Source: a virus
Lineage: Duplodnaviria > Heunggongvirae > Uroviricota > Caudoviricetes
Direction: 5' to 3' (one strand)
Length of the DNA stretch: 36,639 nt
Virus record (IMG/VR): IMGVR_UViG_2548876956_000006
Shown here: positions 1-36,639 of the stretch, piece by piece
Layout: each line of letters starts with the position of its first letter
How positions within the stretch are numbered: the first letter of the stretch is position 1
The notes under the pieces: model-generated
Seen by the model: the letters and a program-made list of their open reading frames with translations, nothing else
Database searches by the model: none
Told to the model about the DNA's origin: nothing
Position numbers and translations under genes: made by a program

Positions 1-60
1 GCAATCTCCCCTTACTTATCCGGAGGCAATTGCAATATCTCTGTGAACTTACACAGCGCT

Positions 61-201
61 ATGTCGCAAAAATCGCTTACGGCCATCACGTTCTGCGTGA
101 CGGTAATCCTCATCATCTGGATGCTGCACGGTTCGCTGTGTGAAATACGGATGAGCTTCTGGGGAGCGGAGTTTGCGGCGTTCTTACAGTGTAAGCAGTA
201 A
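61..201 (+). CDS. hok: Hok/Gef-family type I toxin (small membrane peptide, 46 aa)
   Basis: Short ORF absent from the ORF track (below length cutoff). Translation MSQKSLTAITFCVTVILIIWMLHGSLCEIRMSFWGAEFAAFLQCKQ has an N-terminal hydrophobic helix followed by the SLCE[IL] and AAFL motifs typical of Hok family members (closest by eye to HokA). Start codon choice is uncertain. Confidence 0.7.
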   Translation: MSQKSLTAITFCVTVILIIWMLHGSLCEIRMSFWGAEFAAFLQCKQ

Positions 202-287
202 GGAAACCGCGACGGGGGAGTAATCCCCCGTCAATCGGTTGCCAAGGCTGGCCGAAGTGGCACCCTATCCCATCGACAGAAACAATA

Positions 288-321
288 AAACCCGCAGCGT
301 AAAAACTGCGGGTTTTATTTT
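288..321 (+). terminator. Rho-independent terminator downstream of hok
   Basis: GC-rich hairpin cccgcag / ctgcggg followed by ttttatttt. Confidence 0.6.
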
Positions 322-392
322 GGAACTCTCACTTAGCTAGGGTACCGTTAACAACACACATAATGCTCGCAAAACAAACCAGTCAAAAGTAA

Positions 393-671
393 TTAATCAG
401 CATTCTCCTGCTTCCATTGCCGGATCATTTCATCAGTAACATCACTCTCATAACATACAACATCATACCCTCCAGTACGGCTATATGCACTGCGTCCACC
501 ACACCTACTACCATTCCTTGCATGATTATAAGGACACGCACAATTGCCTGGATATGATTCAATGGATTCTTTAATTATTTCTTTCTTGATCTGAACATCA
601 GACTTTCCTGTTGCTGCATACCCACTAAAAGATACCAAACAAAAGCAGATTGCCATTAATAAACCACATCG
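393..671 (-). CDS. Small Cys-containing secreted protein, host flank, unknown function
   Basis: AT-rich ORF. The internal Met at about 671 gives a signal-peptide-like N-terminus (MRCGLLMAICFCLVSFSGYAA); the longer upstream extension in the ORF track is probably not translated. Confidence 0.4.
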   Translation of the reverse strand, partial: RCGLLMAICFCLVSFSGYAATGKSDVQIKKEIIKESIESYPGNCACPYNHARNGSRCGGRSAYSRTGGYDVVCYESDVTDEMIRQWKQENAD

Positions 672-1140
672 CATACCGATACACTCTATTACTAACCAAT
701 CATAACCCACATCATAAAATCGAGATGTGGAGTACAACACCTTTAACAAGAAGGTGTCATAACGATAATATGTCGAGCAATTCATCAAAAAAAAGATCTA
801 TATCAAAGAGATAGAGCTCTTATCAGTACTGCAGACATCGGCATTCGAAGCAGCAGAAAAAACAGTAAATCTGACGAATTTGCCTTTTCTCAGGATGTTG
901 TCAGATTAAAAAAGATAGATTAGCGCAGGTACCTTTGGTGGATGGCTGGAGGAAAAATGAAGTCGAGTGGAAAAATCCCAGAAAAATTTTGTTTAACCGA
1001 AGTCTTGGTTCACTATGCGAAATACGGAGGAGCTGCAGGAGAATTCTGCTTCATCCTTAGAGCTTAAACAGCACGTGCACTATCATTGTTGTTTCTGCAT
1101 ATCGCCACACCACCGCCACTCTACCGCCATTGCTCAAAAT

Positions 1141-1171
1141 ACAAATACAAAAAAACCACCCGAAGGTGGTT
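1141..1171 (-). terminator. Rho-independent terminator (native terminator downstream of the tRNA-Leu locus)
   Basis: On the minus strand, hairpin aaccacc-uucg-ggugguu is followed by a U-tract; it lies just 3' of the tRNA fragment. Confidence 0.55.
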
Positions 1172-1215
1172 TCACGACACTGCTTATTGCTTTGATTTTA
1201 TTCTTATCTTTCCCA

Positions 1216-1270
1216 TGGTACCCGGAGCGGGACTTGAACCCGCACAGCGCGAACGCCGAGGGATTTTAAA
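1216..1270 (-). other. Partial tRNA-Leu(UAA) gene, 3' ~53-55 nt only (anticodon loop to CCA): prophage attachment-site core at the int-proximal junction
   Basis: Minus strand reads ...TTTAAAATCCCTCGGCGTTCGCGCTGTGCGGGTTCAAGTCCCGCTCCGGGTACCA, matching the 3' part of enterobacterial tRNA-Leu (leuZ-type) as I recall it. The sequence 5' of this does not form an acceptor stem or D-arm, so it is a fragment and not a gene. Confidence 0.6.
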
Positions 1271-1376
1271 AACTATCAACCACCATTTATAAATCATAAC
1301 CTTATGATTTTATTAACTTTGCAAATGGCTCTATACGACGCCATTTGAATCTATTGTCACTTTTTATCGCCACTTT

Positions 1377-2378
1377 TTACCCTCTATTGTCAAAAGGGTT
1401 TAATTCAACAGCAGCCTCTAAATGACCCGGAGCAAAATGCGCATAACGCATAGTCATTTTTATATCGCTATGCCCCAGTATTTTTTGCAACACAAGAATA
1501 TTTCCGCCCCGCATCATAAAATGACTAGCAAACGTGTGACGTAGCACATGAGTTAATTGCCCATCAAGGAGCTCTATCTTCGCTCTCTTAATTGCAGCGT
1601 CAAAAGCCTCATAACATGGTGAAAATAGCGCTCCTCGTTTTTTAGGAAGCATAGCCTGCAATTGAGGTGAAATCGGTACAGTGCGGTTCTTCTTTCCTTT
1701 AGTTTTAACAAATGTGATTCGACCGGGCAGTACTTGAGATTGCTTTAATCCTTCTGCTTCACTCCACCGAGCACCAGTCGCAAGCCCAATACGGACAACA
1801 ACCCCCAAATCTTTATTCCGTGACTCATCACACGCAATCAAAAGGCGTTCAATCTCATCTACATACAGAAACGCCAGCTCCTTTTCTTCCTCACGAAACT
1901 TGCGAATTCCAGTCAGGGGGTTTTCACCAGACCACTCCCCAAGGCGCTTCAGTTCGGCAAAAACAGCATGTAGATATGACTGCTCGCGATTAACGGTTGC
2001 TTCACTAAGTTTTTTCTTCCCCTTGGGATTCCATTCTCCTGATAGCCTTCTTTCCCGATAAGTAGCAAACATATTTTTGTCAAACTGAGAAGCAAATGGA
2101 TCTCCCAGCCTAGAACAAATCGCCTCAAGTTTGACTTTGCGCTCTGCACCAGAGGACAAGGTTTTGCCGTACATCTCAAACCAACGAGCAATCAACTCAG
2201 AAAGACGAGGACCAGAACCATCTTGAAACTCGTCTCCAACTCTACTATTCATTAAACGGCGCTCATAAGAGAGCGCCTCACTTTTTGTCGCAAACTGTTT
2301 ACGAATGCGTTTTCCCGATGCTCCGTAGGGATAACATTCGCAAAGCCATTTACCTGATGGAATCTTACGAACCGACAT
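1377..2378 (-). CDS. int: Tyrosine integrase (P2 Int family)
   Basis: 333 aa with the C-terminal catalytic region HVLRHTFASHF...GHSDIKMTMRYAH (R/H-x-x-R...Y signature). Adjacent to the att fragment. Confidence 0.9.
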   Translation of the reverse strand: MSVRKIPSGKWLCECYPYGASGKRIRKQFATKSEALSYERRLMNSRVGDEFQDGSGPRLSELIARWFEMYGKTLSSGAERKVKLEAICSRLGDPFASQFDKNMFATYRERRLSGEWNPKGKKKLSEATVNREQSYLHAVFAELKRLGEWSGENPLTGIRKFREEEKELAFLYVDEIERLLIACDESRNKDLGVVVRIGLATGARWSEAEGLKQSQVLPGRITFVKTKGKKNRTVPISPQLQAMLPKKRGALFSPCYEAFDAAIKRAKIELLDGQLTHVLRHTFASHFMMRGGNILVLQKILGHSDIKMTMRYAHFAPGHLEAAVELNPFDNRG

Positions 2379-2383
2379 TTTTG

Positions 2384-2731
2384 TTACTTATCACATAAAT
2401 CAAATGCAGCCTTAGTGACGTCCCCCAGATTCTTTTTTAACCCTGGGGCGGCATCATTATCTAGCCAAAATGGATTATTGTTATCTAACGGTAACGCACC
2501 AAATGTTTTACCTTTTATTCGAGCCAAACCTGTAAGCGCATATAACTTATTATCGTCAAAATTCATCACATAAGGATTACCATCAAGACACTGCAATTGA
2601 ACCTCATCTGTATTAAATGGCCATACTCCATTGAAACTCTCACGTTCAATAGTTTTAAAAGGCATTGCGACGGCGGAAAAAGAAAACATAGATAAAAAAG
2701 CAACTAATAGTTGAACCTTTTTTACTTTCAT
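2384..2731 (-). CDS. Small secreted/periplasmic protein (signal peptide, two Cys), unknown function; cargo gene
   Basis: N-terminus MKVKKVQLLVAFLSMFSFSAVA is a signal peptide; gene is AT-rich; sits 6 nt upstream of int on the same strand; SD gagg is 9 nt before the ATG. Confidence 0.6.
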   Translation of the reverse strand: MKVKKVQLLVAFLSMFSFSAVAMPFKTIERESFNGVWPFNTDEVQLQCLDGNPYVMNFDDNKLYALTGLARIKGKTFGALPLDNNNPFWLDNDAAPGLKKNLGDVTKAAFDLCDK

Positions 2732-2760
2732 GTCATTGCCTCAATTTAGCTCAAGTAAGA

Positions 2761-3411
2761 TTACAAATTAAAAAACATCCTAGAAATGACTCCGCCTACC
2801 AAAACCCCTACGCAGATAAAGAATATTATTTCTTTTGGATAAAATCGGATTAATTCTGAAGCACGAAGGCGGACTTCTGGTAAGGTCGAATTCTCTGTGT
2901 GGCTTGATACCGATTGTTGCTCCAACCACGACAATGCAGACTGTAACTGAGAACGAGTAAGATCGTTTAAACGTCCTGTACCGAAATTGATATGGCAATA
3001 CCGCAGAAGTTTTTGTCGAAGTCCACAGTCTTCACTGTTACGTAGTAATAAACTTACAAGAGTCTTACAGGCATCATGATCTTTACATCGCTCAAGCATT
3101 GTATGCAGAAAACTCTCCGCTGTTTTATATTGATTTATTGTCATATCATCAATACCAGCTACACCAATCTCCGCATGTACTTTTTGCCAAATAATAAACG
3201 CTTCAGTATTGCTAGCTTCTGCAATAGCAGCAACCAAGCTATTTAGCTCCTTACGCTGTGCCTTAAGCAAAGGGCGAGCGTCATCATCATTATTCGAAGG
3301 GATTGCGATATTGACGGTATGAGAACCATCATATCGCTCTATCTGAATATTCTTTTCGTGAAAATCACGCCCAGCAACGCGATTGTTTGAACCGTTTGAG
3401 TTGACGGCCAT
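2761..3411 (-). CDS. Tail-anchored membrane protein (C-terminal TM helix), unknown function; cargo gene in the repressor-int operon
   Basis: 216 aa; strong SD GGAGGTGAC before the ATG; C-terminal hydrophobic segment IIFFICVGVLVGGVISRMFF; no family recognised. Confidence 0.6.
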   Translation of the reverse strand: MAVNSNGSNNRVAGRDFHEKNIQIERYDGSHTVNIAIPSNNDDDARPLLKAQRKELNSLVAAIAEASNTEAFIIWQKVHAEIGVAGIDDMTINQYKTAESFLHTMLERCKDHDACKTLVSLLLRNSEDCGLRQKLLRYCHINFGTGRLNDLTRSQLQSALSWLEQQSVSSHTENSTLPEVRLRASELIRFYPKEIIFFICVGVLVGGVISRMFFNL

Positions 3412-3426
3412 GTCACCTCCCTACTA

Positions 3427-3831
3427 TCACCTACCCTTAGTTTCGTTATAGTCACGACCAGCGATACGGTTATTACCACCAGAAATATTTAACTCACGCC
3501 CTGATGGCTGAGTTTCCTTTTCACTGCCCGCACCTTTTAAAGCCCCGATCACCGCGTTTTTTACATCTAACGAAGCTGCTCGAAAGCGAGTAATCAACTC
3601 CTGCTCATCATCGTTATAAGTTTCAGGTGAGTGAATTCCCAACACAACATACTGAACATCAAGGCCAAAACGAGACAGCGCTGCCAAATACGCAGCATCA
3701 GGAAAGCTATCTCCTTTCTCATATCTAAGCTGAGTTAGCTTTTTGACTCCACCAATGTCGCTCATAGCAACTTGACTAAGCCCCAATCTTTCCCTTTCCT
3801 CACGCAACCGCTGACCAATATCATTTTTCAT
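3427..3831 (-). CDS. HTH (XRE/Cro-CI type) transcriptional repressor, probable prophage immunity repressor
   Basis: N-terminal HTH (IGQRLREERERLGLSQVAMSDIGGVKKLTQLRYEKG); divergent from the early operon; first gene of the minus-strand operon ending in int. Confidence 0.7.
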   Translation of the reverse strand: MKNDIGQRLREERERLGLSQVAMSDIGGVKKLTQLRYEKGDSFPDAAYLAALSRFGLDVQYVVLGIHSPETYNDDEQELITRFRAASLDVKNAVIGALKGAGSEKETQPSGRELNISGGNNRIAGRDYNETKGR

Positions 3832-3840
3832 ACAAAAACC

Positions 3841-3869
3841 TTGACAGGTATCTTTTTTGATACCAAAAT
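3841..3869 (+). promoter_or_regulatory. Early promoter with operator palindrome (GGTATC-N6-GATACC) between repressor and early operon
   Basis: TTGACA, then a 17-nt spacer containing the perfect dyad ggtatcttttttgatacc, then caaaat; located about 40 nt upstream of the 3907 start. Confidence 0.35.
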
Positions 3870-3906
3870 GATTTCACGAGCTATTAGATGATCACAATAT
3901 ACCACT

Positions 3907-4113
3907 ATGAAACAAGTTCTTCACGATACCAGATCACGCATTCCGCGTAACACCGCCACAGGTCCAAGACTGGCACTTCGGCTGTCCCTCGAGGAGCGAG
4001 CCGTCATTGATGAAATGGCAGCTAAAGAACAACGCTCATCCTCTAACATGGCGCGCATGATCTTCCTTCGCGGCCTAGAGCTAACCCAGAAAGAACAAAA
4101 CAAATCTTCCTGA
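3907..4113 (+). CDS. Small ribbon-helix-helix-like regulator (Cro/Apl-position early regulator)
   Basis: 68 aa; LALRLSLEERAVIDEMAAKEQRSSSNMARMIFLRG resembles an RHH beta-strand plus two helices; first gene of the early rightward operon. Confidence 0.45.
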   Translation: MKQVLHDTRSRIPRNTATGPRLALRLSLEERAVIDEMAAKEQRSSSNMARMIFLRGLELTQKEQNKSS

Positions 4114-4129
4114 TCAGGAGGCTAGTGGG

Positions 4130-4333
4130 ATGTCAGGTATAACCATCAATATCAATGTGAATGCCCCCTATGTATCCCTGCAGAAATATGCAGAGATAAC
4201 AGGTATCCCTCTTAATACATGCAAAAAGATGTTGGCTGACGGTCGAATTATTATCCGCCCCAAACGTGCCAAAATGGAAAAGCCTGAAGTAAACCTTGTG
4301 GCGATGTTAAAAGACGCTTTGGCTAACAGCTAA
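4130..4333 (+). CDS. Excisionase/Cox-like small HTH DNA-binding protein
   Basis: 67 aa; VSLQKYAEITGIPLNTCKKMLADGRI is HTH-like, as in Xis/AlpA/Cox-type proteins. Confidence 0.45.
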   Translation: MSGITININVNAPYVSLQKYAEITGIPLNTCKKMLADGRIIIRPKRAKMEKPEVNLVAMLKDALANS

Positions 4334-4354
4334 AACAATGAACAGAGCATCATC

Positions 4355-4705
4355 ATGAAAAAAAACGCTAATAATCCATACTCCAAATTTCGTAATGGCG
4401 TAGAACGCCATGTACACCACGTCGCTACCAGTGCATCACGTAGTAACAATCGCTATAACCTGAACGAAACGCACGCAACACCAGATGGGCACGCTGTAAA
4501 ACAAATCGGCGAACACACCTGGCTGATTGAGAAAGCTGGAATAGTGGTTCACAGATGCTCACGCAATCCGTTTACCGGAAACCGCATTTTTGCATTAAGC
4601 AACGGCGATAATCAGTTCGGGCAGGATTTTACATTGTACGAAGCACTGCGCACAGTCGATCGTTTGCTTCGCGGGCAAAGTTTTATTAAACAGGCTGATT
4701 TATAA
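4355..4705 (+). CDS. Early-region hypothetical protein
   Basis: ORF with protein-like composition in the early operon; no family recognised. Confidence 0.45.
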   Translation: MKKNANNPYSKFRNGVERHVHHVATSASRSNNRYNLNETHATPDGHAVKQIGEHTWLIEKAGIVVHRCSRNPFTGNRIFALSNGDNQFGQDFTLYEALRTVDRLLRGQSFIKQADL

Positions 4706-4715
4706 CAGGTGCTTT

Positions 4716-4994
4716 ATGACTAAAGACCATGCACAAGGTGTATTTATCCGCTTTATTGATTTTCGCGGTGAACTGTTATTACGAGCATCAGCTATTGACG
4801 GAGTAGTTCCATCTGAAAAAAATGCAGCTACCTACGTTTATCTGAACGGTACGCGCCTGACAGTAGAACTTCCGTACCAGACCGTTCGCGAAATAATTAA
4901 CGAAGCTGAAAAAGCTAGTCAGGTTAATGGCGATGAACCCTATATCGAAATTATCTGCATGGATTCAGAAGCTGAAATTCAGAAAGCAGATTAA
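4716..4994 (+). CDS. Early-region hypothetical protein
   Basis: ORF tightly spaced in the early operon; no family recognised. Confidence 0.45.
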   Translation: MTKDHAQGVFIRFIDFRGELLLRASAIDGVVPSEKNAATYVYLNGTRLTVELPYQTVREIINEAEKASQVNGDEPYIEIICMDSEAEIQKAD

Positions 4995-5005
4995 AGGGCG
5001 TTGCG

Positions 5006-5248
5006 ATGGGCAAAGAATATAAAACTCTCATAAACAAAGCACTTGAGCGTTTTTATTTTCGCTTAAGTGCATCAGGTACTCATGCTGAACGTGCAGCCCG
5101 TGACTCATTGACCAGGGCAATCCGGAGTCTGTATGACGTGGCTTTTTACGCTGATGATCTGGATGCACTTAACGAACTTTCCGAGCTGATCTGTGCCGCA
5201 GAATGCGGGGAGCATATTGAACCGTATAAGCTGGGGAATATTGCATGA
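5006..5248 (+). CDS. Early-region hypothetical protein
   Basis: ORF in the early operon; no family recognised. Confidence 0.45.
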   Translation: MGKEYKTLINKALERFYFRLSASGTHAERAARDSLTRAIRSLYDVAFYADDLDALNELSELICAAECGEHIEPYKLGNIA

Positions 5249-5358
5249 GTATATTTATCTCATGGCTTGTTCTGATTATTTCGGTGGTCTGCGCCATTGG
5301 GATTATGCGAATTATTCGTTCAGTAAAAAAGATTGACCGCTTTTTCACTGGCGAATAA
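5245..5358 (+). CDS. Small single-pass membrane peptide (37 aa)
   Basis: ATG overlaps the stop of the upstream gene (ATGA); translation MSIFISWLVLIISVVCAIGIMRIIRSVKKIDRFFTGE is a hydrophobic helix plus a basic tail. Not in the ORF track (short). Confidence 0.3.
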   Translation: MSIFISWLVLIISVVCAIGIMRIIRSVKKIDRFFTGE

Positions 5359-5445
5359 CAGCGCAAATAAAAACCCTAGGTTAAATAAGAAAATGTAAAA
5401 ACAATCCGCATTCGCGGAGGTATTCGCACACGCCCAGGAGGTGTA

Positions 5446-5649
5446 ATGGCAATTAAGCATTTTCCTGTCGTTCGTTTCACTTCCAGAGGACGTGAATACG
5501 AAGTCGACGAACGCCTGATTACCACAATCGACAAACACCGCTCAGAAAAGGATGCACACCACATCTATCTCACTGACGGTACTTACTTCTGCGCCACTAA
5601 TGTGGCGCGGGTGAATCTTATCAGACAGGTACAGGATCCACGCAAATGA
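5446..5649 (+). CDS. Early-region hypothetical protein
   Basis: ORF; overlaps the next gene by 4 nt (translational coupling). Confidence 0.45.
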   Translation: MAIKHFPVVRFTSRGREYEVDERLITTIDKHRSEKDAHHIYLTDGTYFCATNVARVNLIRQVQDPRK

Positions 5650-5864
5650 GCAGGAGAAGAATCACTCGCAAACATCACCGCACACACCTGAATTCCTCAG
5701 CAACGCTAAGGGCACTTATTAAAAGCGAGATCGGTGATTTCTTCGCGGGAGTTGGCTCACCAGGTGAACCAGAAACACCAGAAGCGATACAGCGTGAGCT
5801 CATGATACGCATAGATAGCACTTTTGATTTCTTCTACAGCATGCACGGAATTAAACAGAAATGA
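5646..5864 (+). CDS. Early-region hypothetical protein
   Basis: ORF in the early operon; no family recognised. Confidence 0.4.
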   Translation: MSRRRITRKHHRTHLNSSATLRALIKSEIGDFFAGVGSPGEPETPEAIQRELMIRIDSTFDFFYSMHGIKQK

Positions 5865-5972
5865 ACCTCAAGCCAGCAATAACTACTCGTAGAACGCCAA
5901 TTCCTGTAACCGACCGCTTCTGAGTTTTTTGGCAGGAAGCCTTCGCACATCCTTAGTAGAGAGAATTGCAGC

Positions 5973-6362
5973 ATGATTGACGCTCATGACTTCACAAGAT
6001 GGGTGCGCACACAGGACACCCGTCTGGCTCCCGTTCTTCAGGGATTATTTGATCTCTACATCCGTGGTCGTGACAACAGAGCACGCACTACAAAACCGGA
6101 GAATGCGGACACCCTTTATTTCACAGTAGACGACTGCTACCGCGTGGACTTAACACCACACGGGCTGGCGTTGCGCTGCCTGACACCGCATGGCGAATCA
6201 CTGCTGGCGTATTACGACTCCCCGGCCTCCGTATTTGCGGCAATGCTGGCGCATCACACTGCTGGCGGGTGTGCCTCGCTGAGTGAATACACCGCTGAAT
6301 TTAACCGCCTTTCCACCATCTTCTCGCAGGAGTGGCAGCGCGTGACGGGATACCAGCCATGA
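5973..6362 (+). CDS. Early-region protein immediately upstream of A (position of P2 B/orf83-like genes)
   Basis: 129-aa ORF whose stop overlaps the A start (ATGA). Confidence 0.5.
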   Translation: MIDAHDFTRWVRTQDTRLAPVLQGLFDLYIRGRDNRARTTKPENADTLYFTVDDCYRVDLTPHGLALRCLTPHGESLLAYYDSPASVFAAMLAHHTAGGCASLSEYTAEFNRLSTIFSQEWQRVTGYQP

Positions 6363-9199
6363 GTGAGTTTACATGGAGCTGGAATGAACCACGGCCAGCC
6401 ATTGAGCCGGACAGATTTACGGAGCGCAGGCAGGAAACTGAAACCGACCTGCAACGCGCCATCCGTTACTACCTTGAGGCGGACAAAAAGGCCCGGAAAG
6501 AACAGGAAGCGAAGGAGGAAGCCTTTTTCGCACAATCCACCGTGGGTAAAAAACTCATGGCATCCCTTGAGGAAGCCGGACAGCGTGAAAAGCTGGCACA
6601 AAGCATCATCAGCAAGCGTCAGGCAACAGAACAAGACCCGGTGGCCCGTGCTTTTGCCACACTGAAGGTGCTTCCCGTTTATCTGCGTGAACCTCTGAGC
6701 CGCCACCTCTCTTTCCTGCACAAAAAACAGGAATCCGATCGTCAGAAAGGCAAAAAGAGCTGGCAGGCTGAACGCTACGCGCGCGGAACCCTGCGCAAAA
6801 TATTCGAACGTCTGGACCGCACCGACAGCCGTTGGCTGACACCGGGTTATCGGTCCCTTGCCGGACGTGAACGCCTGGACGATTTGCTTTACCTGCCGCA
6901 GCTCAACAAACACCAGATACAGACGCTGGCCACCATGACGGCGGCGATGTTCAGCAGCACCTTCGAAAAACTCTGCGATGGTTTTGGCGCGACTGATGGC
7001 GAGCTGACCATGGATGTAACGCTGAAGGCGTATCAGATGCTGGCCCGCATGGCGTTACACTTGCACGCCATGCCTCCGCATTATGACGCACTGACAACAG
7101 ACAAAGACCGGAGGAACGAACCGGACACAGAACTGCTGCCGGGCGCAATCCTTCGCCTGACCTGTGCAGAATGGTGGAAACGCAAACTGTGGCTGTTACG
7201 TTGCGAGTGGAGAGAAGAACAACTCCGCGCCGCCTGTCTGGTTTCCAGAAAAACATCGCCCTATCTGAGTCAGGACGCGTTAAGCGAGTTTCGCGCACAG
7301 CGCGAGAAAACACGCGATTTCCTGAAAAGTTTCATGCTGGAAAATGAAGACGGGTTCACGATTGATCTCGAGACGGTGTATTACGCGGGAGTAAGTAACC
7401 CGGTTCACCGTAAGGCAGAAATGATGGCCACCATGAAGGGGCTGGAACTTCTGGCCGAAGCCCGTGGCGACAGAGCGGTGTTTCTGACTGTCACCTGCCC
7501 GTCAAAATACCACGCTACAACAGAGAACGGTCATCCGAACCCCAAATGGAACGGGGCCACCATGCGCGACTCCAGCGATTACCTGGTTAACACGTTTTTT
7601 GCGGCGGTCCGCAAAAAACTGAACCGCGACGGTCTGCGCTGGTATGGCATCCGCACGGTGGAGCCTCACCATGACGGCACTGTGCACTGGCATATGATGG
7701 TCTTTGCACATCCGGACGAGATTGAAACCATCGTGTCCCACGTCTGCGATATTGCCATTCAGGAAGACCGCCACGAGCTGGGCGATGACATAACTCCGCG
7801 TTTTAAGGCGGAGTACGTAGACGGCTCAAAAGGCACACCAACCAGCTACATCGCCACCTACATCGGAAAGAACCTGGACAGCCGCGCCGTGGATGGCATC
7901 GACCCGAAAACGGGCAAGCCACGCGTTGACCACGAAACCGGAAAATCAATGGCCGAGAGCGTGGAACGCGCCATCGGCTGGGCGCGCCTTCACCGGGTCC
8001 GCCAGTTCCAGTTCTTTGGTATCCCCTCCCGTCAGGTGTGGCGTGAACTGCGCCGCCTTGCCAGCCAGATGGCACGCAACCCGGAAGGCCCGCAACGGCT
8101 GAAGGATGACGCAATGGATGCGGTACTCGCTGCCGCTGATGCCGGGTGTTTTGCCACCTACATTGAAAAACAGGGTGGTGTGCTTGTTCCACGCAAAGAC
8201 TACCTGATTCGCACCGCCTACGACCTCGCAGATGATCTGAACGATTACGGTGAGCAGAGTGTACAGATTTACGGGATCTGGTCGCCGCTCATCGGGGAGT
8301 CTTCCCGCGTATGCACGCATCCGGATAACTGGAAGCTGGTAAGACGCAAACCAGAACAGGAAGGTAGCGCCCACGAAAATGGTTTTGACCTTCAGGGCGG
8401 CCCTGCCGCCCCTTGGACTCGTGGCAATAACTGTCCCCGTGAACAGGAAACAGACAACAACGGGACAGAACAGCCGGAAGAACGGCCAGCACCGTGGCCG
8501 CAGCTCCCTGACAGCGTTGAAGTGAACGAATGGATGCATTCACTGAAACGGCACGAACGCCGGGCGCTGATGCGTTCGCTTCGTGACAAACAGGCAAAAA
8601 ACAGCAGCGATGAAATGCAGAACTGGACACAGAGCCGCAAACAGCCACAGCCTTTGCCTGATAACCACGAGTTACTCGCTAAAGAATGGCGGGAGTCTGC
8701 TGAATCTCTCGGCCTGCATATTGGTGAACAGCAGATGCAGCACCTGTTACGGGGCGGCAGTCTGTACGTTGACGGCAGCATCATTGCACCGCAGGGATTT
8801 GAAATTGTACGCAAACCGGATACCCGCCCGGACAGCCGAATCACGCAGCTCTGGCAACGCCTGAGCCGTAATCACGGCGTAAGCAGCACGGAGATCCGCC
8901 ATAACCCGGTCGCCAGCTATCTGGAACAGCTGGGGGCATCAGACCCTGAAGCCGCCGCACGCCTGGCATCCACACTTCAGCAGGACCAGAACACCATGAA
9001 AACCCCCGTTACCGTGCTTTCTGACATGCTGCGCGCCATCCGTGACGCAGAGCACGCCCAGAGAATCAGTGAAACCACTGAACGCGCCCGCCGCAAAGCA
9101 GACCTGCTGCGGGGTAGCCTGACCAGTGGAAACAAAAAACAGACAGAAACGGGACTCACAAATCCCGTAAATGAGCAAAAAACGTGCCGCGATATATGA
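6359..9199 (+). CDS. A: Replication initiation protein, P2 gpA-like rolling-circle endonuclease
   Basis: Large ORF in the position of P2 A; contains an HxH-type motif (VHWHMMVFAHPDE) typical of Rep-family nickases. Start taken at the ATG overlapping the upstream stop; the ORF track starts at 6332. Confidence 0.8.
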   Translation: MSEFTWSWNEPRPAIEPDRFTERRQETETDLQRAIRYYLEADKKARKEQEAKEEAFFAQSTVGKKLMASLEEAGQREKLAQSIISKRQATEQDPVARAFATLKVLPVYLREPLSRHLSFLHKKQESDRQKGKKSWQAERYARGTLRKIFERLDRTDSRWLTPGYRSLAGRERLDDLLYLPQLNKHQIQTLATMTAAMFSSTFEKLCDGFGATDGELTMDVTLKAYQMLARMALHLHAMPPHYDALTTDKDRRNEPDTELLPGAILRLTCAEWWKRKLWLLRCEWREEQLRAACLVSRKTSPYLSQDALSEFRAQREKTRDFLKSFMLENEDGFTIDLETVYYAGVSNPVHRKAEMMATMKGLELLAEARGDRAVFLTVTCPSKYHATTENGHPNPKWNGATMRDSSDYLVNTFFAAVRKKLNRDGLRWYGIRTVEPHHDGTVHWHMMVFAHPDEIETIVSHVCDIAIQEDRHELGDDITPRFKAEYVDGSKGTPTSYIATYIGKNLDSRAVDGIDPKTGKPRVDHETGKSMAESVERAIGWARLHRVRQFQFFGIPSRQVWRELRRLASQMARNPEGPQRLKDDAMDAVLAAADAGCFATYIEKQGGVLVPRKDYLIRTAYDLADDLNDYGEQSVQIYGIWSPLIGESSRVCTHPDNWKLVRRKPEQEGSAHENGFDLQGGPAAPWTRGNNCPREQETDNNGTEQPEERPAPWPQLPDSVEVNEWMHSLKRHERRALMRSLRDKQAKNSSDEMQNWTQSRKQPQPLPDNHELLAKEWRESAESLGLHIGEQQMQHLLRGGSLYVDGSIIAPQGFEIVRKPDTRPDSRITQLWQRLSRNHGVSSTEIRHNPVASYLEQLGASDPEAAARLASTLQQDQNTMKTPVTVLSDMLRAIRDAEHAQRISETTERARRKADLLRGSLTSGNKKQTETGLTNPVNEQKTCRDI

Positions 9200-9244
9200 A
9201 GCGCGCACAAAACAGGCAAAAGAGGGATTTCAGAATCCCGTAAA
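9151..9244. repeat. Two 21-bp repeats with internal dyad (GGGAyTyNNrAATCCCGTAAA) 73 bp apart; candidate parC-like centromere/operator or A-associated origin element
   Basis: gggactcacaaatcccgtaaa (9151-9171) and gggatttcagaatcccgtaaa (9224-9244), 16/21 identical, each containing GGGA...TCCC. They flank the A stop and lie just upstream of parM. Confidence 0.3.
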
Positions 9245-9275
9245 CGGTTAATTAATCAACATAAGGAAAATCGAC

Positions 9276-10235
9276 ATGAAAATTTGTATCGACGACGGCT
9301 CCACCAACATCAAGCTGGCATGGACTGAGAACGGCGAACGCCGCAACGCCATCAGCCCGAACAGCTTCAAGTCGGAATGGTCTGCGCCGTTCGGTGGCAC
9401 GCAGCCCGCGAACTACATGCTTGATGGCGTGCGCTATGGTTTTGATCCGGTCAGTGATCGCTTTGTCCAGACGACCGACACGCAATACCAGTACAGCGAT
9501 GTGAATGTCATTGCCATTCATCACGCGCTGGTCAAATCAGGCATCACGCCACAGGAGGTGGATATGGTTGTCACCCTGCCACTGAGCGAGTATTTCGACA
9601 CAAACGCACAGCCGGACATGGCCAACATCAACCGCAAAAAAGCAAACGTTATGCGCCCGGTGGAATACCAGAACGGCGAAGCATTCACTATCCGTAATGT
9701 ACGGGTTATGCCTGAATCCATTCCGGCTGGCTTTAAAGCACTGGCTGACATGAGTCCGTTTGAATCCCTGCTGATTGTGGATTTAGGTGGAACCACGCTG
9801 GATGTGGCAAAGGTTCAGGGACAACTGGCAGGTATCAGCCAGGTGTTTTGCGATCCACACGTAGGCGTTTCCCTGATGGCCGATGCAGTACTGTCGGTGA
9901 TGGCCACTAACGGTATGCGTACCAGTCACCACATCGCCAATACCATTATCGAACATCGCCATGATGAAGCCTGGCTGCGCCAGCACATCCACAATGACGC
10001 GCATTACGCCAGCCTGATGGCGGTTATTCGTGAAAAGGAAGAAACACTGAAACAACGCGTGATCCGCGCGCTGGCGGGTTTTTCGGGTTACGGGCGGGTG
10101 ATGGTTGTCGGTGGCGGGGCGGAGATTGTGGCACCCGCTATCCGCGAAGCCTGCGGAGTTAATGCGACTTTCATCGCGGACGGGGTGCCACAGTTTGCTC
10201 TGGTTAATGGGCTGTACGCAATGGACAAGGAGTAA
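9276..10235 (+). CDS. parM: ParM/StbA-family actin-like plasmid-segregation ATPase
   Basis: 319 aa; N-terminus MKICIDDGSTNIKLAW plus PNSFK, QYSDVNV, VMPESIPAG, DLGGTTLDV, FSGY, VVGGGAE and LVNGLY closely parallel plasmid R1 ParM as I recall it. Confidence 0.85.
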   Translation: MKICIDDGSTNIKLAWTENGERRNAISPNSFKSEWSAPFGGTQPANYMLDGVRYGFDPVSDRFVQTTDTQYQYSDVNVIAIHHALVKSGITPQEVDMVVTLPLSEYFDTNAQPDMANINRKKANVMRPVEYQNGEAFTIRNVRVMPESIPAGFKALADMSPFESLLIVDLGGTTLDVAKVQGQLAGISQVFCDPHVGVSLMADAVLSVMATNGMRTSHHIANTIIEHRHDEAWLRQHIHNDAHYASLMAVIREKEETLKQRVIRALAGFSGYGRVMVVGGGAEIVAPAIREACGVNATFIADGVPQFALVNGLYAMDKE

Positions 10236-10239
10236 ACCA

Positions 10240-10551
10240 ATGACGACACCAACCAGACGAATAAGTTTCTATCTGAAGCCCGCCGCCGTCAAGAACGAAG
10301 GCGAAGCATGCGCCTGGCTGGACAGCCTTACACCAGAAGCCCGTAAAAACGGCCAACGCGTGGCTTTTCTGGCTGGGCTGGCGCTTCTGAAAATGAATCC
10401 GGCAGAGGCTTACCGACTGGCAGCATGGGCTGACGATGAGGCGTTATCAGTGACACAAACCAGGACAGAACGCCCCCTGTCACAGCCAGTACCAACCGCA
10501 CAGATAACCAGTCAGATGGCCGGAAATATCAGGGCGTTATTTCCTGAATAA
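10240..10551 (+). CDS. parR: ParR-like small DNA-binding partner of ParM
   Basis: 103 aa directly after parM; RRISFYLKP...AWLDSLTPEARKNGQRVAFLAGLALLK...IRALFPE parallels R1 ParR (RRTIAFKLNP...DSIPQGERSR...AALTAGLAL...LRSLFPKE). The ORF track extends the frame upstream into parM; the ATG at 10240 is the plausible start. Confidence 0.6.
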   Translation: MTTPTRRISFYLKPAAVKNEGEACAWLDSLTPEARKNGQRVAFLAGLALLKMNPAEAYRLAAWADDEALSVTQTRTERPLSQPVPTAQITSQMAGNIRALFPE

Positions 10552-10614
10552 CACAACGTCAGGGCGAGTTCGCCCTGATCTCCATCTCAGAACATAAACA
10601 AGAAGAGCGACTTA

Positions 10615-10998
10615 ATGAGCAAAATCAACTATCAGGCATTACGTGAACGTTATTCACCTGCACCAGTACCAAAATGCCCTATTTGCGGCGAAGAAATGTC
10701 AATTCAGCGAATATCTGGAGCACTGGTTGTTTATGGCTGCTCCGGTTATGGTGATGAAGGAGATTTCAAAATTGGTCGAACTCTTGCCGACGAACATTAT
10801 GAAAAATCACGCGTAACAGTGTTGGATGTCGGGGATCCTGAAGTATTGGCGCTACTTGATTGGCTGGAAACCAAAGACAACCGAATCGCTGAACTGGAAA
10901 AAATCGCCACTGACTATGCACTTAAATTCCAGAAAGCACAGGACGCATTAAAGTACGCCGCTTTGCTGCATAGCAGGACAGTGCAGCTACAAGACTAA
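10615..10998 (+). CDS. Hypothetical protein with CxxC and C-terminal coiled-coil-like region
   Basis: 127 aa; CPICGEE...YGCSGYG; no family recognised. Confidence 0.45.
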   Translation: MSKINYQALRERYSPAPVPKCPICGEEMSIQRISGALVVYGCSGYGDEGDFKIGRTLADEHYEKSRVTVLDVGDPEVLALLDWLETKDNRIAELEKIATDYALKFQKAQDALKYAALLHSRTVQLQD

Positions 10999-11088
10999 CT
11001 TAAAGCGGAAGATTAATACATGGTGAGTCGGGGTAATTTGTTTTTATCCCGACAAATAAACAAAAAAGTGGACTATCTCTGTAGTATC

Positions 11089-11619
11089 TTATTCAGCATC
11101 GTCTCGTGCAGTCTGTGCATACGTCACAACAACGCCCAATGCATTAGTTTTCTTTTCAACATAGATAATATTGTCATATTCATAGTTACCATACGGATAG
11201 CAAATAAGAATATTTTTATGCAGATCGGGATCATCAACAAACGCTCCGGAACAGCTTCTTGAACTACCGGATGTATACTCATACGGTGCAACATATGATG
11301 ATGTTACTCCTGGTAAAAAATAAGTCACCATCATAAGAGGGATAATCAGGAATATCCCTGTAAGAATGCAAGAGCCAGCATAAACCTTCAGGTATTCCGA
11401 CAGTCCTTTCCAGCCACTTTGCTTCACTACCCCCCTCTTCACCAGAAACAAGGAGAAGAAAAAGGACATACCCATACTACACAAGATGTAATAATTGGAT
11501 ATACGCGAATTAAGATATGTAATCCTGTAGATATCTGCCCTCCACCAGTAAAAGAGGAAAATAATCCCTAGCACTGAAACAGTCATGCAAATCAAATAAG
11601 GATATGAATCTTTCTTCAT
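11089..11619 (-). CDS. Multi-pass membrane protein, AT-rich cargo in the A-cos (P2 tin/old-position) hotspot
   Basis: 176 aa, low-GC, opposite strand to the flanking operon; about three hydrophobic helices (VSVLGIIFLFYWW, FFFSLFLV, CILTGIFLIIPLMMVTYFL) followed by a soluble C-terminal segment. Confidence 0.55.
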   Translation of the reverse strand: MKKDSYPYLICMTVSVLGIIFLFYWWRADIYRITYLNSRISNYYILCSMGMSFFFSLFLVKRGVVKQSGWKGLSEYLKVYAGSCILTGIFLIIPLMMVTYFLPGVTSSYVAPYEYTSGSSRSCSGAFVDDPDLHKNILICYPYGNYEYDNIIYVEKKTNALGVVVTYAQTARDDAE

Positions 11620-12150
11620 GTCTTGCGCTCATTAAAATTTCACTGCTACGAACAAATTTACCATCCGTTTTTTGCGCAGAAAACAGCACGATGCACACTG
11701 CACGATAGTGCACAAATTTGCACAATTTTTTTGAACGACTTTTTACCCTTCCGGCCCGCATGGCGGCTGGATCCGTCAAGGATCCGTGCGTGCACAAAAA
11801 AACGCGTTTTTTCTGCGCGCAGGTGACGGGGGAACAGCCCGCGTTTCAGGGGGTAAATAGCATTCCCTGAACGATGTCGCAGAGACACAACAGAATGGCT
11901 GTATTTCTCACGCTGAGCGTGAAAAATACGTGAGGGATTCTGATTTGATGGGGTGAAAGGTAAGGCCGTCAAAATCGCACTGAGGCGGCGAAGAACATGC
12001 AGTCAACGCGGTGGGATTGCGTAAGAGTCTGACCGCCGATGATGGCAATAAGCAGAAAAGCGTCGTGAAATTATCTGATTGATACAGGAGCTGGAGAGCC
12101 GGGGCATAAATTTTTTATGCCCCGCCGAAGCAGCAGACAAGCGAAGCGCG

Positions 12151-13197
12151 TCAGGATGTGGGCTGGGTATCTAACAGTGCGTAAGGGTTAAAGCGGATCA
12201 CCTCTTCGCCAAGCCAGTCATTGATGTGCTTCATGGCCTCCATGACGGGCATCAGCTCGTTAATTGCGTAAACCCGCGCGGCCTTCTCCACATCACCAAA
12301 CGCACTTTTTTCACCCGGCATCGCCCCCATCAGTTGCGGCGGAACGCGGTGCGCAGCCAGCACATCATCACGGGATGCCGCCTTAACATTCATGAACTCA
12401 TCCTTTGCGGTGATCTGCTGGAACGGCAAAATTTGCACCCCCTCTTTGCCCCCGTTGGGCGCATGAATGAGCACGTTTTTAAACGCACCGCCACCACGTG
12501 CACCCTGTAGCGTTTCTTTCAGGGAGTCCATGCTTTCGCGGTTTACCTGCGCTGCACCGATGTAGATGATGCACCCGGCGTGGGATCCGTTGTCGTAATA
12601 CAGTTTTCTGAACATGTCCGCCGAATGAGACAGGCTGGCCGAGAGTAATGCGCCGAGATATTCCGGCATGCCGTAGATTTCCTGGTTAATGTCAGGATTC
12701 ATCAGGTGGCACACTTTGCCAGGGCGAAACTGGAACGCATCCTTGCCATCCTGCACATACCACCATGATTCAAGATCGCTACCGCGTCGCATGTATTTCG
12801 CCAGGGCGTGCCGTAATTTAAGCGGTTCGCCGAGCATATTGCTTCGAAGCTCAAGGAATGCGTTACCGAACACAAACCAGTCCAGCGCCAGCGCCGAGAA
12901 ATCCTGCCGGGAAAGCAGCGGGTGCGGGATGTAGCAACCGAGTAATACATTGCGCTTAAAGTAAAGCGCAGACTGATGCCAGGACGTTTGCCGGGCAGCT
13001 CTTGCCAGACCGTACCAGTCCACCGGGGTTTCATACCACCGCCCGTTATCAGCACAGTACATATTGTCCAGCAAGTCATGCCCGGTCAGGCGATAAGGAC
13101 CATCAAATGTGAATGCACTGAGCGACGATTCTTTCCTGAGCGCATCAGCGAGATCAATGCGTGAACTCATGCGCACTTTTTTATTTTTTCTGCTCAT
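12151..13197 (-). CDS. Q: Portal (capsid portal vertex) protein, P2 gpQ-like
   Basis: 348 aa in the conserved Q-P leftward pair; length and position match P2 Q; shares one base with the P start/stop. Confidence 0.85.
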   Translation of the reverse strand: MSRKNKKVRMSSRIDLADALRKESSLSAFTFDGPYRLTGHDLLDNMYCADNGRWYETPVDWYGLARAARQTSWHQSALYFKRNVLLGCYIPHPLLSRQDFSALALDWFVFGNAFLELRSNMLGEPLKLRHALAKYMRRGSDLESWWYVQDGKDAFQFRPGKVCHLMNPDINQEIYGMPEYLGALLSASLSHSADMFRKLYYDNGSHAGCIIYIGAAQVNRESMDSLKETLQGARGGGAFKNVLIHAPNGGKEGVQILPFQQITAKDEFMNVKAASRDDVLAAHRVPPQLMGAMPGEKSAFGDVEKAARVYAINELMPVMEAMKHINDWLGEEVIRFNPYALLDTQPTS

Positions 13198-14948
13198 CAG
13201 AACTCCATAACCGTGAAACGCTCGTTTTCTCCTTCGCCGCCAATCGGTTCGTTAATGACAGCAAGCATGGTTGCCCACGCAAGGTCGCCGTGGCTGATCC
13301 CCCTCGCGCGGTCCGTTTCGTAAGTGATAAAGCCGCCCGGTGTTTTCACCTTACGCACGGCGTTAAAGGCCGCGACCAGCTCGCGTTCGGCGCGATCGTA
13401 TTCCCACCGCCCGGCACGCATTATTTGCAGCATTTTCAGTACCAGCGACCGTTTTGATGACAGCGTGAAGGTGTACGGAATAGCAGCAGGGAAAAACCGT
13501 TTCACTATCTGATAAACAGCCTCCCCGTTCCCGCCCGTCACATCAATGCCGATGTGTTCCACGTTGTAGCGACACGTGAACTCTTCAATGACTCTGGCCT
13601 GTTCTTCAAACTCCAGCCCCTGAACGCGTCGCGTCTCCACCGTTCGAAAACGGCCACCAGGAACAGCCGGAGGAACCACCACGGACACAGCGCCGCTGTC
13701 GCCGTTGCCACTGCTGCCGTTTGCGTCATACCCAATCCATACCAGACGATTCCCCATCGGGCGGGGAGCAAAAGGTTTCCAGTCTTTCCAGTCGTCGTAT
13801 CCGTCAACGCCACAGCCAATCAGGATATTCAGGTTAAATGCCGATTCCCCTTCGCGGACAAACTCACACATATAGAGATTGAGGAACTCGTCTTCGGTGT
13901 TTTCATCACGAATTTCATCAATATCGGTGTGTTTCCAGCCGTGATTAACCACATCTTCCAGCGTGACAATTTGCCGCCACGTCCGGTCAGGGCAGATAAG
14001 CCCGTTATGCAGCGTTTTCCAGTCCACAGAAAAACGCTGGCGTTTATGCGAGGCCTTTTTCTCGTTCCAGCGGTCGCCGTTCCAGTAGGCGTATGCCTCG
14101 TGCGTTTCGGTGGATGGCGTGGAGAAGTAGGTGCGCCGCAGTCCGCTGAGGGTTGCCATAGCGCCAGCCACCTTGCGCAGTTCAGCAAAGCGACTGACCC
14201 AGAAAAATTCATCAAAATAAAAATTGCCCGTATAGGACTGTGCCGACGCAGCAGAAGTGCCGAGAAAATGCAGCTCTGCGCCGTTGGAGAGGATGATTTT
14301 ATCGCCCCCTTTCAGCTCCACATCAACTTCAGCCGCGGCCTTCTGAATAATGCTTTTAAACTGGAACGCCTGACGACGCGACGCAGACAAAAAAATCTGG
14401 TTACGCTGGTAAGGTTGCGCCACATCGTCACGCAGCGCCATCAGCAGTGCTTCCTGTGCAAAATACCAGGTCGCCCCAATCTGTCGGGATTTCAGGATCA
14501 TCCTGTTACGTATCCCGGCTTCCCTGCAAAGGGTCAGGGAGTCAAACCAGCTTCGCTGATGCCACTCCAGCCTGCTGATGATTTTTTCCCGCAGTGCGGC
14601 AATCTGTTCCGGCGTGAAATGATTTTTGAGTTTTTTCGCCCGGCCTTTCTTTCCTGCGGCCATCACATCCGGCTGGCCATCATGCAGCTTTTTAAGCTGC
14701 CGTGTCAGCAGGTCTATTTCCTTAAAGTCACCGCCTGTTTTATTCTGTTTTTCAGTAAGCTGGATGAGGCGCGCATCGATGGACTGCGTGACACGCTGCA
14801 CGGGTGGCGTTTCATCCCACTGGTCGCGTTTTTTCCACGCATAAATCGTGTTCGGGTTTATTCCCATCAGACGTGATATTTCTGCGGGCGGATAACCCTG
14901 CCAGTAAAGTTGCCGCGCACGCTGGCGCACAAAAGCGTCCTGAATCAT
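13197..14948 (-). CDS. P: Terminase large (ATPase) subunit, P2 gpP-like
   Basis: 583 aa, divergent from the capsid operon; conserved P2 synteny. Confidence 0.85.
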   Translation of the reverse strand: MIQDAFVRQRARQLYWQGYPPAEISRLMGINPNTIYAWKKRDQWDETPPVQRVTQSIDARLIQLTEKQNKTGGDFKEIDLLTRQLKKLHDGQPDVMAAGKKGRAKKLKNHFTPEQIAALREKIISRLEWHQRSWFDSLTLCREAGIRNRMILKSRQIGATWYFAQEALLMALRDDVAQPYQRNQIFLSASRRQAFQFKSIIQKAAAEVDVELKGGDKIILSNGAELHFLGTSAASAQSYTGNFYFDEFFWVSRFAELRKVAGAMATLSGLRRTYFSTPSTETHEAYAYWNGDRWNEKKASHKRQRFSVDWKTLHNGLICPDRTWRQIVTLEDVVNHGWKHTDIDEIRDENTEDEFLNLYMCEFVREGESAFNLNILIGCGVDGYDDWKDWKPFAPRPMGNRLVWIGYDANGSSGNGDSGAVSVVVPPAVPGGRFRTVETRRVQGLEFEEQARVIEEFTCRYNVEHIGIDVTGGNGEAVYQIVKRFFPAAIPYTFTLSSKRSLVLKMLQIMRAGRWEYDRAERELVAAFNAVRKVKTPGGFITYETDRARGISHGDLAWATMLAVINEPIGGEGENERFTVMEF

Positions 14949-15102
14949 TGCTCCCCCTGAGTAATTACAGGAAGATTACCCGCGCGCGAAACCGTTCTCC
15001 TTAACCCCCTGTTCTGGCCGTTTTCTTACAACAAAAGCCCTTTGTATCAGCCTGTTACGCTTTGCCATCATGACTGAAGAACCAGTCAGAGGGGCAAAAA
15101 CT

Positions 15103-15939
15103 ATGGCTAATGAAAAAAAGACATCCCGCAAAAAGTTTCGCGTGGCTGTCTCCGGATCAACTGTTGATGGCCGCGAAATCAGTCCGGTGCATCTGCGTGA
15201 AGCCGCCGAGAACTTCAACCCGGATGTTTACGCCGCCCGCGTGAACGTTGAGCACTATCTCTCGCCATGCCCGTCAAGCGAATTTTCCGCAATGGGTGAT
15301 GTCACCGCACTGAGTACGGAAGATATTACGGAAGGCCCGCTGGCCGGACGTACTGCGCTGTATGCAGAAATTGAACCGACCGAGCGCATGAAGCAGCTTG
15401 TCGCGGACGGCAAGAAAATCTATTCCAGTATCGAACTGCACCCGCAGTTCTCCGTTAACGGGCGCGCCTATCTGGTCGGGCTGGCGATGACCGACACCCC
15501 GGCAAGCCTGGGCACTGAGCGCCTGAAATTCACGGCACAGCAACGTCAGGCGGTGATGACGTTCAACAGTGTCCAGGGTGAAGCACCGCTTATCTCCGAA
15601 GCCATCGAGTCTGAAATCATCGAAATGGCAGAACAACGCCAGGAAGAAGGCACCCAGTGGTTTAACCGCGTAATGGGGATTATTGGCCGTGGCCGCAAAG
15701 CGGATGACGCCAGTTTTTCCCGCATTCAGGAAGCGGTGGAAGGCGTCGCAACGTCACAGGCCGACATTATCGACCGTTTTAATGCACTGGAAACCCGCCA
15801 TCAGCAGGACCGCCAGAAAATCACTTCACTGACCACAGAGCTGGCAGCACTGAAGGAAAAACTGCGCACGCAGGACGGCGATCCGCAGAACCGGTTCACC
15901 GCAACGGGCGCAGCCTCCGACCAGCTGGCTGACTTCTGA
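15103..15939 (+). CDS. O: Capsid scaffolding protein, P2 gpO-like
   Basis: KKFRVAVSGSTVDGREISPVHLREAAENFNP resembles the P2 O N-terminus; good SD before the ATG at 15103 (the ORF track starts at 15070). Confidence 0.85.
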   Translation: MANEKKTSRKKFRVAVSGSTVDGREISPVHLREAAENFNPDVYAARVNVEHYLSPCPSSEFSAMGDVTALSTEDITEGPLAGRTALYAEIEPTERMKQLVADGKKIYSSIELHPQFSVNGRAYLVGLAMTDTPASLGTERLKFTAQQRQAVMTFNSVQGEAPLISEAIESEIIEMAEQRQEEGTQWFNRVMGIIGRGRKADDASFSRIQEAVEGVATSQADIIDRFNALETRHQQDRQKITSLTTELAALKEKLRTQDGDPQNRFTATGAASDQLADF

Positions 15940-15962
15940 TAAGACAAAGGAGCAAATTTTTT

Positions 15963-17015
15963 ATGAATCTGGTGATGTCAGATATTACCCGCAACAAGCT
16001 GGGTTGCTATATGGCGCAGCAGGCGTCGCTTAACAATATCCCGGTATCTGCACTGGTATCGCGATTTACCGTGGAACCCGCGGTGCAGCAGCGTTTTGAA
16101 AACGCCTCAAAGGAAAGTACCGAATTTACGAAAAGAATTAACGTGATCGGCGTGACCGACCAGAAAGGCGAAAAAATCCTCCTGGATACCACAGGACCAA
16201 TTGCGCGCACGAATACCAGTTATGACGGAACAAAACGCCGTAACCCGAATAATGTGGTTGATCTGAAAAACCGCAAATACCAGTGCGAACAGGTGAACTA
16301 CGACACGTTTATTTCGTATCCGCAGCTTGATGCCTGGTCGGCACACCCTGATTTTCAGTCCCGCATCAGCGCACAGATTGCCCGACAGGTGGCGCTTGAC
16401 CGCATCATGATCGGTTTCAACGGCACGTCTCACGCGGATGAGTCCAACTTCAGCACCAACAAGCTGCTTCAGGACGTTAACGTGGGCTGGCTGGAGCACA
16501 TCAGAACCGACGCCAGCGAACGCGTTATGAATGACGTGACGCTGACCTCCCGCAACATGGACAACACCGTGGCGCACGCGGGTAAGTATGCGAACGCTGA
16601 TGCACTGGTACAGGACGCGCGTTCATCCCTGCTGGATGAATGGCACAAGGAAGCTGACGACCTCGTGGTGATTATGGGGCGCAACCTGTTTAACTCGCTG
16701 CGTCTGCCCGTGCTGAACAGCATCAGCGGCCAGAATCCCAATGCGGAATTACTTGCCGGGCAGCTCATCCTGTCATCGCGCACCATTGGCGGGCTGGGCG
16801 TGTTCCTTGCGCCGTTCTTCCCGGATGCAACGATGCTGATCACCTCGTTCAACAACCTGTCGATTTACTGGCAGAAAGGTTCAATGCGTCGTCTGATGAA
16901 AGACGAACCGGAATACAACCGCATCGCCACCTATCAGTCCATCAATGACGCTTATGTCGTTGAAGACTATGGCAAGTGCGCGATGGTCACTGGCCTGAAG
17001 TTCGCCGACAGCTAA
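15963..17015 (+). CDS. N: Major capsid protein, P2 gpN-like
   Basis: 350 aa; FTVEPAVQQ..., GFNGTSHADES..., VEDYGKCAMV resemble P2 N as recalled; correct position. Confidence 0.9.
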   Translation: MNLVMSDITRNKLGCYMAQQASLNNIPVSALVSRFTVEPAVQQRFENASKESTEFTKRINVIGVTDQKGEKILLDTTGPIARTNTSYDGTKRRNPNNVVDLKNRKYQCEQVNYDTFISYPQLDAWSAHPDFQSRISAQIARQVALDRIMIGFNGTSHADESNFSTNKLLQDVNVGWLEHIRTDASERVMNDVTLTSRNMDNTVAHAGKYANADALVQDARSSLLDEWHKEADDLVVIMGRNLFNSLRLPVLNSISGQNPNAELLAGQLILSSRTIGGLGVFLAPFFPDATMLITSFNNLSIYWQKGSMRRLMKDEPEYNRIATYQSINDAYVVEDYGKCAMVTGLKFADS

Positions 17016-17060
17016 TCAACTCACGGCGGGCATCATGCCCGCCTGTAACGGAGAGAAAAA

Positions 17061-17861
17061 ATGATTACTCCTGCACAGCAACACTGGCAGAACGTGATGG
17101 CACAGCGCGCAGGCCGGGCGAATGAAGGCGTGGACCACGCCGCGCGTACCGCGCATGAAGAGGTGCTGTATCGTCTGCGTCTGGCACAGGCCCGGCTTAA
17201 GGGCGTACAGGCCAGAAGCGCGAAAGCCGCCATCAAAAAAGAGTTGTTGCCGGACTTTTCCGGCTGGATTGAGGGAACGCTGGAGGCTGACGGCGGGCAG
17301 CAGGATGAAGTGATTGCCACGCTGATGGTGTGGGCGATTGACTGCGGCGATCTTCCGCTGGCGCTGCGTATTGGTGCGTATGTGGTCCGTCACAACCTCA
17401 TTATGCCGGATAACTTTGGCCGTACTGCTGCCACGGTACTGACCGAAGAAATCTGCAACCCGGTACTGACGCAGGCCGGGACGGATGCCGACGCGGATTT
17501 ATCCGCCTTTATCGAACCACTGGATACCCTCCGGGAGATTGTCACCGACCAGGACATGCCGGACGAAGTGCGCGCCAAATTATGCAAGGCGTGTGCCTTT
17601 GCCCGTCGTGGCCTGACCGATGCGGACAGCATGGCCTCATCACTGAAGCTGCTGCGCGAAGCGATGCACCTGAACCCGAACGCAGGTGTGAAACGCGAGA
17701 TTGCAACCCTTTCCCGCGCCCTGAAAAAAGCCGATTCCGCAGCCGAACCAGAAGACGCCAGCACACCGCAGGCGCAGGACGAAAGCAGCAAAAGTAAAAA
17801 GACAACGCGGAAGCCTGCAACACGAAAAACCACCGCGACGCAGAAGGCGAAGCGCGGTTAA
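17061..17861 (+). CDS. M: Terminase small/endonuclease subunit, P2 gpM-like
   Basis: 266 aa in the M position; basic C-terminal tail. Confidence 0.8.
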   Translation: MITPAQQHWQNVMAQRAGRANEGVDHAARTAHEEVLYRLRLAQARLKGVQARSAKAAIKKELLPDFSGWIEGTLEADGGQQDEVIATLMVWAIDCGDLPLALRIGAYVVRHNLIMPDNFGRTAATVLTEEICNPVLTQAGTDADADLSAFIEPLDTLREIVTDQDMPDEVRAKLCKACAFARRGLTDADSMASSLKLLREAMHLNPNAGVKREIATLSRALKKADSAAEPEDASTPQAQDESSKSKKTTRKPATRKTTATQKAKRG

Positions 17862-17962
17862 CGACTGACCCCGTCAGCGGGCGGCGTGCGCGGTGTTCCG
17901 GTTTGACTCCGTGACCGTTTACACCGCGCACCCACCGCCCGATTTTTTCAGGAGTGAACCCC

Positions 17963-18457
17963 ATGAGTATGGTTGCCAGAACCAACCCCGGACCCGCAGA
18001 GGACGACATCACCGATACCGATGATGGTGATACCCGTATTTCAGCGGGTGCATTCTGGCCGGATATTGTGCTGCGTGAGCTGCGTCTGGCGGTACGACTG
18101 CCGGGCCGTGTGACCACCTCCCGCCTGCTGCATACCGCCACTGGGGCCGTGGCACACGTTACCCGCGAGCTGGAAGCATGGCAGCAGGAACAGCAGGCGG
18201 CTGGCCATCAGACGCTGGCCGATGTTCCGGCACCCGTAATTAACGGAGAAAGCGTCAATCTCTGGCACTGGCGCAATGCTGTTTATACCGCCACACGCGC
18301 CCTGATTCTGGAGCGTTACCGCGATGCGGACACAACGGACAAGGGCGACCGCCGGGCGGACGCACTGGATATACAGACATCGGATTTGTGGCGCGATGTG
18401 AGCTGGGCCATCTCTGACATTCTGCGCCGCCCGCGAATCTTTGCGGAGTTGTGCTGA
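17963..18457 (+). CDS. L: Head completion/stabilisation protein, P2 gpL-like
   Basis: DVPAPVINGESVNLWHWRNAVYTATRALILERYRDADTTDKGDRRADAL...LWRDVSWAISDILRRPR parallels P2 L; SD aggag is 8 nt before the ATG at 17963. Confidence 0.85.
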   Translation: MSMVARTNPGPAEDDITDTDDGDTRISAGAFWPDIVLRELRLAVRLPGRVTTSRLLHTATGAVAHVTRELEAWQQEQQAAGHQTLADVPAPVINGESVNLWHWRNAVYTATRALILERYRDADTTDKGDRRADALDIQTSDLWRDVSWAISDILRRPRIFAELC

Positions 18458-18657
18458 TGAAGGTGAAGGCACTGGAAGGCGACACCGTGGATTCGCTCTG
18501 TTTCCGGTACTACGGCACGACGCAGGGCGTCACCGAAAAGGTGCTGGATGCCAACCCCGGGCTCTGTCAGCAGGTATTTCTGGACGCCGGGCAGGAAGTG
18601 GAGATGCCGGAGCCGGAGAAGAAGAAACGAGAAATGATTCAGTTGTGGGGGGAATAG
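18451..18657 (+). CDS. X: Tail protein X (LysM-like), P2 gpX-like
   Basis: 68 aa; KALEGDTVDSLCFRYYGTTQGVTEKVLDANPGL matches the gpX pattern. Confidence 0.8.
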   Translation: MLMKVKALEGDTVDSLCFRYYGTTQGVTEKVLDANPGLCQQVFLDAGQEVEMPEPEKKKREMIQLWGE

Positions 18658-18659
18658 CA

Positions 18660-18983
18660 GTGAGCACCATTCAAACAGGGATCACAGAGCAGGTTATTGC
18701 GTGGCTCTTTGACCACCTGCCAACGGTGTATGCAGTAGGCGCGGCGGTCAGCATTTCCGCGCTGATGAGTCTTTATGACGGACGAACACTGGTTCAGACC
18801 GTAACGGGATCGCTGGCGTGCGGCGTTCTTGCCATGGCCGTGGCCGGGTCGTTGCGCTTCTTCGGGTTTCCTGAAGATGCCGTGACGTTTATCGGCGCAT
18901 CAATCGGTTTTATGGGCGCAGAGAAAGCACGCGACAAGGTTATTGCGGCCTTTAATCGCAGGGTGAAAGAGAAGGACGAATGA
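18660..18983 (+). CDS. Holin (GTG start)
   Basis: About 107 aa with two to three hydrophobic helices; located between X and the endolysin. The ORF track shows the same frame extended upstream. Confidence 0.6.
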   Translation: MSTIQTGITEQVIAWLFDHLPTVYAVGAAVSISALMSLYDGRTLVQTVTGSLACGVLAMAVAGSLRFFGFPEDAVTFIGASIGFMGAEKARDKVIAAFNRRVKEKDE

Positions 18984-19372
18984 GCAACACATTTAAATTC
19001 AGCAACCGGAGCGAAAAGAATTTGCAGGGCGTAAATCCTGATCTGGTGAAAGTGACCCGACGGGCACTGGAAATTTCGGAAGTGGATTTTGGTATCACCG
19101 AAGGGTTGCGCAGCCGTTACCGCCAGAAGCAACTTGTGGCCACAGGTAAGAGCCAGACCATGAACAGCCGCCACCTTACGGGACATGCCGTGGATGTTGT
19201 GGCTTATATCGGCAGCCAGGTGTCATGGGAATGGCCGCTGTACGAAAAAATCGCAGTAGCATTCAGACAGGCCAGCCGGGAACTGAATATTCCGGTGGAA
19301 TGGGGCGGCGACTGGAAGACCCTGAAAGACGGACCGCATTTTCAGTTACCACACGGAGCCTATCCGGCATGA
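18980..19372 (+). CDS. Endolysin, peptidase M15-type (L-alanyl-D-glutamate/D-Ala-D-Ala peptidase-like)
   Basis: 130 aa; SRHLTGHAVDV ... DGPHFQ zinc-binding His/Asp pattern of M15 peptidases; start overlaps the holin stop. Confidence 0.7.
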   Translation: MSNTFKFSNRSEKNLQGVNPDLVKVTRRALEISEVDFGITEGLRSRYRQKQLVATGKSQTMNSRHLTGHAVDVVAYIGSQVSWEWPLYEKIAVAFRQASRELNIPVEWGGDWKTLKDGPHFQLPHGAYPA

Positions 19373-19776
19373 AGCTCTGGCCCACGCTGGGTGTCGCTTT
19401 CCTTCTGATTGCCGCATGGGAAACATCCATGCGTCTGTCATGGTCGCTTGGCCGGGAGAACGCCAGAAACGAAGCACAGGCCAGCACCCTGAAAAGTACC
19501 GTCGACACCCTGAATATCATCAGCACCGGGGTACAGGATATGCAGCAGGTGCTGGCGCAACTCCGCGTGGAAAATCAACAGAGAAATCAGGACGGAGAGG
19601 CCAGACGTGAACAGCTACGCAACGATATTGCAAAAGATGAATGCGCCCTCGCTTTGCCTGACGCTCGTTTTACTGACAGGTTGCGCAGGCACGCAGAACG
19701 CGCCACTGCCAGCGCCGTCAGTCCGGCTTATACCGCAGACGCTGACCATACCGGTAATGCCTCCCCCCTTCCCTGA
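19369..19776 (+). CDS. lysB: i-spanin (Rz/LysB-like)
   Basis: N-terminal TM (MKLWPTLGVAFLLIAAW) followed by a coiled-coil-like segment; ATG overlaps the endolysin stop. Confidence 0.6.
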   Translation: MKLWPTLGVAFLLIAAWETSMRLSWSLGRENARNEAQASTLKSTVDTLNIISTGVQDMQQVLAQLRVENQQRNQDGEARREQLRNDIAKDECALALPDARFTDRLRRHAERATASAVSPAYTADADHTGNASPLP

Positions 19777-19927
19777 CACTCCCACATGGGGAAATCTCGG
19801 TATATGGGGCGACCGCCTTCTGGATGCACTGGAAACCTGTAACGCGGATAAACGGGCCATTGAATTACTGGAACAGCGCAGGCTGCAACGACTGAACAAC
19901 GAGGATAACAACCATGCTGAAAACTGA
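19637..19927 (+). CDS. lysC: o-spanin lipoprotein (Rz1/LysC-like), overlapping the i-spanin in the +1 frame
   Basis: MNAPSLCLTLVLLTGCAG signal peptide with lipobox LLTGC, Pro-rich mature region; starts inside the i-spanin gene and extends beyond it. Confidence 0.6.
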   Translation: MNAPSLCLTLVLLTGCAGTQNAPLPAPSVRLIPQTLTIPVMPPPFPDTPTWGNLGIWGDRLLDALETCNADKRAIELLEQRRLQRLNNEDNNHAEN

Positions 19928-20381
19928 TTCCCTGCGTGAAGCCATGACCCGTTCATGCCGATGGTGTCAGGCTAACCCGGAAAAATTCACCATTTTCGTG
20001 GAGAGCGGCAACATTGAAACGACCGGAGAAACGCCCTCGTTTGTTTACCGCTATCAAATGGTGATGTTTGTCATGGATTACGCCGGAGAGCTGGACGACC
20101 TCACGCTGCCGCTGCTGGCGTGGTTATCCGAAAATCAGCCACAGTTGTTGCTCAACCCGGAGCGTAATCAGGACATCAAATTTTCCGCCGTTATCAATGA
20201 CGATGACAGCGCCGATCTCCTGTTTACGCTCCCCCTGCGGGAACGCGTTCGCATCACGCGCAGCAGTCAGGGCACACCGCAGGCAGAACACCTGCCGGAG
20301 CCAAAACCCCACCTGCCATCTTCCGAAGGCGACTGGTCGCATGTATTCCAGGATGTGACGTGGGGTGAAAGCGATGGATAA
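19914..20381 (+). CDS. R: Tail completion protein, P2 gpR-like
   Basis: 155 aa (same length as P2 R), in the conserved position. Confidence 0.8.
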   Translation: MLKTDSLREAMTRSCRWCQANPEKFTIFVESGNIETTGETPSFVYRYQMVMFVMDYAGELDDLTLPLLAWLSENQPQLLLNPERNQDIKFSAVINDDDSADLLFTLPLRERVRITRSSQGTPQAEHLPEPKPHLPSSEGDWSHVFQDVTWGESDG

Positions 20382-21009
20382 GGCATTCACCCGCGTGGAT
20401 GAAACCTTTGAGGCCATCCGCGACAGCCTGAATCAGCAGGCCATCAATAACATCGCCAGAAAGCTGGCACAGGATTTACGCCGCGCCCAGCAGGCGCGTA
20501 TCCGGTCACAGAAAGCGCCGGACGGGACCGCGTGGACACCACGCAGACGCCGCGTAACCCGGATACAGGAACGCATTCGCTTTATCTGGAATAACGAAGC
20601 ACGCACGCTGAAAAACTGGCATCACGACACGGGGAAATACGGGCGAACCATTACCGGGTGGGATGAGGATAAAAACAATATCCGCACGTTTTACCGAGAT
20701 GACATCGACCGTTTTCTGGAAATACGCACCCGGCGCATCAACCAGGACAGCACCAGGCGCGTCCCCATGTTCGTAAAACTGCGCACCGCCCGCTACCTGA
20801 AAGCCCGTGCAGATGCTTCCGGTGTGACGGTGGGTTACAGCGGCGTGGCCGCACGTATTGCACGCGTTCATCAGTTCGGTGAGCGCGATCAGGTTGCGCC
20901 GGGCATTTTCACCGATTACCCGGTACGTGAGCTGCTGGGTATCAGCCAGGCAGATGAACGCCTGATTTATAACACGGTGCTGGGCCGGATTGCGGAGGTT
21001 GTACGGTGA
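20365..21009 (+). CDS. S: Tail completion/virion morphogenesis protein, P2 gpS-like
   Basis: Position between R and V; start could be the downstream ATG at 20374. Confidence 0.75.
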   Translation: MKAMDKAFTRVDETFEAIRDSLNQQAINNIARKLAQDLRRAQQARIRSQKAPDGTAWTPRRRRVTRIQERIRFIWNNEARTLKNWHHDTGKYGRTITGWDEDKNNIRTFYRDDIDRFLEIRTRRINQDSTRRVPMFVKLRTARYLKARADASGVTVGYSGVAARIARVHQFGERDQVAPGIFTDYPVRELLGISQADERLIYNTVLGRIAEVVR

Positions 21010-21587
21010 GCGCAGAACTCATGCGACTGCTGAGCAACATCATCCGCACCGGGATCATCTCTGAAGTTGATGAGGAATCCTGGTGCGTGCGCGTTCGCAG
21101 CGGCGAACTGGAAACAGGCTGGTTGCGCTGGAACACCACGCGCGCGGGAGCCTTCAATGTGTGGCTGCCGCCATCACCAGGCGAACAGGTGGTAATTGCC
21201 TGCATTGGCGGCAACCCGGAAACCGCCATGATAATTGGCAGCCTGTGGAGTGATGCCATTCCGGCCCCCGGCAAAAGCCTGAAAGAAATCGTGGTCAGCG
21301 CGCCGGATGGCGCGGTGTTCCGCTACGACGCGGCCGCAGGCGCACTGAGCGCCAGCGGCATGAAAACAGCCACCCTGCAGGCATCCGTCAGCGTGACACT
21401 GGATACGCCCGTCGTGGAATGCACAGACCTTCTGAGAACGGCGACGCTTGACGTCACAAAAGGGGGAAAGATGAGCGGCAATATCACGCACAGCGGCGGC
21501 AATTTCACCTCAAACGGCATCACAGTGCATACGCATAAACACGGTGGCGTTAAAGGTGGCAGCGATTCGACAGGAGGCCCGCAGTGA
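21006..21587 (+). CDS. V: Baseplate assembly/spike protein, P2 gpV-like
   Basis: 193 aa; conserved position; overlapping start/stop with neighbours. Confidence 0.8.
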   Translation: MSAELMRLLSNIIRTGIISEVDEESWCVRVRSGELETGWLRWNTTRAGAFNVWLPPSPGEQVVIACIGGNPETAMIIGSLWSDAIPAPGKSLKEIVVSAPDGAVFRYDAAAGALSASGMKTATLQASVSVTLDTPVVECTDLLRTATLDVTKGGKMSGNITHSGGNFTSNGITVHTHKHGGVKGGSDSTGGPQ

Positions 21588-21934
21588 CAACCCGCTACAC
21601 AGGAATGAACCCGGACGGAACGGGAAACCTGAACGATATGGAGCACCTGAAACAGTCAGTCAGGGACATCCTGACCACCCCGCTGGCAAGCCGGGTTATG
21701 CGACGGGAATATGGCAGCCTTGTGCCTGATTTGATTGACGAACCCATGAATAACACCACGCGTCTGCAATGCATGAGTGCTGCCGTGATTGCGCTGACAC
21801 GATGGGAGCCCCGCATTGCCCTGGATGCCATCGACGTTGTCTGGAAGGCAGGAGGCCGCGCCGGGGTGACGCTGTCGGGCACTGTCATGCAGACCATGCA
21901 GAATGTTGAATTAACCATCACGCTGAGGGAGTAA
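21584..21934 (+). CDS. W: Baseplate wedge protein, P2 gpW-like (GP25 family)
   Basis: 116 aa; conserved position. Confidence 0.8.
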   Translation: MTTRYTGMNPDGTGNLNDMEHLKQSVRDILTTPLASRVMRREYGSLVPDLIDEPMNNTTRLQCMSAAVIALTRWEPRIALDAIDVVWKAGGRAGVTLSGTVMQTMQNVELTITLRE

Positions 21935-21937
21935 ATC

Positions 21938-22834
21938 ATGCCTGCCGTTGACCTTTCACAGTTACCGGAACCCGCCATCATCGCGGAGCCTGACTTTGAG
22001 GCAATTCTGGCTGACACAAAGGCCATGATGATTGCGTCCTATCCCGCCGAACAGCGTGAAGCCGTTTCCGCCGCGCTGGAGCTGGAATCGGAACCCCTTA
22101 ACGTTATCGCTCAAACCATGTCGTTTCGTGAAATGCTGTTACGCCAGCGGGTCAATGAGGGTGCACGCGCCTGCATGCTAAGCCACAGCGCCGGGACAGA
22201 CCTGGACAACCTCGCGGGCAATATGAACACAAAGCGCCTGGTTATCACTCCGGCAACGGATACCACCGACGCAGTGATGGAAAGTGACACCTCGCTGAGA
22301 CTACGGGCGCAACGGGCATATGACGGTCTGAGTGTTGCTGGCCCGTCAGGTGCATACGAGTATTTTGCACGCAGCGCCAGCGGTCTGGTACGCGATGCGC
22401 GGGCCATCAGCCCGTCTCCGGCCAACGTGACGGTTTCCATCCTGTCCACTGAGGGCGACGGCACAGCAACGGAGGCGTTGCTTAATACCGTTCGCGCCGT
22501 TCTGAATGCAGAGGATACCCGCCCGGTGGCCGACCGCCTGACCGTACAGAGTGCCAGAATCGTGACATGGCGGCTGAATGCAAAACTGTACTTTTACCCC
22601 GGCCCGGAATCCGAACCTATTCTGGCCGCGGCGGAATCGTCGTTCAGGAAGTGGCTGTCTGAGCAGGGGCTTATCGGTCAGGACGTGGCGTTGTCCGCCA
22701 TTGCTGCCGCACTGCATGTGCACGGTGTGCAACGCGTGGAGATAATCGAACCCACACAAAATATGGCCATCAGCGACATACAGGCGGCGCGCTGTGAGTC
22801 ATTCACCATCAGCGAAGGTGGGCGTAATGAGTAA
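21938..22834 (+). CDS. J: Baseplate protein, P2 gpJ-like
   Basis: 298 aa; conserved position. Confidence 0.85.
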   Translation: MPAVDLSQLPEPAIIAEPDFEAILADTKAMMIASYPAEQREAVSAALELESEPLNVIAQTMSFREMLLRQRVNEGARACMLSHSAGTDLDNLAGNMNTKRLVITPATDTTDAVMESDTSLRLRAQRAYDGLSVAGPSGAYEYFARSASGLVRDARAISPSPANVTVSILSTEGDGTATEALLNTVRAVLNAEDTRPVADRLTVQSARIVTWRLNAKLYFYPGPESEPILAAAESSFRKWLSEQGLIGQDVALSAIAAALHVHGVQRVEIIEPTQNMAISDIQAARCESFTISEGGRNE

Positions 22835-23357
22835 TTCACTGTTACCGCCATCAGCCAGCAATTTCATGCGTTGTGCCGAAGCTGTCGGAACGCGCATTAC
22901 AGACATTCCGGTAGACCTCAACACGCTGTGGTCGCCGGACACCTGCCCGGTGCATCTGCTGCCTTATCTCGCCTGGGCATTTTCCGTTGACCGCTGGGAT
23001 CGCAACTGGCCGGAAGAGACAAAGCGACAGGTGATTCGTGATGCATGGCTGATACACCGACACAAAGGGACCATCAGCGCACTGCGCCGGGCCATTGAGC
23101 CGCTGGGATACCTCATTCGTGTGTCTGAGTGGTGGGAGTTCGGCGGAGAACCGGGAACATTTACCGTTGAAGTCGGCACGCTGGACAGTGGCGTGACGGA
23201 GGAAATGTATCTGGAAATGGAGCGGTTGATTGCTGATGCCCGCCCGGTCAGCCGCCACATGACAGGGCTGAATATCATTCAGGAGATCCCGGGGGATATT
23301 TTCACGGCGGCAGCAACTTACGACGGTGAAGTCATTACCATTTATCCGGACGATTAA
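22827..23357 (+). CDS. I: Baseplate/tail protein, P2 gpI-like
   Basis: 176 aa from the ATG at 22827 (SD gaaggtggg), overlapping the J stop. Confidence 0.8.
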
Positions 23358-23359
23358 GC

Positions 23360-25186
23360 ATGAGTACCACAACACGAAAATTTAAAACCATTATCACTGA
23401 TACTGGTGCCAAAAAATTAGCTCAGGCAGCCGCGCCAGATGGTAATCCTGTCCGCCTGACTCACATGGCCGTGGGCGACGGTGGCGGCACGTTGCCCACA
23501 CCAGACAGTAAGCAGACCCGTCTGGTGCATGAGGTGTGGCGACATACTGTTAATCGCGTCATCCTGGACGCAACACATCAGAACCGCATTATTGCGGAGC
23601 TGGTTATTCCTCCTGAAACGGGCGGATTCTGGATCCGGGAAATTGGTGTATTTGATGAGCACGGCGATTTGATCGCGGTGGGCAATACTGCGGAAAGTTA
23701 CAAGCCAGCCGTTGCCGAAGGATCCGGACGTGCACAAACATTTCGCACCATTCTGACCGTATCCAGCACTGCCACCGTGGCGCTTACCGTGGATAACACC
23801 ATGGTTATGGCCACAGTGGATTACGTGAATGACAAACTGAAAGAACATGAACAGTCACGACGTCACCCGGACGCCTCGCTGACCGCAAAAGGCTTTGTTC
23901 AACTCAGTAGCGCCACCAACAGCACGTCTGAAGCACTGGCCGCAACGCCGAAAGCGGTCAAGGCAGCCTATGACCTTGCTAACGGGAAATATACCGCACA
24001 GGACGCCACTACAGCGCGGAAAGAACTTGTCCAGCTCAGTAGCGCCACCAACAGCGATTCAGAAACGCTGGCGGCAACACCAAAGGCGGTAAAGGCAGCC
24101 TATGACCTTGCTAACGGGAAATATACCGCACAGGACGCCACGACGGCACGAAAAGGAATAGTCCAGCTCAGTAGCGTCACTAACAGTGATTCTGAAACGC
24201 TTGCCGCGACTCCGAAAGCGGTGAAAGCCGCTAATGACAATGCAAACGGGCGTGTGCCCTCTGGACGTAAGGTTAATGGCAAATCACTAGCCAATGATGT
24301 CAATGTTACATCGCAGGATATTTTTAACGGCCAGAGTATTGAGATTGGTGCAAATCAGAATCTGGATAATTACAAAACACCGGGGCTGTACCATCAGCCA
24401 TTGAATGCCAATACAAGCGCAGCGCTGAAATACCCGGAGAATTTTGCGGGTACACTGGTTGTGCTTAAAAATGCCGGGATAACACAGATTTACTATGTGT
24501 ATGACACATCCAGAAGCTATACCCGCAGCCAGTACTCAACGGGTGACTGGACACCATGGACGCCACAAGATTCATTTCCGGTAGGTGCGGCGATACCGTG
24601 GCCTTCTGATTCAGTGCCTACAGGCTACACCGTTATGCAGGGGCAGACTTTTGATAAAACAGTCTACCCCCTGCTTGCAGTCGCTTATCCGTCTGGTGTG
24701 ATCCCTGATATGCGTGGCTGGACGATTAAGGGCAAACCCGCCAGTGGTCGGGCCGTATTATCTCAGGAACAGGACGGCATTAAATCACACTCCCACAGTG
24801 CCAGCGCGTCCAGTACGGACTTGGGGACAAAAACCACATCATCATTTGACTACGGCACCAAGACGTCCAGTTCATTTAACCATGGCACTAAAACCACGAA
24901 TAGCGCCGGGGATCATTCACACAATATTCCTGTTGGCAACACTGGCGCTGGTAATGGTGTTTCGGCTGGTTATAACTCAGGGCTTGGCACTGGAAAAACA
25001 AGTAACGCAGGGGGGCACTCTCACACAGTAAATATTGGCGCACACACTCATACGGTAGGAATTGGCGCACACACACACTCCGTTGCGATAGGTTCACACG
25101 GGCATACCATCACCGTTAACGCTACGGGTAACGCAGAAAACACCGTAAAAAACATCGCATTTAACTATATTGTGAGGCTTGCATGA
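23360..25186 (+). CDS. H: Tail fibre protein, P2 gpH-like, with phage-fibre tandem repeats and a Gly/His-rich C-terminal tip
   Basis: 608 aa; three tandem ~44-aa repeats ([40 protein letters not shown]); C-terminal GxHxH repeats ([25 protein letters not shown]). Confidence 0.9.
23894..24245 (+). repeat. Three tandem ~132-bp in-frame repeats inside the tail-fibre gene
   Basis: Near-identical units starting near 23894, 24026 and 24158; coding (phage fibre repeat), not CRISPR. Confidence 0.7.
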
Positions 25187-26085
25187 TTACGCTCATTCTT
25201 TCTGCACCAGTAACAGAAATGGCTGAAGCATTTAAGCAGGTATTTGCAAATGCAGATAGTGTGAATATTGTCGGAAAGCCATTTGAAACAATCAGAGAAT
25301 TTGACTGCATGGTAAGTGCGGCAAATAGTTTCGGCTTGATGGATGGTGGCGTTGATGCCGCCATTACCGCATTCTTCGGTACTCAGTTACAGTTCCGCGT
25401 TCAGAATCATATTCTTCGTGAATATCTCGGCGAACAGCCTGTAGGTTCTGCATTTGTCATTGAAACGGGGCATAATCATCACCCCTGGCTGGTACATGCG
25501 CCAACAATGCGTGTTCCGTTGACAATTGACGGAACAGACGCTGTATATAACGCAACCTGGGCCGCTCTGCTTGCCATCTTTCAACACAATAAAAACGCAA
25601 CGACAGACATGAAAATAAAAACAGTGGTATTCCCTGCAATGGGGGCCGGATGTGGTCAGGTGCCGTTTGAAAGTGTTGCCCGACAGATGAAGCAGGCATG
25701 GGATAACTTTAATAAAAAAACAGAATCAATTAACTGGGAATACGCACAATCTCGCCAGTCGGCAGTATTTGGCACATATGCATACTGTCCGGGTAATTCC
25801 GTTTGCCGTTATGCGGATACTAAATATATTGGATGTGGCGATTATCGGACGTGTTGCTCTCGTTCCGGGCAAGTCTGTATTAACCCTGAACATCAGGCTG
25901 ATGATGTACTGATACAACATCAGGCTAATAACCGTTTTCGCCCTGGTTCGCATATACACCGGATTAATCCAGAAAATCCCGTAGGTAATGTCACCTCTGG
26001 CGCACATAGCCACGGAAGTAGCATCGTTATTGGTACTCCCACCCATACGCTCAATAAACAATATTCTGTCTCTGATATTAAGTAG
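25183..26085 (+). CDS. Macro-domain (ADP-ribose-binding/hydrolase-like) protein with a Cys/His-rich fibre-tip-like C-terminal region
   Basis: ATG overlaps the H stop (ATGA). [32 protein letters not shown]...WLVHAPTM and [19 protein letters not shown] match the three hallmark macro-domain segments (compare E. coli YmdB). The C-terminal ~120 aa carry GSHIH and GAHSHG motifs like the H tip. Confidence 0.75.
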
Positions 26086-26093
26086 AGGTGAAC

Positions 26094-26672
26094 ATGGATT
26101 TCAGAATGAGTGAACAATCACGGACCATAAAAATTTATAACCTGCTGGCCGGAACTAATGAATTTATTGGGGAAGGTGATGCATACATTCCACCTCATAC
26201 AGGTCTGCCTGCAAACAGTACCGATATTGCACCACCAGATATTCCGGCAGGCTTCGTGGCTGTTTTCAACAGTGATGAGGCATCGTGGCATCTCGTTGAA
26301 GACCATCGGGGTAAAACGGTTTATGACGTGGCATCAGGGGACGCGTTATTTATTTCTGAACTCGGTCCGTTACCGGAAAATGTTACCTGGTTGTCGCCGG
26401 ATGGAGAGTGTCAGAAGTGGAACGGCACATCCTGGGTGAAAGATGCAGTAGCAGAAAAACTGTTTCGGGTACGGGAGGCAGAAGAAACAAAAAACAGCCT
26501 GATGCAGGTAGCCAGTGAGCATATTGCGCCACTTCAGGATGCCGTAGATTTGGATATTGCGACGGAGGAAGAGGCATCGTTACTGGCTGCATGGAAGACA
26601 TATAGGGTATTGTTGAATCGTGTTGATACAACAGTAGCAGCGGATGTTGAGTGGCCAGTCGCCCCACAATAA
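26094..26672 (+). CDS. G: Tail fibre assembly protein, P2 gpG/Tfa-like
   Basis: Conserved position after the fibre gene; SD gaggtg is 5 nt before the ATG at 26094. Confidence 0.75.
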
Positions 26673-26710
26673 AAAGAAAAAGCCATCGACAGAAATATCG
26701 ATGGCTTTAT
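26670..26710. terminator. Bidirectional hairpin terminator between G (+) and the acetyltransferase (-)
   Basis: Hairpin agccatcga-cagaaata-tcgatggct with an A-run on one side, giving a U-tract for the minus-strand transcript. Confidence 0.5.
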
Positions 26711-26715
26711 GTACT

Positions 26716-27288
26716 CTATTTATACAATACAACACCACTCTTTTTAGTTATATATGTGCAGTTTGATGGTATATCTTTATTTATAAAAGACATTGCACCT
26801 ATTTTTACATTATCCCCAATTTTACGTGATAATCCAATGATGCAACAATTAGCTCCGATATCAACGTTACTACCAATTTTCACTCTTGAACCAGGCATGT
26901 CACCATCTATCTGTCCAATGGTAGTATTCTGTCGTAATACCAGATTTTCACCCGCATCAACAGCAAAATGAACAACAATTCCAGCATGATGGGGAATTGT
27001 TAACCCTTTTCCAATATTTGCTCCCAATCCTATTTCACAACCAAATTTGTTAATTATTTTACTGTTTAACTTTTTGGCTGCTTTCTTATGTGATTTATTA
27101 CCATTAATATACATTTCGTTAGCCAACCGCCACCAGAACAGGAAATTCCGGTTACGCTGCTTTTTCTCTCTTAAAAGCCTCCAGATATCCATACGTTTCC
27201 GCCGAATCACTTCATGTTTCCAGAAGTTTTTTAAATTAGTAGAGTTCCCAAATAAAACAAAGTGAATTGCCATTAAGTAAGACAGCAC
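26716..27288 (-). CDS. Hexapeptide-repeat acetyltransferase (serine acetyltransferase/WcaB-like, left-handed beta-helix); cargo in the P2 Z/fun position
   Basis: Repeated [LIV]G-x4 hexads (IGLGAN, IGKGLT, IGSNVD, IGANCC, IGLSRK, IGDNVK) and the LTIPHHAGIVVHFAVDAGENLVLRQNTTIG core; AT-rich; probable GTG start after SD AAGGAG (the ORF track extends to 27321). Confidence 0.7.
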   Translation of the reverse strand: MLSYLMAIHFVLFGNSTNLKNFWKHEVIRRKRMDIWRLLREKKQRNRNFLFWWRLANEMYINGNKSHKKAAKKLNSKIINKFGCEIGLGANIGKGLTIPHHAGIVVHFAVDAGENLVLRQNTTIGQIDGDMPGSRVKIGSNVDIGANCCIIGLSRKIGDNVKIGAMSFINKDIPSNCTYITKKSGVVLYK

Positions 27289-27444
27289 GAAAATCTCCTT
27301 AATTATTATTTCAGACCACACATGTTATAAGGTTGAGAGATTATAAAATCCTGTTATTTGTTATTCAAAAACAATTTTCTGAGAAGGACATACAGCAGCA
27401 AGTCGCCAGTCACCTTCATCAGGAAATTGGCGACATACGTTAAA

Positions 27445-27939
27445 TCAGAGCAGCCCCTTAACTGAGCTGGCCGCGCTGTTAAGGGATGATGTCACCTTAT
27501 CTTTGAAGCCGGACAACATATCGCTGAACGATGAGGATTGCAGGCGCTCCCGCAAATCCTCATCACAGCGTTCAAGAGTCAGTGAAAATTCTATCTTTTT
27601 CGCCTTACCGTAGCGATCAAACTCGGAGCGGGTCGTATTCGTTTCAGTCAGTACATACATGCCGTAAATCTGCCCGACGCCATCAATCAGAGGCCAGGGG
27701 CGTCCTGTATATGCCTGCGTGGTCAACAACGACAGCGACACTTCGCCACCTGTAATCTCAGGATAAAGAACACCCGAAAGAACGATGCGATCATCACCTG
27801 CACCGATATACTGCCAGCTTGCCGAACGGTTAACGCGTTCATTTTTCACATGTCGCCAGCTTTTGTTTTGCTGTAACTGCTGATGCGGCAACGTGCGCAA
27901 CTCAAAAACAAACATGCCGTAGATCATCATCATGGCCAT
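27445..27939 (-). CDS. U: Tail protein, P2 gpU-like
   Basis: 164 aa; LRTLPHQQLQQNKSWR...VLYPEITGG pattern resembles P2 U as recalled. Confidence 0.8.
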   Translation of the reverse strand: MAMMMIYGMFVFELRTLPHQQLQQNKSWRHVKNERVNRSASWQYIGAGDDRIVLSGVLYPEITGGEVSLSLLTTQAYTGRPWPLIDGVGQIYGMYVLTETNTTRSEFDRYGKAKKIEFSLTLERCDEDLRERLQSSSFSDMLSGFKDKVTSSLNSAASSVKGLL

Positions 27940-27945
27940 GACTCC

Positions 27946-30762
27946 TCAATCTTTATCGTAAAAACTGCCACGTCCGGCACGGTCGCGTCGTTCCAATTCT
28001 GCCCTGACCATTTCACCGACCAGTTTCGCCAGTTCGCGGGGATTCTGCGTAACAACGTTATGCAGATGAACATGAATTTCACCGCCAAATCCGGAGGCAA
28101 CAGGCTCCCGGTTACGGGAAGTTGCAGGAACTGATGCCACTGGCGATCGTATGGCCTCCGCCACCGGGCGGGAGCTGGCCGCAACAACAGGGACCAGCGC
28201 CGGAGACAGCGGAGCCGGAACCACGGGTGTGATATTAATTGCGGGGGCAGGCTTACTGACCTGCGCAATCTTCCGCTCCTGCCACTCCCCACGAACAGCA
28301 AGTGCGCGGGGCAGGTTCTTAAAGACAATATCGCCGAGGCCAATGCGTTTTTTCGTCTCATCAACCAGCTTACCTGTGTTATCAGCAATTTTGCTGAGTC
28401 TGCGTAGCGTCCCGGTATTGCTGTCTGTGAGCGGTTTATTGTCTTTGGGTTTATCACCTCCTGTGCCATTGCCATTTTCCACAGGCTTCGGCGGATTGAT
28501 TTTCGCCAGGTCCCCCTGAAGCAAGGCAACCTTGTCCTGAAGAATGGCCGCACGCTGTGCGTCTTCGATTCTCTTTCTCGCCCTTTCCGCTTCATCCGGA
28601 AGAACACCGAGTTTTTCAAGTATCCACGCCAGCGTATCCAGCAACATTTTTGCAGGCGTCAGAACAAGCTGTAACGCGCCACCAAGAACGTTACCGAATA
28701 TCTCGCCAGCACTGGTACATTTATCCAGCGTTTCCTTGCTGGACTCCATCGGTGACAGCAGCGATTTAAACCAGTTAAACACCTGGCTGATCCCGCTTCC
28801 GATTGCGTCAAAAACAGGACCAAACCGTTCAAAGGTTTCGCGCAACGGGATCAGCCTTTCCATAATCCCGCTGAACACCCCGGCAAAAAATGCCCTGATG
28901 GGATCCCAGTATTTCCAGATAAGAACGGCAGCTCCGGCAAGCGCAGCCACGATAAGACCAACCGGACTGAACAGCGCCCCGATAGCGCCTCCCAGCAAAG
29001 AAACAGAACCCGTCACCATTCCCCACAGCGCAGGCAACACCCTGCTGACATTCATTGACCGGGTAAGAATGTCGAAACCAAGACGCAGGGTGGCCAGCTT
29101 CCCGTAAAGCACCCCAATAACCAGCGACAACGAGCCAATCGTTGCAGTCATTGCCAGCAACGCACCGCCTGCTATCAGTAGCTGGCGCGTCAGTACCGGA
29201 TGGGCCTGCGCCAGCGAGGTGATTTTTTCAAGCACCCGCGTGAGCCACTGCGTGACAGAACGCAGCGGACCGTCAACCAGATCACTGATGCGAATACGAA
29301 GACCTTCCCATGCGCTGTCGAGATTTTTCAGGTCCCCATCAAGATTATCGGCCATTACTTTTGCAACGCGATCGGCCTCTCCCCTTGCCCCCTGCAATTC
29401 TCTGGTCAGTTTTTGCAGCTCTCCTGAACCAGCCGCCGCAATAAGCGTCTGCAAACCAACGAACGCCTCTTCTCCGGCGATGTCCTTGAAGAAGGAAACC
29501 TGGTCCACCTGTCCGTATTTTTGTGTCGCCTTGTAGAGATCAAGCAACACATCCTCCATCGGGCGCATTTTGCCTCTGGCGTCAGCAACTGACACCCCCA
29601 GCTCTTTCAGCGCATCAGCCGCAGCTTTTGGCGGTGATGCAAGGCGGGACAGACTTGCGCGCATGGCTGTACCAGCATCGCTTCCACGAAGACCATTATT
29701 GGCAAGCATCCCGGCCATGGCTGCCGCTTCTTCAAGACTGATACCAAGTTTTGCGGCAACCGGACCGGTATACTTCATGGTTTCGCCCAGCGCGCGTAAA
29801 TCAGTATTGGTCCGGGTGAATGCTGCTGTCAGCGTATCGCCAACACGGTCCATTTGATCGGCTGTCAGGTTGAACTGTGTGAGGATATTGGAGCCTATAT
29901 CAGCCGTCTCGCCGAGTTCGACGCCACCTGCCAGCGCCATATTAAGAACACCGGGCAATGCGGCCTGAATGGCCTGCGGAGTAAAACCAGCCATTGCCAG
30001 AAAGCTCTGCCCACTGGCGGCATCACTCGCAGTAAACTGTGTTTCAGAGCCAAGTTTTAACGCCTGCTCACGCAGCGCCTTAAACTGCGGGCTGTTTTTG
30101 TCGATTCGCGTCAGTGCCTGAACGCGGGACATCTCTTTGCCGAACCCGATCGCAGGCTGCAAAAAACGCCCGGCAGCATAGCCGCCCGCCGCTGCCGCAC
30201 CAATTGCCAGCACACCACCTGTTTTCAGTTTTCCCGCTGTTTCCTGCGCGCGCGAATACCGCTCACGTACCCGCGTTACACGCGCAAGCGCCTGCCGTTC
30301 GCGTTCAAGCTGGTTGTTGTACTGTTCGGTGCGTCTGATGGCCTGCTGGATGGTGTTATCACTGCCTGTCAGGGAAATGCCGTGGCGTTTCAGCTCTCCG
30401 CCAAGCTCCCGCATTTTCTGAATTTCCCGTGTGCGCGATTCATTCAGGCGTTCAAGCCGGGTGCTTAACTGCTGCATCAGCTTTTGTTGTTTTTCGCTGA
30501 GCACTGTACCCGTGCGTTGTAACTGATTAAGGGCGTTAAGCTGGCGTCGTGCTTTCACGATGCCCGCATCCGCTTTACTGACAGCGTCGCGGGCGCGCTC
30601 AAATGAACGCGCCTGACGCTTGAGATTTTTGATCGCCCCCTGCGTTCGCTGGATGGAGTCACCAAACTGCCCCATCAGGCGGCGGGCGTTTTCGGCAGGC
30701 CGGGTCAGCCTGTCAACGGCGCTGAAAGCGACCCGGATATCAAGAGTCTTCATTATCTGCAT
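27946..30762 (-). CDS. T: Tail tape-measure protein, P2 gpT-like
   Basis: 938 aa, helical/Ala-rich with a central hydrophobic segment; conserved position between E' and U. Confidence 0.9.
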   Translation of the reverse strand: MQIMKTLDIRVAFSAVDRLTRPAENARRLMGQFGDSIQRTQGAIKNLKRQARSFERARDAVSKADAGIVKARRQLNALNQLQRTGTVLSEKQQKLMQQLSTRLERLNESRTREIQKMRELGGELKRHGISLTGSDNTIQQAIRRTEQYNNQLERERQALARVTRVRERYSRAQETAGKLKTGGVLAIGAAAAGGYAAGRFLQPAIGFGKEMSRVQALTRIDKNSPQFKALREQALKLGSETQFTASDAASGQSFLAMAGFTPQAIQAALPGVLNMALAGGVELGETADIGSNILTQFNLTADQMDRVGDTLTAAFTRTNTDLRALGETMKYTGPVAAKLGISLEEAAAMAGMLANNGLRGSDAGTAMRASLSRLASPPKAAADALKELGVSVADARGKMRPMEDVLLDLYKATQKYGQVDQVSFFKDIAGEEAFVGLQTLIAAAGSGELQKLTRELQGARGEADRVAKVMADNLDGDLKNLDSAWEGLRIRISDLVDGPLRSVTQWLTRVLEKITSLAQAHPVLTRQLLIAGGALLAMTATIGSLSLVIGVLYGKLATLRLGFDILTRSMNVSRVLPALWGMVTGSVSLLGGAIGALFSPVGLIVAALAGAAVLIWKYWDPIRAFFAGVFSGIMERLIPLRETFERFGPVFDAIGSGISQVFNWFKSLLSPMESSKETLDKCTSAGEIFGNVLGGALQLVLTPAKMLLDTLAWILEKLGVLPDEAERARKRIEDAQRAAILQDKVALLQGDLAKINPPKPVENGNGTGGDKPKDNKPLTDSNTGTLRRLSKIADNTGKLVDETKKRIGLGDIVFKNLPRALAVRGEWQERKIAQVSKPAPAINITPVVPAPLSPALVPVVAASSRPVAEAIRSPVASVPATSRNREPVASGFGGEIHVHLHNVVTQNPRELAKLVGEMVRAELERRDRAGRGSFYDKD

Positions 30763-30976
30763 TCCCGCTGCGAAGTGCCGCCCGCTCGCGCCAGCTAACC
30801 ACTTCGCCGGGCGTCATCATGAAGATTTCGGCGGGCGACCAGTTAAAAATGGCGGCGATATCCGCCACCAGATCTTCGATGTGCTCAAAGCACACCAGGG
30901 TGATTACGCTGCCGTCTCCTGCACGCTCTTCGCGCCAGAGTCTGGCTCGCTCATAAAATTTACAGCCACAGCGCAC
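30740..30976 (-). CDS. E' segment: frameshift-extension part of the tail assembly chaperone, overlapping the T start
   Basis: ORF overlaps the first 22 nt of T, as expected for P2 E'. It is reached only by recoding; see the finding on frames. Confidence 0.45.
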   Translation of the reverse strand: MRCGCKFYERARLWREERAGDGSVITLVCFEHIEDLVADIAAIFNWSPAEIFMMTPGEVVSWRERAALRSGNADNEDS

Positions 30977-31018
30977 AACTGAATAAAATCGCGTGACGAC
31001 ATTTTTTTAATCATCACT

Positions 31019-31279
31019 TCATCCAGTCGTGGCGAGGTCACGCGAGGGCAACAGCGTGAACATGGTATCCGCTTTCAGATTCAGCACATCAGACAGCGAC
31101 AGACCACGCAGGGATCCAGCCTGCTCAATAGCCCCGGTGATCTCCACATACGTGATTTTTTCGCCACCACGCTCAATTGGTCGGGTCAGTTTTACGCCAC
31201 GTTCGACAGCCATATCCTCACCTGCCGTCACATCATCCGCCACGGTGTTATTCCGGGTTTCAGTATCGATGTCTTTCAT
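31019..31279 (-). CDS. E: Tail assembly chaperone, P2 gpE-like (N-terminal part; the C-terminal part appears to continue in another frame)
   Basis: 86-aa ORF after FII; GSLRGLSLSDV...LLP resembles gpE; terminates earlier than expected while an adjacent frame continues protein-like. Confidence 0.65.
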   Translation of the reverse strand: MKDIDTETRNNTVADDVTAGEDMAVERGVKLTRPIERGGEKITYVEITGAIEQAGSLRGLSLSDVLNLKADTMFTLLPSRDLATTG

Positions 31280-31334
31280 CAGTTGTCTCCTTTTCAGTCA
31301 GGGGCGACGCACTGCGCCGCCTGCATATTACTTA

Positions 31335-31847
31335 TCAGCCAAGCCCAAGCGCGGAACGGATACGGTCAGGCACGATGTCCTTGCCGTCCTTCCGATAAAT
31401 GAAGTTCAGCAGGTCAATCTCCCACAACGGGCGATCGTTAACACTCAGCTTGTAGTAGGTGTTTTTAATGGCGTAAGTGTGTGATGTGGCTTCGCCCTGT
31501 TTGGCTTCCCCCATATCAATTTCCGTCACACGTCCGCGCATTTCGACTTCATACAGGTCGCTTTCTGCATCGGTGTAATATTCACCCGCAAAACGCAGCA
31601 GCGTGCCGTCAATCGTGCCACCATACTTAAGGAACAGCTCACGAACTGCGCCCCCCATGACAAAGCTCGCATCAAGCGCGGAGTCGTCCAGACCGAGATC
31701 AATACTTACCGCCCCCATCATGCCACCACCACGGTAGCTGTCGGTTTTGCGCGTCAGTTTGGGCAGAGTGACGGACGTCACCTTACCCACTTCGTTTTCA
31801 CCATCCACAAACAGCGTAAAAAAGCGAAGATGTTTTGGCACAGCCAT
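31335..31847 (-). CDS. FII: Tail tube protein, P2 gpFII-like
   Basis: 170 aa; conserved position after the sheath gene. Confidence 0.85.
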   Translation of the reverse strand: MAVPKHLRFFTLFVDGENEVGKVTSVTLPKLTRKTDSYRGGGMMGAVSIDLGLDDSALDASFVMGGAVRELFLKYGGTIDGTLLRFAGEYYTDAESDLYEVEMRGRVTEIDMGEAKQGEATSHTYAIKNTYYKLSVNDRPLWEIDLLNFIYRKDGKDIVPDRIRSALGLG

Positions 31848-33031
31848 CAGGCACCTCCCAGCACCGCAAATGCGGGTTCAAAGTATTCATCAGTAAACGT
31901 CTGGTAAAGCTCCATGTCTTCCAGTGGCGGAACGGGCGTATATTTGTAGCGAATACGCACACGCCCCTGACGTAAATCCGTGGTGCTGTTATCCACCACG
32001 TCATACCAGCACTCCGCGCCAATCAGTTTCCCGGCAGTCACCAGTGAATCCAGTTTTGCCCTGATGGCACTGATAACATCCTTCACGTTCGCAGGCGTCA
32101 GTGGACTGTCGATGGTTTCAAACTGCGCTTCCGCAATTGAATCAGCCAGCACCTGTGCGGTTCGGGTATACACCTCAAAGATGTAGGCGTTCGTTTCCGG
32201 TGTGCGGTTGCCCCAGAAGCGGAACCCGTTGCGACGAATAATGGTCGTGATTTCTTTGTTGTTGAGGCTGTTGGCATCGCTGTCTTCGGCCTGCAACGAC
32301 CAGAACACATGCCTCGACATCCCCAGCACATTTTTAACCGGAACGTTGGACAGTGATTTGTGCCATCCCTGCTCATGGTCAATGTACGCACGAAGGCCGC
32401 ACGCATAGGCAGGCGCGGGGAACGTTTCGTTTTTGCCACTTTTCGGGTTGTAGGCGATGAAGTCCGGCCATAAGAGCATCACCTCACGTTCGTTGAATTT
32501 CTGGCGGTAGGTAATCGCCTCAGCCATCGTGTTACAGCCGTGACATGAGGCATACACAAACGCGCGCAGTTTACCCGCAATCACGCACAGGGATTTTGTC
32601 ACCGCCTCCGTGTCCAGCTCCGGCGCGGCCAGAATACGCGGACGGTATCCGATGCTTTCATCCTGCTCTGCAACAAGCAGCGCATACATCCCCGTATAGC
32701 TGCCGTCATCCTCAGAACCACCGATAACCAGTTGATCCTGCGTCTTTCCGTCTTCTTCTTTGTGTTCAGCCACGCGAACGACGATCACCTTTGTGCTCAC
32801 CTGGTCTGCGATGGCCTTAAGCGCACGATAAAGCGTCCCCGTTGTCCCGCATTTTCCCAGCACGTCATTAACGCGGGTCAGCAGTGTGGGCTTATTCAGC
32901 GGGAACTGCTCCGCGTCCGCATCATCCGCCGTTGCCACGATACCGATAACGCTGGAATCAACATCGTTAATCGCTGTTACCAGGTCGGTACTTTCCGTGA
33001 CACGGGCACCATGAAAACGAGTTTCACTCAT
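31847..33031 (-). CDS. FI: Contractile tail sheath protein, P2 gpFI-like
   Basis: 394 aa; FPLNKP, LRAF, LMLLWPDF, EQGWHKSLSNV, RRNGFRFWGNRT, YTRTAQV and YKYTPVPPLE closely parallel P2 FI as recalled. Confidence 0.9.
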   Translation of the reverse strand: MSETRFHGARVTESTDLVTAINDVDSSVIGIVATADDADAEQFPLNKPTLLTRVNDVLGKCGTTGTLYRALKAIADQVSTKVIVVRVAEHKEEDGKTQDQLVIGGSEDDGSYTGMYALLVAEQDESIGYRPRILAAPELDTEAVTKSLCVIAGKLRAFVYASCHGCNTMAEAITYRQKFNEREVMLLWPDFIAYNPKSGKNETFPAPAYACGLRAYIDHEQGWHKSLSNVPVKNVLGMSRHVFWSLQAEDSDANSLNNKEITTIIRRNGFRFWGNRTPETNAYIFEVYTRTAQVLADSIAEAQFETIDSPLTPANVKDVISAIRAKLDSLVTAGKLIGAECWYDVVDNSTTDLRQGRVRIRYKYTPVPPLEDMELYQTFTDEYFEPAFAVLGGA

Positions 33032-33188
33032 AGCTTCAGCCCCTTGTATCCGTTAAATGATTCGGCAACAATCATCACCCACCACGCGCGTAATCTCACC
33101 CCTGCGCCATTCTCCCGCCACGGCGACAACAAAAAGCAGTAACCCCCTCCGCACGCACATGCGACCATGCCGCACAGGGAGGGAACAG

Positions 33189-34298
33189 ATGACCGACACC
33201 ACCATGCAATTGCTCAGTCAGGGCACAGACCCCATGAAAATGCCGGATTTTGATATTCTCGCCGAGGGTAAAACGCTGTCCGGCGTGGCAGAACGCCTGA
33301 TGGGCCTGTCACTGACCGACAACCGGGGATTTGAGGCGGACCAGCTCACCATCACGCTGGATGATGCGGATGGCCAGTTGCAGCTACCGCCACGGGGCGC
33401 GCGTCTGACGGTTCTCATTGGCTGGAAAGGGGAACCGCTGACAGAAAAAGGCACTTACATTGTTGATGAAATCGCTCACGAAGGACCGCCGGACAGGCTG
33501 ACTGTTTCAGCCAGAAGCGCAGATTTTCGGGATGAATTTAACGTTAAACGTGAGGTGTCCTGGCATGATGTGACCGTTGAGCGTGTGGTATCCGCCATCG
33601 CTCATCGGTATGGTCTGAAACCGCAAATCAGCGAAATGCTGATGGATATCGAAATCGACCACGCCGACCAGACCGAAGAAAGCGACATGTCCTTCCTTAC
33701 GCGCATGGCGGAAATGCTGGGCGCAATCACCACGGTAAAAAGCGGTAATCTGTTATTCATCATGCCCGGCGGTGGCGTGAACGCACAGGGCCAGCCGTTG
33801 CCATCGTTCGCCATCACACGCAGCAGCGGCGATCGCCATCAGTTCCGCATTGCTGACCGCGAGGCGTATACGGGGGTACGCGCTTACTGGCTTGATCTTA
33901 ATTACGGGAAAAAGAAAAAAGTCAGCGTGAAATGCCGCAAACCGCCAAAACCCAAAAAGGAGAAAAGCAGCAGCCGTGAAGGTGATTATATGGAAGGTGC
34001 GGAAGGCAATGTGTTTGTGTTACGCAAGACCTATCAGAACGAGCAGGCAGCAAGACGCGCAGCGGCGGCAAAGTGGCAGCAGCTACAACGCGGAGCCGCA
34101 TCATTTTCCATCACGCTGGCGCGTGGACGCGCAGAACTCTACCCCGAAATGCATGGCACGGTAACAGGATTTAAAAGCGAGATTGATAATCAGGACTGGA
34201 TTATTGCAAAAGCCGAGCACACCATTGATAACAGCGGCTTTACCACGCAGCTTGAGCTTGAAGCAAAAATCCCGGAATGGATAGCAGAAACAGAGTGA
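33189..34298 (+). CDS. D: Tail protein D (late control gene D family)
   Basis: LTDNRGFEADQLTITLDDADGQ, SARSADFR, SWHD, QTEESDMSFLTRMAE, ITRSSGDRHQF, AYTGV and GFTTQLELE parallel P2 D; start taken at the ATG with SD GGGAGG (the ORF track starts at 33057). Confidence 0.85.
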   Translation: MTDTTMQLLSQGTDPMKMPDFDILAEGKTLSGVAERLMGLSLTDNRGFEADQLTITLDDADGQLQLPPRGARLTVLIGWKGEPLTEKGTYIVDEIAHEGPPDRLTVSARSADFRDEFNVKREVSWHDVTVERVVSAIAHRYGLKPQISEMLMDIEIDHADQTEESDMSFLTRMAEMLGAITTVKSGNLLFIMPGGGVNAQGQPLPSFAITRSSGDRHQFRIADREAYTGVRAYWLDLNYGKKKKVSVKCRKPPKPKKEKSSSREGDYMEGAEGNVFVLRKTYQNEQAARRAAAAKWQQLQRGAASFSITLARGRAELYPEMHGTVTGFKSEIDNQDWIIAKAEHTIDNSGFTTQLELEAKIPEWIAETE

Positions 34299-34498
34299 AC
34301 CATTCAGATGTATTAGTGCAGACCTGAACGGCCACGCTTACGAGATAGAACAAAATCTAATATGGCAGTCCGCCCTGTACCAGTAAGCGGACATTGTAAC
34401 AGTAAAGCAAATTAAAGCCTTAGATGTGTTAGTTTAAGCATTGTTTTCTGCTACGTTTTCTTTTCTCTTTTATTTTTCTTTGCGTTTCCTTTTTCATT

Positions 34499-35890
34499 TT
34501 ACGCTTTTTTATCAATATTTTTTTTGAGATCACTCATATGGTATGACCACTTAATCAGACTATCTGGATATTGCTGATCAAAAATAATCCGTGTTTCGTA
34601 ACCATTTCCAATAAAAACACTCTGTCCATCAACACTAGAAACTACCCCCTTCCCATTGATGGAAAGCATACTCATAGGATTAATCTTCGGAGATGGAAAA
34701 TCCAATAACTCATAAATCCCGGGGTATTTTTTATTTGCTCTTTCTACGAAACGACGATGATCGAAACACAGCACAACAATTAGATTGCCATTAATGATAT
34801 CCAGAAGCAATTTATCAGGTAGGTTCAAACTAAAAAATGGACGTGATAAAGCATCTGAAAAGCTATCAAGAATATTAAACACTCTCCCCGATATTCTAGA
34901 TACCTCCATCCATCCATTAAAACCGCAAAAACCCATATTAGAATTAATATATGCCCCAAGGAATAAACAATCATTAATGTTAGTAATCGCCCAAGTTTTA
35001 CCGTTATATATCTCATACCAAAGCTCAATAATCTTATCTGTATAAAAATCGGGACAAAAATCTCTGTCATGAATTGTTACTTGAGACTGAAAAAAGTTAT
35101 CAAATCCCTTACCAGTCTCAATGACATCTATCACATTTTGAGCTCTTTTAAGTTGACGCTTAGCTCTGTCATAGTGTTTCAAGTCATTTTTATCAAGGTC
35201 TTTTCTATAAATCTCATCAAAATGAAGACATTTACTTTGCACTGAGAACATAGCCGCCTTTGAAAACTCTATATTTTTCTTACCACTTTTTATTTCAATT
35301 AAAGTTATGCCTTGCTGAGGTATTAACGCAAGTAAATCACCAGTATGTACAAACGTAGTAATATCAGTGATAACAGCTATAGCCATCGGATCAGCATTGA
35401 TTTCATCTGCTACCACCATTGAATCATGTATATTAAATATTGTCAGATTGTCAGTATTTCTATTTATAGGTAAACGTCTTATAAACGAGTGTTCATTGCG
35501 GAATATCGCCCATACAATTGAATCAATACACCTACGTAAAATCCTAATTTCTAGTCTAGTCCTTTCAATATTGCGTATACACTTCTTCTTTGTTTCATAG
35601 TCCTTTTTTGAATGGGCACAATTCTTTTCTAACTCCAGATCCTTGATTTGAGAAAGCCTGATAATGAGTTCATCAGCTATGATCCTTTGCGCCCGCTTCC
35701 ATCCACTTAACAGGTGTTTGAAGTTTTCGATGGAATCAAGCTCCCTTTGCTGAGCTCCCACATTTTCCCCTTGCCGTATCAGCATCATTAACGTCTTGAT
35801 GAGTTCATTGAACTCAGAAGGAAGATGTTCCCATATATTTATGAACGGCCTATACTTTGCCCGCATTTTATCATTGTTATTTTTTGCCAT
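34499..35890 (-). CDS. Uncharacterised ~465-aa protein, AT-rich cargo between D and ogr; possible nuclease-like (PD-(D/E)xK-type) core
   Basis: Long ORF with ~33% GC on the strand opposite to D and ogr; no family recognised; segment TGDLLALIPQQGITLIEIKSGKK fits a D...E-x-K pattern. Start ambiguous (GTG at 35914 or ATG at 35890). Confidence 0.55.
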   Translation of the reverse strand: MAKNNNDKMRAKYRPFINIWEHLPSEFNELIKTLMMLIRQGENVGAQQRELDSIENFKHLLSGWKRAQRIIADELIIRLSQIKDLELEKNCAHSKKDYETKKKCIRNIERTRLEIRILRRCIDSIVWAIFRNEHSFIRRLPINRNTDNLTIFNIHDSMVVADEINADPMAIAVITDITTFVHTGDLLALIPQQGITLIEIKSGKKNIEFSKAAMFSVQSKCLHFDEIYRKDLDKNDLKHYDRAKRQLKRAQNVIDVIETGKGFDNFFQSQVTIHDRDFCPDFYTDKIIELWYEIYNGKTWAITNINDCLFLGAYINSNMGFCGFNGWMEVSRISGRVFNILDSFSDALSRPFFSLNLPDKLLLDIINGNLIVVLCFDHRRFVERANKKYPGIYELLDFPSPKINPMSMLSINGKGVVSSVDGQSVFIGNGYETRIIFDQQYPDSLIKWSYHMSDLKKNIDKKA

Positions 35891-35937
35891 CTTCAATTGA
35901 TAATCTCCTCTCACAATATTGTCATCACTAACAAATT

Positions 35938-35955
35938 TATTACACTTAAAAGTGT
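35938..35955. promoter_or_regulatory. Perfect palindrome TTACACTTAAAAGTGTAA upstream of the cargo ORF (candidate operator)
   Basis: 18-bp dyad about 25-45 bp upstream of the candidate starts; a related dyad CACTTAAAGTG lies at 36063-36073 upstream of ogr. Confidence 0.25.
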
Positions 35956-36133
35956 AAGATAATTGATAAACAAAAATCCTGCCACGTTGTTATTCAAATA
36001 TTGGAAAACTTATCGCCCGTTTAGACTTCATCTAACATCTTCTGACTTTATCACCATCCTTCACTTAAAGTGGGAAGGAGTTGGAATCTGCATTGATGAA
36101 ATTTAGAATAGCACCACCTAAAGGGAGGTTGCT

Positions 36134-36394
36134 ATGTTCCGTTGTCCGCTTTGTGGCGCATCTGCCCGTATCCGCACAAGTCGTCCGGAAAATGATTCAA
36201 ACACCGTCCGGCAAAAGTATTACCAGTGTAACAACCTGGAATGCGGCGTATGCTTCTCAACACTGGAAGCTTTCCATAAATTCACATCGAAACACACCTC
36301 AGGCGTTCGATCTTCAGAAGGTATCCCGTGGCATGAACTGCCAACGTCACACAGGGGAAACAATCAGATGAGTTTGCCTTTACCTCAGAATTAA
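36134..36394 (+). CDS. ogr: Ogr/Delta-family zinc-finger late transcription activator
   Basis: MFRCPLCGASARIRTSR...YYQCNNLECGVCF matches the Ogr C2C2 zinc-finger pattern (P2 Ogr MFHCPLCQHAAHARTSR...YHQCQNVNCSATF as recalled). Confidence 0.85.
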   Translation: MFRCPLCGASARIRTSRPENDSNTVRQKYYQCNNLECGVCFSTLEAFHKFTSKHTSGVRSSEGIPWHELPTSHRGNNQMSLPLPQN

Positions 36395-36639
36395 CGAGCA
36401 GAATTGCCGAAGCAACAAAAAAACGATAGATTACGCGCGGGTGCCTTTCGGCTGATGGTCGGAGGGTATGCCCGAAGGCCAGATGTGGAAAGGCCCCGGA
36501 AAACATCTCTGTTTAACCGAGGCCCTAACCATCTAACCTTAGCAAGTGATAGGTTAGCGCCTCCCCTAAAAAGGAGCAAGCGCTTGTATGGGTCCACCAC
36601 ATATTGCAATTTTTATTCTCTTTTAAAATATATTCCACG

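What the first reader, a model, noticed from the sequence alone, without database searches (positions are those of the whole stretch)
2384..3411. Two-gene membrane/periplasmic cassette inserted between the immunity repressor and int, co-transcribed in the lysogen
In P2 the repressor gene lies directly next to int. Here two extra genes sit between them on the same strand with tight spacing (repressor, 15 nt, 216-aa gene, 29 nt, 115-aa gene, 6 nt, int), so they should be expressed with the repressor in lysogens. The 216-aa product has a C-terminal TM anchor; the 115-aa product has a signal peptide and two Cys. The 115-aa gene is markedly AT-rich. Genes expressed from the lysogenic operon and targeted to the envelope are typical of superinfection exclusion or lysogenic conversion, but I cannot place either protein in a known family.
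Basis: partly seen in the sequence, partly recalled or inferred. Interest (0 to 1): 0.7.

Follow-up and report, generated by a model that had tools for sequence, protein, structure and literature searches.

The report
Phage repressor paired with membrane partner
The two extra genes are real but are not one cassette: the 216-aa gene is a membrane-anchored partner found next to every motif-bearing repressor of this type examined and shares a co-varying end motif with it, which suggests a previously undescribed repressor-to-membrane link, while the 115-aa gene is one of many swappable cargo genes (a periplasmic YebY-like protein).

Summary
On the minus strand lie the repressor (3427-3831), a 216-aa gene (2761-3411), a 115-aa gene (2384-2731) and int (1377-2378), with gaps of 15, 29 and 5 nt.

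Both proteins can be placed in families.
- ORF115 is a DUF2511/YebY-family periplasmic protein. It has a signal peptide, the conserved Trp and the disulfide Cys pair.
- ORF216 is an Flk_N-domain protein with a tail anchor.

They are not one cassette. In 16 P2-like loci from about 14 genera, repressor and Flk_N gene are always adjacent. The slot before int varies: DUF2511, BRCT proteins, DUF8087, membrane proteins, or nothing. PSP3 carries DUF2511 in the same slot without Flk_N.

The unexpected result concerns two disordered ends. The repressor's C-terminal tail and ORF216's N-terminal head carry the same roughly 17-aa motif (NR[IV]AGRD[YF].E).
- The motif changes class in Mu-like phages, and both partners change together (5 of 200,000 random pairings score as high).
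- Synonymous sites differ, so gene conversion does not explain it.
- In Gilliamella the tail and partner swap as a unit, once to a membrane protein that is not Flk_N.

I infer a direct tail-head interaction that couples the repressor to a membrane protein. Whether it is amyloid-like, and what it achieves, is untested. This is a new variant of a known kind; interest 0.72.

The parts
3427..3831 (-). Immunity-type XRE/HTH repressor, 134 aa. HTH at residues 5-64, helices 74-105, disordered tail 102-134.
   Evidence: Pfam HTH_31/HTH_3; PHROG repressor families. It lies divergent from the Arc-like and Cox-like early genes. AF2: core pLDDT 77-94, tail about 40.
3442..3492 (-). Repressor C-terminal tail motif LNISGGNNRIAGRDYNE (residues 114-130), followed by TKGR and the stop codon.
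   Evidence: Near-invariant in 16 P2-like loci although the HTH cores are only 35-60% identical. Found in 48 of 120 listed repressor homologs, with other motif classes in many of the rest. The motif occurs only twice in all six frames of the window.
3412..3426 (-). Junction between repressor and ORF216. After the TGA stop of the repressor come TAG TAG GGA GGT GAC, in the same frame, carrying the Shine-Dalgarno sequence for ORF216.
   Evidence: Gap lengths in related loci (2 to 18 nt) are not all multiples of 3, so a readthrough fusion is not conserved.
2761..3411 (-). ORF216: a phage-type Flk_N protein with a disordered head (1-45), an Flk_N helical core (46-173), a linker, and a C-terminal transmembrane tail anchor.
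   Evidence: phrog_5825 at 1.9e-101; NCBIfam Flk partial match at 3.3e-15; PF27202 Flk_N on close homologs; hhalign against true Flk 98.9%, E 1.7e-17; AF2 mean pLDDT 86.7.
3355..3399 (-). ORF216 N-terminal head motif SNGSNNRVAGRDFHE (residues 5-19), which matches the repressor tail.
   Evidence: Local alignment with the tail scores 62. Conserved at the N-terminus across the family. Low pLDDT of 53-63.
2893..3276 (-). Flk_N helical core of ORF216 (residues 46-173).
2770..2829 (-). C-terminal transmembrane helix (tail anchor) of ORF216, about residues 195-214.
   Evidence: The hydrophobicity maximum lies 16-19 residues from the C-terminus across the family. AF2 gives a helix at 192-215.
2384..2731 (-). 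ORF115: a DUF2511/YebY-family periplasmic protein, a cargo gene in the variable slot before int.
   Evidence: PF10709 at 25.9 bits against a cut-off of 21. PDB 7n0j YebY at E 0.007. phrog_2950 at 1.7e-39. Trp37, Cys48 and Cys113 are invariant in an alignment with YebY and PSP3 gp28. GC 0.359.
2666..2731 (-). Signal peptide of ORF115 (residues 1-22, MKVKKVQLLVAFLSMFSFSAVA). There is no lipobox Cys.
   Evidence: Read from the sequence. Homologs have the same n-h-c layout. The family is reported as periplasmic (PMC8689200). No signal-peptide predictor was run.
1377..2378 (-). P2-type tyrosine integrase, the last gene of the leftward operon.
   Evidence: Int_N at 5e-32 and Phage_integrase at 2.5e-22.
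3907..4333 (+). Divergent early genes: Arc-like RHH protein (3907-4113) and Cox-like DNA-binding protein (4130-4333), which mark the immunity switch.
   Evidence: phrog_3431 Arc-like repressor at 9.8e-29. Annotation of phage 520873. A promoter-like site lies at 3841-3869 on the plus strand.

Best explanation
The window holds the left end of a Xuanwuvirus-type P2-like prophage of E. coli. Its leftward, lysogenic operon reads repressor, ORF216, ORF115, int. The two extra genes are two separate things.

(1) ORF216 is the dedicated partner of this class of repressor. It faces the cytoplasm, is tail-anchored in the inner membrane, and has an Flk_N helical core. Its disordered N-terminal head carries the same short motif as the disordered C-terminal tail of the repressor. 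I infer that tail and head bind each other directly, as a homotypic, probably beta-type contact, so that the repressor is physically coupled to a membrane-anchored protein. The most likely consequence is control of how much active repressor is available, that is, the setting or tripping of the lysis-lysogeny switch in a repressor that has no RecA-cleavable domain.

(2) ORF115 is an independently acquired cargo gene in the variable slot between the partner gene and int. It encodes a secreted, disulfide-bonded YebY-like protein. By analogy with YebY (which damps an inner-membrane importer) and MlbQ (proposed to bind a lantibiotic), it most likely binds an envelope component or an incoming molecule in the periplasm of the lysogen, giving lysogenic conversion or exclusion.

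Shown here: gene structure, family membership, invariant repressor-partner adjacency, slot variability, motif sharing and its co-variation. Inferred: physical interaction, its direction and outcome, co-transcription, and the ligand of ORF115.
For: Families.
- ORF115 is DUF2511/YebY.
- ORF216 is Flk_N plus a tail anchor.

Adjacency.
- Repressor followed by an Flk_N gene, with a 2-18 nt gap, in 16 of 16 distinct P2-like loci from about 14 genera.
- The same arrangement occurs in Mu-like transposable phages.

Slot variability.
- Contents seen: DUF2511, BRCT proteins, DUF8087, membrane proteins, a signal-peptide protein, or nothing.
- PSP3 and a Klebsiella phage have DUF2511 between cI and int without any Flk_N gene.
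- This context was already noted in PMC8689200.

Motif.
- The tail and head motif are the only two occurrences in the window.
- Cognate tail-head alignment sum was 370 against 148 +/- 11 for shuffled tails.
- Across 10 distinct pairs the cognate sum was 425 against 272.6 +/- 35.9 for random pairing; 5 of 200,000 random pairings reached it. Inside the non-P2 class, 168 of 40,320 did.
- At identical residues only 55 of 99 third codon positions agree, so the match is kept at the protein level.
- Both segments are disordered in AF2 models.

Modularity.
- Gilliamella repressors P0284 and P0288 have near-identical cores but different tails, and each partner's head matches its own tail.
- One of these partners is a 2-TM protein that is not Flk_N.
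- A repressor homolog without the motif (P0327) has no Flk_N gene downstream.

Repressor architecture.
- The repressor has no peptidase domain.
Against: - No interaction was measured or modelled.
- The P2-type motif is highly charged (R, R, D, E, K), which is not typical of strong beta-aggregating segments.
- The loci are related by descent, so permutation p-values overstate independence.
- One locus (L043) has an Flk_N protein with a long N-terminal extension next to a repressor without the motif.
- In L040 an 88-aa gene separates the pair.
- Co-expressing a repressor with something that sequesters it from the same promoter is not obviously useful, so the direction of control is open.
- The Flk_N fold gave no informative structural match.
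- For ORF115 there is no functional evidence at all: no PADLOC hit and no similarity to K139 Glo.
Confidence: 0.55

Rival explanations
1. Amyloid-like signalling leading to abortive infection or exclusion. The repressor acts as a sensor, for example of an incoming antirepressor, a satellite derepressor or superinfecting DNA. Its tail then templates the head of ORF216. ORF216 oligomerises in the inner membrane and kills or blocks the cell. This would follow the logic of lambda RexA/RexB and the mechanism of Bab/Agp or HET-s/NWD2.
For: - The genomic hallmark used to define amyloid-signalling pairs is met. That hallmark is a matching motif of at least 15 aa at the C-terminus of one product and the N-terminus of the product of the adjacent collinear gene, with a tiny intergenic distance.
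- One partner is membrane-targeted.
- The motif is modular: in Gilliamella it sits on a different membrane domain.
- Non-P2 motif classes are rich in G, N, Q and V, for example QVFHGKVGQSIAGNV.
- Many heads carry two pseudo-repeats (GRDF..N.Q[IV], then GRD[IL]VNI) against one in the tail.
- An E. coli prophage system with this mechanism exists, Bab/Agp with BASS11.
Against: - Neither partner has the domains seen in known systems: no NLR, STAND or TPR sensor, and no Bell or HeLo executioner.
- A strictly conserved position next to the repressor, with the truly variable defence-type cargo lying downstream, fits a core switch component better than an accessory defence.
- Flk itself is a regulatory lock, not a pore former.
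- The P2-type motif is charged.
- Amyloid formation was not tested.
Confidence: 0.25
2. ORF216 and ORF115 are ordinary morons that independently give superinfection exclusion or lysogenic conversion at the envelope. The shared motif is a leftover of a junction duplication, or a common signal for a host factor such as a protease, with no direct tail-head contact.
For: - K139 has cI-orf2-glo-int with a periplasmic exclusion protein in the same place.
- The integrase-to-primase region of P2-like phages is a minor known hotspot for defence systems.
- ORF115 is AT-rich like a recent acquisition.
Against: - ORF216 is not variable: it is present in 16 of 16 loci.
- The motif class changes in both partners together, even between near-identical repressor cores in one host genus. 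A host-factor signal would not require that.
- Synonymous sites have diverged, so the match is not a recent duplication.
- No fused HTH-Flk_N protein appeared among the 87 and 232 homologs found.
Confidence: 0.15
3. ORF216 interferes with the host flagellar export switch as a truncated Flk mimic, giving lysogenic conversion of motility, and is unrelated to the repressor.
For: Clear homology of the core to the N-domain of Flk. Same topology as Flk, a cytoplasmic domain with a C-terminal anchor.
Against: - It does not explain the matched motif.
- It does not explain the strict pairing with the repressor.
- It does not explain the presence of the family in Gilliamella and in Mu-like phages.
- It does not explain the replacement of Flk_N by another membrane domain while the head is kept.
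- The match covers only the first 151 positions of the 339-position Flk model, and the score is far below the equivalog cut-off (56 against 353 bits).
Confidence: 0.05

Closest known systems
Vibrio phage K139 lysogenic operon cI-orf2-glo-int
   Same: A P2-like phage in which two extra genes sit between repressor and int on the same strand, annotated as transcribed from PL with the repressor. The gene next to int encodes a periplasmic protein annotated as involved in phage exclusion. A homolog of K139 Orf2 (33% identity over 282 aa) sits in the variable slot of Kosakonia and Enterobacter relatives of this prophage.
   Different: Glo shows no similarity to ORF115 (E 12). Orf2 is a BRCT protein, not Flk_N. 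The K139 cI tail and the Orf2 head were not compared, so whether K139 has a shared terminal motif is unknown.
Flk (Fluke/RflH) of Salmonella and E. coli
   Same: Homologous N-terminal helical domain (hhalign 98.9%, E 1.7e-17, 152 columns). Both are cytoplasmic proteins held in the inner membrane by a C-terminal anchor. Flk acts as a protein lock on a switch, the flagellar type III secretion specificity switch.
   Different: Flk is about 330-348 aa, lacks the N-terminal motif, is chromosomal and is not next to a repressor. ORF216 scores 56 bits against the 353-bit equivalog cut-off.
YebY (E. coli AZY operon; PDB 7n0j) and MlbQ (Microbispora lantibiotic self-resistance protein)
   Same: ORF115 belongs to the same Pfam family. 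It has a signal peptide, the conserved Trp and the Cys pair that forms the stabilising disulfide in YebY. The occurrence of yebY-like genes between a recombinase and a phage CI repressor has already been reported.
   Different: It has no copC/copD neighbours. Its ligand or target is unknown.
Salmonella phage PSP3 gp28 (and Klebsiella phage RCIP0057, phage SEN1)
   Same: A DUF2511 gene in the same slot, directly between the immunity repressor and int of a P2-like phage.
   Different: About 29% identity. The repressor is an unrelated 186-type cI of 286 aa, and there is no Flk_N partner.
Amyloid-signalling gene pairs (fungal HET-s/NWD2; bacterial BASS1-10; E. coli prophage Bab/Agp with BASS11)
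   Same: A short matching motif at the C-terminus of one protein and the N-terminus of the product of the adjacent collinear gene. The genes are almost abutting, one partner acts at the membrane, and the motif is combined with different domains.
   Different: Here the C-terminal carrier is a DNA-binding phage repressor. The N-terminal carrier is a tail-anchored Flk_N protein or a 2-TM protein. There is no NLR, TPR, Bell or HeLo domain. Amyloid behaviour is untested.
Lambda cI-rexA-rexB (from general knowledge, not tested here)
   Same: Accessory genes co-transcribed with the repressor in the lysogen. One product is cytoplasmic and one is a membrane protein, and together they act as an exclusion system.
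   Different: No sequence relationship was seen: PADLOC gave no hit. Rex proteins share no terminal motif with CI as far as I know.

Membership tests
DUF2511 / YebY (PF10709) | Match to the family HMM above Pfam's gathering score | tested here: met
   25.9 bits against a cut-off of 21, covering profile positions 2-87 of 87. PDB YebY 7n0j at E 0.007.
DUF2511 / YebY (PF10709) | Two conserved Cys that form the stabilising disulfide (Cys48-Cys113 in YebY) and the conserved Trp | tested here: met
   Trp37, Cys48 and Cys113 are invariant in the alignment with YebY, PSP3 gp28 and eight homologs. The disulfide itself is reported in PMC8689200.
DUF2511 / YebY (PF10709) | N-terminal signal peptide and extracytoplasmic location | tested here: inconclusive
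   The sequence has a basic n-region, a hydrophobic h-region and AVA before Met23, and homologs look alike. No predictor or experiment was run.
DUF2511 / YebY (PF10709) | Four-stranded sheet with four helices (the YebY/MlbQ fold) | not tested
   No structure model was made for ORF115.
Flk_N domain proteins (PF27202) / Flk | Homology to the N-terminal domain of Flk | tested here: met
   NCBIfam Flk at 3.3e-15 over residues 38-168. PF27202 on the 96%-identical cluster representative and on all neighbours. Profile-profile comparison 98.9%, E 1.7e-17, against sequences confirmed as Flk equivalogs.
Flk_N domain proteins (PF27202) / Flk | C-terminal transmembrane tail anchor with a cytoplasmic N-domain | tested here: met
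   The hydrophobic maximum lies 16-19 residues from the C-terminus in nearly all full-length members. AF2 gives a helix at 192-215. Topology is inferred from Flk.
Flk_N domain proteins (PF27202) / Flk | Full-length equivalence to the flagellar regulator Flk | tested here: not met
   56.2 bits against the 353-bit cut-off. Only profile positions 21-151 of 339 match. The protein is 216 aa against about 330-348 aa for Flk.
Amyloid-signalling motif pairs (BASS/FASS type) | Matching motif of at least 15 residues at the C-terminus of one protein and the N-terminus of the product of the adjacent collinear gene | tested here: met
   17-residue ungapped match in the window. Cognate against random pairing: 5 of 200,000. 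Gaps of 2-18 nt. The criterion is as described.
Amyloid-signalling motif pairs (BASS/FASS type) | Sensor partner of NLR, STAND or TPR type, and an executioner with a Bell- or HeLo-like domain | tested here: not met
   The partners are an XRE HTH repressor and an Flk_N tail-anchored protein. No PADLOC hits for ORF216.
Amyloid-signalling motif pairs (BASS/FASS type) | The motif forms cross-beta fibrils and propagates by templating | not testable with these tools
   Only disorder of both segments in monomer models could be shown.
Known superinfection-exclusion or defence proteins | Sequence homology to a characterised exclusion or defence protein | tested here: not met
   PADLOC gave no family for ORF115 or ORF216. 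K139 Glo against ORF115 gave E 12. The PHROG families are of unknown function.
Variable accessory-gene slot of P2-like phages (integrase-to-primase region) | Different, unrelated genes at the same position between conserved flanks in related phages | tested here: met
   Between the Flk_N gene and int: DUF2511, BRCT proteins of 288-292 aa, DUF8087 proteins of 85-111 aa, membrane proteins of 242-244 aa, a 126-aa signal-peptide protein, two-gene sets, or nothing. A minor hotspot in this region is reported in PMC13586616.

The most novel reading that the evidence does not exclude
A temperate-phage immunity repressor is wired to a membrane protein by a prion-like or amyloid-type templating motif. 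The repressor's disordered tail and the partner's disordered head co-assemble. This would give the lysis-lysogeny switch, or a repressor-guarding abortive-infection response, an all-or-none, self-propagating trigger. The module (tail plus partner) moves as a unit between P2-like and Mu-like phages and can use different membrane domains.
Probability: 0.25. Interest if true: 0.9.

Novelty: new variant of a known kind. Interest (0 to 1): 0.72.

Why it matters
How P2-type and many Mu-type prophages without a RecA-cleavable repressor sense when to leave the host is poorly understood. A repressor whose disordered tail is matched, class by class, to the head of a membrane-anchored partner encoded by the next gene suggests a direct line between the genetic switch and the cell membrane.

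The module is common, and the claim is directly testable with tail and head mutants and motif swaps. It sits in about 1 in 10 complete E. coli genomes and in many Enterobacterales, Gilliamella and hosts of Mu-like phages.

If the contact is of the templating type, amyloid signalling would extend from NLR-type immune pairs to transcriptional repressors.

Separately, the slot before int is a compact place to look for lysogen-expressed accessory genes. Those seen here include DUF2511, BRCT/K139-Orf2-like and DUF8087 genes.

Tried and rejected
- PSP3 cI as a fused repressor-Flk_N protein: rejected. No similarity to either window protein.
- Readthrough or in-frame fusion of repressor and ORF216: rejected. 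Three consecutive stops in the window, and gap lengths in other loci are not multiples of 3.
- Gene conversion or recent duplication as the source of tail-head similarity: rejected. Nucleotide identity is 293 of 441, and only 55 of 99 third positions agree at identical residues.
- A motif that binds the Flk_N core: weakened. The Gilliamella partner keeps the head but has no Flk_N core.
- A third motif carrier in the prophage, such as an antirepressor: none found in six frames.
- Homology of ORF115 to K139 Glo: none.
- Defence-system models: none for either ORF.
- Searches that failed technically:
  - locus searches with the diverse alignments;
  - P0172 in viral contigs;
  - Nesper 1999 is not held in the library;
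  - afdb50 is not available;
- Rfam on 1-6000: no hits.
- Literature search for a repressor-membrane partner motif pair: nothing found in the held library.
Full report
**1. What is there**

The minus strand of the window carries four genes in a row:
- an XRE-type HTH repressor (3427-3831, 134 aa);
- a 216-aa ORF (2761-3411);
- a 115-aa ORF (2384-2731);
- a P2-type integrase (1377-2378).

The gaps are 15, 29 and 5 nt. The early genes lie divergently on the plus strand: an Arc-like gene at 3907-4113, a Cox-like gene at 4130-4333, DUF4761, and further on a gpA-like replication protein at 6332-9199.

Both extra genes have Shine-Dalgarno-like sequences. The scan found no terminator-like site on the minus strand between repressor and int. 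ORF115 has the lowest GC, 0.359 against 0.509 for the window.

The region is 97.5% identical to Escherichia phage 520873 (Peduoviridae, Xuanwuvirus). In that record the two ORFs are unannotated because the sequence breaks them into pieces. At 80% coverage or more, the segment 1200-4400 is present in 516 of 5426 complete E. coli genomes. RefSeq calls the genes 'DUF2511 domain-containing protein' and 'hypothetical protein'.

**2. ORF115**

ORF115 matches Pfam DUF2511 above the gathering score, the crystal-structure sequence of E. coli YebY (7n0j) and phrog_2950. In an alignment with YebY, PSP3 gp28 and eight homologs, the invariant columns include Trp37, Cys48 and Cys113.

In YebY the two Cys form a stabilising disulfide. 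[quoted passage not shown] YebY also lowers copper import by the inner-membrane protein YebZ (PMC11923076).

The same paper already notes yebY-like genes between a recombinase and a phage CI repressor in Enterobacteriaceae. I confirmed this. PSP3, SEN1, vB_EcoM-613R3 and Klebsiella phage RCIP0057 all have a DUF2511 gene (about 27-29% identical) in this slot; in the three neighbourhoods inspected it sits directly between a 186-type cI and int.

ORF115 is therefore a new member of a known family in a known context. What it binds is unknown. It has no PADLOC match and no similarity to the periplasmic exclusion protein Glo of K139.

**3. ORF216**

ORF216 matches phrog_5825 and the N-terminal part of NCBIfam's Flk model (3.3e-15, far below the equivalog cut-off). 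Its close homologs carry Pfam PF27202, Flk_N. A profile of 41 phage-type members aligns to a profile of confirmed Flk equivalogs with 98.9% probability (E 1.7e-17, 152 columns).

The AF2 model (mean pLDDT 86.7) has these parts:
- a disordered head, residues 1-45;
- a very confident helical core, residues 46-173;
- a short linker;
- a C-terminal helix.

The hydrophobic maximum lies 16-19 residues from the C-terminus throughout the family. That is the tail-anchored topology of Flk, a cytoplasmic protein that helps lock the flagellar export switch. Structure searches gave nothing informative.

The family is small: 87 clusters at 50% identity. It splits into true Flk (about 330-348 aa, no N-terminal motif) and phage-type proteins (about 185-225 aa) that begin with a short conserved motif.

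**4. Not one cassette**

I looked at 16 distinct P2-like loci from Escherichia, Klebsiella, Rosenbergiella, Mixta, Izhakiella, Enterobacter, Erwinia, Kosakonia, Buttiauxella, Symbiopectobacterium, Yersinia, Hafnia and Serratia.

In every one the order is repressor, then the Flk_N gene (gap 2-18 nt where the start codon is clear), then a variable stretch, then int. The variable stretch holds one of the following:
- DUF2511 (this window and Rosenbergiella);
- BRCT proteins of 288-292 aa;
- acidic DUF8087 proteins of 85-111 aa;
- membrane proteins of 242-244 aa;
- a 126-aa protein with a signal peptide;
- two-gene sets;
- nothing.

These contents are documented. One of the cargo genes is a homolog of K139 Orf2 (33% identity over 282 aa).

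A recent survey lists the integrase-to-primase region as a minor defence hotspot of P2-like phages (PMC13586616). So ORF115 is cargo in a variable slot, and ORF216 belongs with the repressor.

The repressor-Flk_N pairing also occurs in Mu-like transposable phages, next to a transposase, an IclR-type HTH gene and Mu gp27-like genes. The pair therefore behaves as an immunity module shared by unrelated phage types.

**5. The shared motif**

The repressor ends ...LNISGGNNRIAGRDYNETKGR. ORF216 begins MAVNSNGSNNRVAGRDFHEKN... These are the only two occurrences of the motif in all six frames of the window. Both segments are disordered in the AF2 models (pLDDT about 40 and 53-63).

In all 16 P2-like loci the repressor tail is nearly invariant (KAAALAALTAG..S..I.VSG.GNR[VI]AGRD[YF]NENKK), although the HTH cores are only 35-60% identical. 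The partner's head carries the same motif.

In other lineages the motif belongs to other classes, and the two partners change together:
- L031: tail QQFNGPVGTVTTGDVVN, head QQFHGAVEQVAAGDIKN.
- L033: tail QIFNGDISGQFAGNQIIN, head QEFNGTAQGQFSSRDIIN.
- L040: tail VVHGDVGQTVKGNV, head IIHGDVGIVAEGDV.
- L041: tail QVFHGKVGQSIAGNV, head QVFREDVGQAVAGDL.
- L047: tail GEGQIAGGNIY, head TAEQIAGRDIY.

The statistics are as follows.
- The summed local-alignment score of cognate tails and heads was 370 against 148 +/- 11 for shuffled tails (8 pairs).
- For 10 pairs the cognate sum was 425 against 272.6 +/- 35.9 for random pairing. It was reached by 5 of 200,000 random pairings.
- Within the non-P2 class alone, 168 of 40,320 pairings reached it.
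- The pairs are related by descent, so these numbers are not true probabilities. However, similarity between a tail and a head can persist while the motif itself changes only if both change in parallel.
- The match is kept at the protein level. Nucleotide identity of the two coding segments is 293 of 441. At identical residues only 55 of 99 third positions agree.

**6. Modularity**

Two Gilliamella repressors (P0284, P0288) have almost identical cores but different tails. Each has a partner whose head matches its own tail.
- One partner is an Flk_N protein.
- The other is a 152-aa protein with two predicted membrane helices and no Flk_N domain.

So tail and partner are exchanged as a unit. What is kept is 'matching head plus membrane anchoring', not the Flk_N core. 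This weakens the idea that the motif is a ligand for the Flk_N core. The class changes within one host genus weaken the idea of a host-factor signal such as a degron.

A repressor homolog without the motif (P0327, another E. coli P2-like prophage) has no Flk_N gene downstream.

There are two exceptions. L043 has an Flk_N protein with a long N-terminal extension next to a repressor without the motif. In L040 an 88-aa gene separates the pair.

Tails usually end in a Lys/Arg-rich stretch. No fused HTH-Flk_N protein was seen. Readthrough is excluded by three consecutive stops here and by gap lengths elsewhere that are not multiples of 3.

**7. Mechanism**

The best-supported reading is that the repressor tail and the partner head contact each other directly, which couples the repressor to a membrane-anchored protein. 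That step is inferred, not shown.

What follows from the contact is open. I lean towards control of repressor availability, for three reasons:
- the partner is a fixed part of the immunity module, whereas accessory genes sit in the next slot;
- the repressor lacks a cleavable domain;
- Flk is a regulatory lock.

The main rival is an abortive-infection or exclusion device in which the repressor triggers the membrane protein. The layout meets the genomic criterion used to find amyloid-signalling pairs, namely matching termini of adjacent collinear genes. An E. coli prophage example, Bab/Agp, is known. But neither partner has the domains of those systems, the P2-type motif is charged, and fibril formation cannot be tested here.

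I did not find this repressor-partner motif pair described in the held literature.

**8. Verdict**

'One cassette' and 'no known family' are not.
- ORF115 is an ordinary new member of DUF2511 in a known phage context.
- ORF216 together with the repressor tail is the interesting part: a widespread, apparently undescribed repressor-membrane partner module with a co-varying terminal motif.
- I rate it a new variant of a known kind, with interest 0.72.

Noticed in passing
window 9276-10551 (+): A plasmid-type partition pair sits between the gpA-like gene and the portal side of this integrated P2-like prophage. It consists of a ParM/StbA actin-like ATPase (PF06406 at 3.9e-82, PF21523 at 1.3e-68) and an overlapping ORF with a StbB/ParR-like 'plasmid stability' domain (PF10784 at 5e-24). 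An Ead/Ea22-like gene follows at 10615-10998. None has a PADLOC hit.
   Followed up: partly
window 3412-3429 (-): Repressor and ORF216 are in the same reading frame, separated by three consecutive stop codons (TGA TAG TAG) and GGAGGTGAC. Gap lengths in related loci are not all multiples of three, so this is not a conserved readthrough.
   Followed up: yes
loci L021-L023 5663-6538; L015 (K139) 2194-3099: The 291-aa gene in the variable slot of Kosakonia and Enterobacter prophages is a homolog of K139 Orf2 (33% identity over 282 aa, E 3e-51). Klebsiella and Enterobacter soli loci carry a different BRCT protein there, with the BRCT domain at the N-terminus.
   Followed up: partly
loci L009, L018, L024, L025 (slot between the Flk_N gene and int): A recurrent small, very acidic protein (85-111 aa, DUF8087, with the motif GLYVSK.DP..R..V.DV) occupies the slot in several genera. 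Its function is unknown.
   Followed up: no
window 1-1270: The left flank holds a Hok/Gef-family ORF (43-201, +), a 131-aa Cys-rich ORF with a signal-peptide-like start (393-788, -), and what reads as only the 3' part of a tRNA-Leu at about 1215-1270 (the att copy). ARAGORN finds no whole tRNA in the window. This flank differs from the yecA flank seen in strain WP7-S18-ESBL-09.
   Followed up: partly
window 3907-4113; L001 6722-6859: In L001, RefSeq annotates a 45-aa ORF on the repressor strand at the position that corresponds to the plus-strand Arc-like gene of the window (window 3907-4113), and lists no Arc-like gene there. The PHROG match (9.8e-29) supports the Arc-like gene.
   Followed up: no
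loci L044 3357-4132 and L029 5609-6257: A two-gene set recurs before int in P2-like prophages, both with and without the Flk_N module. [quoted passage not shown]
   Followed up: no
Escherichia phage 520873 record (L002 2040-3080): In the only named phage with this module, ORF115, ORF216 and int are broken into pieces. ORF115 and ORF216 are not annotated, and int is annotated as two separate CDSs. This is probably sequence error in the record.
   Followed up: no

What the first reader, a model, noticed from the sequence alone, without database searches (positions are those of the whole stretch)
3340..3480. Shared peptide motif NNR[VI]AGRD[YF] at the repressor C-terminus and the N-terminus of the downstream membrane protein
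The repressor ends ...NISGGNNRIAGRDYNETKGR and the next protein begins MAVNSNGSNNRVAGRDFHEKN. The two motif copies use different codons (aat aac cgt atc gct ggt cgt gac tat versus aac aat cgc gtt gct ggg cgt gat ttt), so conservation is at the protein level and not a recent DNA duplication. The two ORFs are in the same frame, separated by three stop codons (TGA TAG TAG) and a strong SD. A common motif on a DNA-binding repressor and a membrane protein could be a shared degron, a partner-binding peptide, or a remnant of domain shuffling.
Basis: seen in the sequence. Interest (0 to 1): 0.5.

Follow-up and report, generated by a model that had tools for sequence, protein, structure and literature searches.

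The report
Repressor tail matches membrane partner's head
In this P2-like E. coli prophage, and in many other temperate phages of Proteobacteria, the last ~18 residues of the lysogeny repressor and the first ~18 residues of the membrane protein encoded just downstream carry the same glycine/asparagine-rich peptide, and the two copies change together from phage to phage, which points to an undescribed physical link between the repressor and the membrane protein.

Summary
The 134-aa XRE-type repressor (3427..3831, -) ends LNISGGNNRIAGRDYNE-TKGR. The 216-aa tail-anchored protein 15 nt downstream (2761..3411, -) begins MA-VNSNGSNNRVAGRDFHE. The motif is kept in all 120 listed partner homologues and in the enterobacterial repressor homologues.

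In more distant phages (Gilliamella, Pectobacterium, Aeromonas, Pseudomonas, Burkholderia, Rhodocyclaceae, and the Mu-like phages B3, Ps59, BcepMu, KS10) the motif differs, but the repressor tail still matches the head of its own downstream gene. Cognate pairs score 42 versus 25 for non-cognate pairs (0 of 10,000 permutations).

Synonymous sites are fully randomised (113 same codons observed, 113.0 expected), so selection acts on the peptide. Both copies lie in predicted disordered termini. They are rich in N, G, Q and V and poor in L, P and K, like bacterial amyloid-signalling motifs. The partner bodies vary, and most are membrane proteins.

Best reading: a co-evolving homotypic pairing peptide, probably strand-on-strand, that couples the immunity repressor to a membrane-anchored partner. 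What this coupling achieves (tethering or sequestering the repressor, or controlling an effector) is inferred, not shown. I found no description of it in the literature searched.

The parts
3427..3831 (-). Lysogeny (immunity) repressor gene, 134 aa, XRE-type helix-turn-helix; first gene of the leftward operon repressor - partner - DUF2511 - integrase
   Evidence: ORF list. Pfam HTH_31/HTH_19/HTH_3 match below their cut-offs; PHROG 8 'transcriptional regulator' E = 3.6e-14. It lies divergent from Arc-like and Cox-like genes. Homologues in KS10, BcepMu and Ps59 are annotated as phage repressors.
3640..3819 (-). Repressor DNA-binding domain (residues 5-64)
   Evidence: AlphaFold2 model, five helices, pLDDT 92-94; the Pfam HTH matches fall here.
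3529..3612 (-). Two conserved helices (residues 74-101, DDEQELITRFRAASLDVKNAVIGALKG); probable dimerisation region (inference)
   Evidence: AlphaFold2 helices 74-85 and 88-101, pLDDT 81-90; conserved columns E76, L79, R84, A86, K91, L98.
3442..3492 (-). Repressor copy of the shared motif: LNISGGNNRIAGRDYNE (residues 114-130), in a disordered C-terminal tail
   Evidence: BLASTP alignment to the partner's residues 3-19; tail pLDDT about 50 with no secondary structure; conserved in enterobacterial homologues.
3430..3441 (-). Basic C-terminal end TKGR (residues 131-134)
   Evidence: 60 of 61 non-redundant repressor tails have at least 2 K/R in their last 8 residues.
3412..3429 (-). Junction: TGA stop, two further in-frame stops (TAG TAG) and the Shine-Dalgarno site GGAGG, 4 nt before the partner's ATG
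   Evidence: Read directly from the sequence.
2761..3411 (-). Partner gene, 216 aa, tail-anchored inner-membrane protein (PHROG 5825; precomputed Pfam PF27202)
   Evidence: PHROG 5825 E = 1.9e-101; 186 homologues, all of those listed carrying PF27202 except one; intact in 27 of 27 complete E. coli viral-contig loci.
3355..3405 (-). Partner copy of the shared motif: VNSNGSNNRVAGRDFHE (residues 3-19), at the extreme N-terminus
   Evidence: N-terminal 44 residues have pLDDT 53-62 and no secondary structure.
3295..3354 (-). Possible degenerate second repeat, KNIQIERYDGSHTVNIAIPS (residues 20-39). It aligns with the single motif of other lineages, and relatives read ...IDQFVGRDLVNISIP
   Evidence: Alignment A2. 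My motif HMM did not detect it at i-Evalue 0.1, so this is tentative; two clear repeats were found only in BcepMu-type partners.
2887..3279 (-). Cytoplasmic all-helical domain (residues 45-175), related to the N-terminal domain of the flagellar regulator Flk
2767..2838 (-). C-terminal transmembrane helix (residues 192-215); K/R on its N-terminal side place the bulk of the protein, including the motif, in the cytoplasm (inference from the positive-inside rule)
   Evidence: Hydropathy maximum 2.36 at residue 195; AlphaFold helix 192-215.
2384..2731 (-). Context: DUF2511 protein with a signal peptide, third gene of the operon (no motif)
   Evidence: Pfam DUF2511 E = 1.3e-5, above its cut-off; PHROG 2950.
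1377..2378 (-). Context: tyrosine integrase, last gene of the operon
   Evidence: Pfam Int_N and Phage_integrase.

Best explanation
The two peptides are a matched, co-evolving pairing motif. One unit of about 18 residues (pattern h-x-h-x-G-x-h-x-[Q/R]-h-A-G-x-D-h-x-[N/E]) sits at the very C-terminus of the lysogeny repressor. A near-copy sits at the very N-terminus of the protein encoded immediately downstream in the same lysogen-expressed operon. Here that protein is a cytoplasm-facing, tail-anchored membrane protein with an Flk-like helical domain.

Shown: the motif is conserved in both families. Both copies lie in predicted disordered terminal extensions. The motif sequence differs between phage lineages but matches within each gene pair. 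The similarity is held at the protein level only.

Inferred: the two disordered peptides bind each other directly by like-with-like strand pairing. This would be a beta-arch or cross-beta type contact, as in the amyloid-signalling motif pairs of adjacent genes (BASS, HET-s/NWD2). The result is that the repressor is physically coupled to the membrane-anchored partner, with a specificity private to each phage.

Most likely consequence (weaker inference, about 0.35): the partner tethers, sequesters or co-assembles with the repressor at the inner membrane and so modulates the lysogeny switch. This repressor has no RecA-cleavable peptidase domain, so the partner could supply an envelope-linked input. 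Second most likely (about 0.25): the repressor tail controls the partner as a lysogen-expressed membrane effector, in the manner of a toxin-antitoxin pair, abortive infection or superinfection exclusion.
For: 1. The motif is real and conserved.

2. Co-variation. In 36 loci from genomes, the Smith-Waterman score of the repressor tail against the head of its own downstream ORF averages 42.4. Against heads from other loci it averages 24.8. None of 10,000 permutations reached the observed sum, and the cognate partner ranks first in 11 or more loci. Examples: L014 QQINGPISGGVAGRDFVQ / QEINGDVEGGIAGRDIVR; L018 TVDYGNAQIGQASAGDIVNK / TVSFGGAQIDQAAAGDINNY; L013 QIFNGDISGQFAGNQIIN / QEFNGTAQGQFSSRDIIN; L036 EQVFHGQVGQAIK / RQDFHGDVGQVLQ. 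Viral contigs add more (L148, L152, L141, L159, L123). Deposited Mu-like phages show the same: B3 ORF18/ORF20, Ps59 gp17/gp18, BcepMu gp17/gp18, KS10 gp13/gp12.

3. No DNA-level homogenisation. At 248 identical aligned residues, 113 use the same codon, against 113.0 expected from local codon usage.

4. Position. The motif lies at the extreme termini: a median of 1 residue follows it in the repressor and 0 precede it in the partner, over 61 non-redundant pairs. The genes are collinear, with gaps of -23 to +35 nt in most loci and often a 4-nt overlap.

5. Both copies are in low-confidence, structure-free extensions of otherwise confident AlphaFold models.

6. Composition: N 2.25x, G 2.0x, Q 2.0x, V 1.6x; L 0.14x, P 0.46x, K 0.70x. 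This is the bias reported for BASS motifs. Those motifs also occur at the C-terminus of one protein and the N-terminus of the product of the adjacent collinear gene (bioRxiv 10.1101/2020.01.06.895854).

7. The partner bodies are heterogeneous: Flk-like domain plus TM; Flk-like domain plus coiled coil, TM and a periplasmic Cys domain; zinc ribbon plus TM; small 1-3 TM proteins; a 57-aa protein that is only motif plus TM; and a few soluble forms. The motif is what stays constant.

8. Phages of one host genus, and the co-resident prophages KS10 and BcepMu of B. cenocepacia J2315 (PMC2628397), carry different motif classes. The specificity is therefore intrinsic to the phage.

9. In Janthinobacterium-type loci there is no motif-bearing partner. 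Instead, a conserved A9 run at the repressor's KKK would, after a 1-nt slip, fuse the repressor to a TM segment plus the periplasmic Cys domain. This would be a covalent version of the same coupling.
Against: AlphaFold monomers give the motifs no structure at all. Co-variation would also arise if both peptides bound one common, co-evolving phage-encoded ligand. In-register stacking of R over R and D over D in the AGRD core is not obviously favourable. Neither partner is an NLR/STAND receptor or a Bell-type executioner, so the amyloid analogy rests on gene architecture and composition only. I could not score the motifs with ArchCandy or with the BASS profiles. A few tail-bearing repressors have no recognisable partner (L053, L026, L030/L031). 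A few partners lack a membrane segment (KS10 gp12, L054, L058). The loci share ancestry, so the permutation result overstates the number of independent events, although at least eight distinct motif classes are each matched on both sides. The functional consequence is not determined by any result here.
Confidence: 0.62

Rival explanations
1. Common-ligand (decoy) model. The two peptides do not bind each other. Both are recognised by the same phage-specific third molecule, for example an antirepressor or Cox/Arc-type protein of the same phage. The membrane protein would then act as a decoy or sink that competes with the repressor tail.
For: It would equally produce lineage-specific co-variation of tail and head and protein-level conservation. 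The partner's helical domain resembles small phage protein-interaction modules such as the Red-beta and Sak C-terminal domains.
Against: No third protein carrying or co-varying with the motif was seen: the motif occurs only twice in the six-frame translation of the window. The composition (N/G/Q/V-rich, L/P/K-poor) and the placement at a C-terminus and an N-terminus of adjacent genes are those of self-pairing motifs. The module moves between P2-like and Mu-like phage backbones as a two-gene unit.
Confidence: 0.15
2. Shared degron. Both proteins carry the same recognition tag for a host protease or chaperone, so that repressor and membrane protein are turned over together.
For: Both copies are exposed, disordered and terminal, as many degrons are.
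Against: Host proteases are conserved, yet phages of one host genus carry very different motif classes, each matched within its own pair. Pectobacterium P0157 differs from P0170; Pseudomonas B3 differs from L024 and L020; Burkholderia KS10 differs from BcepMu. One copy is C-terminal and the other N-terminal, which terminus-specific recognition would not treat alike.
Confidence: 0.05
3. Non-functional similarity: chance, or a passive remnant of a duplication of the repressor's 3' end onto the next gene (or ongoing gene conversion).
For: The genes are adjacent, so a tandem duplication could seed an N-terminal copy on whatever gene lies downstream. That would fit the heterogeneous partner bodies.
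Against: E = 3e-5 for the single pair. The motif is kept in all 120 listed partner homologues. Cognate pairs exceed non-cognate pairs in 0 of 10,000 permutations. Codon choice at identical residues is exactly random, 113 against 113.0, so there is no recent duplication or conversion. Similarity that persists after synonymous saturation requires selection on the peptide. Even if duplication is the origin, retention is functional.
Confidence: 0.03

Closest known systems
Amyloid-signalling motif gene pairs: fungal HET-s/NWD2, bacterial BASS1-10 (Bell-domain protein + NLR), BASS11 Bab/Agp abortive-infection system of E. coli prophages
   Same: A short motif shared between the C-terminus of one protein and the N-terminus of the product of the adjacent collinear gene, with tiny gaps or overlaps. 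The same N/G/Q/V enrichment and L/P/K depletion, in otherwise unstructured termini. Several effector bodies share one motif logic, and some partners carry pseudo-repeats (BcepMu gp18 has two). Location in prophages.
   Different: The upstream protein is a helix-turn-helix lysogeny repressor, not a cell-death effector. The downstream protein is a tail-anchored or other membrane protein, not an NLR/STAND receptor. The unit is about 18 aa rather than about 25. The hosts are unicellular Proteobacteria. Fibril formation, prion behaviour and matches to the BASS profiles are untested.
SinR/SinI (and SlrR/SlrA) of Bacillus subtilis (from my own knowledge; a paper on SinR regulation turned up but I did not read it)
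   Same: An XRE-type repressor whose C-terminal association region is mimicked by a protein encoded by the adjacent gene. Like-with-like pairing lets the second protein control the repressor.
   Different: The Sin region is a helical hook, and SinI is a small soluble antagonist under separate control. Here the motif is Gly/Asn-rich and non-helical, the partner is usually membrane-anchored, and it is co-transcribed downstream of the repressor.
Type II toxin-antitoxin operons with HTH-XRE antitoxins (HipB, MqsA, HigA types)
   Same: N-terminal HTH, a disordered C-terminal tail, a downstream gene overlapping by 4 nt, and weak profile matches of the repressor to MqsA- and HipB-type antitoxins.
   Different: Antitoxin tails do not resemble their toxins in sequence. 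The partner matches no toxin or defence model (PADLOC none). The upstream gene sits in the position of the phage immunity repressor.
Flk (RflH), tail-anchored flagellar regulator of Salmonella and E. coli
   Same: The partner's helical domain matches Flk residues 21-151 (E = 3.3e-15), and both end in a single C-terminal TM helix.
   Different: Score 56 against a cut-off of 353, so it is not an Flk orthologue. Flk proteins (about 330-350 aa, beginning MQP.SG...) lack the N-terminal motif and are not next to a repressor.
Antirepressors that aggregate or sequester phage repressors: RstC/RstR of CTXphi and RS1, Qtip/cI of VP882 (from my own knowledge)
   Same: A small phage protein removes a repressor from DNA by co-assembly or aggregation. 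The repressor here gives a weak NCBIfam match to the RstR family.
   Different: Those antirepressors are separately induced, soluble, and share no sequence motif with their repressor.

Membership tests
BASS-type amyloid-signalling gene pair | The same short motif at the C-terminus of one protein and the N-terminus of the protein encoded by the adjacent collinear gene | tested here: met
   the motif is at the extreme termini in 61 non-redundant pairs. Gaps are -23 to +35 nt in most loci, often a 4-nt overlap.
BASS-type amyloid-signalling gene pair | Composition enriched in Q, N, G, V, I and depleted in K, P, L; length about 25 aa; beta propensity | tested here: inconclusive
   The composition matches (N 2.25x, G 2.0x, Q 2.0x, V 1.6x, I 1.02x, L 0.14x, P 0.46x, K 0.70x). 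The unit is about 18 aa. Beta or beta-arch propensity was not scored (ArchCandy is unavailable), and AlphaFold monomers show no strand.
BASS-type amyloid-signalling gene pair | One partner is an NLR/STAND receptor (NB-ARC or NACHT plus repeats); the other is a Bell-type or other cell-death effector | tested here: not met
   The upstream protein is an XRE HTH repressor. The downstream protein is an Flk-like tail-anchored protein. No NB-ARC, NACHT or Bell match.
BASS-type amyloid-signalling gene pair | The peptides form amyloid fibrils or prion-like foci, and one side templates the other | not testable with these tools
   Needs ThT or Congo red binding, electron microscopy, GFP-foci assays or solid-state NMR.
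BASS-type amyloid-signalling gene pair | Match to one of the published BASS1-11 profiles | not tested
Phage immunity repressor (CI/C type, XRE fold) | HTH_XRE DNA-binding domain, and a position at the lysis-lysogeny switch divergent from cox/cro-type genes | tested here: met
   HTH matches and PHROG 8. The gene is divergent from Arc-like and Cox-like genes. Homologues are annotated as repressors in KS10, BcepMu and Ps59.
Phage immunity repressor (CI/C type, XRE fold) | Confers immunity and binds operators | not testable with these tools
   There is only an operator-like inverted repeat at 3820-3872. A B3-family RepC was validated genetically in phage Fc02 (PMC9936078), but I did not show that it is homologous to this protein.
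LexA/lambda-CI type SOS-cleavable repressor | C-terminal S24 peptidase domain | tested here: not met
   134 aa, with no Peptidase_S24 match; the C-terminal part is two helices plus a disordered tail.
Flk (NCBIfam PRK10715) | Whole-protein score above the curated cut-off (353 bits) | tested here: not met
   56.2 bits; only residues 38-168 match.
Flk (NCBIfam PRK10715) | Cytoplasmic domain anchored by a single C-terminal TM helix | tested here: met
Type II toxin-antitoxin pair | The downstream gene encodes a recognised toxin fold | tested here: not met
SinR/SinI-type antagonist mimicry | The shared region is the helical 'Sin' multimerisation hook | tested here: not met
   The shared region is Gly/Asn-rich and predicted non-helical.

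The most novel reading that the evidence does not exclude
The repressor tail and the partner head form a cross-beta (amyloid-like, possibly self-templating) assembly. A phage immunity repressor would then be one arm of an amyloid-signalling pair. Clustering of repressor tails on DNA, or clustering of the membrane partner, would flip the other protein's state in an all-or-none, phage-specific manner. That would give either a new, SOS-independent route to prophage induction or immunity control, or a repressor-guarded membrane effector. It would be the first amyloid-signalling pair built on a transcription factor. It is widespread in P2-like and Mu-like phages of Proteobacteria, including B3, BcepMu and KS10.
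Probability: 0.25. Interest if true: 0.9.

Novelty: new variant of a known kind. Interest (0 to 1): 0.72.

Why it matters
Lysogeny repressors of P2-like and Mu-like phages are usually treated as self-contained DNA-binding proteins, and the gene after them as an anonymous accessory gene. It is not even annotated in the RefSeq record of the closest phage.

A peptide that co-evolves between the repressor's end and the next protein's start implies a physical, phage-specific coupling between the immunity switch and the cell membrane. About 10% of complete E. coli genomes carry this very module (525 of 5,426).

If the coupling is confirmed, three things follow. It would explain how repressors that lack a RecA-cleavable domain receive inputs or guard an effector. 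It would extend the 'matched terminal motif in adjacent genes' logic from NLR-type immune receptors to transcription factors. It would also give a simple genomic rule (tail equals next head) for finding further such pairs.

The idea is directly testable in tractable phages: B3 in P. aeruginosa PAO1, KS10 and BcepMu in B. cenocepacia, and this prophage in E. coli.

Tried and rejected
- **Read-through model:** an AlphaFold job on window:2761-3831:- was meant to place tail and head in one chain.
- **Defence and family libraries:** PADLOC gave nothing for the partner or the DUF2511 protein. The local Pfam copy has no family for the partner, only sub-threshold noise (ELYS, zf-P11). The precomputed PF27202 is newer than that copy, so I did not see its name.
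- **Natural fusions:** I looked for fusions of repressor and partner among the longer repressor homologues (P0182, P0207, P0229, L035). These are tandem HTH duplications or N-terminal extensions, not fusions.
- **Second pseudo-repeat:** a motif HMM detected a second repeat only in BcepMu-type partners, not in the E. coli protein. The 'two repeats' idea for the window is therefore only tentative.
- **Gene conversion or recent duplication:** rejected by the codon test.
- **Read-through or frameshift fusion in the window:** rejected, because three consecutive in-frame stops and no slippery run precede the partner.
- **Literature:** searches on prophage repressor plus shared motif, P2-like plus tail-anchored, prion-like plus prophage induction, Flk plus prophage, and BcepMu gp17/gp18 found no description of the pair. 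The BASS papers searched do not mention HTH, XRE or repressor.
- **Deposited phages:** tblastn of the partner against 50,697 deposited phage genomes found only the prophage-derived record 520873 and one weak Ralstonia hit.
- **tRNA:** no tRNA gene in the window.
Full report
**1. What is there**

The window is a P2-like (Peduoviridae, Xuanwuvirus-type) E. coli prophage. It is 97.5% identical over the tested 2.1 kb to Escherichia phage 520873, and the same 2.1 kb occurs in 525 of 5,426 complete E. coli genomes.

On the minus strand there is one leftward gene string:
- a 134-aa XRE-type helix-turn-helix protein (3427..3831);
- a 216-aa protein (2761..3411);
- a 115-aa DUF2511 protein with a signal peptide (2384..2731);
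- a tyrosine integrase (1377..2378).

Arc-like and Cox-like genes run divergently from 3907. This is the layout of the P2-type lysis-lysogeny switch, so the 134-aa protein sits in the position of the immunity repressor.

The repressor ends ...ELNISGGNNRIAGRDYNETKGR. The DNA then reads TGA TAG TAG GGAGGTGAC ATG, and the next protein starts MAVNSNGSNNRVAGRDFHEKN. Every factual statement in the finding is correct. BLASTP aligns residues 114-130 with residues 3-19 (10/17 identical, 15/17 similar, E = 3e-5). Nucleotide identity is 59%, and only 4 of 10 identical residues share a codon. The downstream protein has a C-terminal membrane helix.

**2. The motif is conserved in both families**

All 120 listed homologues of the 216-aa protein begin with N-S-x-G-x-x-N-R-x-[A/S]-G-R-D-[F/Y]-x-E. 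They come from E. coli, Klebsiella, Enterobacter, Serratia, Erwinia, Raoultella, Citrobacter and others, down to 59% identity.

Among the listed repressor homologues, 49 of 120 end with [I/V]-N-V-[S/T]-G-x-G-[N/Q/H]-R-[V/I/A]-A-G-R-D-[Y/F]-[N/H]-E-x-K-K. These are from Yersinia, Klebsiella, Serratia, Salmonella, Erwinia, Dickeya, Pectobacterium, Hafnia and Buttiauxella.

**3. The decisive result: the two copies change together**

More distant repressor homologues have different Gly/Asn/Gln-rich tails. I fetched 80 genomic loci and 80 viral-contig loci around repressor homologues and extracted the ORF that follows the repressor. In lineage after lineage, the tail of the repressor matches the head of its own downstream ORF, although the motif differs from the E. 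coli one:

| Source (locus) | Repressor tail | Downstream head |
|---|---|---|
| Rhodocyclaceae (L014) | QQINGPISGGVAGRDFVQ | QEINGDVEGGIAGRDIVR |
| Jeongeupia (L018) | TVDYGNAQIGQASAGDIVNK | TVSFGGAQIDQAAAGDINNY |
| Pectobacterium (L013) | QIFNGDISGQFAGNQIIN | QEFNGTAQGQFSSRDIIN |
| Proteobacteria MAG (L019) | KQVFKGSVSGVAGRDVVK | KQTFKGPVGDVAGNDVVK |
| Giesbergeria (L036) | EQVFHGQVGQAIK | RQDFHGDVGQVLQ |
| Gilliamella (L005) | QIAGGNIY | QIAGRDIY |
| Pseudomonas (L033) | QQFNGPVGSVTSGDVVN | QQFNGAVEQVAAGDIKN |
| Viral contig (L148) | KQVFHGAVSGGVAARDIINN | MQEFQGNVDGGVAGRDIVNQ |
| Viral contig (L141) | NVGQQIQAG | DVDQLIQSG |

Over 36 loci, the cognate tail-versus-head local alignment score averages 42.4 against 24.8 for non-cognate combinations. 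None of 10,000 permutations of the pairing reached the observed total, and the cognate partner ranks first in at least 11 loci.

If one ancient duplication had been followed by independent drift, a tail would be no closer to its own head than to heads from other lineages. The excess therefore needs co-evolution, or repeated re-copying followed by retention. The loci are related, so the permutation figure is not a count of independent events. However, at least eight clearly different motif classes are each matched on both sides.

**4. Selection is on the peptide, not the DNA**

At the 248 aligned positions where tail and head have the same residue (27 loci), 113 use the same codon. The number expected from the codon usage of the same genes is 113.0. 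Overall nucleotide identity of the aligned motif DNA is 60%. There is no sign of gene conversion or recent duplication.

**5. Anatomy of the motif**

All variants align in a single register of about 18 residues: h-x-h-x-G-x-h-x-[Q/R]-h-A-G-x-D-h-x-[N/E]. The motif lies at the extreme ends. A median of 1 residue follows the motif envelope in the repressor, and 0 precede it in the partner, over 61 non-redundant pairs. The repressor nearly always ends in a short basic stretch, with at least 2 K/R in the last 8 residues in 60 of 61.

The motif regions are enriched in N (2.25x), G (2.0x), Q (2.0x) and V (1.6x). They are depleted in L (0.14x), P (0.46x) and K (0.70x).

AlphaFold2 models built with family alignments give:
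- for the repressor, a confident HTH (residues 5-64) and two helices (74-101), then a structure-free tail (pLDDT about 50);
- for the partner, a structure-free N-terminal 44 residues (pLDDT 53-62), a very confident helical domain (45-175, pLDDT about 98) and a membrane helix (192-215).

Both copies are thus exposed, disordered terminal peptides. Given the basic residues before the membrane helix, the partner's copy faces the cytoplasm (inference).

**6. The partner**

Across loci the body of the downstream protein is not constant. The forms seen are:
- Flk-like domain plus TM (the majority);
- Flk-like domain plus coiled coil, TM and a periplasmic Cys-containing domain (Aeromonas, Jeongeupia, BcepMu);
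- zinc ribbon plus TM;
- small proteins with 1-3 TM segments;
- a 57-aa protein that is only motif plus TM (Thiothrix);
- a few soluble Flk-like forms (KS10 gp12, L054, L058).

What stays constant is the matched N-terminal motif and, in most cases, membrane anchoring. In E. coli the partner ORF is intact in 27 of 27 complete viral-contig loci.

**7. The module is in known phages, but unnoticed**

tblastn shows the same arrangement in Mu-like phages:
- Pseudomonas phage B3: ORF18 (noted as 'similar to P22 c2 repressor') ends GISVTGDGNRTAGRDFHERKE, and ORF20 starts VNIEVTGSNNIVAGRDFIEN.
- Ps59: gp17/gp18.
- BcepMu: gp17 ('cro/cI repressor') and gp18 ('membrane protein').
- KS10: gp13 ('phage repressor', tail MVASGSGITQVGSRV) and gp12 (head MSASGFGIIQVAGDL).

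The KS10 genome paper lists gp12 as having no significant match. It also reports that KS10 and BcepMu co-reside in B. cenocepacia J2315 (PMC2628397). Their motif classes differ, as would be expected if each repressor must pair only with its own partner.

For the B3-like phage Fc02, the repressor RepC was validated genetically, and repc is co-transcribed in the lysogen with the accessory gene downstream of it (PMC9936078). I did not establish that Fc02's pair carries the motif. No paper I could find mentions the shared peptide.

**8. Interpretation**

The genomic pattern has five elements: the same short motif at the C-terminus of one protein and the N-terminus of the next; collinear genes with tiny gaps or overlaps; N/G/Q/V-rich and L/P/K-poor composition; disordered context; and interchangeable bodies. 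This is the pattern that defines amyloid-signalling motif pairs in fungi and bacteria. It includes the Bab/Agp abortive-infection pair of E. coli prophages (bioRxiv 10.1101/2020.01.06.895854; bioRxiv 10.1101/2024.11.07.622273). Like-with-like similarity is what parallel strand stacking selects for. An ordinary heterodimer interface would select for complementarity rather than identity.

I therefore consider direct homotypic pairing of tail and head the best-supported mechanism (about 0.6). This is not a member of the BASS systems as defined: neither protein is an NLR/STAND receptor or a Bell-type executioner. Fibril formation is also untested.

A second useful comparison is SinR/SinI, where a protein from the adjacent gene mimics an XRE repressor's association region. 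That region is helical, however.

**9. What the coupling does**

This part is inference. Several observations favour the partner acting on the repressor (tethering, sequestration or co-assembly at the membrane, an envelope-linked input to a switch that lacks a RecA-cleavable domain):
- some partners are soluble or carry periplasmic domains, which suits a sensor better than a pore;
- Flk is a regulator, not a toxin;
- in three Janthinobacterium-type loci there is no motif-bearing partner, but a conserved A9 run at the repressor's KKK would, after a 1-nt slip, fuse the repressor to a TM segment plus the periplasmic Cys domain. That would give a membrane-anchored repressor.

Other observations favour the repressor controlling a membrane effector:
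- the toxin-antitoxin-like operon architecture;
- the BASS precedent;
- minimal partners that are only motif plus TM.

I put these two at about 0.35 and 0.25.

The main rival to direct pairing is a common phage-encoded ligand that recognises both peptides (0.15). A host-protease degron (0.05) is disfavoured by the diversity of motif classes within one host genus. Chance or a passive remnant (0.03) is contradicted.

**10. Verdict**

The same-frame, triple-stop detail is incidental, because gaps and frames vary freely in relatives.

I class it as a new variant of a known kind: matched terminal motifs in adjacent genes, here with a lysogeny repressor as one arm. The mechanism remains to be tested. 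The decisive experiments are simple and are listed separately.

Noticed in passing
L015:4300-4760; L156:3300-3760; L157:3300-3760 (Janthinobacterium-type loci): The repressor homologue keeps a G/Q-rich tail (…VFHGKVGQQIHGDITAPQTINVGRKKKSPT*), but no motif-bearing partner follows. Its KKK is encoded by an A9 run conserved in all three diverged loci. The +1 frame through that run is open and encodes …KKNHLRKARRKDRLSLIW + TM + the periplasmic Cys domain (CYFDGKAYTVG…C.C) seen in BcepMu- and Aeromonas-type partners. A 1-nt deletion by transcriptional slippage, or a +1 frameshift, would fuse the repressor to a membrane anchor. An in-frame ATG about 20 codons upstream means independent initiation cannot be excluded.
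   Followed up: partly
L161 (NC_049344.1) 2039-3081, equivalent to window 2384..3411: In the RefSeq record of the closest phage (Escherichia phage 520873), neither the 216-aa partner nor the DUF2511 gene is annotated. tblastn finds the partner there in three pieces, and the integrase is split into two CDS. This suggests frameshift errors or decay in that record.
   Followed up: partly
window 2887..3279 (-) and proteins P0280, P0289, P0291, P0294, P0302, P0309 and others: The chromosomal flagellar regulator Flk shares its N-terminal helical domain and its tail-anchor with this family of prophage proteins. The whole family is small (87 clusters at 50% identity in 1.84 billion representatives), which suggests Flk and the prophage partners have a common origin.
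   Followed up: partly
window 3817..3921: The 75-nt switch region between the repressor and the Arc-like gene holds an imperfect inverted repeat (3820-3838 / 3854-3872, 19 nt, 74% complementary), a direct repeat ATACCA..ATGA (3860, 3899), and a TTGACA-N17-CAAAAT promoter-like site facing right (3841-3869). These are candidate operators and the early promoter.
   Followed up: no
window 2384..2731 (-); L162:2592-2978 (B3 ORF22); L163:2552-3160 (KS10 gp11): In the window, in B3 and in KS10, a gene for a secreted or lipoprotein-like protein lies shortly downstream of the partner gene; in B3 a small 36-aa ORF (ORF21) lies between them. The three are DUF2511 with a signal peptide here, an annotated 'lipoprotein' in B3, and gp11 with an LALSAC lipobox-like N-terminus in KS10. 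They do not look homologous to one another. This may be a conserved slot for an envelope protein.
   Followed up: no
L030 and L031 (Lysobacter sp. CA199); KS10 and BcepMu in B. cenocepacia J2315: Genomes that carry two modules of this kind have different motif classes in the two copies, as expected if cross-pairing between co-resident prophages is avoided. This is anecdotal (two cases).
   Followed up: no
window 1..36639: ARAGORN finds no tRNA gene anywhere in the window, so this prophage's integration site is not a tRNA gene inside the window. In the 520873 record the integrase lies next to yecA.
   Followed up: no

Follow-up and report, generated by a model that had tools for sequence, protein, structure and literature searches.

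The 36.6-kb window, i.e. the whole stretch of DNA analysed here, is a P88-like prophage (Xuanwuvirus; P2-like) integrated in the E. coli chromosome, with host chromosomal DNA (Hok/Gef, tRNA-Leu) at its left flank. In the early region, the replication gene A is followed on the same strand by two genes that we assign to parM and parR, and a pair of dyad repeats straddles the end of A. The features referred to below are as follows, in positions of the window:

1377-2378, minus strand: integrase
6332-9199, plus strand: gene A, P2-type GPA rolling-circle initiator (Phage_GPA), long form of 946-955 aa
9133-9171, no strand: left 39-nt copy with dyad 1, inside the final codons of A; candidate ParR site (putative parC half 1)
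9151-9171, no strand: repeat 1, 21-bp dyad repeat, GGGACTCACAAATCCCGTAAA
9206-9244, no strand: right 39-nt copy with dyad 2, intergenic; candidate ParR site (putative parC half 2, or operator)
9224-9244, no strand: repeat 2, 21-bp dyad repeat, GGGATTTCAGAATCCCGTAAA
9251-9259, plus strand: ATTAATCAA block between dyad 2 and the ribosome-binding site
9263-9269, plus strand: ribosome-binding site AAGGAAA
9276-10235, plus strand: parM, actin-like segregation ATPase of 319 aa (Pfam, PDB alignment, phrog_691)
10240-10551, plus strand: parR, predicted centromere-binding adaptor of 103 aa (Pfam, phrog_2515, alignments)
10559-10578, plus strand: GC-rich hairpin TCAGGGCG-AGTT-CGCCCTGA (terminator scan, scored on the minus strand)

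Gene A is the final replication gene in the rightward early operon. It matches Phage_GPA in Pfam (E=1.7e-129), its C-terminal 435 aa match phrog_91 ('nicking at origin of replication') and RefSeq names it 'replication endonuclease' in relatives. Only 76 nt separate its end from the start of parM. The original prediction of a ParM and ParR pair directly after A was borne out by the Pfam HMM check, in which both are full-length members of the R1 family. ParM matches StbA_N (E=3.9e-82) and the ParM C-terminal domain (E=1.3e-68), belongs to phrog_691 ('partition protein') and aligns end to end with the R1 ParM structure 1mwk (E=1.6e-92, residues 2-316, roughly 50% identity). The phosphate-1 motif DDGST (D6 D7 G8 S9 T10), E147, D169-T174 (D169-LGGTT) and GGG279-281 are invariant in the ParM alignment, and the protein is an actin-fold ParM ATPase as in R1-type type II partition systems.

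The parR gene starts 4 nt past the parM stop codon, at ATG 10240; a start at TTG 10105, giving a 148-aa ORF, was rejected. ParR falls into phrog_2515 and matches Plasmid_stab_B (PF10784) over residues 6-76 (E=2.2e-24), and has a predicted N-terminal domain of the ribbon-helix-helix type and, beyond a hypervariable linker, a conserved tail at the C-terminus (NIRALFPE). Within this tail N96, I97, F101 and P102 are invariant in 20 alleles, and the motif [KR]xN[AI]xxLFP is the same in all alleles. The tail aligns with those of plasmid ParR proteins and with the C-terminal ParM-binding end of R1 ParR; such a tail has been described as conserved (PMC5016525). The AlphaFold (AF2) monomer model of ParR (pLDDT 56) did not confirm the fold, and a PDB sequence search with ParR gave no match. 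At the sequence level the product corresponds to the small adaptor expected next to parM, and its tail would bind ParM.

The genes are largely free of pseudogenisation, about 95% of copies being intact, and both evolve under strong purifying selection (dN/dS of 0.046 for parM, among 53 alleles, and of 0.23 for parR). In other genera the module keeps its position even where identity drops to 54%. A decaying relic of past plasmid-phage recombination, devoid of current function, could account for the minority of damaged copies, namely the truncated or frameshifted parM ORFs (about 8 of 173, as opposed to 165 intact ones among about 173 complete loci) and phage 503458, which matches the module in 4 pieces. 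However, selection and conservation effectively refute such a reading, and the invariant catalytic motifs also speak against it; we find it hardly credible.

The original statement that P2 itself has no partition system fits the distribution of R1-type ParM, which among 50,697 phage records is confined to 14 P88-like ones and to D6, a P1-like phage-plasmid. In a neighbour-joining tree of 137 ParMs, all 10 phage-context sequences fall into one clade of 25 that contains no plasmid- or ICE-context sequences. The order A-parM-parR-[variable cargo]-portal(-terminase) is kept in P2-like prophages of at least seven genera, the hosts with the GPA-ParM-ParR order being E. coli, E. albertii, Salmonella, Citrobacter, Plesiomonas, Hafnia, Serratia and Enterobacter. 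The hairpin directly 3′ of parR marks where the conserved module gives way to the variable cargo. It has no U-tract on the plus strand, and in P88 and other class-1 relatives its stem is conserved while the loop differs.

The parMR pair occupies the site of the P2 tin/old accessory locus, a hotspot for defence genes. It might be cargo of the P2 A-Q hotspot, a 'moron' or weapon employed in the lysogen against other elements. It would act through plasmid incompatibility, interference with superinfection or defence against phages, and not on the DNA of the phage itself. Apart from the position, one could cite in its favour that the genes downstream of parR differ between relatives and that several divergent ParR allele classes (52-97% identity) occur on near-identical parM backgrounds. 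However, parMR stays constant beside A while only the cargo behind parR varies, and the module is present in about 91-95% of the E. coli genomes with an A of the window's type (1308 versus 1442 genomes, or versus about 1384 when 58 low-identity matches are left aside). The variable presence expected of defence cargo at A-Q was not seen, nor did PADLOC return any match to a defence family. With its candidate parC, parMR has the complete layout of a cis-acting partition system, and cross-reaction with known plasmids is unlikely since the phage upstream site does not resemble the plasmid TTATCTC-type iterons. We therefore consider a role as accessory weapon very unlikely.

The two 21-bp dyad repeats lie exactly where they had been predicted. 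With up to 3 mismatches allowed, the 36.6-kb window contains only these two matches to the repeat (expected 0.16), and two were found in none of 100 shuffled sequences. They extend to a 39-nt direct repeat (9133-9171 and 9206-9244, 74% identical, spacing 73). Dyad 1 is an extended palindrome, ACGGGAcT-CACA-AaTCCCGT (9149-9168), with a GGG-N10-CCC core at 9151-9166. Dyad 2, GGGATT-TCAG-AATCCC (9224-9239), is followed by GTAAA and lies 52 nt upstream of the parM ATG; its left arm is slightly degenerate in the window (GAGGGATT instead of the common ACGGGATT). Across 78 ParM-selected IMG/VR loci the arms of the E. coli dyads are conserved and the variation is in the 4-nt spacers. The pair recurs in Plesiomonas and Hafnia with a spacing of 72 and 73 bp, respectively (73 in the window), the equivalent of dyad 1 being 125-131 nt upstream of the parM ATG. 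In the three dyad-bearing lineages, with ParMs only 62-63% identical to that of the window, the dyads keep distances of 125-131 and 52-59 nt from the ATG. A dyad pair at such a spacing was not obtained in any of 20,000 shuffles.

The repeats, originally suggested as a possible parC-like centromere or operator, are the best candidate for a ParR-binding site. Alternatively, they might play no part as a centromere and belong to A and its origin, or form RNA hairpins involved in processing or attenuation, ParR binding elsewhere or nowhere. Dyad 1 does lie within the reading frame of A, whose 3′ end overlaps it, and the P2 origin is located within A. A hairpin is possible at each dyad, the 146-nt dyad region of E. 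coli folds as a stable RNA compared to shuffled sequences (z = −4.24) and the terminator scan gives minus-strand hits at both dyads. However, this RNA stability is not conserved in the matching regions of Plesiomonas (z = −1.46) and Hafnia (z = +0.05) whereas the positions of the GGG-N10-CCC motifs are, and there is no converging minus-strand gene that would need termination at the dyads. In Hafnia, where a 167-aa ORF is inserted between A and parM, the dyad pair nevertheless adjoins parM at the same distance from the ATG; in Enterobacter two genes separate A from parM, and a long inverted repeat peculiar to this lineage is found directly upstream of parM. An association with the origin, also considered initially, is disfavoured because these repeats stay with parM, apart from A. 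The N-terminal motif of ParR moreover co-varies with the type of site, TRR[IV]SFY with GGG-N10-CCC and NRKISFY with the long inverted repeat of Serratia and Enterobacter. Repeats without any centromere role are in our opinion unlikely.

The resemblance to the ParMRC (StbA/StbB) system of R1/R100 is close, with a full-length ParM alignment sharing all nucleotide-binding motifs, the same ParR Pfam family (PF10784) and layout and the same order parC-parM-parR. The differences concern the site, the promoter and the replicon, an integrating phage here versus a low-copy plasmid for R1. The parC of R1 has ten repeats (two times five, of 11 bp each) and that of pSK41 eight. The two sites of the phage, dyads of 16-20 bp 73 bp apart, contrast with the two tandem-repeat clusters flanking the promoter of R1, and are far below the parC arrays of R1 and pSK41 (PMC5016525); the pair may serve only as an operator. 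In plasmid relatives, TTATCTC-type iterons surround a near-consensus promoter and the phage module lacks both. No tandem iteron array of this kind was seen upstream of parM, only the two dyad sites, nor did we find a σ70 consensus promoter (at least 9/12) there. The best match upstream of phage parM is 7-8/12, whereas 22 of the 24 relatives from plasmids or ICEs reach 9/12 or more.

The scan between A and parM revealed neither a promoter nor a plus-strand terminator. There was accordingly no trace of a ParR-autoregulated par promoter in or next to the putative parC, but this constitutes a weak computational argument. The ATTAATCAA block, conserved in E. coli, Plesiomonas and Hafnia, is a possible weak −10-like element, and a non-consensus or activator-dependent promoter could express parMR in lysogens. 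Lacking both an iteron array and a consensus promoter, parMR looks like the tail of an early lytic operon. Since it comes behind A as the last, co-oriented part of the operon and no consensus promoter precedes it, it is most likely made only when the operon is on, and we infer that it is co-transcribed with A.

The presence of such a module had led to the suggestion that the element might be maintained extrachromosomally or use ParMR for genome positioning. Similarly, the phage-plasmid survey of Pfeifer et al. 2021 took the P88-type module as a hint of episomal and integrative states. P88-like phages would then persist for many generations as low-copy plasmids and ParMRC would be their maintenance system. 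A complete partition module under selection is what one would expect in this case, and a few stand-alone records from genome projects (pZ1323PEC0009-2, CP025923, CP025874 and NZ_CP049283) might represent such plasmids. However, of the 5426 complete E. coli genomes, 1308 have the module (90-99% identity), and 1454 of the 1456 copies in these genomes are chromosomal. Hints of free DNA come from just four small stand-alone records, namely NZ_CP148288 (34.5 kb, circular) and the three linear ones CP025923, CP025874 and NZ_CP049283. The 34.5-kb circular 'plasmid' pZ1323PEC0009-2 is an entire P88-like phage, and a sister strain carries an integrated phage that is identical to it over the compared 25-kb stretch. 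Free contigs can also result when a prophage is induced spontaneously in the culture used for sequencing. An integrase is present in every member examined for one (the window, L001, L002 and Plesiomonas L005). The rolling-circle initiator A is the sole replication protein seen, and no Rep family or theta-type plasmid replicon was detected among those early-region ORFs that were scanned. The strong autoregulated par promoter of plasmid relatives is likewise absent. Neither extrachromosomal maintenance in lysogens nor an additional plasmid-type replicon is thus observed, and a phage-plasmid lifestyle appears quite unlikely. The part of the suggestion that stands is a transient extrachromosomal role, which is the most likely function.

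The module itself is not new. The parM-parR genes of P88/Xuanwuvirus (NC_026014 gp17-gp18; phrog_691 and phrog_2515) represent the same module at 96-98% DNA identity, annotated as 'plasmid segregation protein ParM' and 'partition protein'; the window carries another allele with no essential difference. RefSeq, PHROGs and the survey by Pfeifer et al. already note it. What is added here is the conserved A-parM-parR order in at least seven genera, a phage ParM clade apart from plasmid and ICE ParMs, purifying selection, a two-dyad candidate centromere, and the absence of an iteron array and of a consensus promoter.

We found no experiments on the P88-type parMR module in the searchable literature, but related situations exist. 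The srpMRC system, which is expressed only on activation, stabilises the excised, rolling-circle-replicating form of the SXT/R391 ICE (Carraro et al. 2015, PMC4489591). It is likewise an actin-type partition module in a normally chromosomal element, and acts on a transient excised form replicated by a relaxase. Its centromere is small, with four 13-bp repeats (PMC4489591). SrpM is distant from R1 ParM and SrpR has no recognisable ParR domain, whereas both phage proteins are closely related to those of R1. The host of srpMRC is an ICE instead of a phage, and its function was shown by experiment while that of the P88-type module is a predicted one. In Corynebacterium, the integrated prophage CGP3 depends on its AlpAC to replicate its circular DNA efficiently (Donovan et al. 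2015, PMC4446434) and the alp genes are induced early after prophage induction (PMC4446434). AlpC/AlpA/alpS also combine a prophage-encoded actin-like filament former with an adaptor binding repeats upstream of the operon. However, AlpC belongs to an unrelated actin-like subfamily, its adaptor gene comes first and the element is a cryptic prophage of a Gram-positive host, while the proteins of the P88-type module have their orthologues in plasmid ParM and ParR. The StbA-type ParM of D6, the only other R1-type ParM among the phage records (47.8% identity), serves a plasmid prophage of 91 kb for which partition is required during lysogeny, unlike the integrated element of the window.

We consider it fairly probable that parMR is a selectively maintained ParM/ParR/parC-like type II segregation module that partitions or positions transient circular phage DNA. 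Several points count against such a function: the small number of dyads, the ParR fold that the model did not confirm, the ability of the E. coli region to fold as RNA, and the fact that it is hard to see why a lytic phage, with its many genome copies, should require partition. According to this model, ParR dimers would bind the two GGG-N10-CCC dyads, whose spacing of 73 bp corresponds to about seven helical turns, on both sides of the end of A. The conserved C-terminal tail of ParR would capture growing ParM-ATP filaments, which would push apart phage circles bearing parC. The proteins would be made after infection or prophage excision, while A replicates the circular DNA, and would be off in the quiescent integrated state; srpMRC and AlpAC appear to follow the same logic. 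In the best explanation, the module is part of the core replication block in P88-like phages (Xuanwuvirus) and in temperate P2-like phages related to them. There, it would disperse the few extrachromosomal phage circles so that both daughter cells, or the sites of replication or packaging, receive a copy before integration or packaging takes place.

The window contains a P88-type member of the P2-like prophages (genus Xuanwuvirus, Peduoviridae). At the left, 1.3 kb of the window is normal E. coli chromosomal sequence (Hok/Gef, tRNA-Leu region), and the prophage is therefore integrated. A tRNA-Leu is annotated at the left junction in relatives; ARAGORN found no tRNA here, and comparing the two window ends for att repeats gave one 14-mer and nothing useful. 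The relevant features are:

1377-2378, minus strand: integrase
3427-3831, minus strand: HTH repressor, facing the rightward early operon
~3900 through gene A (6332-9199): rightward early operon
9276-10235, plus strand: parM, a 319-aa ORF starting 76 nt past the A stop codon
10240-10551, plus strand: parR, a 103-aa ORF, 4 nt past the parM stop
10615-10998, plus strand: Ead/Ea22-like protein
11089-11619, minus strand: 176-aa predicted membrane protein (phrog_1416)
12151-14948, minus strand: portal and terminase, with P2-type head and tail genes next

The A protein is 946-955 aa long, with the GPA domain restricted to residues 194-518; its last 435 aa correspond to phrog_91/phrog_6857 and are partly shared with the A protein of Plesiomonas (61% identity over 114 aa, divergent beyond). 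Two further stretches of the prophage are worth recording. Between integrase and repressor lies low-GC cargo (2384-3411, minus strand, ~40% GC) encoding a DUF2511 protein (2384-2731) and a 216-aa protein (2761-3411) that has no match in Pfam or PADLOC; both genes are missing from this position in the close relative L001. At the right prophage end, a 471-aa ORF (34499-35914, minus strand) adjoins ogr within a stretch of 35-40% GC; it likewise has no match in Pfam or PADLOC, and the locus could be a second accessory or defence locus.

The ParM homologue and ParR-like gene that the original prediction had placed directly after A were both recovered by Pfam. The parM product matches StbA_N (E=3.9e-82) and the ParM C-terminal domain (E=1.3e-68) over its full length, crystal structures of R1 ParM align with its residues 2-316 (E=1.6e-92), and no variation is seen in the phosphate-binding, catalytic and adenosine motifs. 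The parR product belongs to the ParR/StbB family (PF10784, E=2.2e-24), and its end at 10551 had been given correctly. A 148-aa ORF with a TTG start (10105-10551) was rejected as parR in favour of the ATG at 10240, which agrees with the Pfam domain, with the relatives and with the annotation in RefSeq. In the protein, a hypervariable linker joins a conserved N-terminal domain (RRISFYLKP ... QRxAFLAGLAL) to an invariant tail, NI[RQ]xLFPE; this tail can be aligned to those of plasmid ParRs and to the ParM-binding C-terminus of R1 ParR. Such an architecture, with conserved ends and a variable linker, is classical (PMC5016525). A PDB sequence search with ParR as query gave no match, and the AlphaFold monomer model (pLDDT 56) was too poor for a fold search.

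Fourteen phage records, P88, P884B11, C. rodentium phiSM, 520873 and 503458 among them, contain the 1.5-kb module at 96-98% identity. Of 5426 complete E. coli genomes, 1308 (~24%) have it at 90-99% identity, as compared with 1442 E. coli genomes that have an A of this type. A search of 50,697 phage records finds R1-type ParM in P88-like phages and the P1-like phage-plasmid D6 and nowhere else, which is consistent with the claim that P2 itself lacks a partition system. P2-like prophages of Plesiomonas, Hafnia, Serratia and Enterobacter have homologues of 54-63% identity at the equivalent position, with the gene order GPA, ParM, ParR, variable genes, portal and terminase, whereas every homologue at 52% identity or less has a plasmid or ICE setting. 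A neighbour-joining tree computed from 137 ParMs, without bootstrap and hence indicative only, shows a clade of 25 that is defined by the ten phage-context ParMs and has no plasmid- or ICE-context member. In E. albertii NBRC 107761, GPA is 88% and ParM 99% identical while portal and terminase reach just 30-36%, the portal 30%, and belong to an unrelated head module; the block thus moves with the replication genes, a case of module shuffling between replication/partition and head genes. Enterobacterial ParM loci also turned up in two Firmicutes-labelled assemblies, most likely through contamination or mis-binning: one from Vagococcus sp. WN89Y has P88-type phage genes at 91-100% identity (ParM 98%), and one from a Lachnospiraceae MAG has a plasmid-type ParM (51% identity) and no phage genes.

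Both genes are maintained. Of the loci in IMG/VR prophage contigs, 165 have an intact parM (319 aa) versus about 8 with a truncated one, and 156 have a parR of 103 or 104 aa versus 8 of odd length; a separate scan of genome contigs gave only 27 loci because its peptide patterns were narrow. Averaged over 53 alleles, the dN/dS of parM is 0.046; for the main parR class (33 alleles) the mean is 0.23. The pseudogenisation in relatives that would have spoken against the original prediction is thus not what is found, and these selection data exclude the idea that parMR is a relic. Nor is the pair likely to be hotspot cargo or a defence system, because parMR is constant while the genes 3′ of it vary, and PADLOC finds no match, including in the variable region from parR to portal (10600-12150). 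This region, which corresponds in position to the P2 tin/old locus, includes ~500 bp of low GC (42%) without a convincing ORF, and both of its genes, the Ead/Ea22-like and the 176-aa membrane protein, are annotated as pseudogenes in the closest relative, L001. At the border between conserved module and variable cargo, directly 3′ of parR, lies a GC-rich hairpin (10559-10578) whose stem is kept in P88-type relatives while the loop differs (AGTT versus CATC); since it has no U-tract it is not an obvious intrinsic terminator.

The two 21-bp dyad repeats upstream of parM held up in every respect. GGGACTCACAAATCCCGTAAA (9151-9171) and GGGATTTCAGAATCCCGTAAA (9224-9244) are the sole matches in the window to their common pattern at up to 3 mismatches (0.16 expected). 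Each is a short palindrome, GGG-N10-CCC, forming the core of one copy of a 39-nt direct repeat; the spacing is 73 bp, the first repeat being within the final codons of A and the second intergenic. Exactly two such dyads lie within 200 bp upstream of parM in E. coli/Salmonella, Plesiomonas and Hafnia, 72-73 bp apart and 125-131 and 52-59 nt from the parM ATG, in surroundings that are otherwise unalignable among the three. Such a pair occurred in none of 20,000 shuffles of each of the three upstream regions, the pattern having been set after viewing the three sequences and a single site appearing in only 1-3% of shuffles. Among 78 E. coli-type loci selected by ParM, variation is confined to the 4-nt spacers and one arm position, with GGGAtT and AATCC constant. 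A division by eye of each 39-nt block into four 11-bp R1-like iterons with phased A-tracts was set aside, as only the GGG-N10-CCC dyads are conserved across genera.

That the repeats belong to the replication origin, the other reading offered by the original prediction, fits poorly with Hafnia, where a 167-aa ORF, unrelated to the C-terminal extension of E. coli A when tested for homology, separates A from parM and the dyads remain beside parM, an arrangement that speaks against a function in A or the origin. It is also unlikely that an RNA structure is what is conserved, since the dyad region can fold into a stable RNA in E. coli (z = -4.2) but in neither Plesiomonas (z = -1.5) nor Hafnia (z = 0.05). 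The phages of Serratia and Enterobacter have another upstream element, a long inverted repeat GGGAAC..GAAATAGAAAAATG-N26-CATTTTTCTATTTC, and their ParR N-terminal motif reads NRKISFY as against TRR[IV]SFY in the GGG-N10-CCC lineages. Co-variation of this kind is expected if ParR reads these sites, and the predicted binding of ParR to the candidate dyads is well supported by the comparison of sequences; the two dyads may serve as a centromere or just as an operator. The inverted repeat, probably the ParR site of the Serratia/Enterobacter sub-lineage, lies ~40-140 nt upstream of parM with arms of 14-20 nt and a gap of about 26-28 nt, and folds stably as RNA or DNA (z = -3.3 and -3.7). The Serratia upstream region also has a direct repeat, ATTTCATGACC, in two copies.

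Several parR allele classes (about 52-97% identity; window 10290-10520, codons ~18-95) occur on near-identical parM and dyad backgrounds, as in loci L003 and L012, the latter from E. albertii. Strong divergence is seen in the linker only, the N-terminal domain and the NIxxLFPE tail being retained, and in the 705R2-type allele DNA homology with the window ends at about 10294. Recombination with the adjacent variable region could generate these classes, or selection against mixed ParR complexes of co-resident prophages (up to 3 copies per genome) could favour them.

Scanning the whole of 8800-12200 for consensus promoters gave no sigma-70 match, nor was there a plus-strand terminator between A and parM; the promoter scan is strict, however, and misses the obvious parM promoter of the plasmid-type locus L010, for which reason a purpose-written scorer was used. 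By this measure phage parM genes have an upstream match of 7-8/12 at best, while 9/12 or more is reached by 22 of the 24 plasmid or ICE relatives, some of which score up to 11. The plasmid and ICE relatives carry many TTATCTC-type iterons flanking a near-consensus promoter on both sides, the layout of R1 parC (PMC5016525); by contrast, the phage upstream regions have neither iterons nor such a promoter. As parM lies on the strand of A after a short gap and parR is translationally coupled to it, parMR is most simply read as the distal end of the early (replication) operon, and it would be silent in the lysogen under repressor control.

In P2, A drives rolling-circle replication that yields circular monomers. 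Upon infection or excision the early operon would supply A together with ParMR, A-driven replication would produce circular phage monomers, and dyad-bound ParR would link these to ParM filaments pushing them apart. The benefit might be that both daughters inherit phage DNA as long as lysis or lysogeny is undecided or integration has yet to occur; alternatively, it might lie in rescue when excision aborts, or in organising early replication spatially. The same mode of working has been studied experimentally in two integrated elements. In SXT/R391 ICEs the srpMRC system, with four 13-bp repeats, is switched on only upon activation and stabilises the excised form, which replicates by rolling circle (PMC4489591). 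AlpAC of prophage CGP3 is induced early and is required for normal copy number of the circular DNA (PMC4446434).

As a stable lifestyle, the suggested phage-plasmid behaviour is not supported. Four small stand-alone phage records, separate replicons or contigs deposited from bacterial genome projects, speak for it: NZ_CP148288.1 (a 34.5-kb circular 'plasmid'), CP025923.1, CP025874.1 and NZ_CP049283.1 (linear). However, 1454 of 1456 places in complete E. coli genomes are chromosomal, an integrase is present, no plasmid replicon was seen among the early-region ORFs scanned, the consensus-type par promoter of plasmids is lacking, and a phage identical to the 34.5-kb 'plasmid' across the compared 25 kb sits integrated in a sister strain. 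Stable carriage is thus at most a minority state. A regulated and heritable 'carrier' phase of P88-like phages in episomal form, in which a stripped-down ParMRC with two dyads and lacking its own promoter, driven by the early lytic operon, actively partitions circles replicated by rolling circle for several generations before integration or lysis, strikes us as rather improbable. If it existed, about a quarter of E. coli strains would host a facultative phage-plasmid, and two ParR sites would suffice for an actin-driven centromere.

The module is real and was correctly described, yet it is already annotated and discussed in print. RefSeq names the genes 'plasmid segregation protein ParM' and 'plasmid partitioning/stability family protein', PHROGs has 'partition protein' families 691 and 2515, Pfeifer et al. 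discuss the module including the phage-plasmid idea, and the phiSM gene is listed as a putative fitness factor (Magaziner et al. 2019, PMC6456863). The P88 paper makes no mention of parM/parR genes (PMC5285337), and we found no functional study of the module in the literature. Our additions are modest: its lineage-wide conservation beside A, a minimal promoter-less two-dyad site co-varying with ParR, and population-genetic evidence for function. Carried by ~24% of complete E. coli genomes, this predicted actin-like machine ranks with the most common functions of prophages in that species. Should it partition or position transient circles, the SXT/R391 and CGP3 precedents would extend to widespread enterobacterial temperate phages, and its site would offer a very small natural centromere for studying how ParR engages ParM.

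Follow-up and report, generated by a model that had tools for sequence, protein, structure and literature searches.

HK97 gp15, a moron product of a lambdoid phage, is an inner-membrane protein of 62 amino acids that is encoded among the tail genes and blocks genome entry at the PtsG/tape-measure step. In the P2 record, the gene order is A(+), orf91(+), tin(-), old(-), cos, Q(-), P(-). There, old and tin are lysogenic-conversion exclusion genes expressed in the lysogen and transcribed from a cos-proximal promoter toward A; the record describes Old as an exonuclease with an AAA-family ATPase annotation and credits Tin with blocking T-even phage growth. SieA of P22, an inner-membrane protein of 162-164 amino acids with three predicted transmembrane (TM) helices, blocks DNA delivery alone and carries the conserved C-terminal motif FxRYPxEAxxFNK (PMC10883804). 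The interval between gpA and gpQ has been defined as a hotspot of P2-like phages (PMC9122126). It is rich in antiphage genes (PMC9122126; PMC13586616), and hotspots hold nondefense cargo as well (PMC9122126).

We analyzed a window of 36,639 nucleotides, which is a P88-like (P2-family) prophage, and found in its gpA-Q hotspot a single-gene accessory cassette, ORF176. The hotspot is bounded on one side by the gene for replication protein gpA (6332-9199, plus strand; PF05840, E = 1.7e-129) and on the other by the portal gene gpQ (12151-13197, minus strand), which adjoins terminase P (13197-14948, minus strand). A perfect hairpin at 12100-12124 lies just downstream of Q, where P2 has its tQ terminator. 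Other cargo of the hotspot includes a partition module consisting of ParM (9276-10235, plus strand) and ParR/StbB (~10240-10551, plus strand); this parMR pair is not defensive. An Ead/Ea22-like remnant of 127 amino acids (10615-10998, plus strand; PF13935, E = 3.3e-28), annotated in RefSeq as missing its C terminus, is convergent with ORF176 and marks the left edge of the ORF176 cargo. Because this gene order matches that of P2, the slot and orientation of ORF176 are equivalent to those of old and tin: the gene sits between gpA and Q, is oriented like old/tin, and, as the first-pass annotation of this DNA had proposed, occupies the counterpart of the P2 tin/old position. The same annotation held that it is transcribed against its flanking genes, which is correct for the plus-strand genes on the A side but not for Q and P, which lie on the minus strand and run in the same direction as ORF176. 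The P2 cos 19-mer was absent at up to three mismatches, the region had no homology to the P2 cos junction, and cos was not located. In P88 and other Xuanwuviruses the flanks are 95-97% identical, but the interval ~10980-11696 is not shared. ORF176 is variable cargo between gpA and gpQ of near-identical phages.

The complete ORF176 coding sequence spans 11089-11619 on the minus strand, counting the stop codon (ATG at 11617-11619, TAA at 11089-11091), and is an intact, ATG-initiated frame of 176 amino acids. An AT-rich ORF had been flagged earlier within a box at 11020-11640; this box encloses ORF176, which has a GC content of 0.388 (GC3 0.401) compared with 0.509 across the whole window and 0.52-0.57 in the phage genes on either side. 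ORF176 is a real, intact gene under purifying selection and not a chance ORF. Comparison with the phage 434 homologue gives a dN/dS of 0.10 and comparison with a Salmonella homologue one of 0.145, with constraint present in both halves, and at least 1000 contigs carry the exact protein.

RefSeq/PGAP labels the P88-type copy "hypothetical protein, frameshifted" (strains H3 and RM8352). This flag implies that P88-type ORF176 is a decaying pseudogene, and the adjoining ead gene is truly truncated; even so, we consider decay extremely unlikely. The 176-codon frame is open and identical across those contigs, dN/dS is 0.10-0.15 over the full length, including codons 1-102, and the start MKK(D/Y)SYPYL is common to all diverged homologues, from which the 24-residue extension of the 200-aa reference is missing. 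In-frame stops (taa tga) upstream of ORF176 at 11631-11636 show that the extra N-terminal residues of the 200-aa database forms are not encoded here; the Salmonella copies, too, have an upstream in-frame stop. Start conservation and upstream stops thus place the "frameshift" in a miscalled N-terminal extension and not in the protein. The RefSeq flag is probably an annotation artifact, and we rejected the pseudogene reading on selection and start-codon conservation.

Upstream of the gene, a putative promoter can be read at 11655-11683 (minus strand), comprising a -35-like TTTTCT (11678-11683) and an extended -10 TGG TAAATT (11655-11663) with a spacer of 17 nt, TGG counted in; transcription is predicted to start ~30-35 nt before the ATG. 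A consensus promoter scan at ORF176 returned no canonical promoter. The motif TG(G/A)TAA(A/G/T)TT recurs at 44-48 nt before the ATG, despite differing surrounding DNA, in 434, mEp332, the Salmonella and Enterobacter P2-like phages, a Cedecea islet, and a Citrobacter chromosome. ORF176 probably has its own sigma-70 extended -10 promoter; such a promoter would therefore allow expression from the prophage independently of phage regulation, as in a "moron." Two moron traits of ORF176 are foreign composition (GC 0.388 vs. 0.51-0.57 in the surroundings) and unrelated carriers, as ORF176 and its upstream block occur in the lambdoid phages 434, 2B8, and mEp332; both are also found in P2-like phages of Salmonella and Enterobacter.

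This upstream noncoding block (11620-11756, minus strand) moves with ORF176 between phage families. It overlaps a terminator-like hairpin and T-run, GTGCACAAATTTGCAC AATTTTTTTG (11708-11733, plus strand), which belongs to the P88-type backbone and is kept whatever the cargo; a diverged copy of the hairpin was found upstream of the ORF176 homologue in lambdoid prophages. A 3′ flank (11001-11088, minus strand) was cotransferred with the gene, and homology to 434/mEp332 stops at 11001, 3 nt past the ead stop. No convincing intrinsic terminator was found after the ORF176 stop on the minus strand (3′ flank fold z-score of -0.82 vs. shuffles), and no RNA families were found within 10400-12300.

The ORF176 product is a predicted small inner-membrane protein of a family without known function. 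Kyte-Doolittle windows gave hydrophobic segments at about residues 7-25, 42-60, and 80-102, and an AlphaFold2 model (pLDDT 91.2, pTM 0.79) computed from an alignment of 32 family members has helices at residues 6-29, 38-61, and 71-101, a short strand at 34-36, and five beta strands between residues 105 and 170. Both agree with the initial description of about three TM helices followed by a C-terminal soluble domain. Codons 1-102 (11314-11619, minus strand) encode the N terminus, with its conserved start MKKxSYPYL, the three TM helices, a periplasmic loop 1 with the motif W26, I30-Y31-R32, T34, L36, and a basic loop 2 predicted to be cytoplasmic. Codons 103-176 (11092-11313, minus strand) encode a predicted periplasmic five-stranded beta domain of ~74 residues. 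It contains the invariant residues Cys123 (11251-11253, minus strand) and Cys140 (11200-11202, minus strand), has exactly two cysteines in 31 of the 32 family members, and is probably stabilized by a Cys123-Cys140 disulfide.

In the model, nearly all of the nonmembrane mass lies on a single side of the membrane, and the mean net charge across the family is +1.2 at the N terminus, +0.4 in loop 1, and +2.1 in loop 2. We placed the beta domain in the periplasm because of this charge distribution and the invariant cysteine pair, and sequence and model together give good support to an N-in/C-out topology, in which both loop 1 and the beta domain would lie on the periplasmic side of the inner membrane. 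Across the family, conservation is highest in the beta domain (consensus frequency of 0.55 vs. 0.33-0.47 for TM helices and loops; dN/dS of 0.076 vs. 0.114). It is lowest in the TM helices, which are not amphipathic and have no conserved polar face.

This anatomy bears on the possibility that ORF176 is an abortive-infection effector, in which case sensing of infection would lead to permeabilization or depolarization of the inner membrane and death before phage release. Small membrane proteins are effectors in several defense systems, and the hotspot location also speaks for such a role (PMC9122126). We nevertheless regard it as unlikely: ORF176 stands alone, accompanied by a sensor gene in none of its contexts, its TM helices show the low conservation noted above, and a PADLOC match is absent. 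The predicted cytoplasmic portion amounts to just ~5 residues at the N terminus and a loop of ~9 residues, and with almost no cytoplasmic mass there is therefore little in the protein to sense intracellular infection. Moreover, the apparently constitutive promoter and the presence of the family in 18% of complete E. coli genomes imply that ORF176 is tolerated when expressed. Exclusion at the envelope fits the predicted anatomy better than abortive infection.

We then compared the protein with described families. The first-pass annotation could not assign it to a family, and sequence-family, structure-profile, and fold searches likewise gave no functional family; a housekeeping transporter family, which that annotation had named as the contrary outcome, was sought by both sequence and fold, with no such assignment. 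Pfam searches with ORF176 and all 32 members at E ≤ 10 assigned no family to ORF176, NCBIfam gave no match, and PADLOC gave none at E ≤ 1. T4 Imm, SieB, RexB, Old, and PD-/PDC- candidates were unmatched by ORF176 insofar as these families are in the PADLOC, Pfam, and NCBIfam libraries. The best sequence-profile hit in the PDB, searched with the full length and with the C-terminal domain alone, had E = 0.47, and Foldseek with the ORF176 model against BFVD returned nothing at E ≤ 1e-3; scattered weak OB-like names among the BFVD hits were not accepted as evidence. The only sequence-family match was PHROG 1416 (function unknown), which aligned with residues 90-175 of ORF176 (E = 1.6e-45) and was matched by all 32 aligned family members (best E = 2.8e-50). 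In contrast to full-length ORF176, the PHROG profile of 90 positions, drawn from truncated gene calls, covers the C-terminal half only. Literature on mEp332, phrog_1416, and WP_000120056 yielded nothing functional, and the P2-hotspot papers do not mention the protein.

P22 SieA is similar in design: one prophage gene specifies an inner-membrane protein of much the same length as ORF176, again with three predicted TM helices. SieA is expressed from the prophage and has its own promoter, as is putatively the case for ORF176. However, homology between SieA and the ORF176 family profile was not detectable (hhalign probability of 0.14%), and the SieA motif is absent from ORF176; these two results ruled out membership in the SieA family. 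The conserved parts also differ, as the SieA motif is predicted to be cytoplasmic in a protein without a beta domain, whereas the conserved part of ORF176 is the predicted periplasmic beta domain. HK97 gp15 shares with the ORF176 family its carriage by lambdoids, but the lambdoid ORF176 homologues lie in the int-exo slot and not among tail genes, and membership in the gp15 family was rejected at an hhalign probability of 0.75% over 12 columns. Old and Tin share the genomic slot and orientation of ORF176; they are not small three-TM proteins, are unrelated to it in sequence, and imply a different mechanism.

A different resemblance is to short NfeD-type proteins (B. subtilis YuaF, E. coli YbbJ), in which about three TM helices are followed by a C-terminal beta barrel of the OB fold and which are strikingly similar to ORF176 in architecture and size. 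In NfeD proteins the beta domain lies in the cytoplasm and acts together with stomatin/flotillin partners, in contrast to the predicted periplasmic, cysteine-paired beta domain of ORF176. We rejected an NfeD-like assignment: NfeD in Pfam gave no match even at E ≤ 10, a BFVD protein named "NfeD-like C-terminal domain" was a weak fold match (rank 10; probability of 0.28, TM-score of 0.26), and no SPFH (stomatin/flotillin) gene was present near ORF176 homologues in the neighborhoods examined.

In phages, the ORF176 family occupies two accessory slots only, always antisense to the early genes or operon: gpA-Q in several P2-like lineages and int-exo in lambdoids (64 lambdoid viral contigs). A synteny comparison across P2-like prophages, which the first-pass annotation had called for, located the gene in the same gpA-Q slot in Salmonella, Enterobacter, and diverged P2-like viral contigs. 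The proteins are ~80% identical between myovirus (P2-like) and siphovirus (lambdoid) carriers. A homologue was found in 999 of the 5426 complete E. coli genomes, including O157:H7, O121, O103, and O45 STEC, and homologues are abundant in Shigella sonnei and Salmonella. In about one in six complete E. coli genomes, the relatives are carried by lambda-like prophages.

This distribution also bears on a role in the carrier's own phage cycle, in which ORF176 would be expressed when transcription of the late P-Q operon reads through into it and would act in antiholin-like lysis timing or in protection against lysis from without. The gene is codirectional with P and Q, and its membrane location and predicted periplasmic domain recall some lysis regulators. 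Such a role is, however, very unlikely: in lambdoids the gene is antisense to pL in the int-exo interval, well away from the late or lysis genes, the strong hairpin at the P2 tQ position follows Q, and chromosomal homologues occur without any phage. ORF176 is also dispensable, since close relatives such as P88 lack the gene.

In Enterobacterales and Pseudomonas, more distant family members occur as lone genes on the chromosome. Homologues outside phages were found in Citrobacter, Serratia, Klebsiella, Kosakonia, Phytobacter, and Pseudescherichia as well as on Pantoea megaplasmids and in Proteus, Providencia, and Pseudomonas. They sit among ordinary metabolic genes and not in defense islands, and the chromosomal and megaplasmid copies have no phage markers within 7 kb. 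This chromosomal diversity suggests an ancestral cellular role and keeps a nonantiviral envelope function in play as a serious rival. Here the family would originally have been a cellular inner-membrane protein acting at the periplasmic face, and phages would carry it as a lysogenic-conversion or host-envelope function that benefits host fitness, not as a means of stopping phages; possible roles are modulation of a sugar-PTS permease, envelope-stress signaling, or orphan immunity against a periplasm-acting bacteriocin or T6SS effector. We regard this rival as nearly as probable as exclusion, though at well short of even odds. Besides the solitary homologues, homologue GC equal to genome GC in Kosakonia, Phytobacter, and Pseudomonas poae speaks for it, as do the strong conservation of the periplasmic domain, expected with a conserved cellular partner, and the known nondefense cargo of hotspots. 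Recurring neighbors, noticed post hoc, point the same way: Glc-family PTS permeases adjoin the homologue in Serratia (ptsG), Klebsiella (bglF-like), and a scr operon, and ECF sigma factors adjoin it in Pseudomonas and one enterobacterial MAG.

The envelope-function rival meets several objections, however. In most chromosomes the homologue has a GC content 7-10 points lower than the DNA around it, which is what an imported islet would show, and one islet holds an integrase fragment. The phage copies are confined to two slots where exclusion and defense genes accumulate. No partner gene is conserved across contexts: clustering the neighbors at 13 non-phage loci revealed no conserved toxin, transporter, or regulator beyond local synteny. 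The 81- and 119-aa ORFs located ahead of the gene in some Salmonella prophages match no Pfam family and do not occur elsewhere. A 56-aa "putative membrane protein" upstream in phage 434 was dismissed as a partner; this doubtful gene call overlies DNA homologous to noncoding P2-type backbone and has no Pfam match. Finally, the envelope function is a bundle of subhypotheses, each singly less likely than exclusion.

The reading that we prefer, tentatively and at well short of even probability, is that ORF176 is a superinfection-exclusion factor that acts at the inner membrane's outer face to keep the genomes of superinfecting phages from entering. ORF176 would reside in the inner membrane of the lysogen, with its periplasmic domain binding a conserved component at the membrane's outer face, either the conduit through which the genome is translocated or a host protein on which incoming phages depend for this step. 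Superinfecting phages would adsorb, but their DNA delivery would fail, and the cell would survive. A protein ~80% identical in P2-like phages and lambdoids, with a conserved periplasmic domain, points to a host component or heterotypic phages as the more likely target; the carrier's own injection machinery is less likely.

Several observations lie on the side of exclusion. In the genome, these are the hotspot position, the old/tin-like orientation, presence or absence among near-identical P88-like phages, the two slots always antisense to early genes, and the conserved promoter motif that moves with the gene. In the protein, they are the predicted topology, the cysteine pair, the one-sided nonmembrane mass, and the periplasmic domain as the most conserved part, and P22 SieA is a precedent of the same general design. 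On the other side are the lack of sequence or fold kinship to characterized exclusion proteins, the chromosomal setting of the deeper family, the lack of a downstream terminator, and a promoter that is a motif reading. Machine-learning estimates, in which 15-32% of unknown P2-hotspot proteins scored as antiviral (PMC13586616), also count against exclusion, as does the presence of nondefensive cargo, parMR, in this hotspot.

To a more specific version of exclusion we give little credence: that the family is a new class of carrier-independent entry blockers that clamp the periplasmic face of a conserved inner-membrane host factor and were captured from permease-adjacent chromosomal genes. The clamped factor would most attractively be a Glc-family PTS permease, such as PtsG, used by siphophages for DNA passage, and the source genes would be those adjoining permeases (Serratia ptsG, Klebsiella bglF-like, and the scr operon). 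The gene would then have passed from P2-like phages into lambdoids, taking part of the P2 backbone along.

A gene family carried by 999 of 5426 complete E. coli genomes is without a name, domain, or phenotype, and the RefSeq frameshift label on its P88-type copies is an annotation blind spot. If ORF176 is not antiviral, it would caution that small membrane proteins in defense hotspots need not be defense genes. Should it prove to be an exclusion factor, the small set of known inner-membrane entry blockers would gain a new, structurally distinct family, one acting from both myovirus and siphovirus prophages and bearing on phage-therapy host range in pathogenic E. coli.

The window is a P88-like E. 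coli prophage (Xuanwuvirus, P2 family), and the DNA flanking ORF176 is 95–97% identical to P88 and its relatives. Its gene order is gpA (6332–9199, +), ParM (9276–10235, +), ParR/StbB (∼10240–10551, +), an Ead/Ea22-like gene (10615–10998, +), ORF176 (11089–11619, −), ∼530 nt of noncoding DNA, portal Q (12151–13197, −), and terminase P (13197–14948, −). The annotated order in P2 is A(+), orf91(+), tin(−), old(−), cos, Q(−), P(−), and ORF176 thus matches old/tin in both position and orientation, as the first-pass annotation had proposed. Its placement of the gene on the opposite strand holds on one side only: ORF176 opposes gpA, parM, parR, and ead but runs in the same direction as Q and P. In P2, the old-tin mRNA starts ∼150 nt inside cos; we could not place cos in the window, from which the P2 cohesive-end sequence is missing and where the region lacks homology to the P2 cos junction. 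The noncoding DNA between ORF176 and Q contains two near-perfect inverted repeats (11901–11929 and 12100–12124), the second lying just downstream of the Q stop, the place of the tQ terminator in P2. The Ead/Ea22-like gene, whose C terminus RefSeq flags as missing, belongs to a lambdoid early-left-operon family and is here found in a P2-like phage. Window ∼10980–11696 is missing from P88 and other close relatives even though the flanks are common to all, and ORF176 is, therefore, true variable cargo. The gpA–gpQ interval was defined as a hotspot by Rousset et al., with 1,650 gene arrangements and a cargo of defense systems and others, such as partition systems in about one-quarter of P2-like phages (PMC9122126). 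Such a ParM/ParR (StbA/StbB) plasmid-partition module lies directly 3′ of gpA in the window (9276–10551), a hint that the phage might persist in plasmid form, which the same authors noted for about one-quarter of P2-like phages (PMC9122126).

ORF176 has an ATG start and 176 codons. Its GC content is 0.388 (GC3 of 0.401) compared with 0.509 for the window and 0.52–0.57 for the phage genes on either side, and hydropathy reveals three hydrophobic stretches (∼7–25, 42–60, and 80–102) followed by an acidic tail of ∼74 residues. The initial description of an AT-rich protein with about three transmembrane helices and a C-terminal soluble domain was, therefore, accurate. RefSeq/PGAP labels the P88-type copy (window 11089–11664) “hypothetical protein, frameshifted.” We think that this label is an annotation artifact and that the gene is functional, on four grounds. 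The 200-aa reference protein behind the label has a miscalled start that adds 24 N-terminal residues. Every diverged homolog begins with MKK(D/Y)SYPYL, in-frame stops lie 4–5 codons (12–17 nt) upstream of the ATG in the window, and the Salmonella copies have an in-frame stop within the same stretch. In addition, comparison with the phage 434 copy gives a dN/dS of 0.10 (dS of 1.2) and comparison with a Salmonella copy gives 0.145, with codons 1–102 and 103–176 each constrained. The exact protein is present on at least 1,000 contigs. That ORF176 is a pseudogene, as the RefSeq label would imply, thus has only a very slight chance of being correct.

The first-pass annotation could assign no family, and we likewise found no match in Pfam, NCBIfam, PADLOC, or PDB sequence profiles. 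The only library match was PHROG 1416, which has no assigned function and is limited to the C-terminal half, since the ORF is called in truncated form in many phage annotations. Among 5.8 billion proteins, a word-indexed search returned 61 relatives, all “hypothetical” and none with a Pfam domain, and only 62 clusters reached E ≤ 1e-3 when 1.84 billion cluster representatives were searched exhaustively with a profile; the family is therefore small. Its members are 166–189 aa long with the same architecture and come from Escherichia, Shigella, Salmonella, Enterobacter, Citrobacter, Cedecea, Klebsiella, Kosakonia, Phytobacter, Pseudescherichia, Serratia, Pantoea (on megaplasmids), Proteus, Providencia, and Pseudomonas. 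In a 32-sequence alignment with identities down to 24%, C123, C140, and G162 are invariant, and W26, G125, I137, and K156 are nearly so.

Using this alignment as input, AlphaFold2 gave a confident model (pLDDT of 91.2, pTM of 0.79) with helices at 6–29, 38–61, and 71–101, a short strand at 34–36 in the loop between the first two helices, and five strands within 105–170. Net charge across the family averages +1.2 at the N terminus, +0.4 in loop 1, and +2.1 in loop 2 (between helices 2 and 3), a distribution that, by the positive-inside rule, predicts an N-in, C-out topology. In 31 of the 32 members, the invariant pair are the only cysteines of the C-terminal domain (codons 103–176), consistent with a predicted periplasmic C123–C140 disulfide. 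This domain is also the best-conserved part of the protein, with a consensus frequency of 0.55 vs. 0.33–0.47 in the helices and loops and a dN/dS of 0.076 vs. 0.114. Across the family, we found no conserved polar face on the transmembrane helices, and no conserved catalytic-looking residues stand out. Our reading is that ORF176 is a binding module anchored in the inner membrane and displayed on its outer face. Weak BFVD fold names (NfeD-like C-terminal domain, tRNA_anti-like, and RNase II) hint at an OB-like barrel, and short NfeD proteins have a similar overall layout; however, there is no NfeD profile match and the predicted membrane side of the domain differs, leaving a resemblance only. 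The predicted cytoplasmic part amounts to ∼5 N-terminal residues and a basic loop of ∼9 residues. An abortive-infection effector, one of the roles suggested for a small membrane protein at this locus, is unlikely, because ORF176 has nothing with which to sense infection and nothing pore-like.

Phage copies occupy two slots. P2-like homologs (55–66% identity) lie just after Q, on its strand and convergent with gpA. Prophages of Salmonella and Enterobacter show this arrangement, as do 14 IMG/VR contigs, some of them from lineages with a gpA just 34–59% identical to that of the window. Lambdoid copies (∼80% identity) are antisense to the pL operon, with int/xis on one side and exo on the other; they occur in phages 434, 2B8, and mEp332 and in the O157:H7 cryptic prophage adjoining ybhC, and this layout holds in all 64 IMG/VR lambdoid contigs with a homolog. 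Among 5,426 complete E. coli genomes, 999 carry a homolog: 77 have a copy of ≥99% identity (P88-type slot) and 918 a copy of 60–80% nucleotide identity (lambdoid type). Some Salmonella P2-like prophages (comparison loci L004:7284–7888 and L008:7227–7831) have two overlapping ORFs of 81 and 119 aa between Q and the homolog, on the same strand as both; these are further cargo of the hotspot and have no Pfam match. In phage 434, the 56-aa “putative membrane protein” CPT_434B_35 (L001:5755–5925), upstream of the homolog, overlies DNA homologous to noncoding P2-type backbone and is probably not a real gene.

Some 140–230 nt of upstream DNA travels with ORF176. The E. coli, Salmonella, Enterobacter, Cedecea, and Citrobacter copies share TG(G/A)TAA(A/G/T)TT 44–48 nt upstream of the ATG, within sequence that otherwise differs among them. 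We read this motif as a putative extended −10 promoter (11655–11663, −), with a −35-like TTTTCT at 11678–11683 (−); a consensus promoter scanner found no promoter for ORF176, and we found no terminator 3′ of it. With such a promoter of its own, ORF176 would form an autonomous unit whose expression does not depend on phage regulation. Farther upstream, a 58-nt piece of P88 backbone, containing a terminator-like hairpin and T-run (11708–11733, +), is present both in P88, which lacks ORF176, and upstream of the copies in lambdoid prophages, which suggests that the cassette was transferred from a P2-like phage into lambdoid phages. The block at 11696–11756, with three TGTGCA repeats and the same hairpin, is kept in P88-type backbones whatever the cargo, and a diverged copy lies upstream of the homolog in phages 434 and mEp332 and an O157:H7 prophage. 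The adjoining cos-proximal backbone (11757–11834, 78 nt), palindrome-rich (GGATCC...GGATCC and A6CGCGT7), is missing from lambdoid cassettes, which match on either side. At the opposite end of the cassette, homology to 434 breaks off 3 nt past the ead stop codon, placing one cargo junction at the ead gene (10615–10998).

Homologs are not confined to phages. Ten loci came from a scan that took one genome per species; nine have no P2 or lambda markers within 7 kb, and the tenth is lambdoid phage DNA of E. coli within a mislabeled MAG. Locus L023 (JARKOR010000073.1), a 3.6-kb contig of a “Candidatus Nanosynbacter” MAG, carries exo and bet 98% and 99% identical to the 434 copies beside an ORF176 homolog and is almost certainly binning contamination. 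At the scan loci and in Pseudomonas, Cedecea, Pantoea, and Serratia, the homolog is a solitary gene amid ordinary metabolic and regulatory genes, with no conserved partner across the nonphage loci examined. Its GC content is 7–10 points below the surroundings in most of these genomes and equal to them in Kosakonia, Phytobacter, and P. poae. Glc-family PTS permeases are neighbors in several loci (L032:4877–7510, L034:3333–5510, L028:4882–7537, and L016:4130–8543): ptsG in Serratia, a bglF-like EIIBCA in Klebsiella, and, at apparently the same chromosomal site, the scrKYABR operon in another enterobacterium. This adjacency is suggestive because siphophages use the inner-membrane factors PtsG and ManYZ for DNA entry. 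ECF sigma factors are neighbors in Pseudomonas and one enterobacterial MAG (L013:7527–8510, L017:772–2907, and L031:6953–8720); the Pseudomonas homologs are divergent from an ECF sigma/FecR-like pair, with an ArnT-like (PMT_2) glycosyltransferase nearby, and in the MAG, an ECF sigma gene and a DsbD-like gene are convergent with the homolog. Both kinds of neighbor were noticed post hoc and are leads that could be due to chance. The Serratia marcescens locus L034 (NZ_CP042515.1, “plasmid pE28_003,” linear, 67 kb) carries housekeeping mltG-tmk-holB-ycfH-ptsG and looks like a mislabeled chromosome fragment. In Phytobacter (L030:2803–6510), the homolog adjoins a 1,235-aa DUF4062 and TPR protein, an architecture reminiscent of NLR/STAND-type defense proteins, and the P. 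poae homolog has a type I restriction-modification system 1.7 kb from it. These chromosomal members raise the strongest rival to an antiviral role, a bundle in which the phage copies inherited a nonantiviral envelope function (permease modulation, envelope signaling, or toxin immunity); taken together, these are possible, if doubtful.

Phage copies are found only in slots where exclusion and defense genes accumulate, in a myovirus and in siphoviruses alike. ORF176 is a single gene, is tolerated in about one-fifth of E. coli genomes, and is probably expressed constitutively from prophages; its conserved surface is predicted to lie on the periplasmic side of that membrane in which it is anchored, the inner one, and it has no cytoplasmic domain and no enzyme-like motif. 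For these reasons, superinfection exclusion at the genome-entry step is the best-fitting mechanism, and we propose it tentatively. In this proposal, the binding target of ORF176 at the inner membrane would be either a conserved host component or the translocation apparatus of the incoming phage; adsorption would take place, DNA delivery would fail, and the infected cell would survive. P22 SieA, an inner-membrane protein of 162–164 aa with three predicted transmembrane helices that acts alone (PMC10883804), is the closest precedent in design, although neither it nor HK97 gp15 is a relative. A role in the carrier's own lysis is a minor alternative and very improbable.

Databases already list these sequences as hypothetical proteins, and the hotspot has been well described. 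New here is the delineated family, with its true start, predicted topology and cysteine pair, and two-slot distribution, together with the putative promoter footprint, the probable P2-to-lambdoid transfer, and the annotation artifact that hides the family. A small membrane protein in this hotspot will not surprise a specialist, and if ORF176 is an exclusion protein, it would represent a new family of a known kind; what makes it interesting is how prevalent it is in pathogenic E. coli and how readily it can be tested.

Follow-up and report, generated by a model that had tools for sequence, protein, structure and literature searches.

A predicted MacroD-like macro-domain protein with a fibre-type histidine-repeat tail is encoded between the tail-fibre and fibre-chaperone genes of a P2-like Escherichia coli prophage

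In a P2-like E. coli prophage, a gene placed precisely between tail-fibre gene H and the tail-fibre assembly gene G (Tfa) encodes a 300-residue protein in which a predicted MacroD-like macro domain is followed by a Cys-rich mini-domain and a short His-repeat tail. Positions are those of the window, the whole 36,639-nt stretch of viral DNA that was analyzed (Table 1). We tentatively propose, as a reading that is plausible but somewhat short of probable, that this is a single-gene cassette at the fibre-chaperone junction for a late-made hydrolase, trimerized or tethered by its tail and serving counter-defence. The fibre-macro-Tfa family is widespread and annotated, and it appears that nobody has studied its function.

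Table 1. Features of the H-macro-Tfa region (window positions)
Feature	Position	Strand	Remarks
Tail-fibre gene H	23360..25186	+	608 aa
HxH repeat region of H, residues ~517-584	24908..25111	+	opens GDHSHNI; part resembled by the macro tail
GAGG Shine-Dalgarno-like site for macro ATG	25174..25177	+	within final H codons, 5 nt upstream; sequence-read
Macro-domain protein gene	25183..26085	+	ATG overlaps H stop as ATGA; wedged exactly between H and Tfa
Macro domain, residues 1-195	25183..25767	+	Ymx7/YMR087W-like clade
Insertion relative to empty-site prophages (approximate)	25185..26095	+	~0.9 kb
Cys-rich mini-domain, residues 196-240	25768..25902	+	predicted small beta module, pLDDT ~64-76
Fast-evolving His-repeat tail, residues 241-300	25903..26082	+	GSHIH, GAHSHG, degenerate GTPTHT
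GAGG Shine-Dalgarno-like site for Tfa	26085..26088	+	overlaps macro stop codon; belongs to inserted cassette
Tail-fibre assembly chaperone gene (G/Tfa)	26094..26672	+	Caudo_TAP
Hairpin, 13-bp stem with T runs	26679..26708		between Tfa and convergent acetyltransferase gene

Macro domain and its predicted active site

A sequence-only reading of this DNA had claimed an N-terminal macro domain of ~180 residues. The domain was recovered over residues 1-195, which contain the SAAN48...58 loop, H105APTMRVP and the G154AGCG loop, and residues 44-169 match Pfam PF01661 above the curated threshold (E=3.8e-18; 66 bits versus a cut-off of 22). The AF2 monomer model has pLDDT >90 across residues 1-195 and confidently predicts a three-layer alpha/beta/alpha macro fold. 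When the model was compared to the PDB with Foldseek, 193 matches had E<=0.001 and all 50 listed were macro domains or macro-based designs; viral macro proteins were also matched by this fold.

The closest relative of solved structure, in both fold and sequence, is the yeast ADP-ribose-1''-monophosphatase Ymx7/YMR087W (1njr, 1txz, 1ty8), with 1njr being the top PDB match by fold (Foldseek, E=4e-11) and by sequence (profile hmmsearch, E=4.5e-17). An N-terminal extension and an NS[FY]G..GG[VF]D loop are common to the Ymx7 group and the phage domain. In the hmmsearch alignment to 1njr, N48, D58 and H105 fall on N80, D90 and H145 of Ymx7, which Kumaran and colleagues reportedly described in 2005 as the catalytic residues. 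All three are invariant among 14 relatives, and in 89 sequences conservation of N48 and D58 is 90% or higher; both phosphate-binding loops are intact. With dN/dS at 0.07-0.20, compared to 0.12-0.5 in the Cys-rich part and 0.27-1.0 in the tail, the macro part is, by this measure, under strong purifying selection. We infer from these comparisons that the domain is a hydrolase of Ymx7/YMR087W (MacroD-like) type with an intact pocket. Stand-alone cellular macro proteins of ~200 aa are ~50% identical to the phage protein over residues 1-195 but lack its Cys4 module, its HxH tail and its phage and fibre context. Gene neighbourhoods of the cellular homologues were considered as a clue to the substrate and rejected, being mutually unrelated (a DAG kinase-like gene, GNAT, MCP, inositol monophosphatase and others).

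The suggestion that the protein counters DarTG-type systems fared less well. A phage macro-domain counter-defence against DarTG2 is provided by AdfM (PMC13309987; bioRxiv 10.1101/2025.11.20.689424), found as PhiKZ gp104, PhiPA3 gp108 and T4 Tk.4. Like AdfM, the fibre-locus gene is a phage-borne accessory gene for a predicted macro-domain hydrolase, plausibly one of counter-defence. However, AdfM belongs to the DarG2/TARG1-like group, which uses a catalytic Lys (TaqDarG2 K80, PhiKZ AdfM K78; PMC13309987), whereas the fibre-locus protein is of the MacroD/Ymx7 type with Asn, Asp and His; AdfM also has no fibre-like tail and is not part of a fibre operon. No Lys was found among the invariant or near-invariant macro positions of the 14 relatives or the 89 sequences. 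The PADLOC DarG profile gave a marginal, partial match (E=0.0097 over 38 residues only), and the homologue of our protein in PhiPA3 is gp271, not AdfM gp108; on these three counts, membership of the DarG/AdfM type was rejected. The fold match to T4-type tk.4 was weak (E=5.5e-5). A domain outside the DarG/AdfM type weakens the case for action against DarTG and, lacking a DarG/TARG1-type catalytic lysine, the protein falls outside the best-documented phage macro mechanism.

A coupled but optional cassette at the fibre-chaperone junction

The gene lies as closely between its neighbours as had been claimed. Its ATG overlaps the H stop, with a GAGG 5 nt upstream in the last H codons, and its TAG stop (26083-26085) is separated by an 8-nt gap from the Tfa/G ATG at 26094, a start that is identical in the PGAP annotation of a 99.9% identical prophage. 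In every locus examined, the coupling signals at both ends of the gene are exactly kept. Promoter- and terminator-like sites occurred at shuffle expectation, with none between H and the macro gene or between the macro gene and Tfa. Judging from these junctions, translational coupling of the macro gene to H and to G/Tfa appears to be real. A moron, that is, an independently transcribed prophage accessory gene, was rejected: the gene is flanked by neither a promoter nor a terminator, and starts overlap or abut neighbours. Also rejected was an H-macro fusion by -1 frameshifting at the A_AAA_AAC of H (GTA AAA AAC). Relative to H, the macro gene does lie in the -1 frame, but this frame carries a TAA at 25162-25164, 18 nt ahead of the macro ATG, which makes such a fusion impossible. 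The hairpin downstream of Tfa is likely to be the end of the fibre operon.

The cassette is not a constant part of the fibre locus. In empty-site prophages the fibre stop and the Tfa start overlap as GCATAATG, and in a near-isogenic prophage and in K-12 Rac the fibre adjoins Tfa directly. Comparison of these loci indicates that neither the fibre nor its chaperone needs the macro gene, as in most E. coli both would function in its absence. The gene is present in ~2.4% of complete E. coli genomes and is intact and CDS-annotated among the E. coli matches listed; truncated copies are common in Salmonella.

Searches returned 1712 homologues of the macro protein, large clusters included. The arrangement had been described as unfamiliar in P2-like phages. 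In a literature search that combined macro domains with subjects such as tail fibres, Gifsy-1 and Appr-1-p, no study of the fibre-locus macro family came up. The arrangement is, however, already annotated in Gifsy-1, SEN4/SEN5 and Chuche and as PHROG 2613, with 'macro domain-containing protein' as the PGAP name, and it reaches beyond P2-like phages: the fibre-macro-Tfa trio extends to Gifsy-1, SEN4/5, phage Chuche, phage-plasmids and Erwinia/Izhakiella prophages. Gifsy-1 STM2588.1n, SEN4/SEN5 gp19 and Escherichia phage Chuche CDS0053 belong to the same family, with the same gene order and overlapping starts; they are 65-85% identical and 269-300 aa long, and their tails vary in length and HxH number. 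In myoviruses, siphoviruses and phage-plasmids alike, the cassette moves together with the 3' end of the fibre gene and with Tfa. The paper on SEN4/5 does not report virion proteomics. Macro genes of jumbo phages are labelled 'tail protein', as is a PHROG hit that covers the macro part only; the jumbo-phage labels were not counted as evidence because they are apparently annotation transfer, not experiment.

Cys-rich mini-domain and His-repeat tail

The claim of a fibre-tip-like C-terminus stood for the short HxH tail, which echoes the tip of H, and not for the Cys-rich part. Residues 196-240 contain six Cys; C202, C208, C225, C232 and H237 are invariant in the 14 relatives. This Cys4 mini-domain is family-specific and matched no fibre in tblastn or profile searches. 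In an AF2 model of the C-terminal region alone, only the Cys module was predicted with moderate confidence, and in the monomer model residues 241-300 are disordered (pLDDT ~30-45).

H itself opens with a tail-collar fibre domain, continues through three Phage_fiber_2 repeats and a Collar domain, and closes with an HxH needle at the C-terminus. The macro tail is like H in its HxH repeats alone (BLASTP E=0.012 across 36 residues), represented in the tail by GSHIH (residues 255-259) and GAHSHG (residues 273-278). Profile-sequence hhalign of the tail against H residues 551-584 gave 93% probability (E=3.3e-7). Matches to the Pfam Phage_fiber repeat were seen at E>=1.5 only, in 5 of 13 tails. Searches with the tail (tblastn and profile) recovered family members or their fragments only, with no fibre genes; on this and the BLASTP value, a tail copied from the H 3' end was rejected. 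The profile search found no other enzyme bearing a Cys4+HxH adaptor. Nor were fibre shaft, collar or N-terminal attachment domains found in the macro protein using Pfam and PHROGs.

Tails of the family always retain one to four fibre-needle-like G-x-H-x-H repeats. In 48 distinct tails there are 93 HxH motifs, about three-fold more than the 30 +/- 4.8 expected by chance from composition-preserving shuffles, none of which reached the observed count in 2000 trials. HxH repeats and the open frame are kept across alleles just 60-65% identical, and an Izhakiella variant has kept its HxH motifs with the Cys linker replaced. Only fibre-locus members carry the tail; homologues from cells and jumbo phages end at ~200 aa. 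HxH enrichment, retention despite the replaced linker, the restriction to fibre loci and the hhalign match suggest that the tail has a function and is not a leftover, although its high dN/dS could also mean weak constraint.

HxH metal-binding needles (T4 gp37-type, lambda Stf and P2 H tips, folded by Tfa/gp38-family chaperones) share [IV]G[AS]HxH units with the macro tail, and in both cases the sequence is fast-evolving and the gene sits directly upstream of Tfa. Unlike the needles, the macro tail has just those few repeats in 30-60 residues and is joined to an enzyme instead of a fibre shaft, with no collar, shaft or N-terminal attachment domain. Since the tail is disordered in monomer AF2 models, its trimerization is an analogy rather than a result.

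Possible roles of the fibre-locus macro protein

We hypothesize that the protein would be produced late, alongside H and Tfa, through translational coupling, and that the enzyme would strip a group off the distal ribose of an ADP-ribose derivative. Candidate substrates include ADP-ribose-1''-phosphate, O-acetyl-ADP-ribose and an ADP-ribosylated macromolecule or signal. By analogy with fibre needles, the HxH tail may form a metal-stapled trimer and/or be recognized by Tfa, and could thereby oligomerize the enzyme or keep it where fibres are assembled. The benefit would be counter-defence against NAD+/ADP-ribose-based immunity acting as late structural proteins build up. Tail proteins are known to trigger immunity (bioRxiv 10.64898/2026.06.04.730250; summary on HepS in PMC13434031). 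Late expression is nevertheless an odd timing against a DNA-targeting DarT.

Alternatively, the protein might act from the virion. A Tfa-folded, metal-stapled HxH trimer would then dock on the fibre, giving three macro domains per fibre that serve as a surface enzyme or lectin during adsorption. Consistent with this, the fibre-type repeat tail is limited to fibre-locus members and evolves fast, as receptor-binding tips do, the macro gene is coupled to H and Tfa in stoichiometry, and the cassette passes between phage types in company with Tfa and the 3' end of the fibre gene. We know of no ADP-ribose-like substrate on the enterobacterial surface, however, and the ADP-ribose pocket is conserved as in the ~50% identical cytoplasmic cellular homologues. 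The protein has no baseplate- or fibre-attachment domain, an identical fibre tip works without the macro gene, and the 'tail protein' labels apparently reflect gene position. We consider a virion-borne accessory unlikely, and rate slightly lower its boldest form, a structural fibre passenger whose Tfa-chaperoned, metal-stapled HxH trimer would show ADP-ribose-binding or -hydrolysing domains outside the capsid. Lower again is the probability we give to a tail-tethered enzyme that removes host-added ADP-ribose from proteins of the nascent fibre-Tfa complex. MacroD-type enzymes do remove protein-linked mono-ADP-ribose, and such a role, drawn by analogy with defences that modify tail proteins post-translationally, would account for the fibre-like tail together with fibre-coupled expression. 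Yet the idea is wholly inferential: to our knowledge no defence ADP-ribosylates phage fibres, and none was found in the literature searched. We consider it very unlikely.

Between these two in probability, and still improbable, is a gene of diffuse or no benefit that hitchhikes at the stf/tfa junction as a recombination hotspot, its HxH tail being the leftover of a captured fibre 3' end. The gene is indeed optional and rare, empty sites and truncated copies occur, tail dN/dS is relaxed up to ~1, and in the window allele the final 7 codons derive from a 1-nt indel and the third HxH is degenerate. Against this, HxH repeats and reading frame have survived marked divergence and a replaced linker, the Cys4 residues are invariant, the macro part is strongly selected and the coupling signals are exact at both ends. 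That the ORF is non-functional, a degenerate H 3' duplicate or an annotation artefact, could be entertained from its weak HxH likeness to H, but is already refuted by the confident macro fold, a dN/dS of ~0.1, the many homologues and a C-terminal region without fibre match. The sequence-only reading had itself listed an absent macro fold, lost pocket residues and a degenerate H duplicate as grounds for refuting it; with the AF2 fold that of a macro domain, the pocket intact under purifying selection and the macro ORF no duplicate of H, none of these three objections applies.

Counter-defence by a late-made hydrolase remains our tentative preference. A counter-defence role of phage macro domains has been shown only recently, and so far for the DarG-like type alone. 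The fibre-locus macro protein represents a different clade, with a fibre-type tail and a fixed, coupled place in the fibre tip with its chaperone, which is the phage module of greatest mobility. Model systems are at hand: Salmonella LT2 carries Gifsy-1, ~2.4% of complete E. coli genomes have the gene, and there are natural isogenic E. coli prophages, of Z1323HEC0462 type with the gene and of 88_1577 type without it, so its function could be tested quickly. If the protein were a structural passenger, enzymes or lectins borne on fibres would form a new class, and no earlier macro domain would be known to act at the phage-host surface interface. A positive result could mean that the ADP-ribose arms race gains another enzyme-substrate pair or, alternatively, reveal enzymatic cargo in fibre cassettes.

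Gene order at the fibre locus

The window is a P2-family (Peduoviridae) prophage of E. coli. Escherichia phage Chuche is 94% identical to positions 12000-36639, and Gemsvirus-type phages reach ~96% over 76-88% of their length. As the sequence-only reading had described, a coupled ORF, the macro gene, lies between the tail-fibre gene H and the fibre-assembly chaperone gene G (here Tfa). Its ATG overlaps the H stop as ATGA, with a GAGG 5 nt upstream, and its TAG stop overlaps the GAGG preceding the Tfa ATG at 26094, a start chosen identically by PGAP in a 99.9% identical prophage. Between 23000 and 27500, promoter- and terminator-like sites were not above shuffle frequency, and none lay between the three genes. 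The overlapping or abutting starts and the lack of a separating promoter or terminator suggest that H, the macro gene and Tfa are read as a single late operon with translational coupling. H contains a canonical slippery heptamer 30 nt upstream of the macro ATG, and the macro gene is read in the -1 frame relative to it; macro-less cassettes have the heptamer too. An H-macro fusion by -1 frameshifting was ruled out because the -1 frame closes at a TAA.

Features in and around the macro cassette
Feature	Position	Strand	Basis or remark
Three tandem Phage_fiber_2 repeats in H	23870-24250		~44 aa each
Slippery heptamer A_AAA_AAC	~25146-25152		H frame (GTA AAA AAC)
TAA closing the -1 frame	25162-25164		
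Macro-domain ORF, 300 aa	25183-26085	+	between H and Tfa
Last seven macro codons (YSVSDIK)	26062-26085		
Macro TAG stop	26083-26085		
Strong hairpin	26679-26708		3' of Tfa
Hexapeptide-repeat, serine-acetyltransferase-like gene, 201 aa	26716-27321	-	NCBIfam EpsC 8e-21, CysE 8e-17, WcaB 1.6e-14
Acetyltransferase promoter-like site	27368-27340		10/12 matches

H itself varies: a 99%-identical prophage (L001) has one extra Phage_fiber_2 copy, giving an H of 652 aa versus 608 aa in the window, so repeat number differs among near-identical prophages. Convergent to Tfa is the acetyltransferase gene (PHROG 2154, unknown function), which has its own promoter-like site and sits where P2 has its Z/fun accessory-gene hotspot. 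Close backbone relatives have an invertible fibre cassette instead. In Escherichia phage 500465-2 (L088, 11424-14950), with a backbone 96% identical, a Mu/P1-style invertible fibre cassette replaces the macro cassette and acetyltransferase at the same place, in the order fibre, Tfa, inverted Tfa', alternative fibre C-terminus and DNA invertase.

The macro domain and its C-terminal tail

The N-terminal part is a macro domain, as first read. Pfam Macro matched residues 44-169 (E=3.8e-18; 66 bits, threshold 22), and an AF2 model built from 89 homologues predicted residues 1-195 with pLDDT >90. The best solved relative was the yeast ADP-ribose-1''-monophosphatase Ymx7/YMR087W (Foldseek E=4e-11; profile hmmsearch E=4.5e-17). 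In the hmmsearch alignment, N48, D58 and H105 match Ymx7 N80, D90 and H145, which Kumaran et al. are said to have proposed as catalytic in 2005. Loss of pocket residues, which would have spoken against the reading, was not seen: neither these three residues nor the two glycine-rich loops vary among 14 relatives, and N48 and D58 are conserved in at least 90% of 89 sequences. The dN/dS across the macro part is 0.07-0.20; the gene is intact and under selection. The protein belongs to the Ymx7/MacroD-like clade of the macro-domain superfamily. Residues 1-195 have >2,300 representative homologues, mostly stand-alone proteins of ~200 aa and ~50% identity from Chloroflexota, cyanobacteria, Acidobacteriota, Bacteroidota and eukaryotes; gene neighbourhoods of the cellular homologues showed no conservation. 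Membership of the DarG/AdfM group was rejected, the conserved lysine being absent and the PADLOC DarG match marginal. In phage PhiPA3 the two are separate proteins, the macro protein homologue being gp271 and AdfM gp108 (PMC13309987 for AdfM).

Of the six Cys in residues 196-240, C202, C208, C225 and C232 are, like H237, unchanged in all 14 relatives; this stretch is predicted, with moderate confidence, to form a small beta module. Residues 241-300, disordered in monomer models, evolve rapidly (dN/dS 0.27-1.0). All but two of 48 distinct family tails carry HxH units, mostly G-x-H-x-H and usually one to three per tail. The 48 tails together hold 93 HxH motifs, against 30 +/- 4.8 expected from composition-preserving shuffles. 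The Izhakiella allele, although its Cys-rich linker is a different one, still has four repeats. The third repeat of the window allele is degenerate, reading GTPTHT where relatives have GAHTHT. A 1-nt indel that distinguishes this allele from the 289-aa alleles (compared loci L002 and L008) accounts for its last seven codons; in the 289-aa alleles a TAA follows ...NKQ, and downstream sequence is otherwise the same. A tail profile aligned with the H repeat region at 93% probability, while plain BLASTP of the tail against H was marginal. Searches with the C-terminal region matched only its own family or truncated fragments of it. The echo of fibre tips is therefore real but confined to the HxH motif; the rest of the C-terminal region resembles no fibre. 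Among homologues, this tail is exclusive to fibre-locus members. Fibre membership tests rejected the macro protein as a tail fibre.

Presence, absence and decay of the cassette

The macro gene, labelled 'macro domain-containing protein' by PGAP, occurs in 128 of 5,426 complete E. coli genomes, at 109 chromosomal and 22 plasmid places. The sequence-only reading knew of no such arrangement in P2-like phages, but the fibre-macro-Tfa trio, with the same fibre C-terminal ending and ATGA overlap, is present in P2-like Chuche and SEN4/5. The trio also occurs in lambdoid side-fibre loci (Gifsy-1 and a phage-plasmid) and in Erwinia and Izhakiella prophages. The window and the lambdoid phage-plasmid share, at 94% identity, a segment made up of the final 150 nt of H, the macro gene and Tfa. 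The fibre 3' end directly adjoins Tfa, without a macro gene, in 41 of 60 records, including K-12 Rac stfR-tfaR and Qin, sampled at even spacing from 4,733 E. coli records matching fibre 3' end and Tfa. The near-isogenic P2-like prophage of E. coli 88_1577 (flanks 94-96.5% identical) has no macro gene, and its H and Tfa overlap as GCATAATG, which places the insertion at ~25185-26095. The acetyltransferase gene is present there too and is therefore independent of the macro gene. The inserted cassette supplies its own ribosome-binding site for Tfa. The macro gene is dispensable for fibre and chaperone; a membership test rejected it as a classical moron.

Partial copies were also found. Salmonella phage SEN34 (L006, 5001-5183) has a lone Cys-rich module fragment, 59% identical to tail residues 13-73, without a macro domain, adjoining an O-acetyltransferase gene downstream of the fibre/Tfa genes; it is probably the remnant of a decayed macro cassette. 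Many short Salmonella ORFs of 72-166 aa (P0271-P0291) are N-terminally truncated copies starting at internal Met codons, some on ~100 contigs, which indicates recurrent pseudogenisation in Salmonella prophages. In P0006, a 463-aa protein from a Logan assembly, ParM/StbA-like plasmid-segregation domains and a 99%-identical macro protein are fused; the fusion is most likely a chimera created at a phage-plasmid junction by misassembly or faulty gene calling.

Possible roles of the macro protein

We favor, tentatively and at slightly less than even confidence, a layered explanation: an ADP-ribose-derivative hydrolase with a fibre-like tail, acting in late counter-defence. The enzyme would remove, by hydrolysis, a group carried by the distal ribose of some ADP-ribose derivative. 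By analogy with fibre needles, the tail might build a metal-stapled trimer and/or be bound by Tfa, so that the enzyme would oligomerise or stay where fibres assemble. The benefit would be protection against NAD+/ADP-ribose-based immunity late in infection, as tail proteins accumulate. Tail proteins are known immune triggers (bioRxiv 10.64898/2026.06.04.730250; PMC13434031 on HepS), and DarG-like AdfM is a phage macro domain with an established counter-defence role (PMC13309987; bioRxiv 10.1101/2025.11.20.689424), a precedent for this kind of role, not for the clade.

A rival reading, which we consider unlikely, is that of a fibre passenger displayed on the virion. We regard as less likely still that the gene is a hitchhiker whose fast-evolving tail is a recombination relic, and we give little credence to a 'fibre guardian' stripping ADP-ribose from fibre proteins. 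With the gene under selection, a non-functional ORF is effectively refuted.

Altogether, the original observation is confirmed and its interpretation partly supported. The family was already in databases (PHROG 2613, 'unknown function'; Gifsy-1 STM2588.1n; PGAP names), and no functional work on it turned up in full-text literature searches. It is set apart from other phage macro hydrolases by its fibre-type Cys/His tail and its fixed, coupled place in a mobile fibre-tip/chaperone cassette. There is precedent for its general class; the macro family is widespread and would be easy to test.

Follow-up and report, generated by a model that had tools for sequence, protein, structure and literature searches.

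Inverted FI to U tail genes in a P88-like E. coli prophage: a probable fixed ancestral inversion and a predicted bidirectional late promoter

The late genes of phage P2 are controlled by four Ogr-dependent promoters with the consensus TGT-N12-ACA, and a single activator site can serve the divergent promoters PP and PO (PMC3931495). The PP/PO dyad (3063-3080) stands halfway between two late genes that diverge from it; the −10 elements follow 34 nt past each of its ends, and transcription starts at 3016 (minus strand) and 3127 (plus strand). Late promoters of this type have a partial dyad centred near −55 and a −10 element but no recognisable −35, and their activity requires Ogr (or Delta) and the alpha subunit of RNA polymerase. 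In P2, and in Kapieceevirus, the genes H, G, U, T, E, FII, FI, D and ogr are all found on one strand, whereas in P88 and its relatives (Xuanwuvirus; also PhiR44_2) H and G on the plus strand are followed by U, T, E', E, FII and FI on the minus strand, and then by D and ogr on the plus strand. Escherichia phage P88 is inducible and lytic (PMC5285337) and Citrobacter phage phiSM is spontaneously active (PMC6456863), so that this layout supports a working phage. The inverted layout is already known from genome maps that have been public for years; the inversion is nowhere mentioned in the texts on P88, phiSM, SEN4/5, PP4/KSP20 and Peduoviridae inversions, as far as these are searchable.

The DNA analysed here (the window, 36,639 nucleotides) belongs to an E. 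coli prophage of the P2 family that is P88-like and probably of the Xuanwuvirus type. Of positions 1001-36500, 70.4% aligns to P88 at 95.5% identity in colinear blocks of the same orientation, giving an overall identity of about 67%, a crude one-way estimate that includes the non-phage flank and the cargo. The ICTV guideline for a genus is about 70% identity over the genome. The conserved late genes of P2-like phages comprise Q, P, O, N, M and L, the baseplate genes V, W, J and I, the fibre genes H and G, FI, FII, E/E', T, U and D, and an Ogr/Delta-type activator. Of these, H, G, U, T, E, FII, FI, D and ogr were recognized by Pfam and PHROG scans, and P, O, R, S, V, I, H, FI, FII, T, U, D and ogr match P2 at 25-61% identity (tblastn); the single co-directional FI-FII-E-T-U-D operon of P2 is absent from the window. 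The relevant genes and the terminator at the left boundary are the following.

23360-25186, plus strand: H (Pfam and PHROG scans)
26088-26672, plus strand: tail-fibre assembly gene (Pfam and PHROG scans)
26679-26708: hairpin terminator at the convergent junction of the H/tail-fibre-assembly transcript (plus strand) and the minus-strand transcripts
26716-27321, minus strand: cargo gene, hexapeptide-repeat serine/sugar O-acetyltransferase-like (Hexapep, Pfam; phrog_2154)
27445-27939, minus strand: gpU tail protein (PF06995, 133 bits)
27946-30762, minus strand: gpT tape measure protein (PF10145; phrog_28)
30740-31279, minus strand: gpE / E+E' tail chaperone region (E here 31019-31279, phrog_103)
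31335-31847, minus strand: gpFII tail tube (PF04985, 159.6 bits)
31847-33031, minus strand: gpFI tail sheath (three sheath domains, Pfam; phrog_23)
33057/33189-34298, plus strand: gpD baseplate hub / late control D protein (PF05954; phrog_52)
36134-36394, plus strand: ogr late-gene activator, zinc finger (PF04606, 52.5 bits against a cut-off of 26.3)

The profile scans confirmed the strands given in the initial annotation, with FI, FII, E, T and U on the minus strand and H, G, D and ogr on the plus strand. Because FI, FII, E, T, U, D and ogr share one strand in P2, the strand difference is real, and the block is indeed inverted with respect to P2 and D detached from the F operon (FI to U minus, D plus), as had been claimed. 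For H, the fibre-assembly gene, D, ogr, att and int, order and orientation are those of P2. Details of the earlier picture had to be corrected. The inverted tail block proper extends from U to FI (27445-33031), since the gene at 26716-27321, which had been taken as its left end, is by Pfam and PHROG an acetyltransferase cargo gene and not a tail gene. Moreover, ogr does not adjoin D: a low-GC ORF of 471 aa (34499-35914, minus strand), which found no match in Pfam, NCBIfam, PADLOC, PHROGs or PDB sequences, separates the two, and a sigma70-like promoter was predicted ahead of ogr at 36081-36109. A Macro-domain gene sits between H and the fibre-assembly gene, and the sole recombinase-like gene of the window is an integrase-sized ORF at its far left, outside the 23.3-34.3 kb region covered by the ORF scans. 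A tRNA scan of the window found none.

The product of the cargo gene is EpsC/CysE/WcaB-like, with scores under the curated cut-offs, and its homologue in relatives is annotated as serine acetyltransferase. With 0.43, the gene is lower in GC than the tail genes (about 0.55), and the promoter scan placed a sigma70-like promoter of its own at 27368-27340 (TTGAAT-17-TATAAT). A DNA invertase, suspected at 26716-27321 from size and position, was rejected by the profile scans. As for the bidirectional terminator proposed at the left boundary, the minus-strand half stands as a strong intrinsic terminator, with a 13-pair stem followed by TTCTTTTTAT (a U-run) and a folding energy of −21.3 kcal/mol (z −4.9); the plus-strand half is weak, with −16.4 kcal/mol (z −5.8) but a poor U tract.

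E and E' had been listed as present genes, but they are not intact here because a one-base insertion truncates E. One extra base in the run 31046-31048 leads to a stop at 31019 and a product of 86 aa. With one base taken out, E encodes 124 aa, with its stop at 30904-30906, and contains an in-frame slippery heptamer, A_AAT_TTT, at 30961-30955, where slippage would yield a 179-aa E+E' protein ending at 30740 and overlapping the start of T. Of 594 E. coli genomes that have this allele, none has the extra base; the frameshift is private to this copy, and it bears on whether this prophage can still assemble tails.

Alignment to P2 and related phages, as the initial annotation had proposed, showed inversion relative to P2 and colinearity with the P88 relatives. 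Positions 27439-34298 of the window align to 27594-34433 of P88 in the same orientation as both flanking colinear blocks, and P88, 500465-2, P884B11 and phiSM are identical in layout and colinear over this segment at 93-96% nucleotide identity. Protein identities to P88 are 99% for U, 94% for T, 100% for FII, 99% for FI and 96% for D; the core proteins tested are 94-100% identical, with the exceptions of the variable fibre genes and of E, whose frameshifted copy in the window reaches 75%. The window ogr is 95% identical to that of P88, where it is unannotated, and 42% identical to P2 Ogr. The FI-D spacer is 157 bp long in P88-like phages as in the window, and among those compared one base differs, outside the dyad described below. 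Differences from P88 are the Macro-domain gene, the 471-aa orphan ORF between D and ogr, the frameshifted E, and the G/U junction, which in P88 holds an invertible fibre cassette and its invertase and in the window the acetyltransferase gene.

The same inverted FI-U block and divergent D-ogr were found in phiT5282H (Novemvirus), Kp4871-3 (Reginaelenavirus, 3LV2017 type) and SEN5 (Senquatrovirus, SEN4/SEN5), with hosts in Enterobacter, Klebsiella and Salmonella and proteins 27-78% identical to those of the window (T lowest); the strand patterns of P88, SEN5, Kp4871-3 and phiT5282H, taken from tblastn or from record annotation, match that of the window. Serratia phage KSP20 has a D 74% identical to that of the window, but its 6-kb partial record is known here from D identity alone and not from gene order. 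It had been allowed at the outset that the arrangement might turn out to be normal for a known P2-like subgroup, and this is the case for four ICTV genera of Peduoviridae. A co-directional FI-to-D operon is a trait of P2 itself rather than a criterion of the family, to which these genera with the inverted order belong.

Within E. coli the layout is common. Colinear copies of the FI/D junction, 95-99% identical, occur in 1109 of 5426 complete genomes, about one fifth, and these are the genomes with an intact junction among the 1380 that matched it. A synthetic query for the P2-type U-to-D junction matched none of 1414 genomes carrying these genes as a single place. A U+D fusion used with tblastn matched 518 phage records, in which U and D are adjacent in 387, with 49 extra places where they are split, while about 82 of the 518 gave no score for adjacency. 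Among the records listed, D is at least 62.7% identical to the window D in every split one, whereas at 51% D identity or less, with both genes detected, U and D are adjacent in all; the adjacent ones listed include P2, 186, phiCTX and phages of Burkholderia, Ralstonia, Mannheimia, Stenotrophomonas, Xanthomonas and Wolbachia. The inverted order is, on these comparisons, fixed and ordinary for one enterobacterial clade of P2-like phages. What had been read as an anomaly of this DNA, with broken synteny and possible misassembly, is the ordinary order of the P88 clade, present in more than 1100 E. coli genomes.

The spacer between FI and D holds the following elements, listed together with the site between P and O that served as reference.

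15013-15030: paralogous late-activator dyad in the P/O divergent spacer, TCTGGCCGTTTTCTTACA
33032-33188: FI-D divergent intergenic region, 157 bp, putative bidirectional Ogr-type late promoter
33071-33076, minus strand: predicted −10 GATGAT of the FI-directed late promoter, 34 nt past the dyad, predicted start near 33064
33111-33128: late-activator dyad TCT-N12-ACA, TCTCCCGCCACGGCGACA, extended ...ACAACAAAAA
33163-33168, plus strand: predicted −10 GACCAT of the D-directed late promoter, 34 nt past the dyad, predicted start near 33175

A divergent promoter region had been postulated at 33032-33188, and the spacer does look like one, with a dyad and flanking −10-like hexamers. A search for Ogr-type dyads had been suggested for this region. 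Exact TGT-N12-ACA has 7 matches in the window, against 9.3 expected, and none of them is within 33032-33188; the site at 33111-33128 is one mismatch off the consensus, with a TCT that is also found in P88, and the orthologous dyads of Kp4871-3 and SEN5 are exact. Comparison of the spacers across relatives, made after the exact-consensus search, revealed the extended pattern T[GC]T-N12-ACAACAA, with two exact matches in 36.6 kb, one in the FI/D spacer and one in the P/O spacer (15013-15034), a specificity that is partly circular as the pattern was derived from these same sequences. Independent support, at the level of sequence conservation, is given by diverged relatives: in P88, phiT5282H and Kp4871-3, with proteins 46-100% identical to those of the window, the pattern falls in the same two spacers. 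No third or fourth site was found upstream of R (19777-19913) or of V at up to one mismatch, and an equivalent of PV seems to be absent because S and V overlap.

The −10 hexamers were placed by the rule of a hexamer 34 nt after the dyad and a start 7 nt further, which reproduces the annotated P2 starts of PP and PO. In each of the four genera the 34-nt offset yields xAxxxT hexamers on either side of the FI-D dyad, kept on the FI side as GATGAT, GATTAT or AATGAT and found in relatives on the D side as GATCCT, AACCAT or GACGAT; they are weak matches to TATAAT, and in the spacer alignment they form conserved islands amid otherwise diverged sequence. A generic sigma70 scan of the FI-D spacer gave no −35/−10 pair. 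Dyad, hexamers and a CGCGCG element, which recurs at the P/O site on its P side, make up a spacer architecture common to all four genera. The dyad centre (about 33119.5) is 69.5 bp from the ATG of D, whose Shine-Dalgarno sequence GGGAGGG is at 33177-33183, and 88.5 bp from that of FI, compared with about 83 bp at P2 PF; this FI distance fits PF having moved with the block. The cognate Ogr/Delta zinc-finger activator is encoded by the window itself. Taken together, these features suggest that the spacer is a bidirectional late promoter like P2 PP/PO, in which Ogr would bind at the dyad and transcription would start at the two predicted positions.

The shared layout, the absent U-D junction and the lack of flanking repeats or, among the ORFs scanned in 23.3-34.3 kb, of an invertase together argue for one ancestral inversion of FI-U, neither switchable nor artefactual and with a shared FI-D site, which we consider very probable for the P88-like clade, the single origin resting on similarity bands and four checked genera. 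PF-FI-FII-E/E'-T-U would have been inverted once, in the common ancestor of one enterobacterial Peduoviridae clade, and subsequently fixed; one breakpoint would lie directly upstream of the PF activator site and the other between U and D, so that D would now begin next to that side of the dyad-symmetric Ogr-binding element of PF which had faced upstream. The single site would then most likely drive two divergent late transcripts, just as the single P2 site does for PP and PO: leftward FI-FII-E-T-U, probably reading on through the acetyltransferase gene as far as the terminator at 26708-26679, and rightward D, or in most relatives D-ogr.

An order that is fixed across a clade and present in about a fifth of complete E. 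coli genomes reflects neither misassembly nor switching. That this assembly placed a 6-kb block in the wrong orientation can be set aside for practical purposes, since the same orientation and junction sequences recur in independently sequenced phages of four genera, with the FI/D junction intact in the 1109 genomes and the alternative junction in none of the 1414; nothing specific speaks for such an artefact, the only hint of imperfect sequence being the single-base homopolymer difference in E. A programmed segment, with a site-specific recombinase flipping FI-U as Gin, Cin and Hin do theirs, has an equally negligible chance. A DNA invertase does adjoin U in P88 and some relatives, but in P88 it adjoins a duplicated, inverted tail-fibre/assembly cassette (24860-26695), which is a classic fibre-switching segment, and not FI-U; the window, SEN5 and phiT5282H lack an invertase there and yet keep the same orientation, and again the alternative orientation occurs in 0 of 1414 genomes. 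In agreement with the initial annotation, no recombinase or serine DNA invertase was detected among the ORFs scanned in 23.3-34.3 kb (Pfam, PHROG), and no inverted repeats flank the block: no pair has its arms close to 27.4 kb and 33.1 kb, and the strongest ones (14-21 nt, 76-93% complementary) all lie away from its boundaries. Several independent rearrangements, or a relocation of D-ogr in place of one FI-U inversion, would have as precedent the late-operon rearrangements of other P2-like phages, such as Smp131 (PMC3931495). They are nevertheless very improbable, as D-ogr-(att)-int and H-G are arranged just as in P2, in order and in orientation, which leaves FI-U as the only difference, and the split genomes form one similarity cluster for D, FI and P, with D 63-99% identical inside it and at most 52% identical to canonical genomes; the dyad, the CGCGCG element and the −10 hexamers are, moreover, common to the spacers of all four genera.

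More room is left for doubt about how D is transcribed once a real and fixed inversion is accepted. The dyad might serve FI only, with D read from an independent promoter, perhaps a constitutive or early one of sigma70 type, or from a second, unrecognised activator site, which seems unlikely but deserves serious consideration: the D-side hexamers GACCAT, GATCCT, AACCAT and GACGAT are poor −10 matches, and the predicted D leader is just about 14 nt long. The generic scan revealed no sigma70-like site in the spacer, a result that also leaves D without an obvious alternative. However, the D-side hexamer stands at the exact 34-nt offset in four diverged genera, along with the conserved CGCGCG, and P2 provides a direct precedent of one site for two divergent late promoters. 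Thus, the evidence leans, by no great amount, towards an inversion by which PF became a second bidirectional promoter, Ogr-dependent and in the style of PP/PO, with D-ogr self-reinforcing and with the symmetry of the dyad allowing the inversion to be tolerated. This reading of a bidirectional PF/PD promoter, which the clade layout predicts, is not described in the literature as far as searchable. If it is correct, the late genes of the P88 clade would run from two bidirectional promoters, P/O and FI/D, replacing the P2 scheme of one divergent pair plus PV and PF, and D-ogr would be an Ogr-activated, self-reinforcing operon. The point of phage biology would be a modest one, namely that a dyad-symmetric activator site lets an inversion split a late operon with regulation kept. 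Beyond that, the layout carries little weight except for correct annotation, where a P2-centred reading wrongly marks every P88-like prophage as rearranged or misassembled, although about every fifth complete E. coli genome has one.

Compared with P2, the locus shares the gene set of the F operon at 33-48% protein identity (U 46%, D 48%), with the same order inside FI-U, the placement of D-ogr, att and int at the same genome end, and, as predicted for the window, an Ogr-type late control through a dyad near −55. It differs in that the seven genes that form one rightward operon from PF in P2 are here divided, FI-U being inverted and D separate and divergent from FI, in the left half of the dyad (TGT in P2, TCT in the window), and in the lack of an S-V intergenic space for PV. 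The PP/PO-like architecture of P2 would accordingly be met twice in the window, at P/O and at FI/D, the FI/D copy being a predicted one and a by-product of the inversion.

The window is a P2-family prophage in which the tail genes FI, FII, E/E', T and U (the FI-U block) lie on the strand opposite to H and to D/ogr, as the initial annotation had stated. The strand assignment is correct according to Pfam and PHROG gene calls, and in the P2 reference FI, FII, E, T, U, D and ogr run rightward throughout. The start of D was placed at ATG 33189, rather than at the opening of the ORF, because of homology and a Shine-Dalgarno sequence (GGGAGGG).

Features of the window (H, the tail-fibre assembly gene, U, T, E, FII, FI and D from Pfam and PHROG scans)
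Left end: integrase-sized ORF
12151-14948, minus: Q and P
15070-26672, plus: long run of late genes, O through the tail-fibre assembly gene
23360-25186, plus: H
25183-26085, plus: Macro-domain protein, 300 aa (PF01661, 66 bits; phrog_2613)
26088-26672, plus: tail-fibre assembly gene
26679-26708: hairpin, a classical terminator on the minus strand only
26716-27321, minus: hexapeptide serine/sugar O-acetyltransferase-like cargo gene, low GC
27368-27340: promoter-like site of the acetyltransferase gene
27445-27939, minus: U
27946-30762, minus: T
31019-31279, minus: E
31335-31847, minus: FII
31847-33031, minus: FI
33189-34298, plus: D (ORF opens at 33057)
34499-35914, minus: orphan ORF, 471 aa, low GC (35-40%)
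36081-36109: sigma70-like promoter of ogr
36134-36394, plus: ogr (Pfam Ogr_Delta, 52.5 bits)

The Macro-domain gene sits between H and the fibre-assembly gene, overlapping the H stop, and is also annotated in close E. coli relatives.

The layout had been regarded as unusual, namely as broken P2 synteny. The description holds relative to P2, but not as an anomaly, since the same arrangement is the norm of a P2-like subgroup, the P88-like clade (P88 and relatives in Xuanwuvirus, Novemvirus, Reginaelenavirus and Senquatrovirus); the initial annotation had itself named such a norm as grounds for refuting it. Positions 27439-34298 are colinear with, and 93-96% identical to, Escherichia phages P88, 500465-2, P884B11 and PhiR44_2 and Citrobacter phage phiSM. 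The P88 annotation matches the window, with H and G on the plus strand, U, T, E', E, FII and FI on the minus strand and D on the plus strand, and blastn aligned the two genomes in three colinear blocks of the same orientation, flanking and crossing the tail block. The strand pattern was also found, by tblastn with the window proteins or from record annotation, in Salmonella phage SEN5 (Senquatrovirus), Klebsiella phage Kp4871-3 (Reginaelenavirus) and Enterobacter phage phiT5282H (Novemvirus), whereas P2 and one Kapieceevirus carry all these genes on a single strand. Because P88 is inducible and lytic (PMC5285337) and phiSM spontaneously active (PMC6456863), the layout is compatible with a working virus. 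Public genomes classified by ICTV already show it; no text discussing the inversion was found in the literature searched. Two details of the records deserve mention: in P88 RefSeq (NC_026014.1) ogr is unannotated, though a 95%-identical ORF lies at 34476-34733 directly after D, and the FI start annotated for phiT5282H (6623) seems to be misplaced by 45 nt in the upstream direction, given the tblastn alignment (6578).

Misassembly of the block is excluded for practical purposes, since the FI/D junction (32500-33700) is uninterrupted in 1109 of 1380 matching complete E. coli genomes, with 95-99% identity in nearly all of the 1109, while a synthetic P2-style junction, joining the 3' end of U to the 5' end of D, was contiguous in none of 1414 genomes, its halves always lying in separate places. 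Programmed inversion is likewise excluded for practical purposes by the lack of this alternative orientation, together with the lack, already noticed initially, of inverted repeats at the block ends and of an invertase in this region of the window. P88 does contain an invertase, which adjoins a duplicated, inverted fibre/assembly cassette, but its FI-U orientation is that of relatives without the enzyme.

A fusion of U and D used as query against 50,697 phage records matched 518, with the two genes adjacent on one strand in 387 and split in 49 additional places. Among the matches listed, D was at least 62.7% identical to the window D in all split records, and U and D were adjacent in all records with D at most 51% identical and both genes detected. 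The adjacent set includes P2, 186 and phiCTX, and phages of Burkholderia, Ralstonia, Mannheimia, Stenotrophomonas, Xanthomonas and Wolbachia. The four genera rank alike by D, FI and large terminase P identity. D-ogr, att, int and H-G all keep the P2 orientation, so that FI-U alone turned, and a single inversion in the ancestor of the enterobacterial clade would be the simplest history.

The initial annotation also proposed a divergent promoter region at 33032-33188, the 157-bp FI-D spacer. In P2, late promoters have a partial dyad (TGT-N12-ACA) at about -55, and PP and PO have a single activator site in common (PMC3931495). The exact motif is absent from 33032-33188; however, when the window and four relatives were compared at their FI-D and P-O spacers, a shared element emerged, T(G/C)T-N12-ACAACAA, and the window has exact copies only at 15013-15034 (P/O) and 33111-33132 (FI/D). 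P88, phiT5282H and Kp4871-3 have exact copies in the same two spacers, and the core in Kp4871-3 and SEN5 reads as the canonical TGT-N12-ACA. Calibration on P2 places the -10 hexamer 34 nt past each dyad end, with transcription beginning 7 nt further on, which recovers the start sites annotated for PP (3016) and PO (3127). At this offset, across the four genera, the FI side presents GATGAT, GATTAT or AATGAT (CGATGA in Kp4871-3, with GATGAT one base further) and the D side GACCAT, GATCCT, AACCAT or GACGAT. Start sites are thereby predicted in the window near 33064 (minus) and 33175 (plus), and the spacer is probably a bidirectional Ogr-type late promoter, PF/PD, the sole mildly new element of this analysis. 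The dyad centre lies 88.5 bp from the FI ATG, compared with about 83 bp in P2 PF, which fits PF having travelled with the block; D would thus now abut the upstream face of PF.

All four genera conserve a CGCGCG(CG) element that lies between the dyad and the predicted -10 hexamers of the promoters directed at P and D; the window and P88 have it towards FI as well (window 14975-14992 and 33085-33094/33153-33166). The late promoters of this clade may use it as a spacer or discriminator. No late-activator dyad, even with one mismatch, was found upstream of R (19777-19913) or V, and the S and V genes share 4 nt (21006-21009). A PV equivalent seems absent from the clade; O through the fibre genes may form a single transcription unit of about 11.6 kb, and the P/O and FI/D bidirectional sites may be the only late promoters left.

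E, listed initially together with E', is not intact: it stops at 86 aa through one extra base in a C/G run (31046-31048, minus) compared with P88 and a 98.5%-identical E. coli prophage, and the tail chaperone is uncoupled from the E' frameshift product. With the base removed, E has 124 aa, identical to the protein annotated in the relative, and the heptamer A_AAT_TTT (30961-30955) is in the right frame for a -1 slip, with a predicted 179-aa E+E' product ending at 30740, over the T start. The allele is present in 594 complete E. coli genomes, all of them lacking the extra base, which is either a private inactivating mutation, the prophage then being defective, or a homopolymer sequencing error.

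Three further points of the initial gene map require correction. ogr does not adjoin D, as it does in P88, phiT5282H, Kp4871-3, SEN5 and most E. coli copies; the two are split by the orphan ORF on the opposite strand (34499-35914), which has no matches in Pfam, NCBIfam, PADLOC, PHROGs or PDB sequences and is possibly a cargo or defence gene of an uncharacterised kind. The D-ORF-ogr-hok/gef arrangement was found in only 17 complete E. coli genomes. At the other end, 26716-27321 belongs not to the tail block but to the low-GC hexapeptide acetyltransferase cargo gene, and the supposedly bidirectional terminator at this boundary is classical on the minus strand but not on the plus strand. Two larger, unrelated E. 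coli phages also carry this acetyltransferase gene beside their fibre-assembly gene. In the window it occupies the convergent G/U junction, where P88 has instead the invertible fibre cassette and invertase, and SEN5 and phiT5282H have nothing inserted; this junction looks like a cargo hotspot comparable to the P2 Z/fun site.

Follow-up and report, generated by a model that had tools for sequence, protein, structure and literature searches.

The E/E′ locus and its prophage

We analysed a stretch of 36,639 nucleotides of tailed-phage DNA (IMG/VR record IMGVR_UViG_2548876956_000006), the whole of which is termed the window. On the minus strand the tail genes run in the order sheath, tube, E, E′ and tape measure T, with the tube and tape measure genes flanking the E/E′ pair as in phages of the P2 type. 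The positions of these genes and of the smaller features discussed below are collected in Table 1.

Table 1. Genes, reading frames and sequence features at the E/E′ locus of the window
Feature	Position	Strand	Remarks
Sheath gene	31847–33031	minus	intact; upstream of E
Tube gene	31335–31847	minus	intact; upstream of E
Gene E (tail assembly chaperone, gpE homologue)	30904–31279	minus	124 codons in relatives; interrupted here by an extra C
E N-terminal ORF	31019–31279	minus	86 codons; from the ORF list
CCC run with one-base insertion	31046–31048	minus	codon 78 (Pro) of E, within the LLPRVT motif
Premature TGA	31019–31021	minus	follows 8 missense codons (SRDLATTG); ends the 86-aa product
A7 run with overlapping TAA	31002–31009	minus	A7 at 31002–31008, TAA at 31007–31009; E′ (−1) frame opens here; not the site of the break
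Continuation ORF	ends 30904	minus	45 codons; protein-like; from the ORF list
Candidate −1 slippery heptamer A_AAT_TTT	30955–30961	minus	in phase; codons Asn106-Phe107 of intact E
gpE stop (TAA)	30904–30906	minus	zero frame
E′ ORF	30740–30976	minus	78 codons; overlaps the start of T
E′ extension	30740–30955	minus	−1 frame; 72 codons including the re-read T at 30955
Tape measure gene T	27946–30762	minus	intact; PF10145; start at 30762 or 30753

The initial annotation listed an N-terminal E ORF ending at a TGA, a protein-like continuation and an E′ ORF running over the start of T, together with a run of seven A, and all of these are present as described. It also assigned the ORFs to three reading frames, but this was an arithmetic error. 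The starts of the N-terminal E ORF (31279) and of the E′ ORF (30976) are both 1 mod 3, with 0 mod 3 for the continuation and T, and therefore only two frames are used. The N-terminal E and E′ ORFs share a frame and are separated by the TGA of the former and the TAA at the A7 run. A recoding event spanning three frames is ruled out by this frame arithmetic. The E′ frame is −1 relative to the continuation, the two overlap for 100 nt before the E stop, and E′ ends 14–23 nt within T.

The DNA of the locus is 99.4–99.5% identical to that of Citrobacter phage Shae_phiSM and the prophage of E. coli H1, and 85% identical to that of phage P88 (genus Xuanwuvirus, Peduoviridae). The window is evidently a contig of a P88-like (Xuanwuvirus, Peduoviridae) prophage of the P2 family from E. 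coli, a prophage type that we found in 1370 of 5426 complete E. coli genomes, i.e. around a quarter. Comparison with the Shae_phiSM proteins using tblastn indicated that about 25 other conserved phage genes are intact in the window, and revealed no further conserved gene that is broken. We found nothing concerning the E/E′ locus in the literature on Xuanwuvirus or on the source assembly.

Both parts of the coding region have relatives among tail chaperones. The E part matches phrog_103 (1e-36), and scores 20.6 bits against PF10109, which is under the cut-off of 25. For the E′ part we used a modelled 179-aa fusion of E and E′, which matches PF06528 (Phage_P2_GpE) with 45 bits, the cut-off being 23, and phrog_1756 (1.8e-38). 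By BLASTP the modelled fusion is 35% identical to P2 gpE+E′ (E = 4e-28, 153 columns), the alignment running through the junction and placing the slip-site Phe of the model on the Phe of the annotated P2 site (NC_001895).

Several other features of the window were noted. There is an Rfam IS009 match at 26437–26635 on the plus strand (187.9 bits, gathering score 117), in the region of tail-fibre assembly and the invertible segment. Between the tail-fibre and tail-fibre-assembly genes is a 300-aa ORF (25183–26085, plus strand) that encodes a Macro domain (PF01661, 3.8e-18) and has no match in PADLOC. A 463-aa ORF (34499–35890, minus strand) between gene D and ogr has no match in Pfam or PADLOC; it may be cargo (a moron) at a variable locus of the P2 type.

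A single-base insertion in gene E

Alignment of the window with related loci (alignment A1) reveals where the E frame is broken. The window reads GTTGCC[C]TCG, with one C more than the CC of its relatives, i.e. GTTGCCCTCG compared to GTTGCCTCG, and this is the single difference in length. The same is evident in the database matches, where 651 bases of query correspond to at most 650 bases of subject in all 13 of the phage matches and all 30 of the E. coli matches listed, out of 1372 records. The insertion is absent from each of the 74 related loci that cover the site, and across 27.4–34.3 kb no other indel sets the window apart from all of the 50–74 related loci compared. At the position of codon 78 the matched relatives have CC in 186 of 187 cases and TC in the other.

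The insertion lies approximately 38 nt 5′ of the A7 run. The initial annotation had placed the break at 31010–31025, beside that run. This position is excluded by the alignment, since the run is seven nucleotides long in 191 relatives and is intact in the window. The break falls instead within LLPRVTSP, which is aligned with VLPRMTAP of P2 gpE. Within this region homologues down to 44% identity all have L76, R79, V80, T81 and P83 (alignment A2).

Because the extra C shifts the frame, translation is expected to reach the premature TGA after eight missense codons, and there is no uninterrupted zero-frame path from the start of E to the slip site in the window. Removal of one C in silico generates a 124-aa E that is 99% identical to the representative of its cluster (P0001), and the relatives whose records we inspected have E annotated as one continuous CDS of 375 nt. 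Alignment of the frames with gpE and gpE+E′ of P2-like phages, as had been proposed, gave a continuous E in the relatives. We conclude that E of the window is evidently a mutant (pseudogene) allele of a member of the P2-type chaperone family.

The insertion is inherited

An extra base in a draft contig might be an artefact of sequencing or assembly, the real gene being intact. This explanation fitted our database scans at first. The wild-type allele is present in 594 RefSeq complete E. coli genomes with this prophage type, and the insertion allele in none of the 594. The wild-type 27-mer was found in 66 viral contigs and 40 metagenome contigs. Exact-pattern scanning gave no match to the insertion allele in genome_contigs or metagenome_contigs, nor was the allele present in phage records. 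The one match in viral_contigs was the source of the window itself, 100% identical over 12.5 kb.

The artefact was overturned by an exact-protein look-up, which found independent carriers. In the assembly index 46 blocks list the 86-aa product in exactly this form. Besides the source of the window, which the look-up showed to be NCBI contig AIBU01000047.1 of assembly GCA_000446945.2, it occurs in the NCBI assemblies GCA_900449855.1 (protein STK29543.1) and GCA_038404625.1, in several independently assembled SRA runs (at least six accessions among the places listed) and in three ENA metagenome assemblies. At the DNA level the same C is present in all 15 of the carrier loci returned, some of which come from the same contig, so that they represent about nine sources besides the window. 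The carriers always have one haplotype, 99.6–100% identical to the window over the 6.35-kb region from D to T, whereas the nearest locus with the wild-type allele in the sample is 98.3% identical. Moreover runs of three C are not prone to error, and there is no other private indel in a well-covered 7 kb. An artefact is therefore very improbable. Given that the same allele is found on the same haplotype in independent assemblies, it must be an inherited mutation rather than a read error, and the comparison identifies the extra C as a real, inherited marker of one prophage haplotype. Of the explanations offered in the initial annotation, a real frameshift mutation is thus borne out, reproduced in independent assemblies and read sets, while a sequencing error next to a homopolymer is disfavoured both by the independent recurrence of the allele and by the distance of the break from the A7 run.

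The carriers also have an insertion sequence in common. The IS adjoins ogr in two of the carrier loci (L203 and L204), the window and the short carrier contigs end at that point, and for every carrier this IS is either observed or implied. Besides the IS insertion the carriers exhibit no further decay of E, E′ or other tail genes, and therefore the C insertion is either recent or tolerated.

In GCA_900449855.1 (L203; 1154–5036 and 15196–18056) further copies of IS3-family elements surround ogr and the tail-fibre gene is in fragments, which fits a decaying, vertically inherited prophage.

The contig as a whole resembles a circular permutation of the integrated prophage (window 1–1270 and 36525–36639; L204 2353–4755). 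In L204 the order is pgsA-glyW-cysT-leuZ, window 1270 to 1, the IS (with a 365-aa rve transposase) and then window 36639 downward. In the window, 1216–1270 is identical to the final 55 nt of leuZ (its 3′ end) and adjoins int (1377–2378). Together these indicate that the contig joins both ends of the prophage across att, with the two termini of the contig itself falling within one IS. The permutation could have arisen from an excised circle or a tandem lysogen, or from the path that an assembler took via the att repeat.

A candidate −1 slip site

The continuation frame contains the heptamer AAATTTT, which the initial annotation had correctly placed on the minus strand in position to shift ribosomes into E′. 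It is in X_XXY_YYZ phase with the continuation frame (phase 2), and E′ is −1 to that frame. Taking the rate from the long ORFs of the window, about 0.08 canonical heptamers are expected in phase by chance in the 100-nt E/E′ overlap. The slip region is GTAAATTTTATG in all 183 of the close relatives.

In P2 and a number of homologues the site differs. T_TTT_TTG is found in phase at the same codon pair in P88, in two Salmonella homologues and in the 64%-identical E. coli homologue P0051. A_AAT_TTT lies one codon 5′ of the T_TTT_TTG position of P88, P0051, P0066, P0061 and P2. In the clade of the window TTT TTG is replaced by TTT ATG, a Leu to Met change present in 183 of 183 loci (window 30955–30952, compared with L003 1879–1888), and the heptamer specific to P2 is thereby absent. 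P88 has both heptamers (GTA AAT TTT TTG). As a consequence of the TTG to ATG change the usable heptamer in the clade would be A_AAT_TTT, one codon upstream, and the −1 slip site of the clade appears to have moved by one codon, from U_UUU_UUG to A_AAU_UUU. A_AAT_TTT is well placed, and is plausible as a −1 heptamer; from its sequence we infer both slipping on A_AAU_UUU and its efficiency. Heptamers of the form H_HH.U_UU.Y, including A_AA.U_UU.U, are among the most efficient in E. coli, and U_UU.U is third among the tetramers (Sharma et al., PMC4066793).

We searched for a downstream RNA structure that might stimulate slipping. Single-sequence folds were no better than those of shuffled sequences (z = −1.3 and −0.7), and RNAalifold applied to seven diverse homologues gave no pairs. 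The alignment of related loci consisted only of relatives of 98–100% identity, and the diverse homologues were taken from contigs that encode homologous proteins. Rfam has no match at the E/E′ locus. In its account of P2-like phages PMC3091744 reports no downstream structure, matching the result for the window.

Expression of E′ by a frameshift is not marked in the RefSeq and GenBank records that we inspected (E. coli H1, Shae_phiSM and P88), in which E′ is a separate small CDS of the ‘GpE family’ or a ‘tail fiber’ protein, or is unannotated. Yet E′ has no convincing start of its own. The GTG used by RefSeq lies after the E stop, and lacks a well-spaced Shine-Dalgarno sequence. The annotated E′ is a 51-aa ‘GpE family phage tail protein’ or ‘tail fiber protein’ (L001 1955–2110, L003 1945–2100) that begins after the E stop.

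A number of public assemblies contain variants at the A7 run. In L213 (870–880; Logan ERR13669365) and L214 gene E has A8 rather than A7, and the proteins P0020, P0021 and P0057 are of this kind. The additional A puts E′ in frame with E, so that the two form a single protein of 179 aa joined at IKK|NVVTRFYSVVRCGCKFYER. P0018, P0048 and P0059 are further E-E′ fusions at or near the T run. The A8 and T-run fusions could be either real variants or homopolymer errors.

The −1 slip that generates E+E′ might alternatively occur at the A7 run itself (ATT_AAA_AAA_ATG), by slippage of either the ribosome or RNA polymerase. The E′ frame opens exactly at the run, which is conserved in P88 and 191 relatives, and the A8 variants in public assemblies encode the full-length fusion by this route. 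Seven A is however short for efficient RNA polymerase slippage, and the phase of the run (T_AAA_AAA) does not suit a tandem slip. Distant homologues (P0051, P0066, P0061, P0079 and P2) lack the A run but have the T run, and in P0051 the open stretch of the −1 frame is just 52 nt long and starts exactly at the T run. Slipping of tRNA-Lys on A_AA.A is recognised, though weak, being the last of six active tetramers (PMC4066793). We therefore regard slipping at the A7 run as unlikely, and A_AAT_TTT as the candidate site.

Predicted consequences for tail assembly

We consider it highly probable, from the comparisons above, that this is a P88-like prophage whose E/E+E′ chaperone pair, made by −1 slipping, has been broken by a real, inherited insertion of a single C, and that the prophage is most likely tail-defective. 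In the intact form the ribosomes would read the 124 codons of E, and the majority would stop at the TAA. A minority would slip back by one base on A_AAU_UUU and continue in the −1 frame, generating a 179-aa gpE+E′ that ends just inside T. By analogy with gpE and gpE+E′ of P2 and with gpG and gpGT of lambda, the two products would chaperone the tape measure and recruit tube subunits, the product of T being their presumed client. In the window the extra C at codon 78 would send the ribosomes into the frame used by E′, too early. They would meet the premature TGA after eight wrong residues and release the 86-aa fragment. Neither gpE nor gpE+E′ would be made, since the slip site would never be read in the correct frame.

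Both gpE and gpE+E′ of P2 are annotated as essential (NC_001895), and the ratio of G to GT is critical in lambda (PMC5009743). If, as the family suggests, both proteins are needed, the prophage should fail to build tails, and we expect that a prophage carrying the insertion is most likely tail-defective (cryptic). Low-level +1 slipping on CCC_U, or reinitiation at a GTG or ATG after the premature stop, could leave some function.

The first of these might be more than a residual activity. In a scheme of double recoding, UUG_CCC_UCG would slip by +1 (CCC to CCU) and restore native gpE at a few percent, after which a −1 slip would generate gpE+E′. A +1 slip on CCC_U would indeed give the native LLPRVT, and E, E′ and the other tail genes downstream are still intact in the carriers. 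CCC_N is a documented shift-prone P-site codon, as in ACA_CCC_UCC of PSA cps and CCC_UGA of pheL (PMC5009743). An insertion mutant of rpoB is suppressed to 5% on CCC_AGG, and non-programmed suppression of 1–10% has been measured in E. coli (PMC10861913). Yet no stimulatory element is evident at the site in the window, and UCG is not established as a hungry codon. Unlike a programmed +1 site of the CCC_N type, which would be conserved among homologues, the CCC is confined to the mutant haplotype, with UCG as its next codon, and the relatives have CC(T). The allele is limited to one haplotype, and the sole carrier with host flank (L204) has the leuZ site with the same IS. Nothing suggests that it spreads horizontally in a live phage, though with one host flank this evidence is thin, and the divergence is too small for selection to be detected. 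Furthermore, the ratio of the chaperone matters, and a few percent of it would probably be too little for normal assembly. Rescue by a +1 slip thus seems improbable. If true, it would be a natural ‘savior’ frameshift, with opposite slips (+1, then −1) on one mRNA, and the lineage would be partly tail-competent.

Alternatively the chaperone might function as two pieces. Translation would stop at the premature TGA and reinitiate at an in-frame GTG or ATG (EVMIKKM...), and the C-terminal fragment, with or without E′, would work together with the 86-aa N-terminal fragment. A GTG and an ATG in the native E frame do lie within 10 nt of the premature stop. However, these codons lack a Shine-Dalgarno sequence, no split gpE is known to function, and the break is inside the most conserved motif of the family. 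We regard a split chaperone as extremely improbable, and return to loss of both chaperone proteins as the preferred reading.

It follows that E and E′ in this prophage family should be annotated as one −1 frameshifted pair, with a slip heptamer in this clade that differs from the textbook site of P2. The split E is a real pseudogenising mutation that provides a useful marker of the lineage and a predictor of failure to build tails; it should neither be ‘corrected’ as an error nor taken as exotic recoding. The locus would thus combine known biology with an ordinary inactivating indel, and raises no new mechanistic question.

Comparison with known recoding systems

The locus can be compared first with that of the Xuanwuvirus relatives (P88, Shae_phiSM, P884B11 and the prophage of E. 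coli H1). These are 85–99.5% identical in DNA over the locus and have the same E/E′ layout, but differ from the window in having an intact E of 121–124 codons.

In P2 the arrangement is similar. The order of sheath, tube, E, E′ and T is the same, and E′, which is likewise −1 to E, runs over the 3′ end of E and stops within T. In both systems E′ carries PF06528, and no downstream RNA structure was found. Frameshifting in P2 reportedly occurs at roughly 10%. PMC3091744, citing Christie et al. 2002, describes P2 gpE and gpE+E′ as arising by a programmed −1 frameshift within the FETUD tail operon. According to the description of the P2 site in PMC3091744 and the annotation of NC_001895, P2 slips on TTTTTTG and the products are 91 and 142 aa. 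By contrast the clade of the window has TTT ATG with A_AAT_TTT as its sole in-phase heptamer, one codon upstream, and its proteins are 124 and 179 aa in length. The zero-frame gene of the window is in addition broken by the C insertion. The initial annotation had raised the possibility of recoding more complex than that of P2, but without the extra C there is a standard two-frame E/E+E′ that is aligned end to end with P2 gpE+E′. On this comparison the E/E′ locus is a member of the P2 E/E+E′ family, works in the same way, and has a different slippery heptamer.

The gpG and gpGT proteins of lambda are also made as two products in a fixed ratio by a −1 slip, and are encoded between the tube and tape measure genes. 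The pair of the window has no sequence similarity to them, and lambda has a siphovirus tail. The lambda heptamer is G_GGA_AAG, which differs from that in the window. The function of the lambda pair as chaperones is described in the treatment of lambda in PMC5009743 (Levin 1993; Xu 2004, 2013, 2014).

Finally, the insertion itself can be compared to CCC_AGG of E. coli rpoB and to ACA_CCC_UCC in cps of the Listeria phage PSA. It creates a CCC codon in the P site, followed by U, and a +1 slip there would recover the native protein. Unlike in those cases, no rare-codon or structural stimulator is evident in the window.
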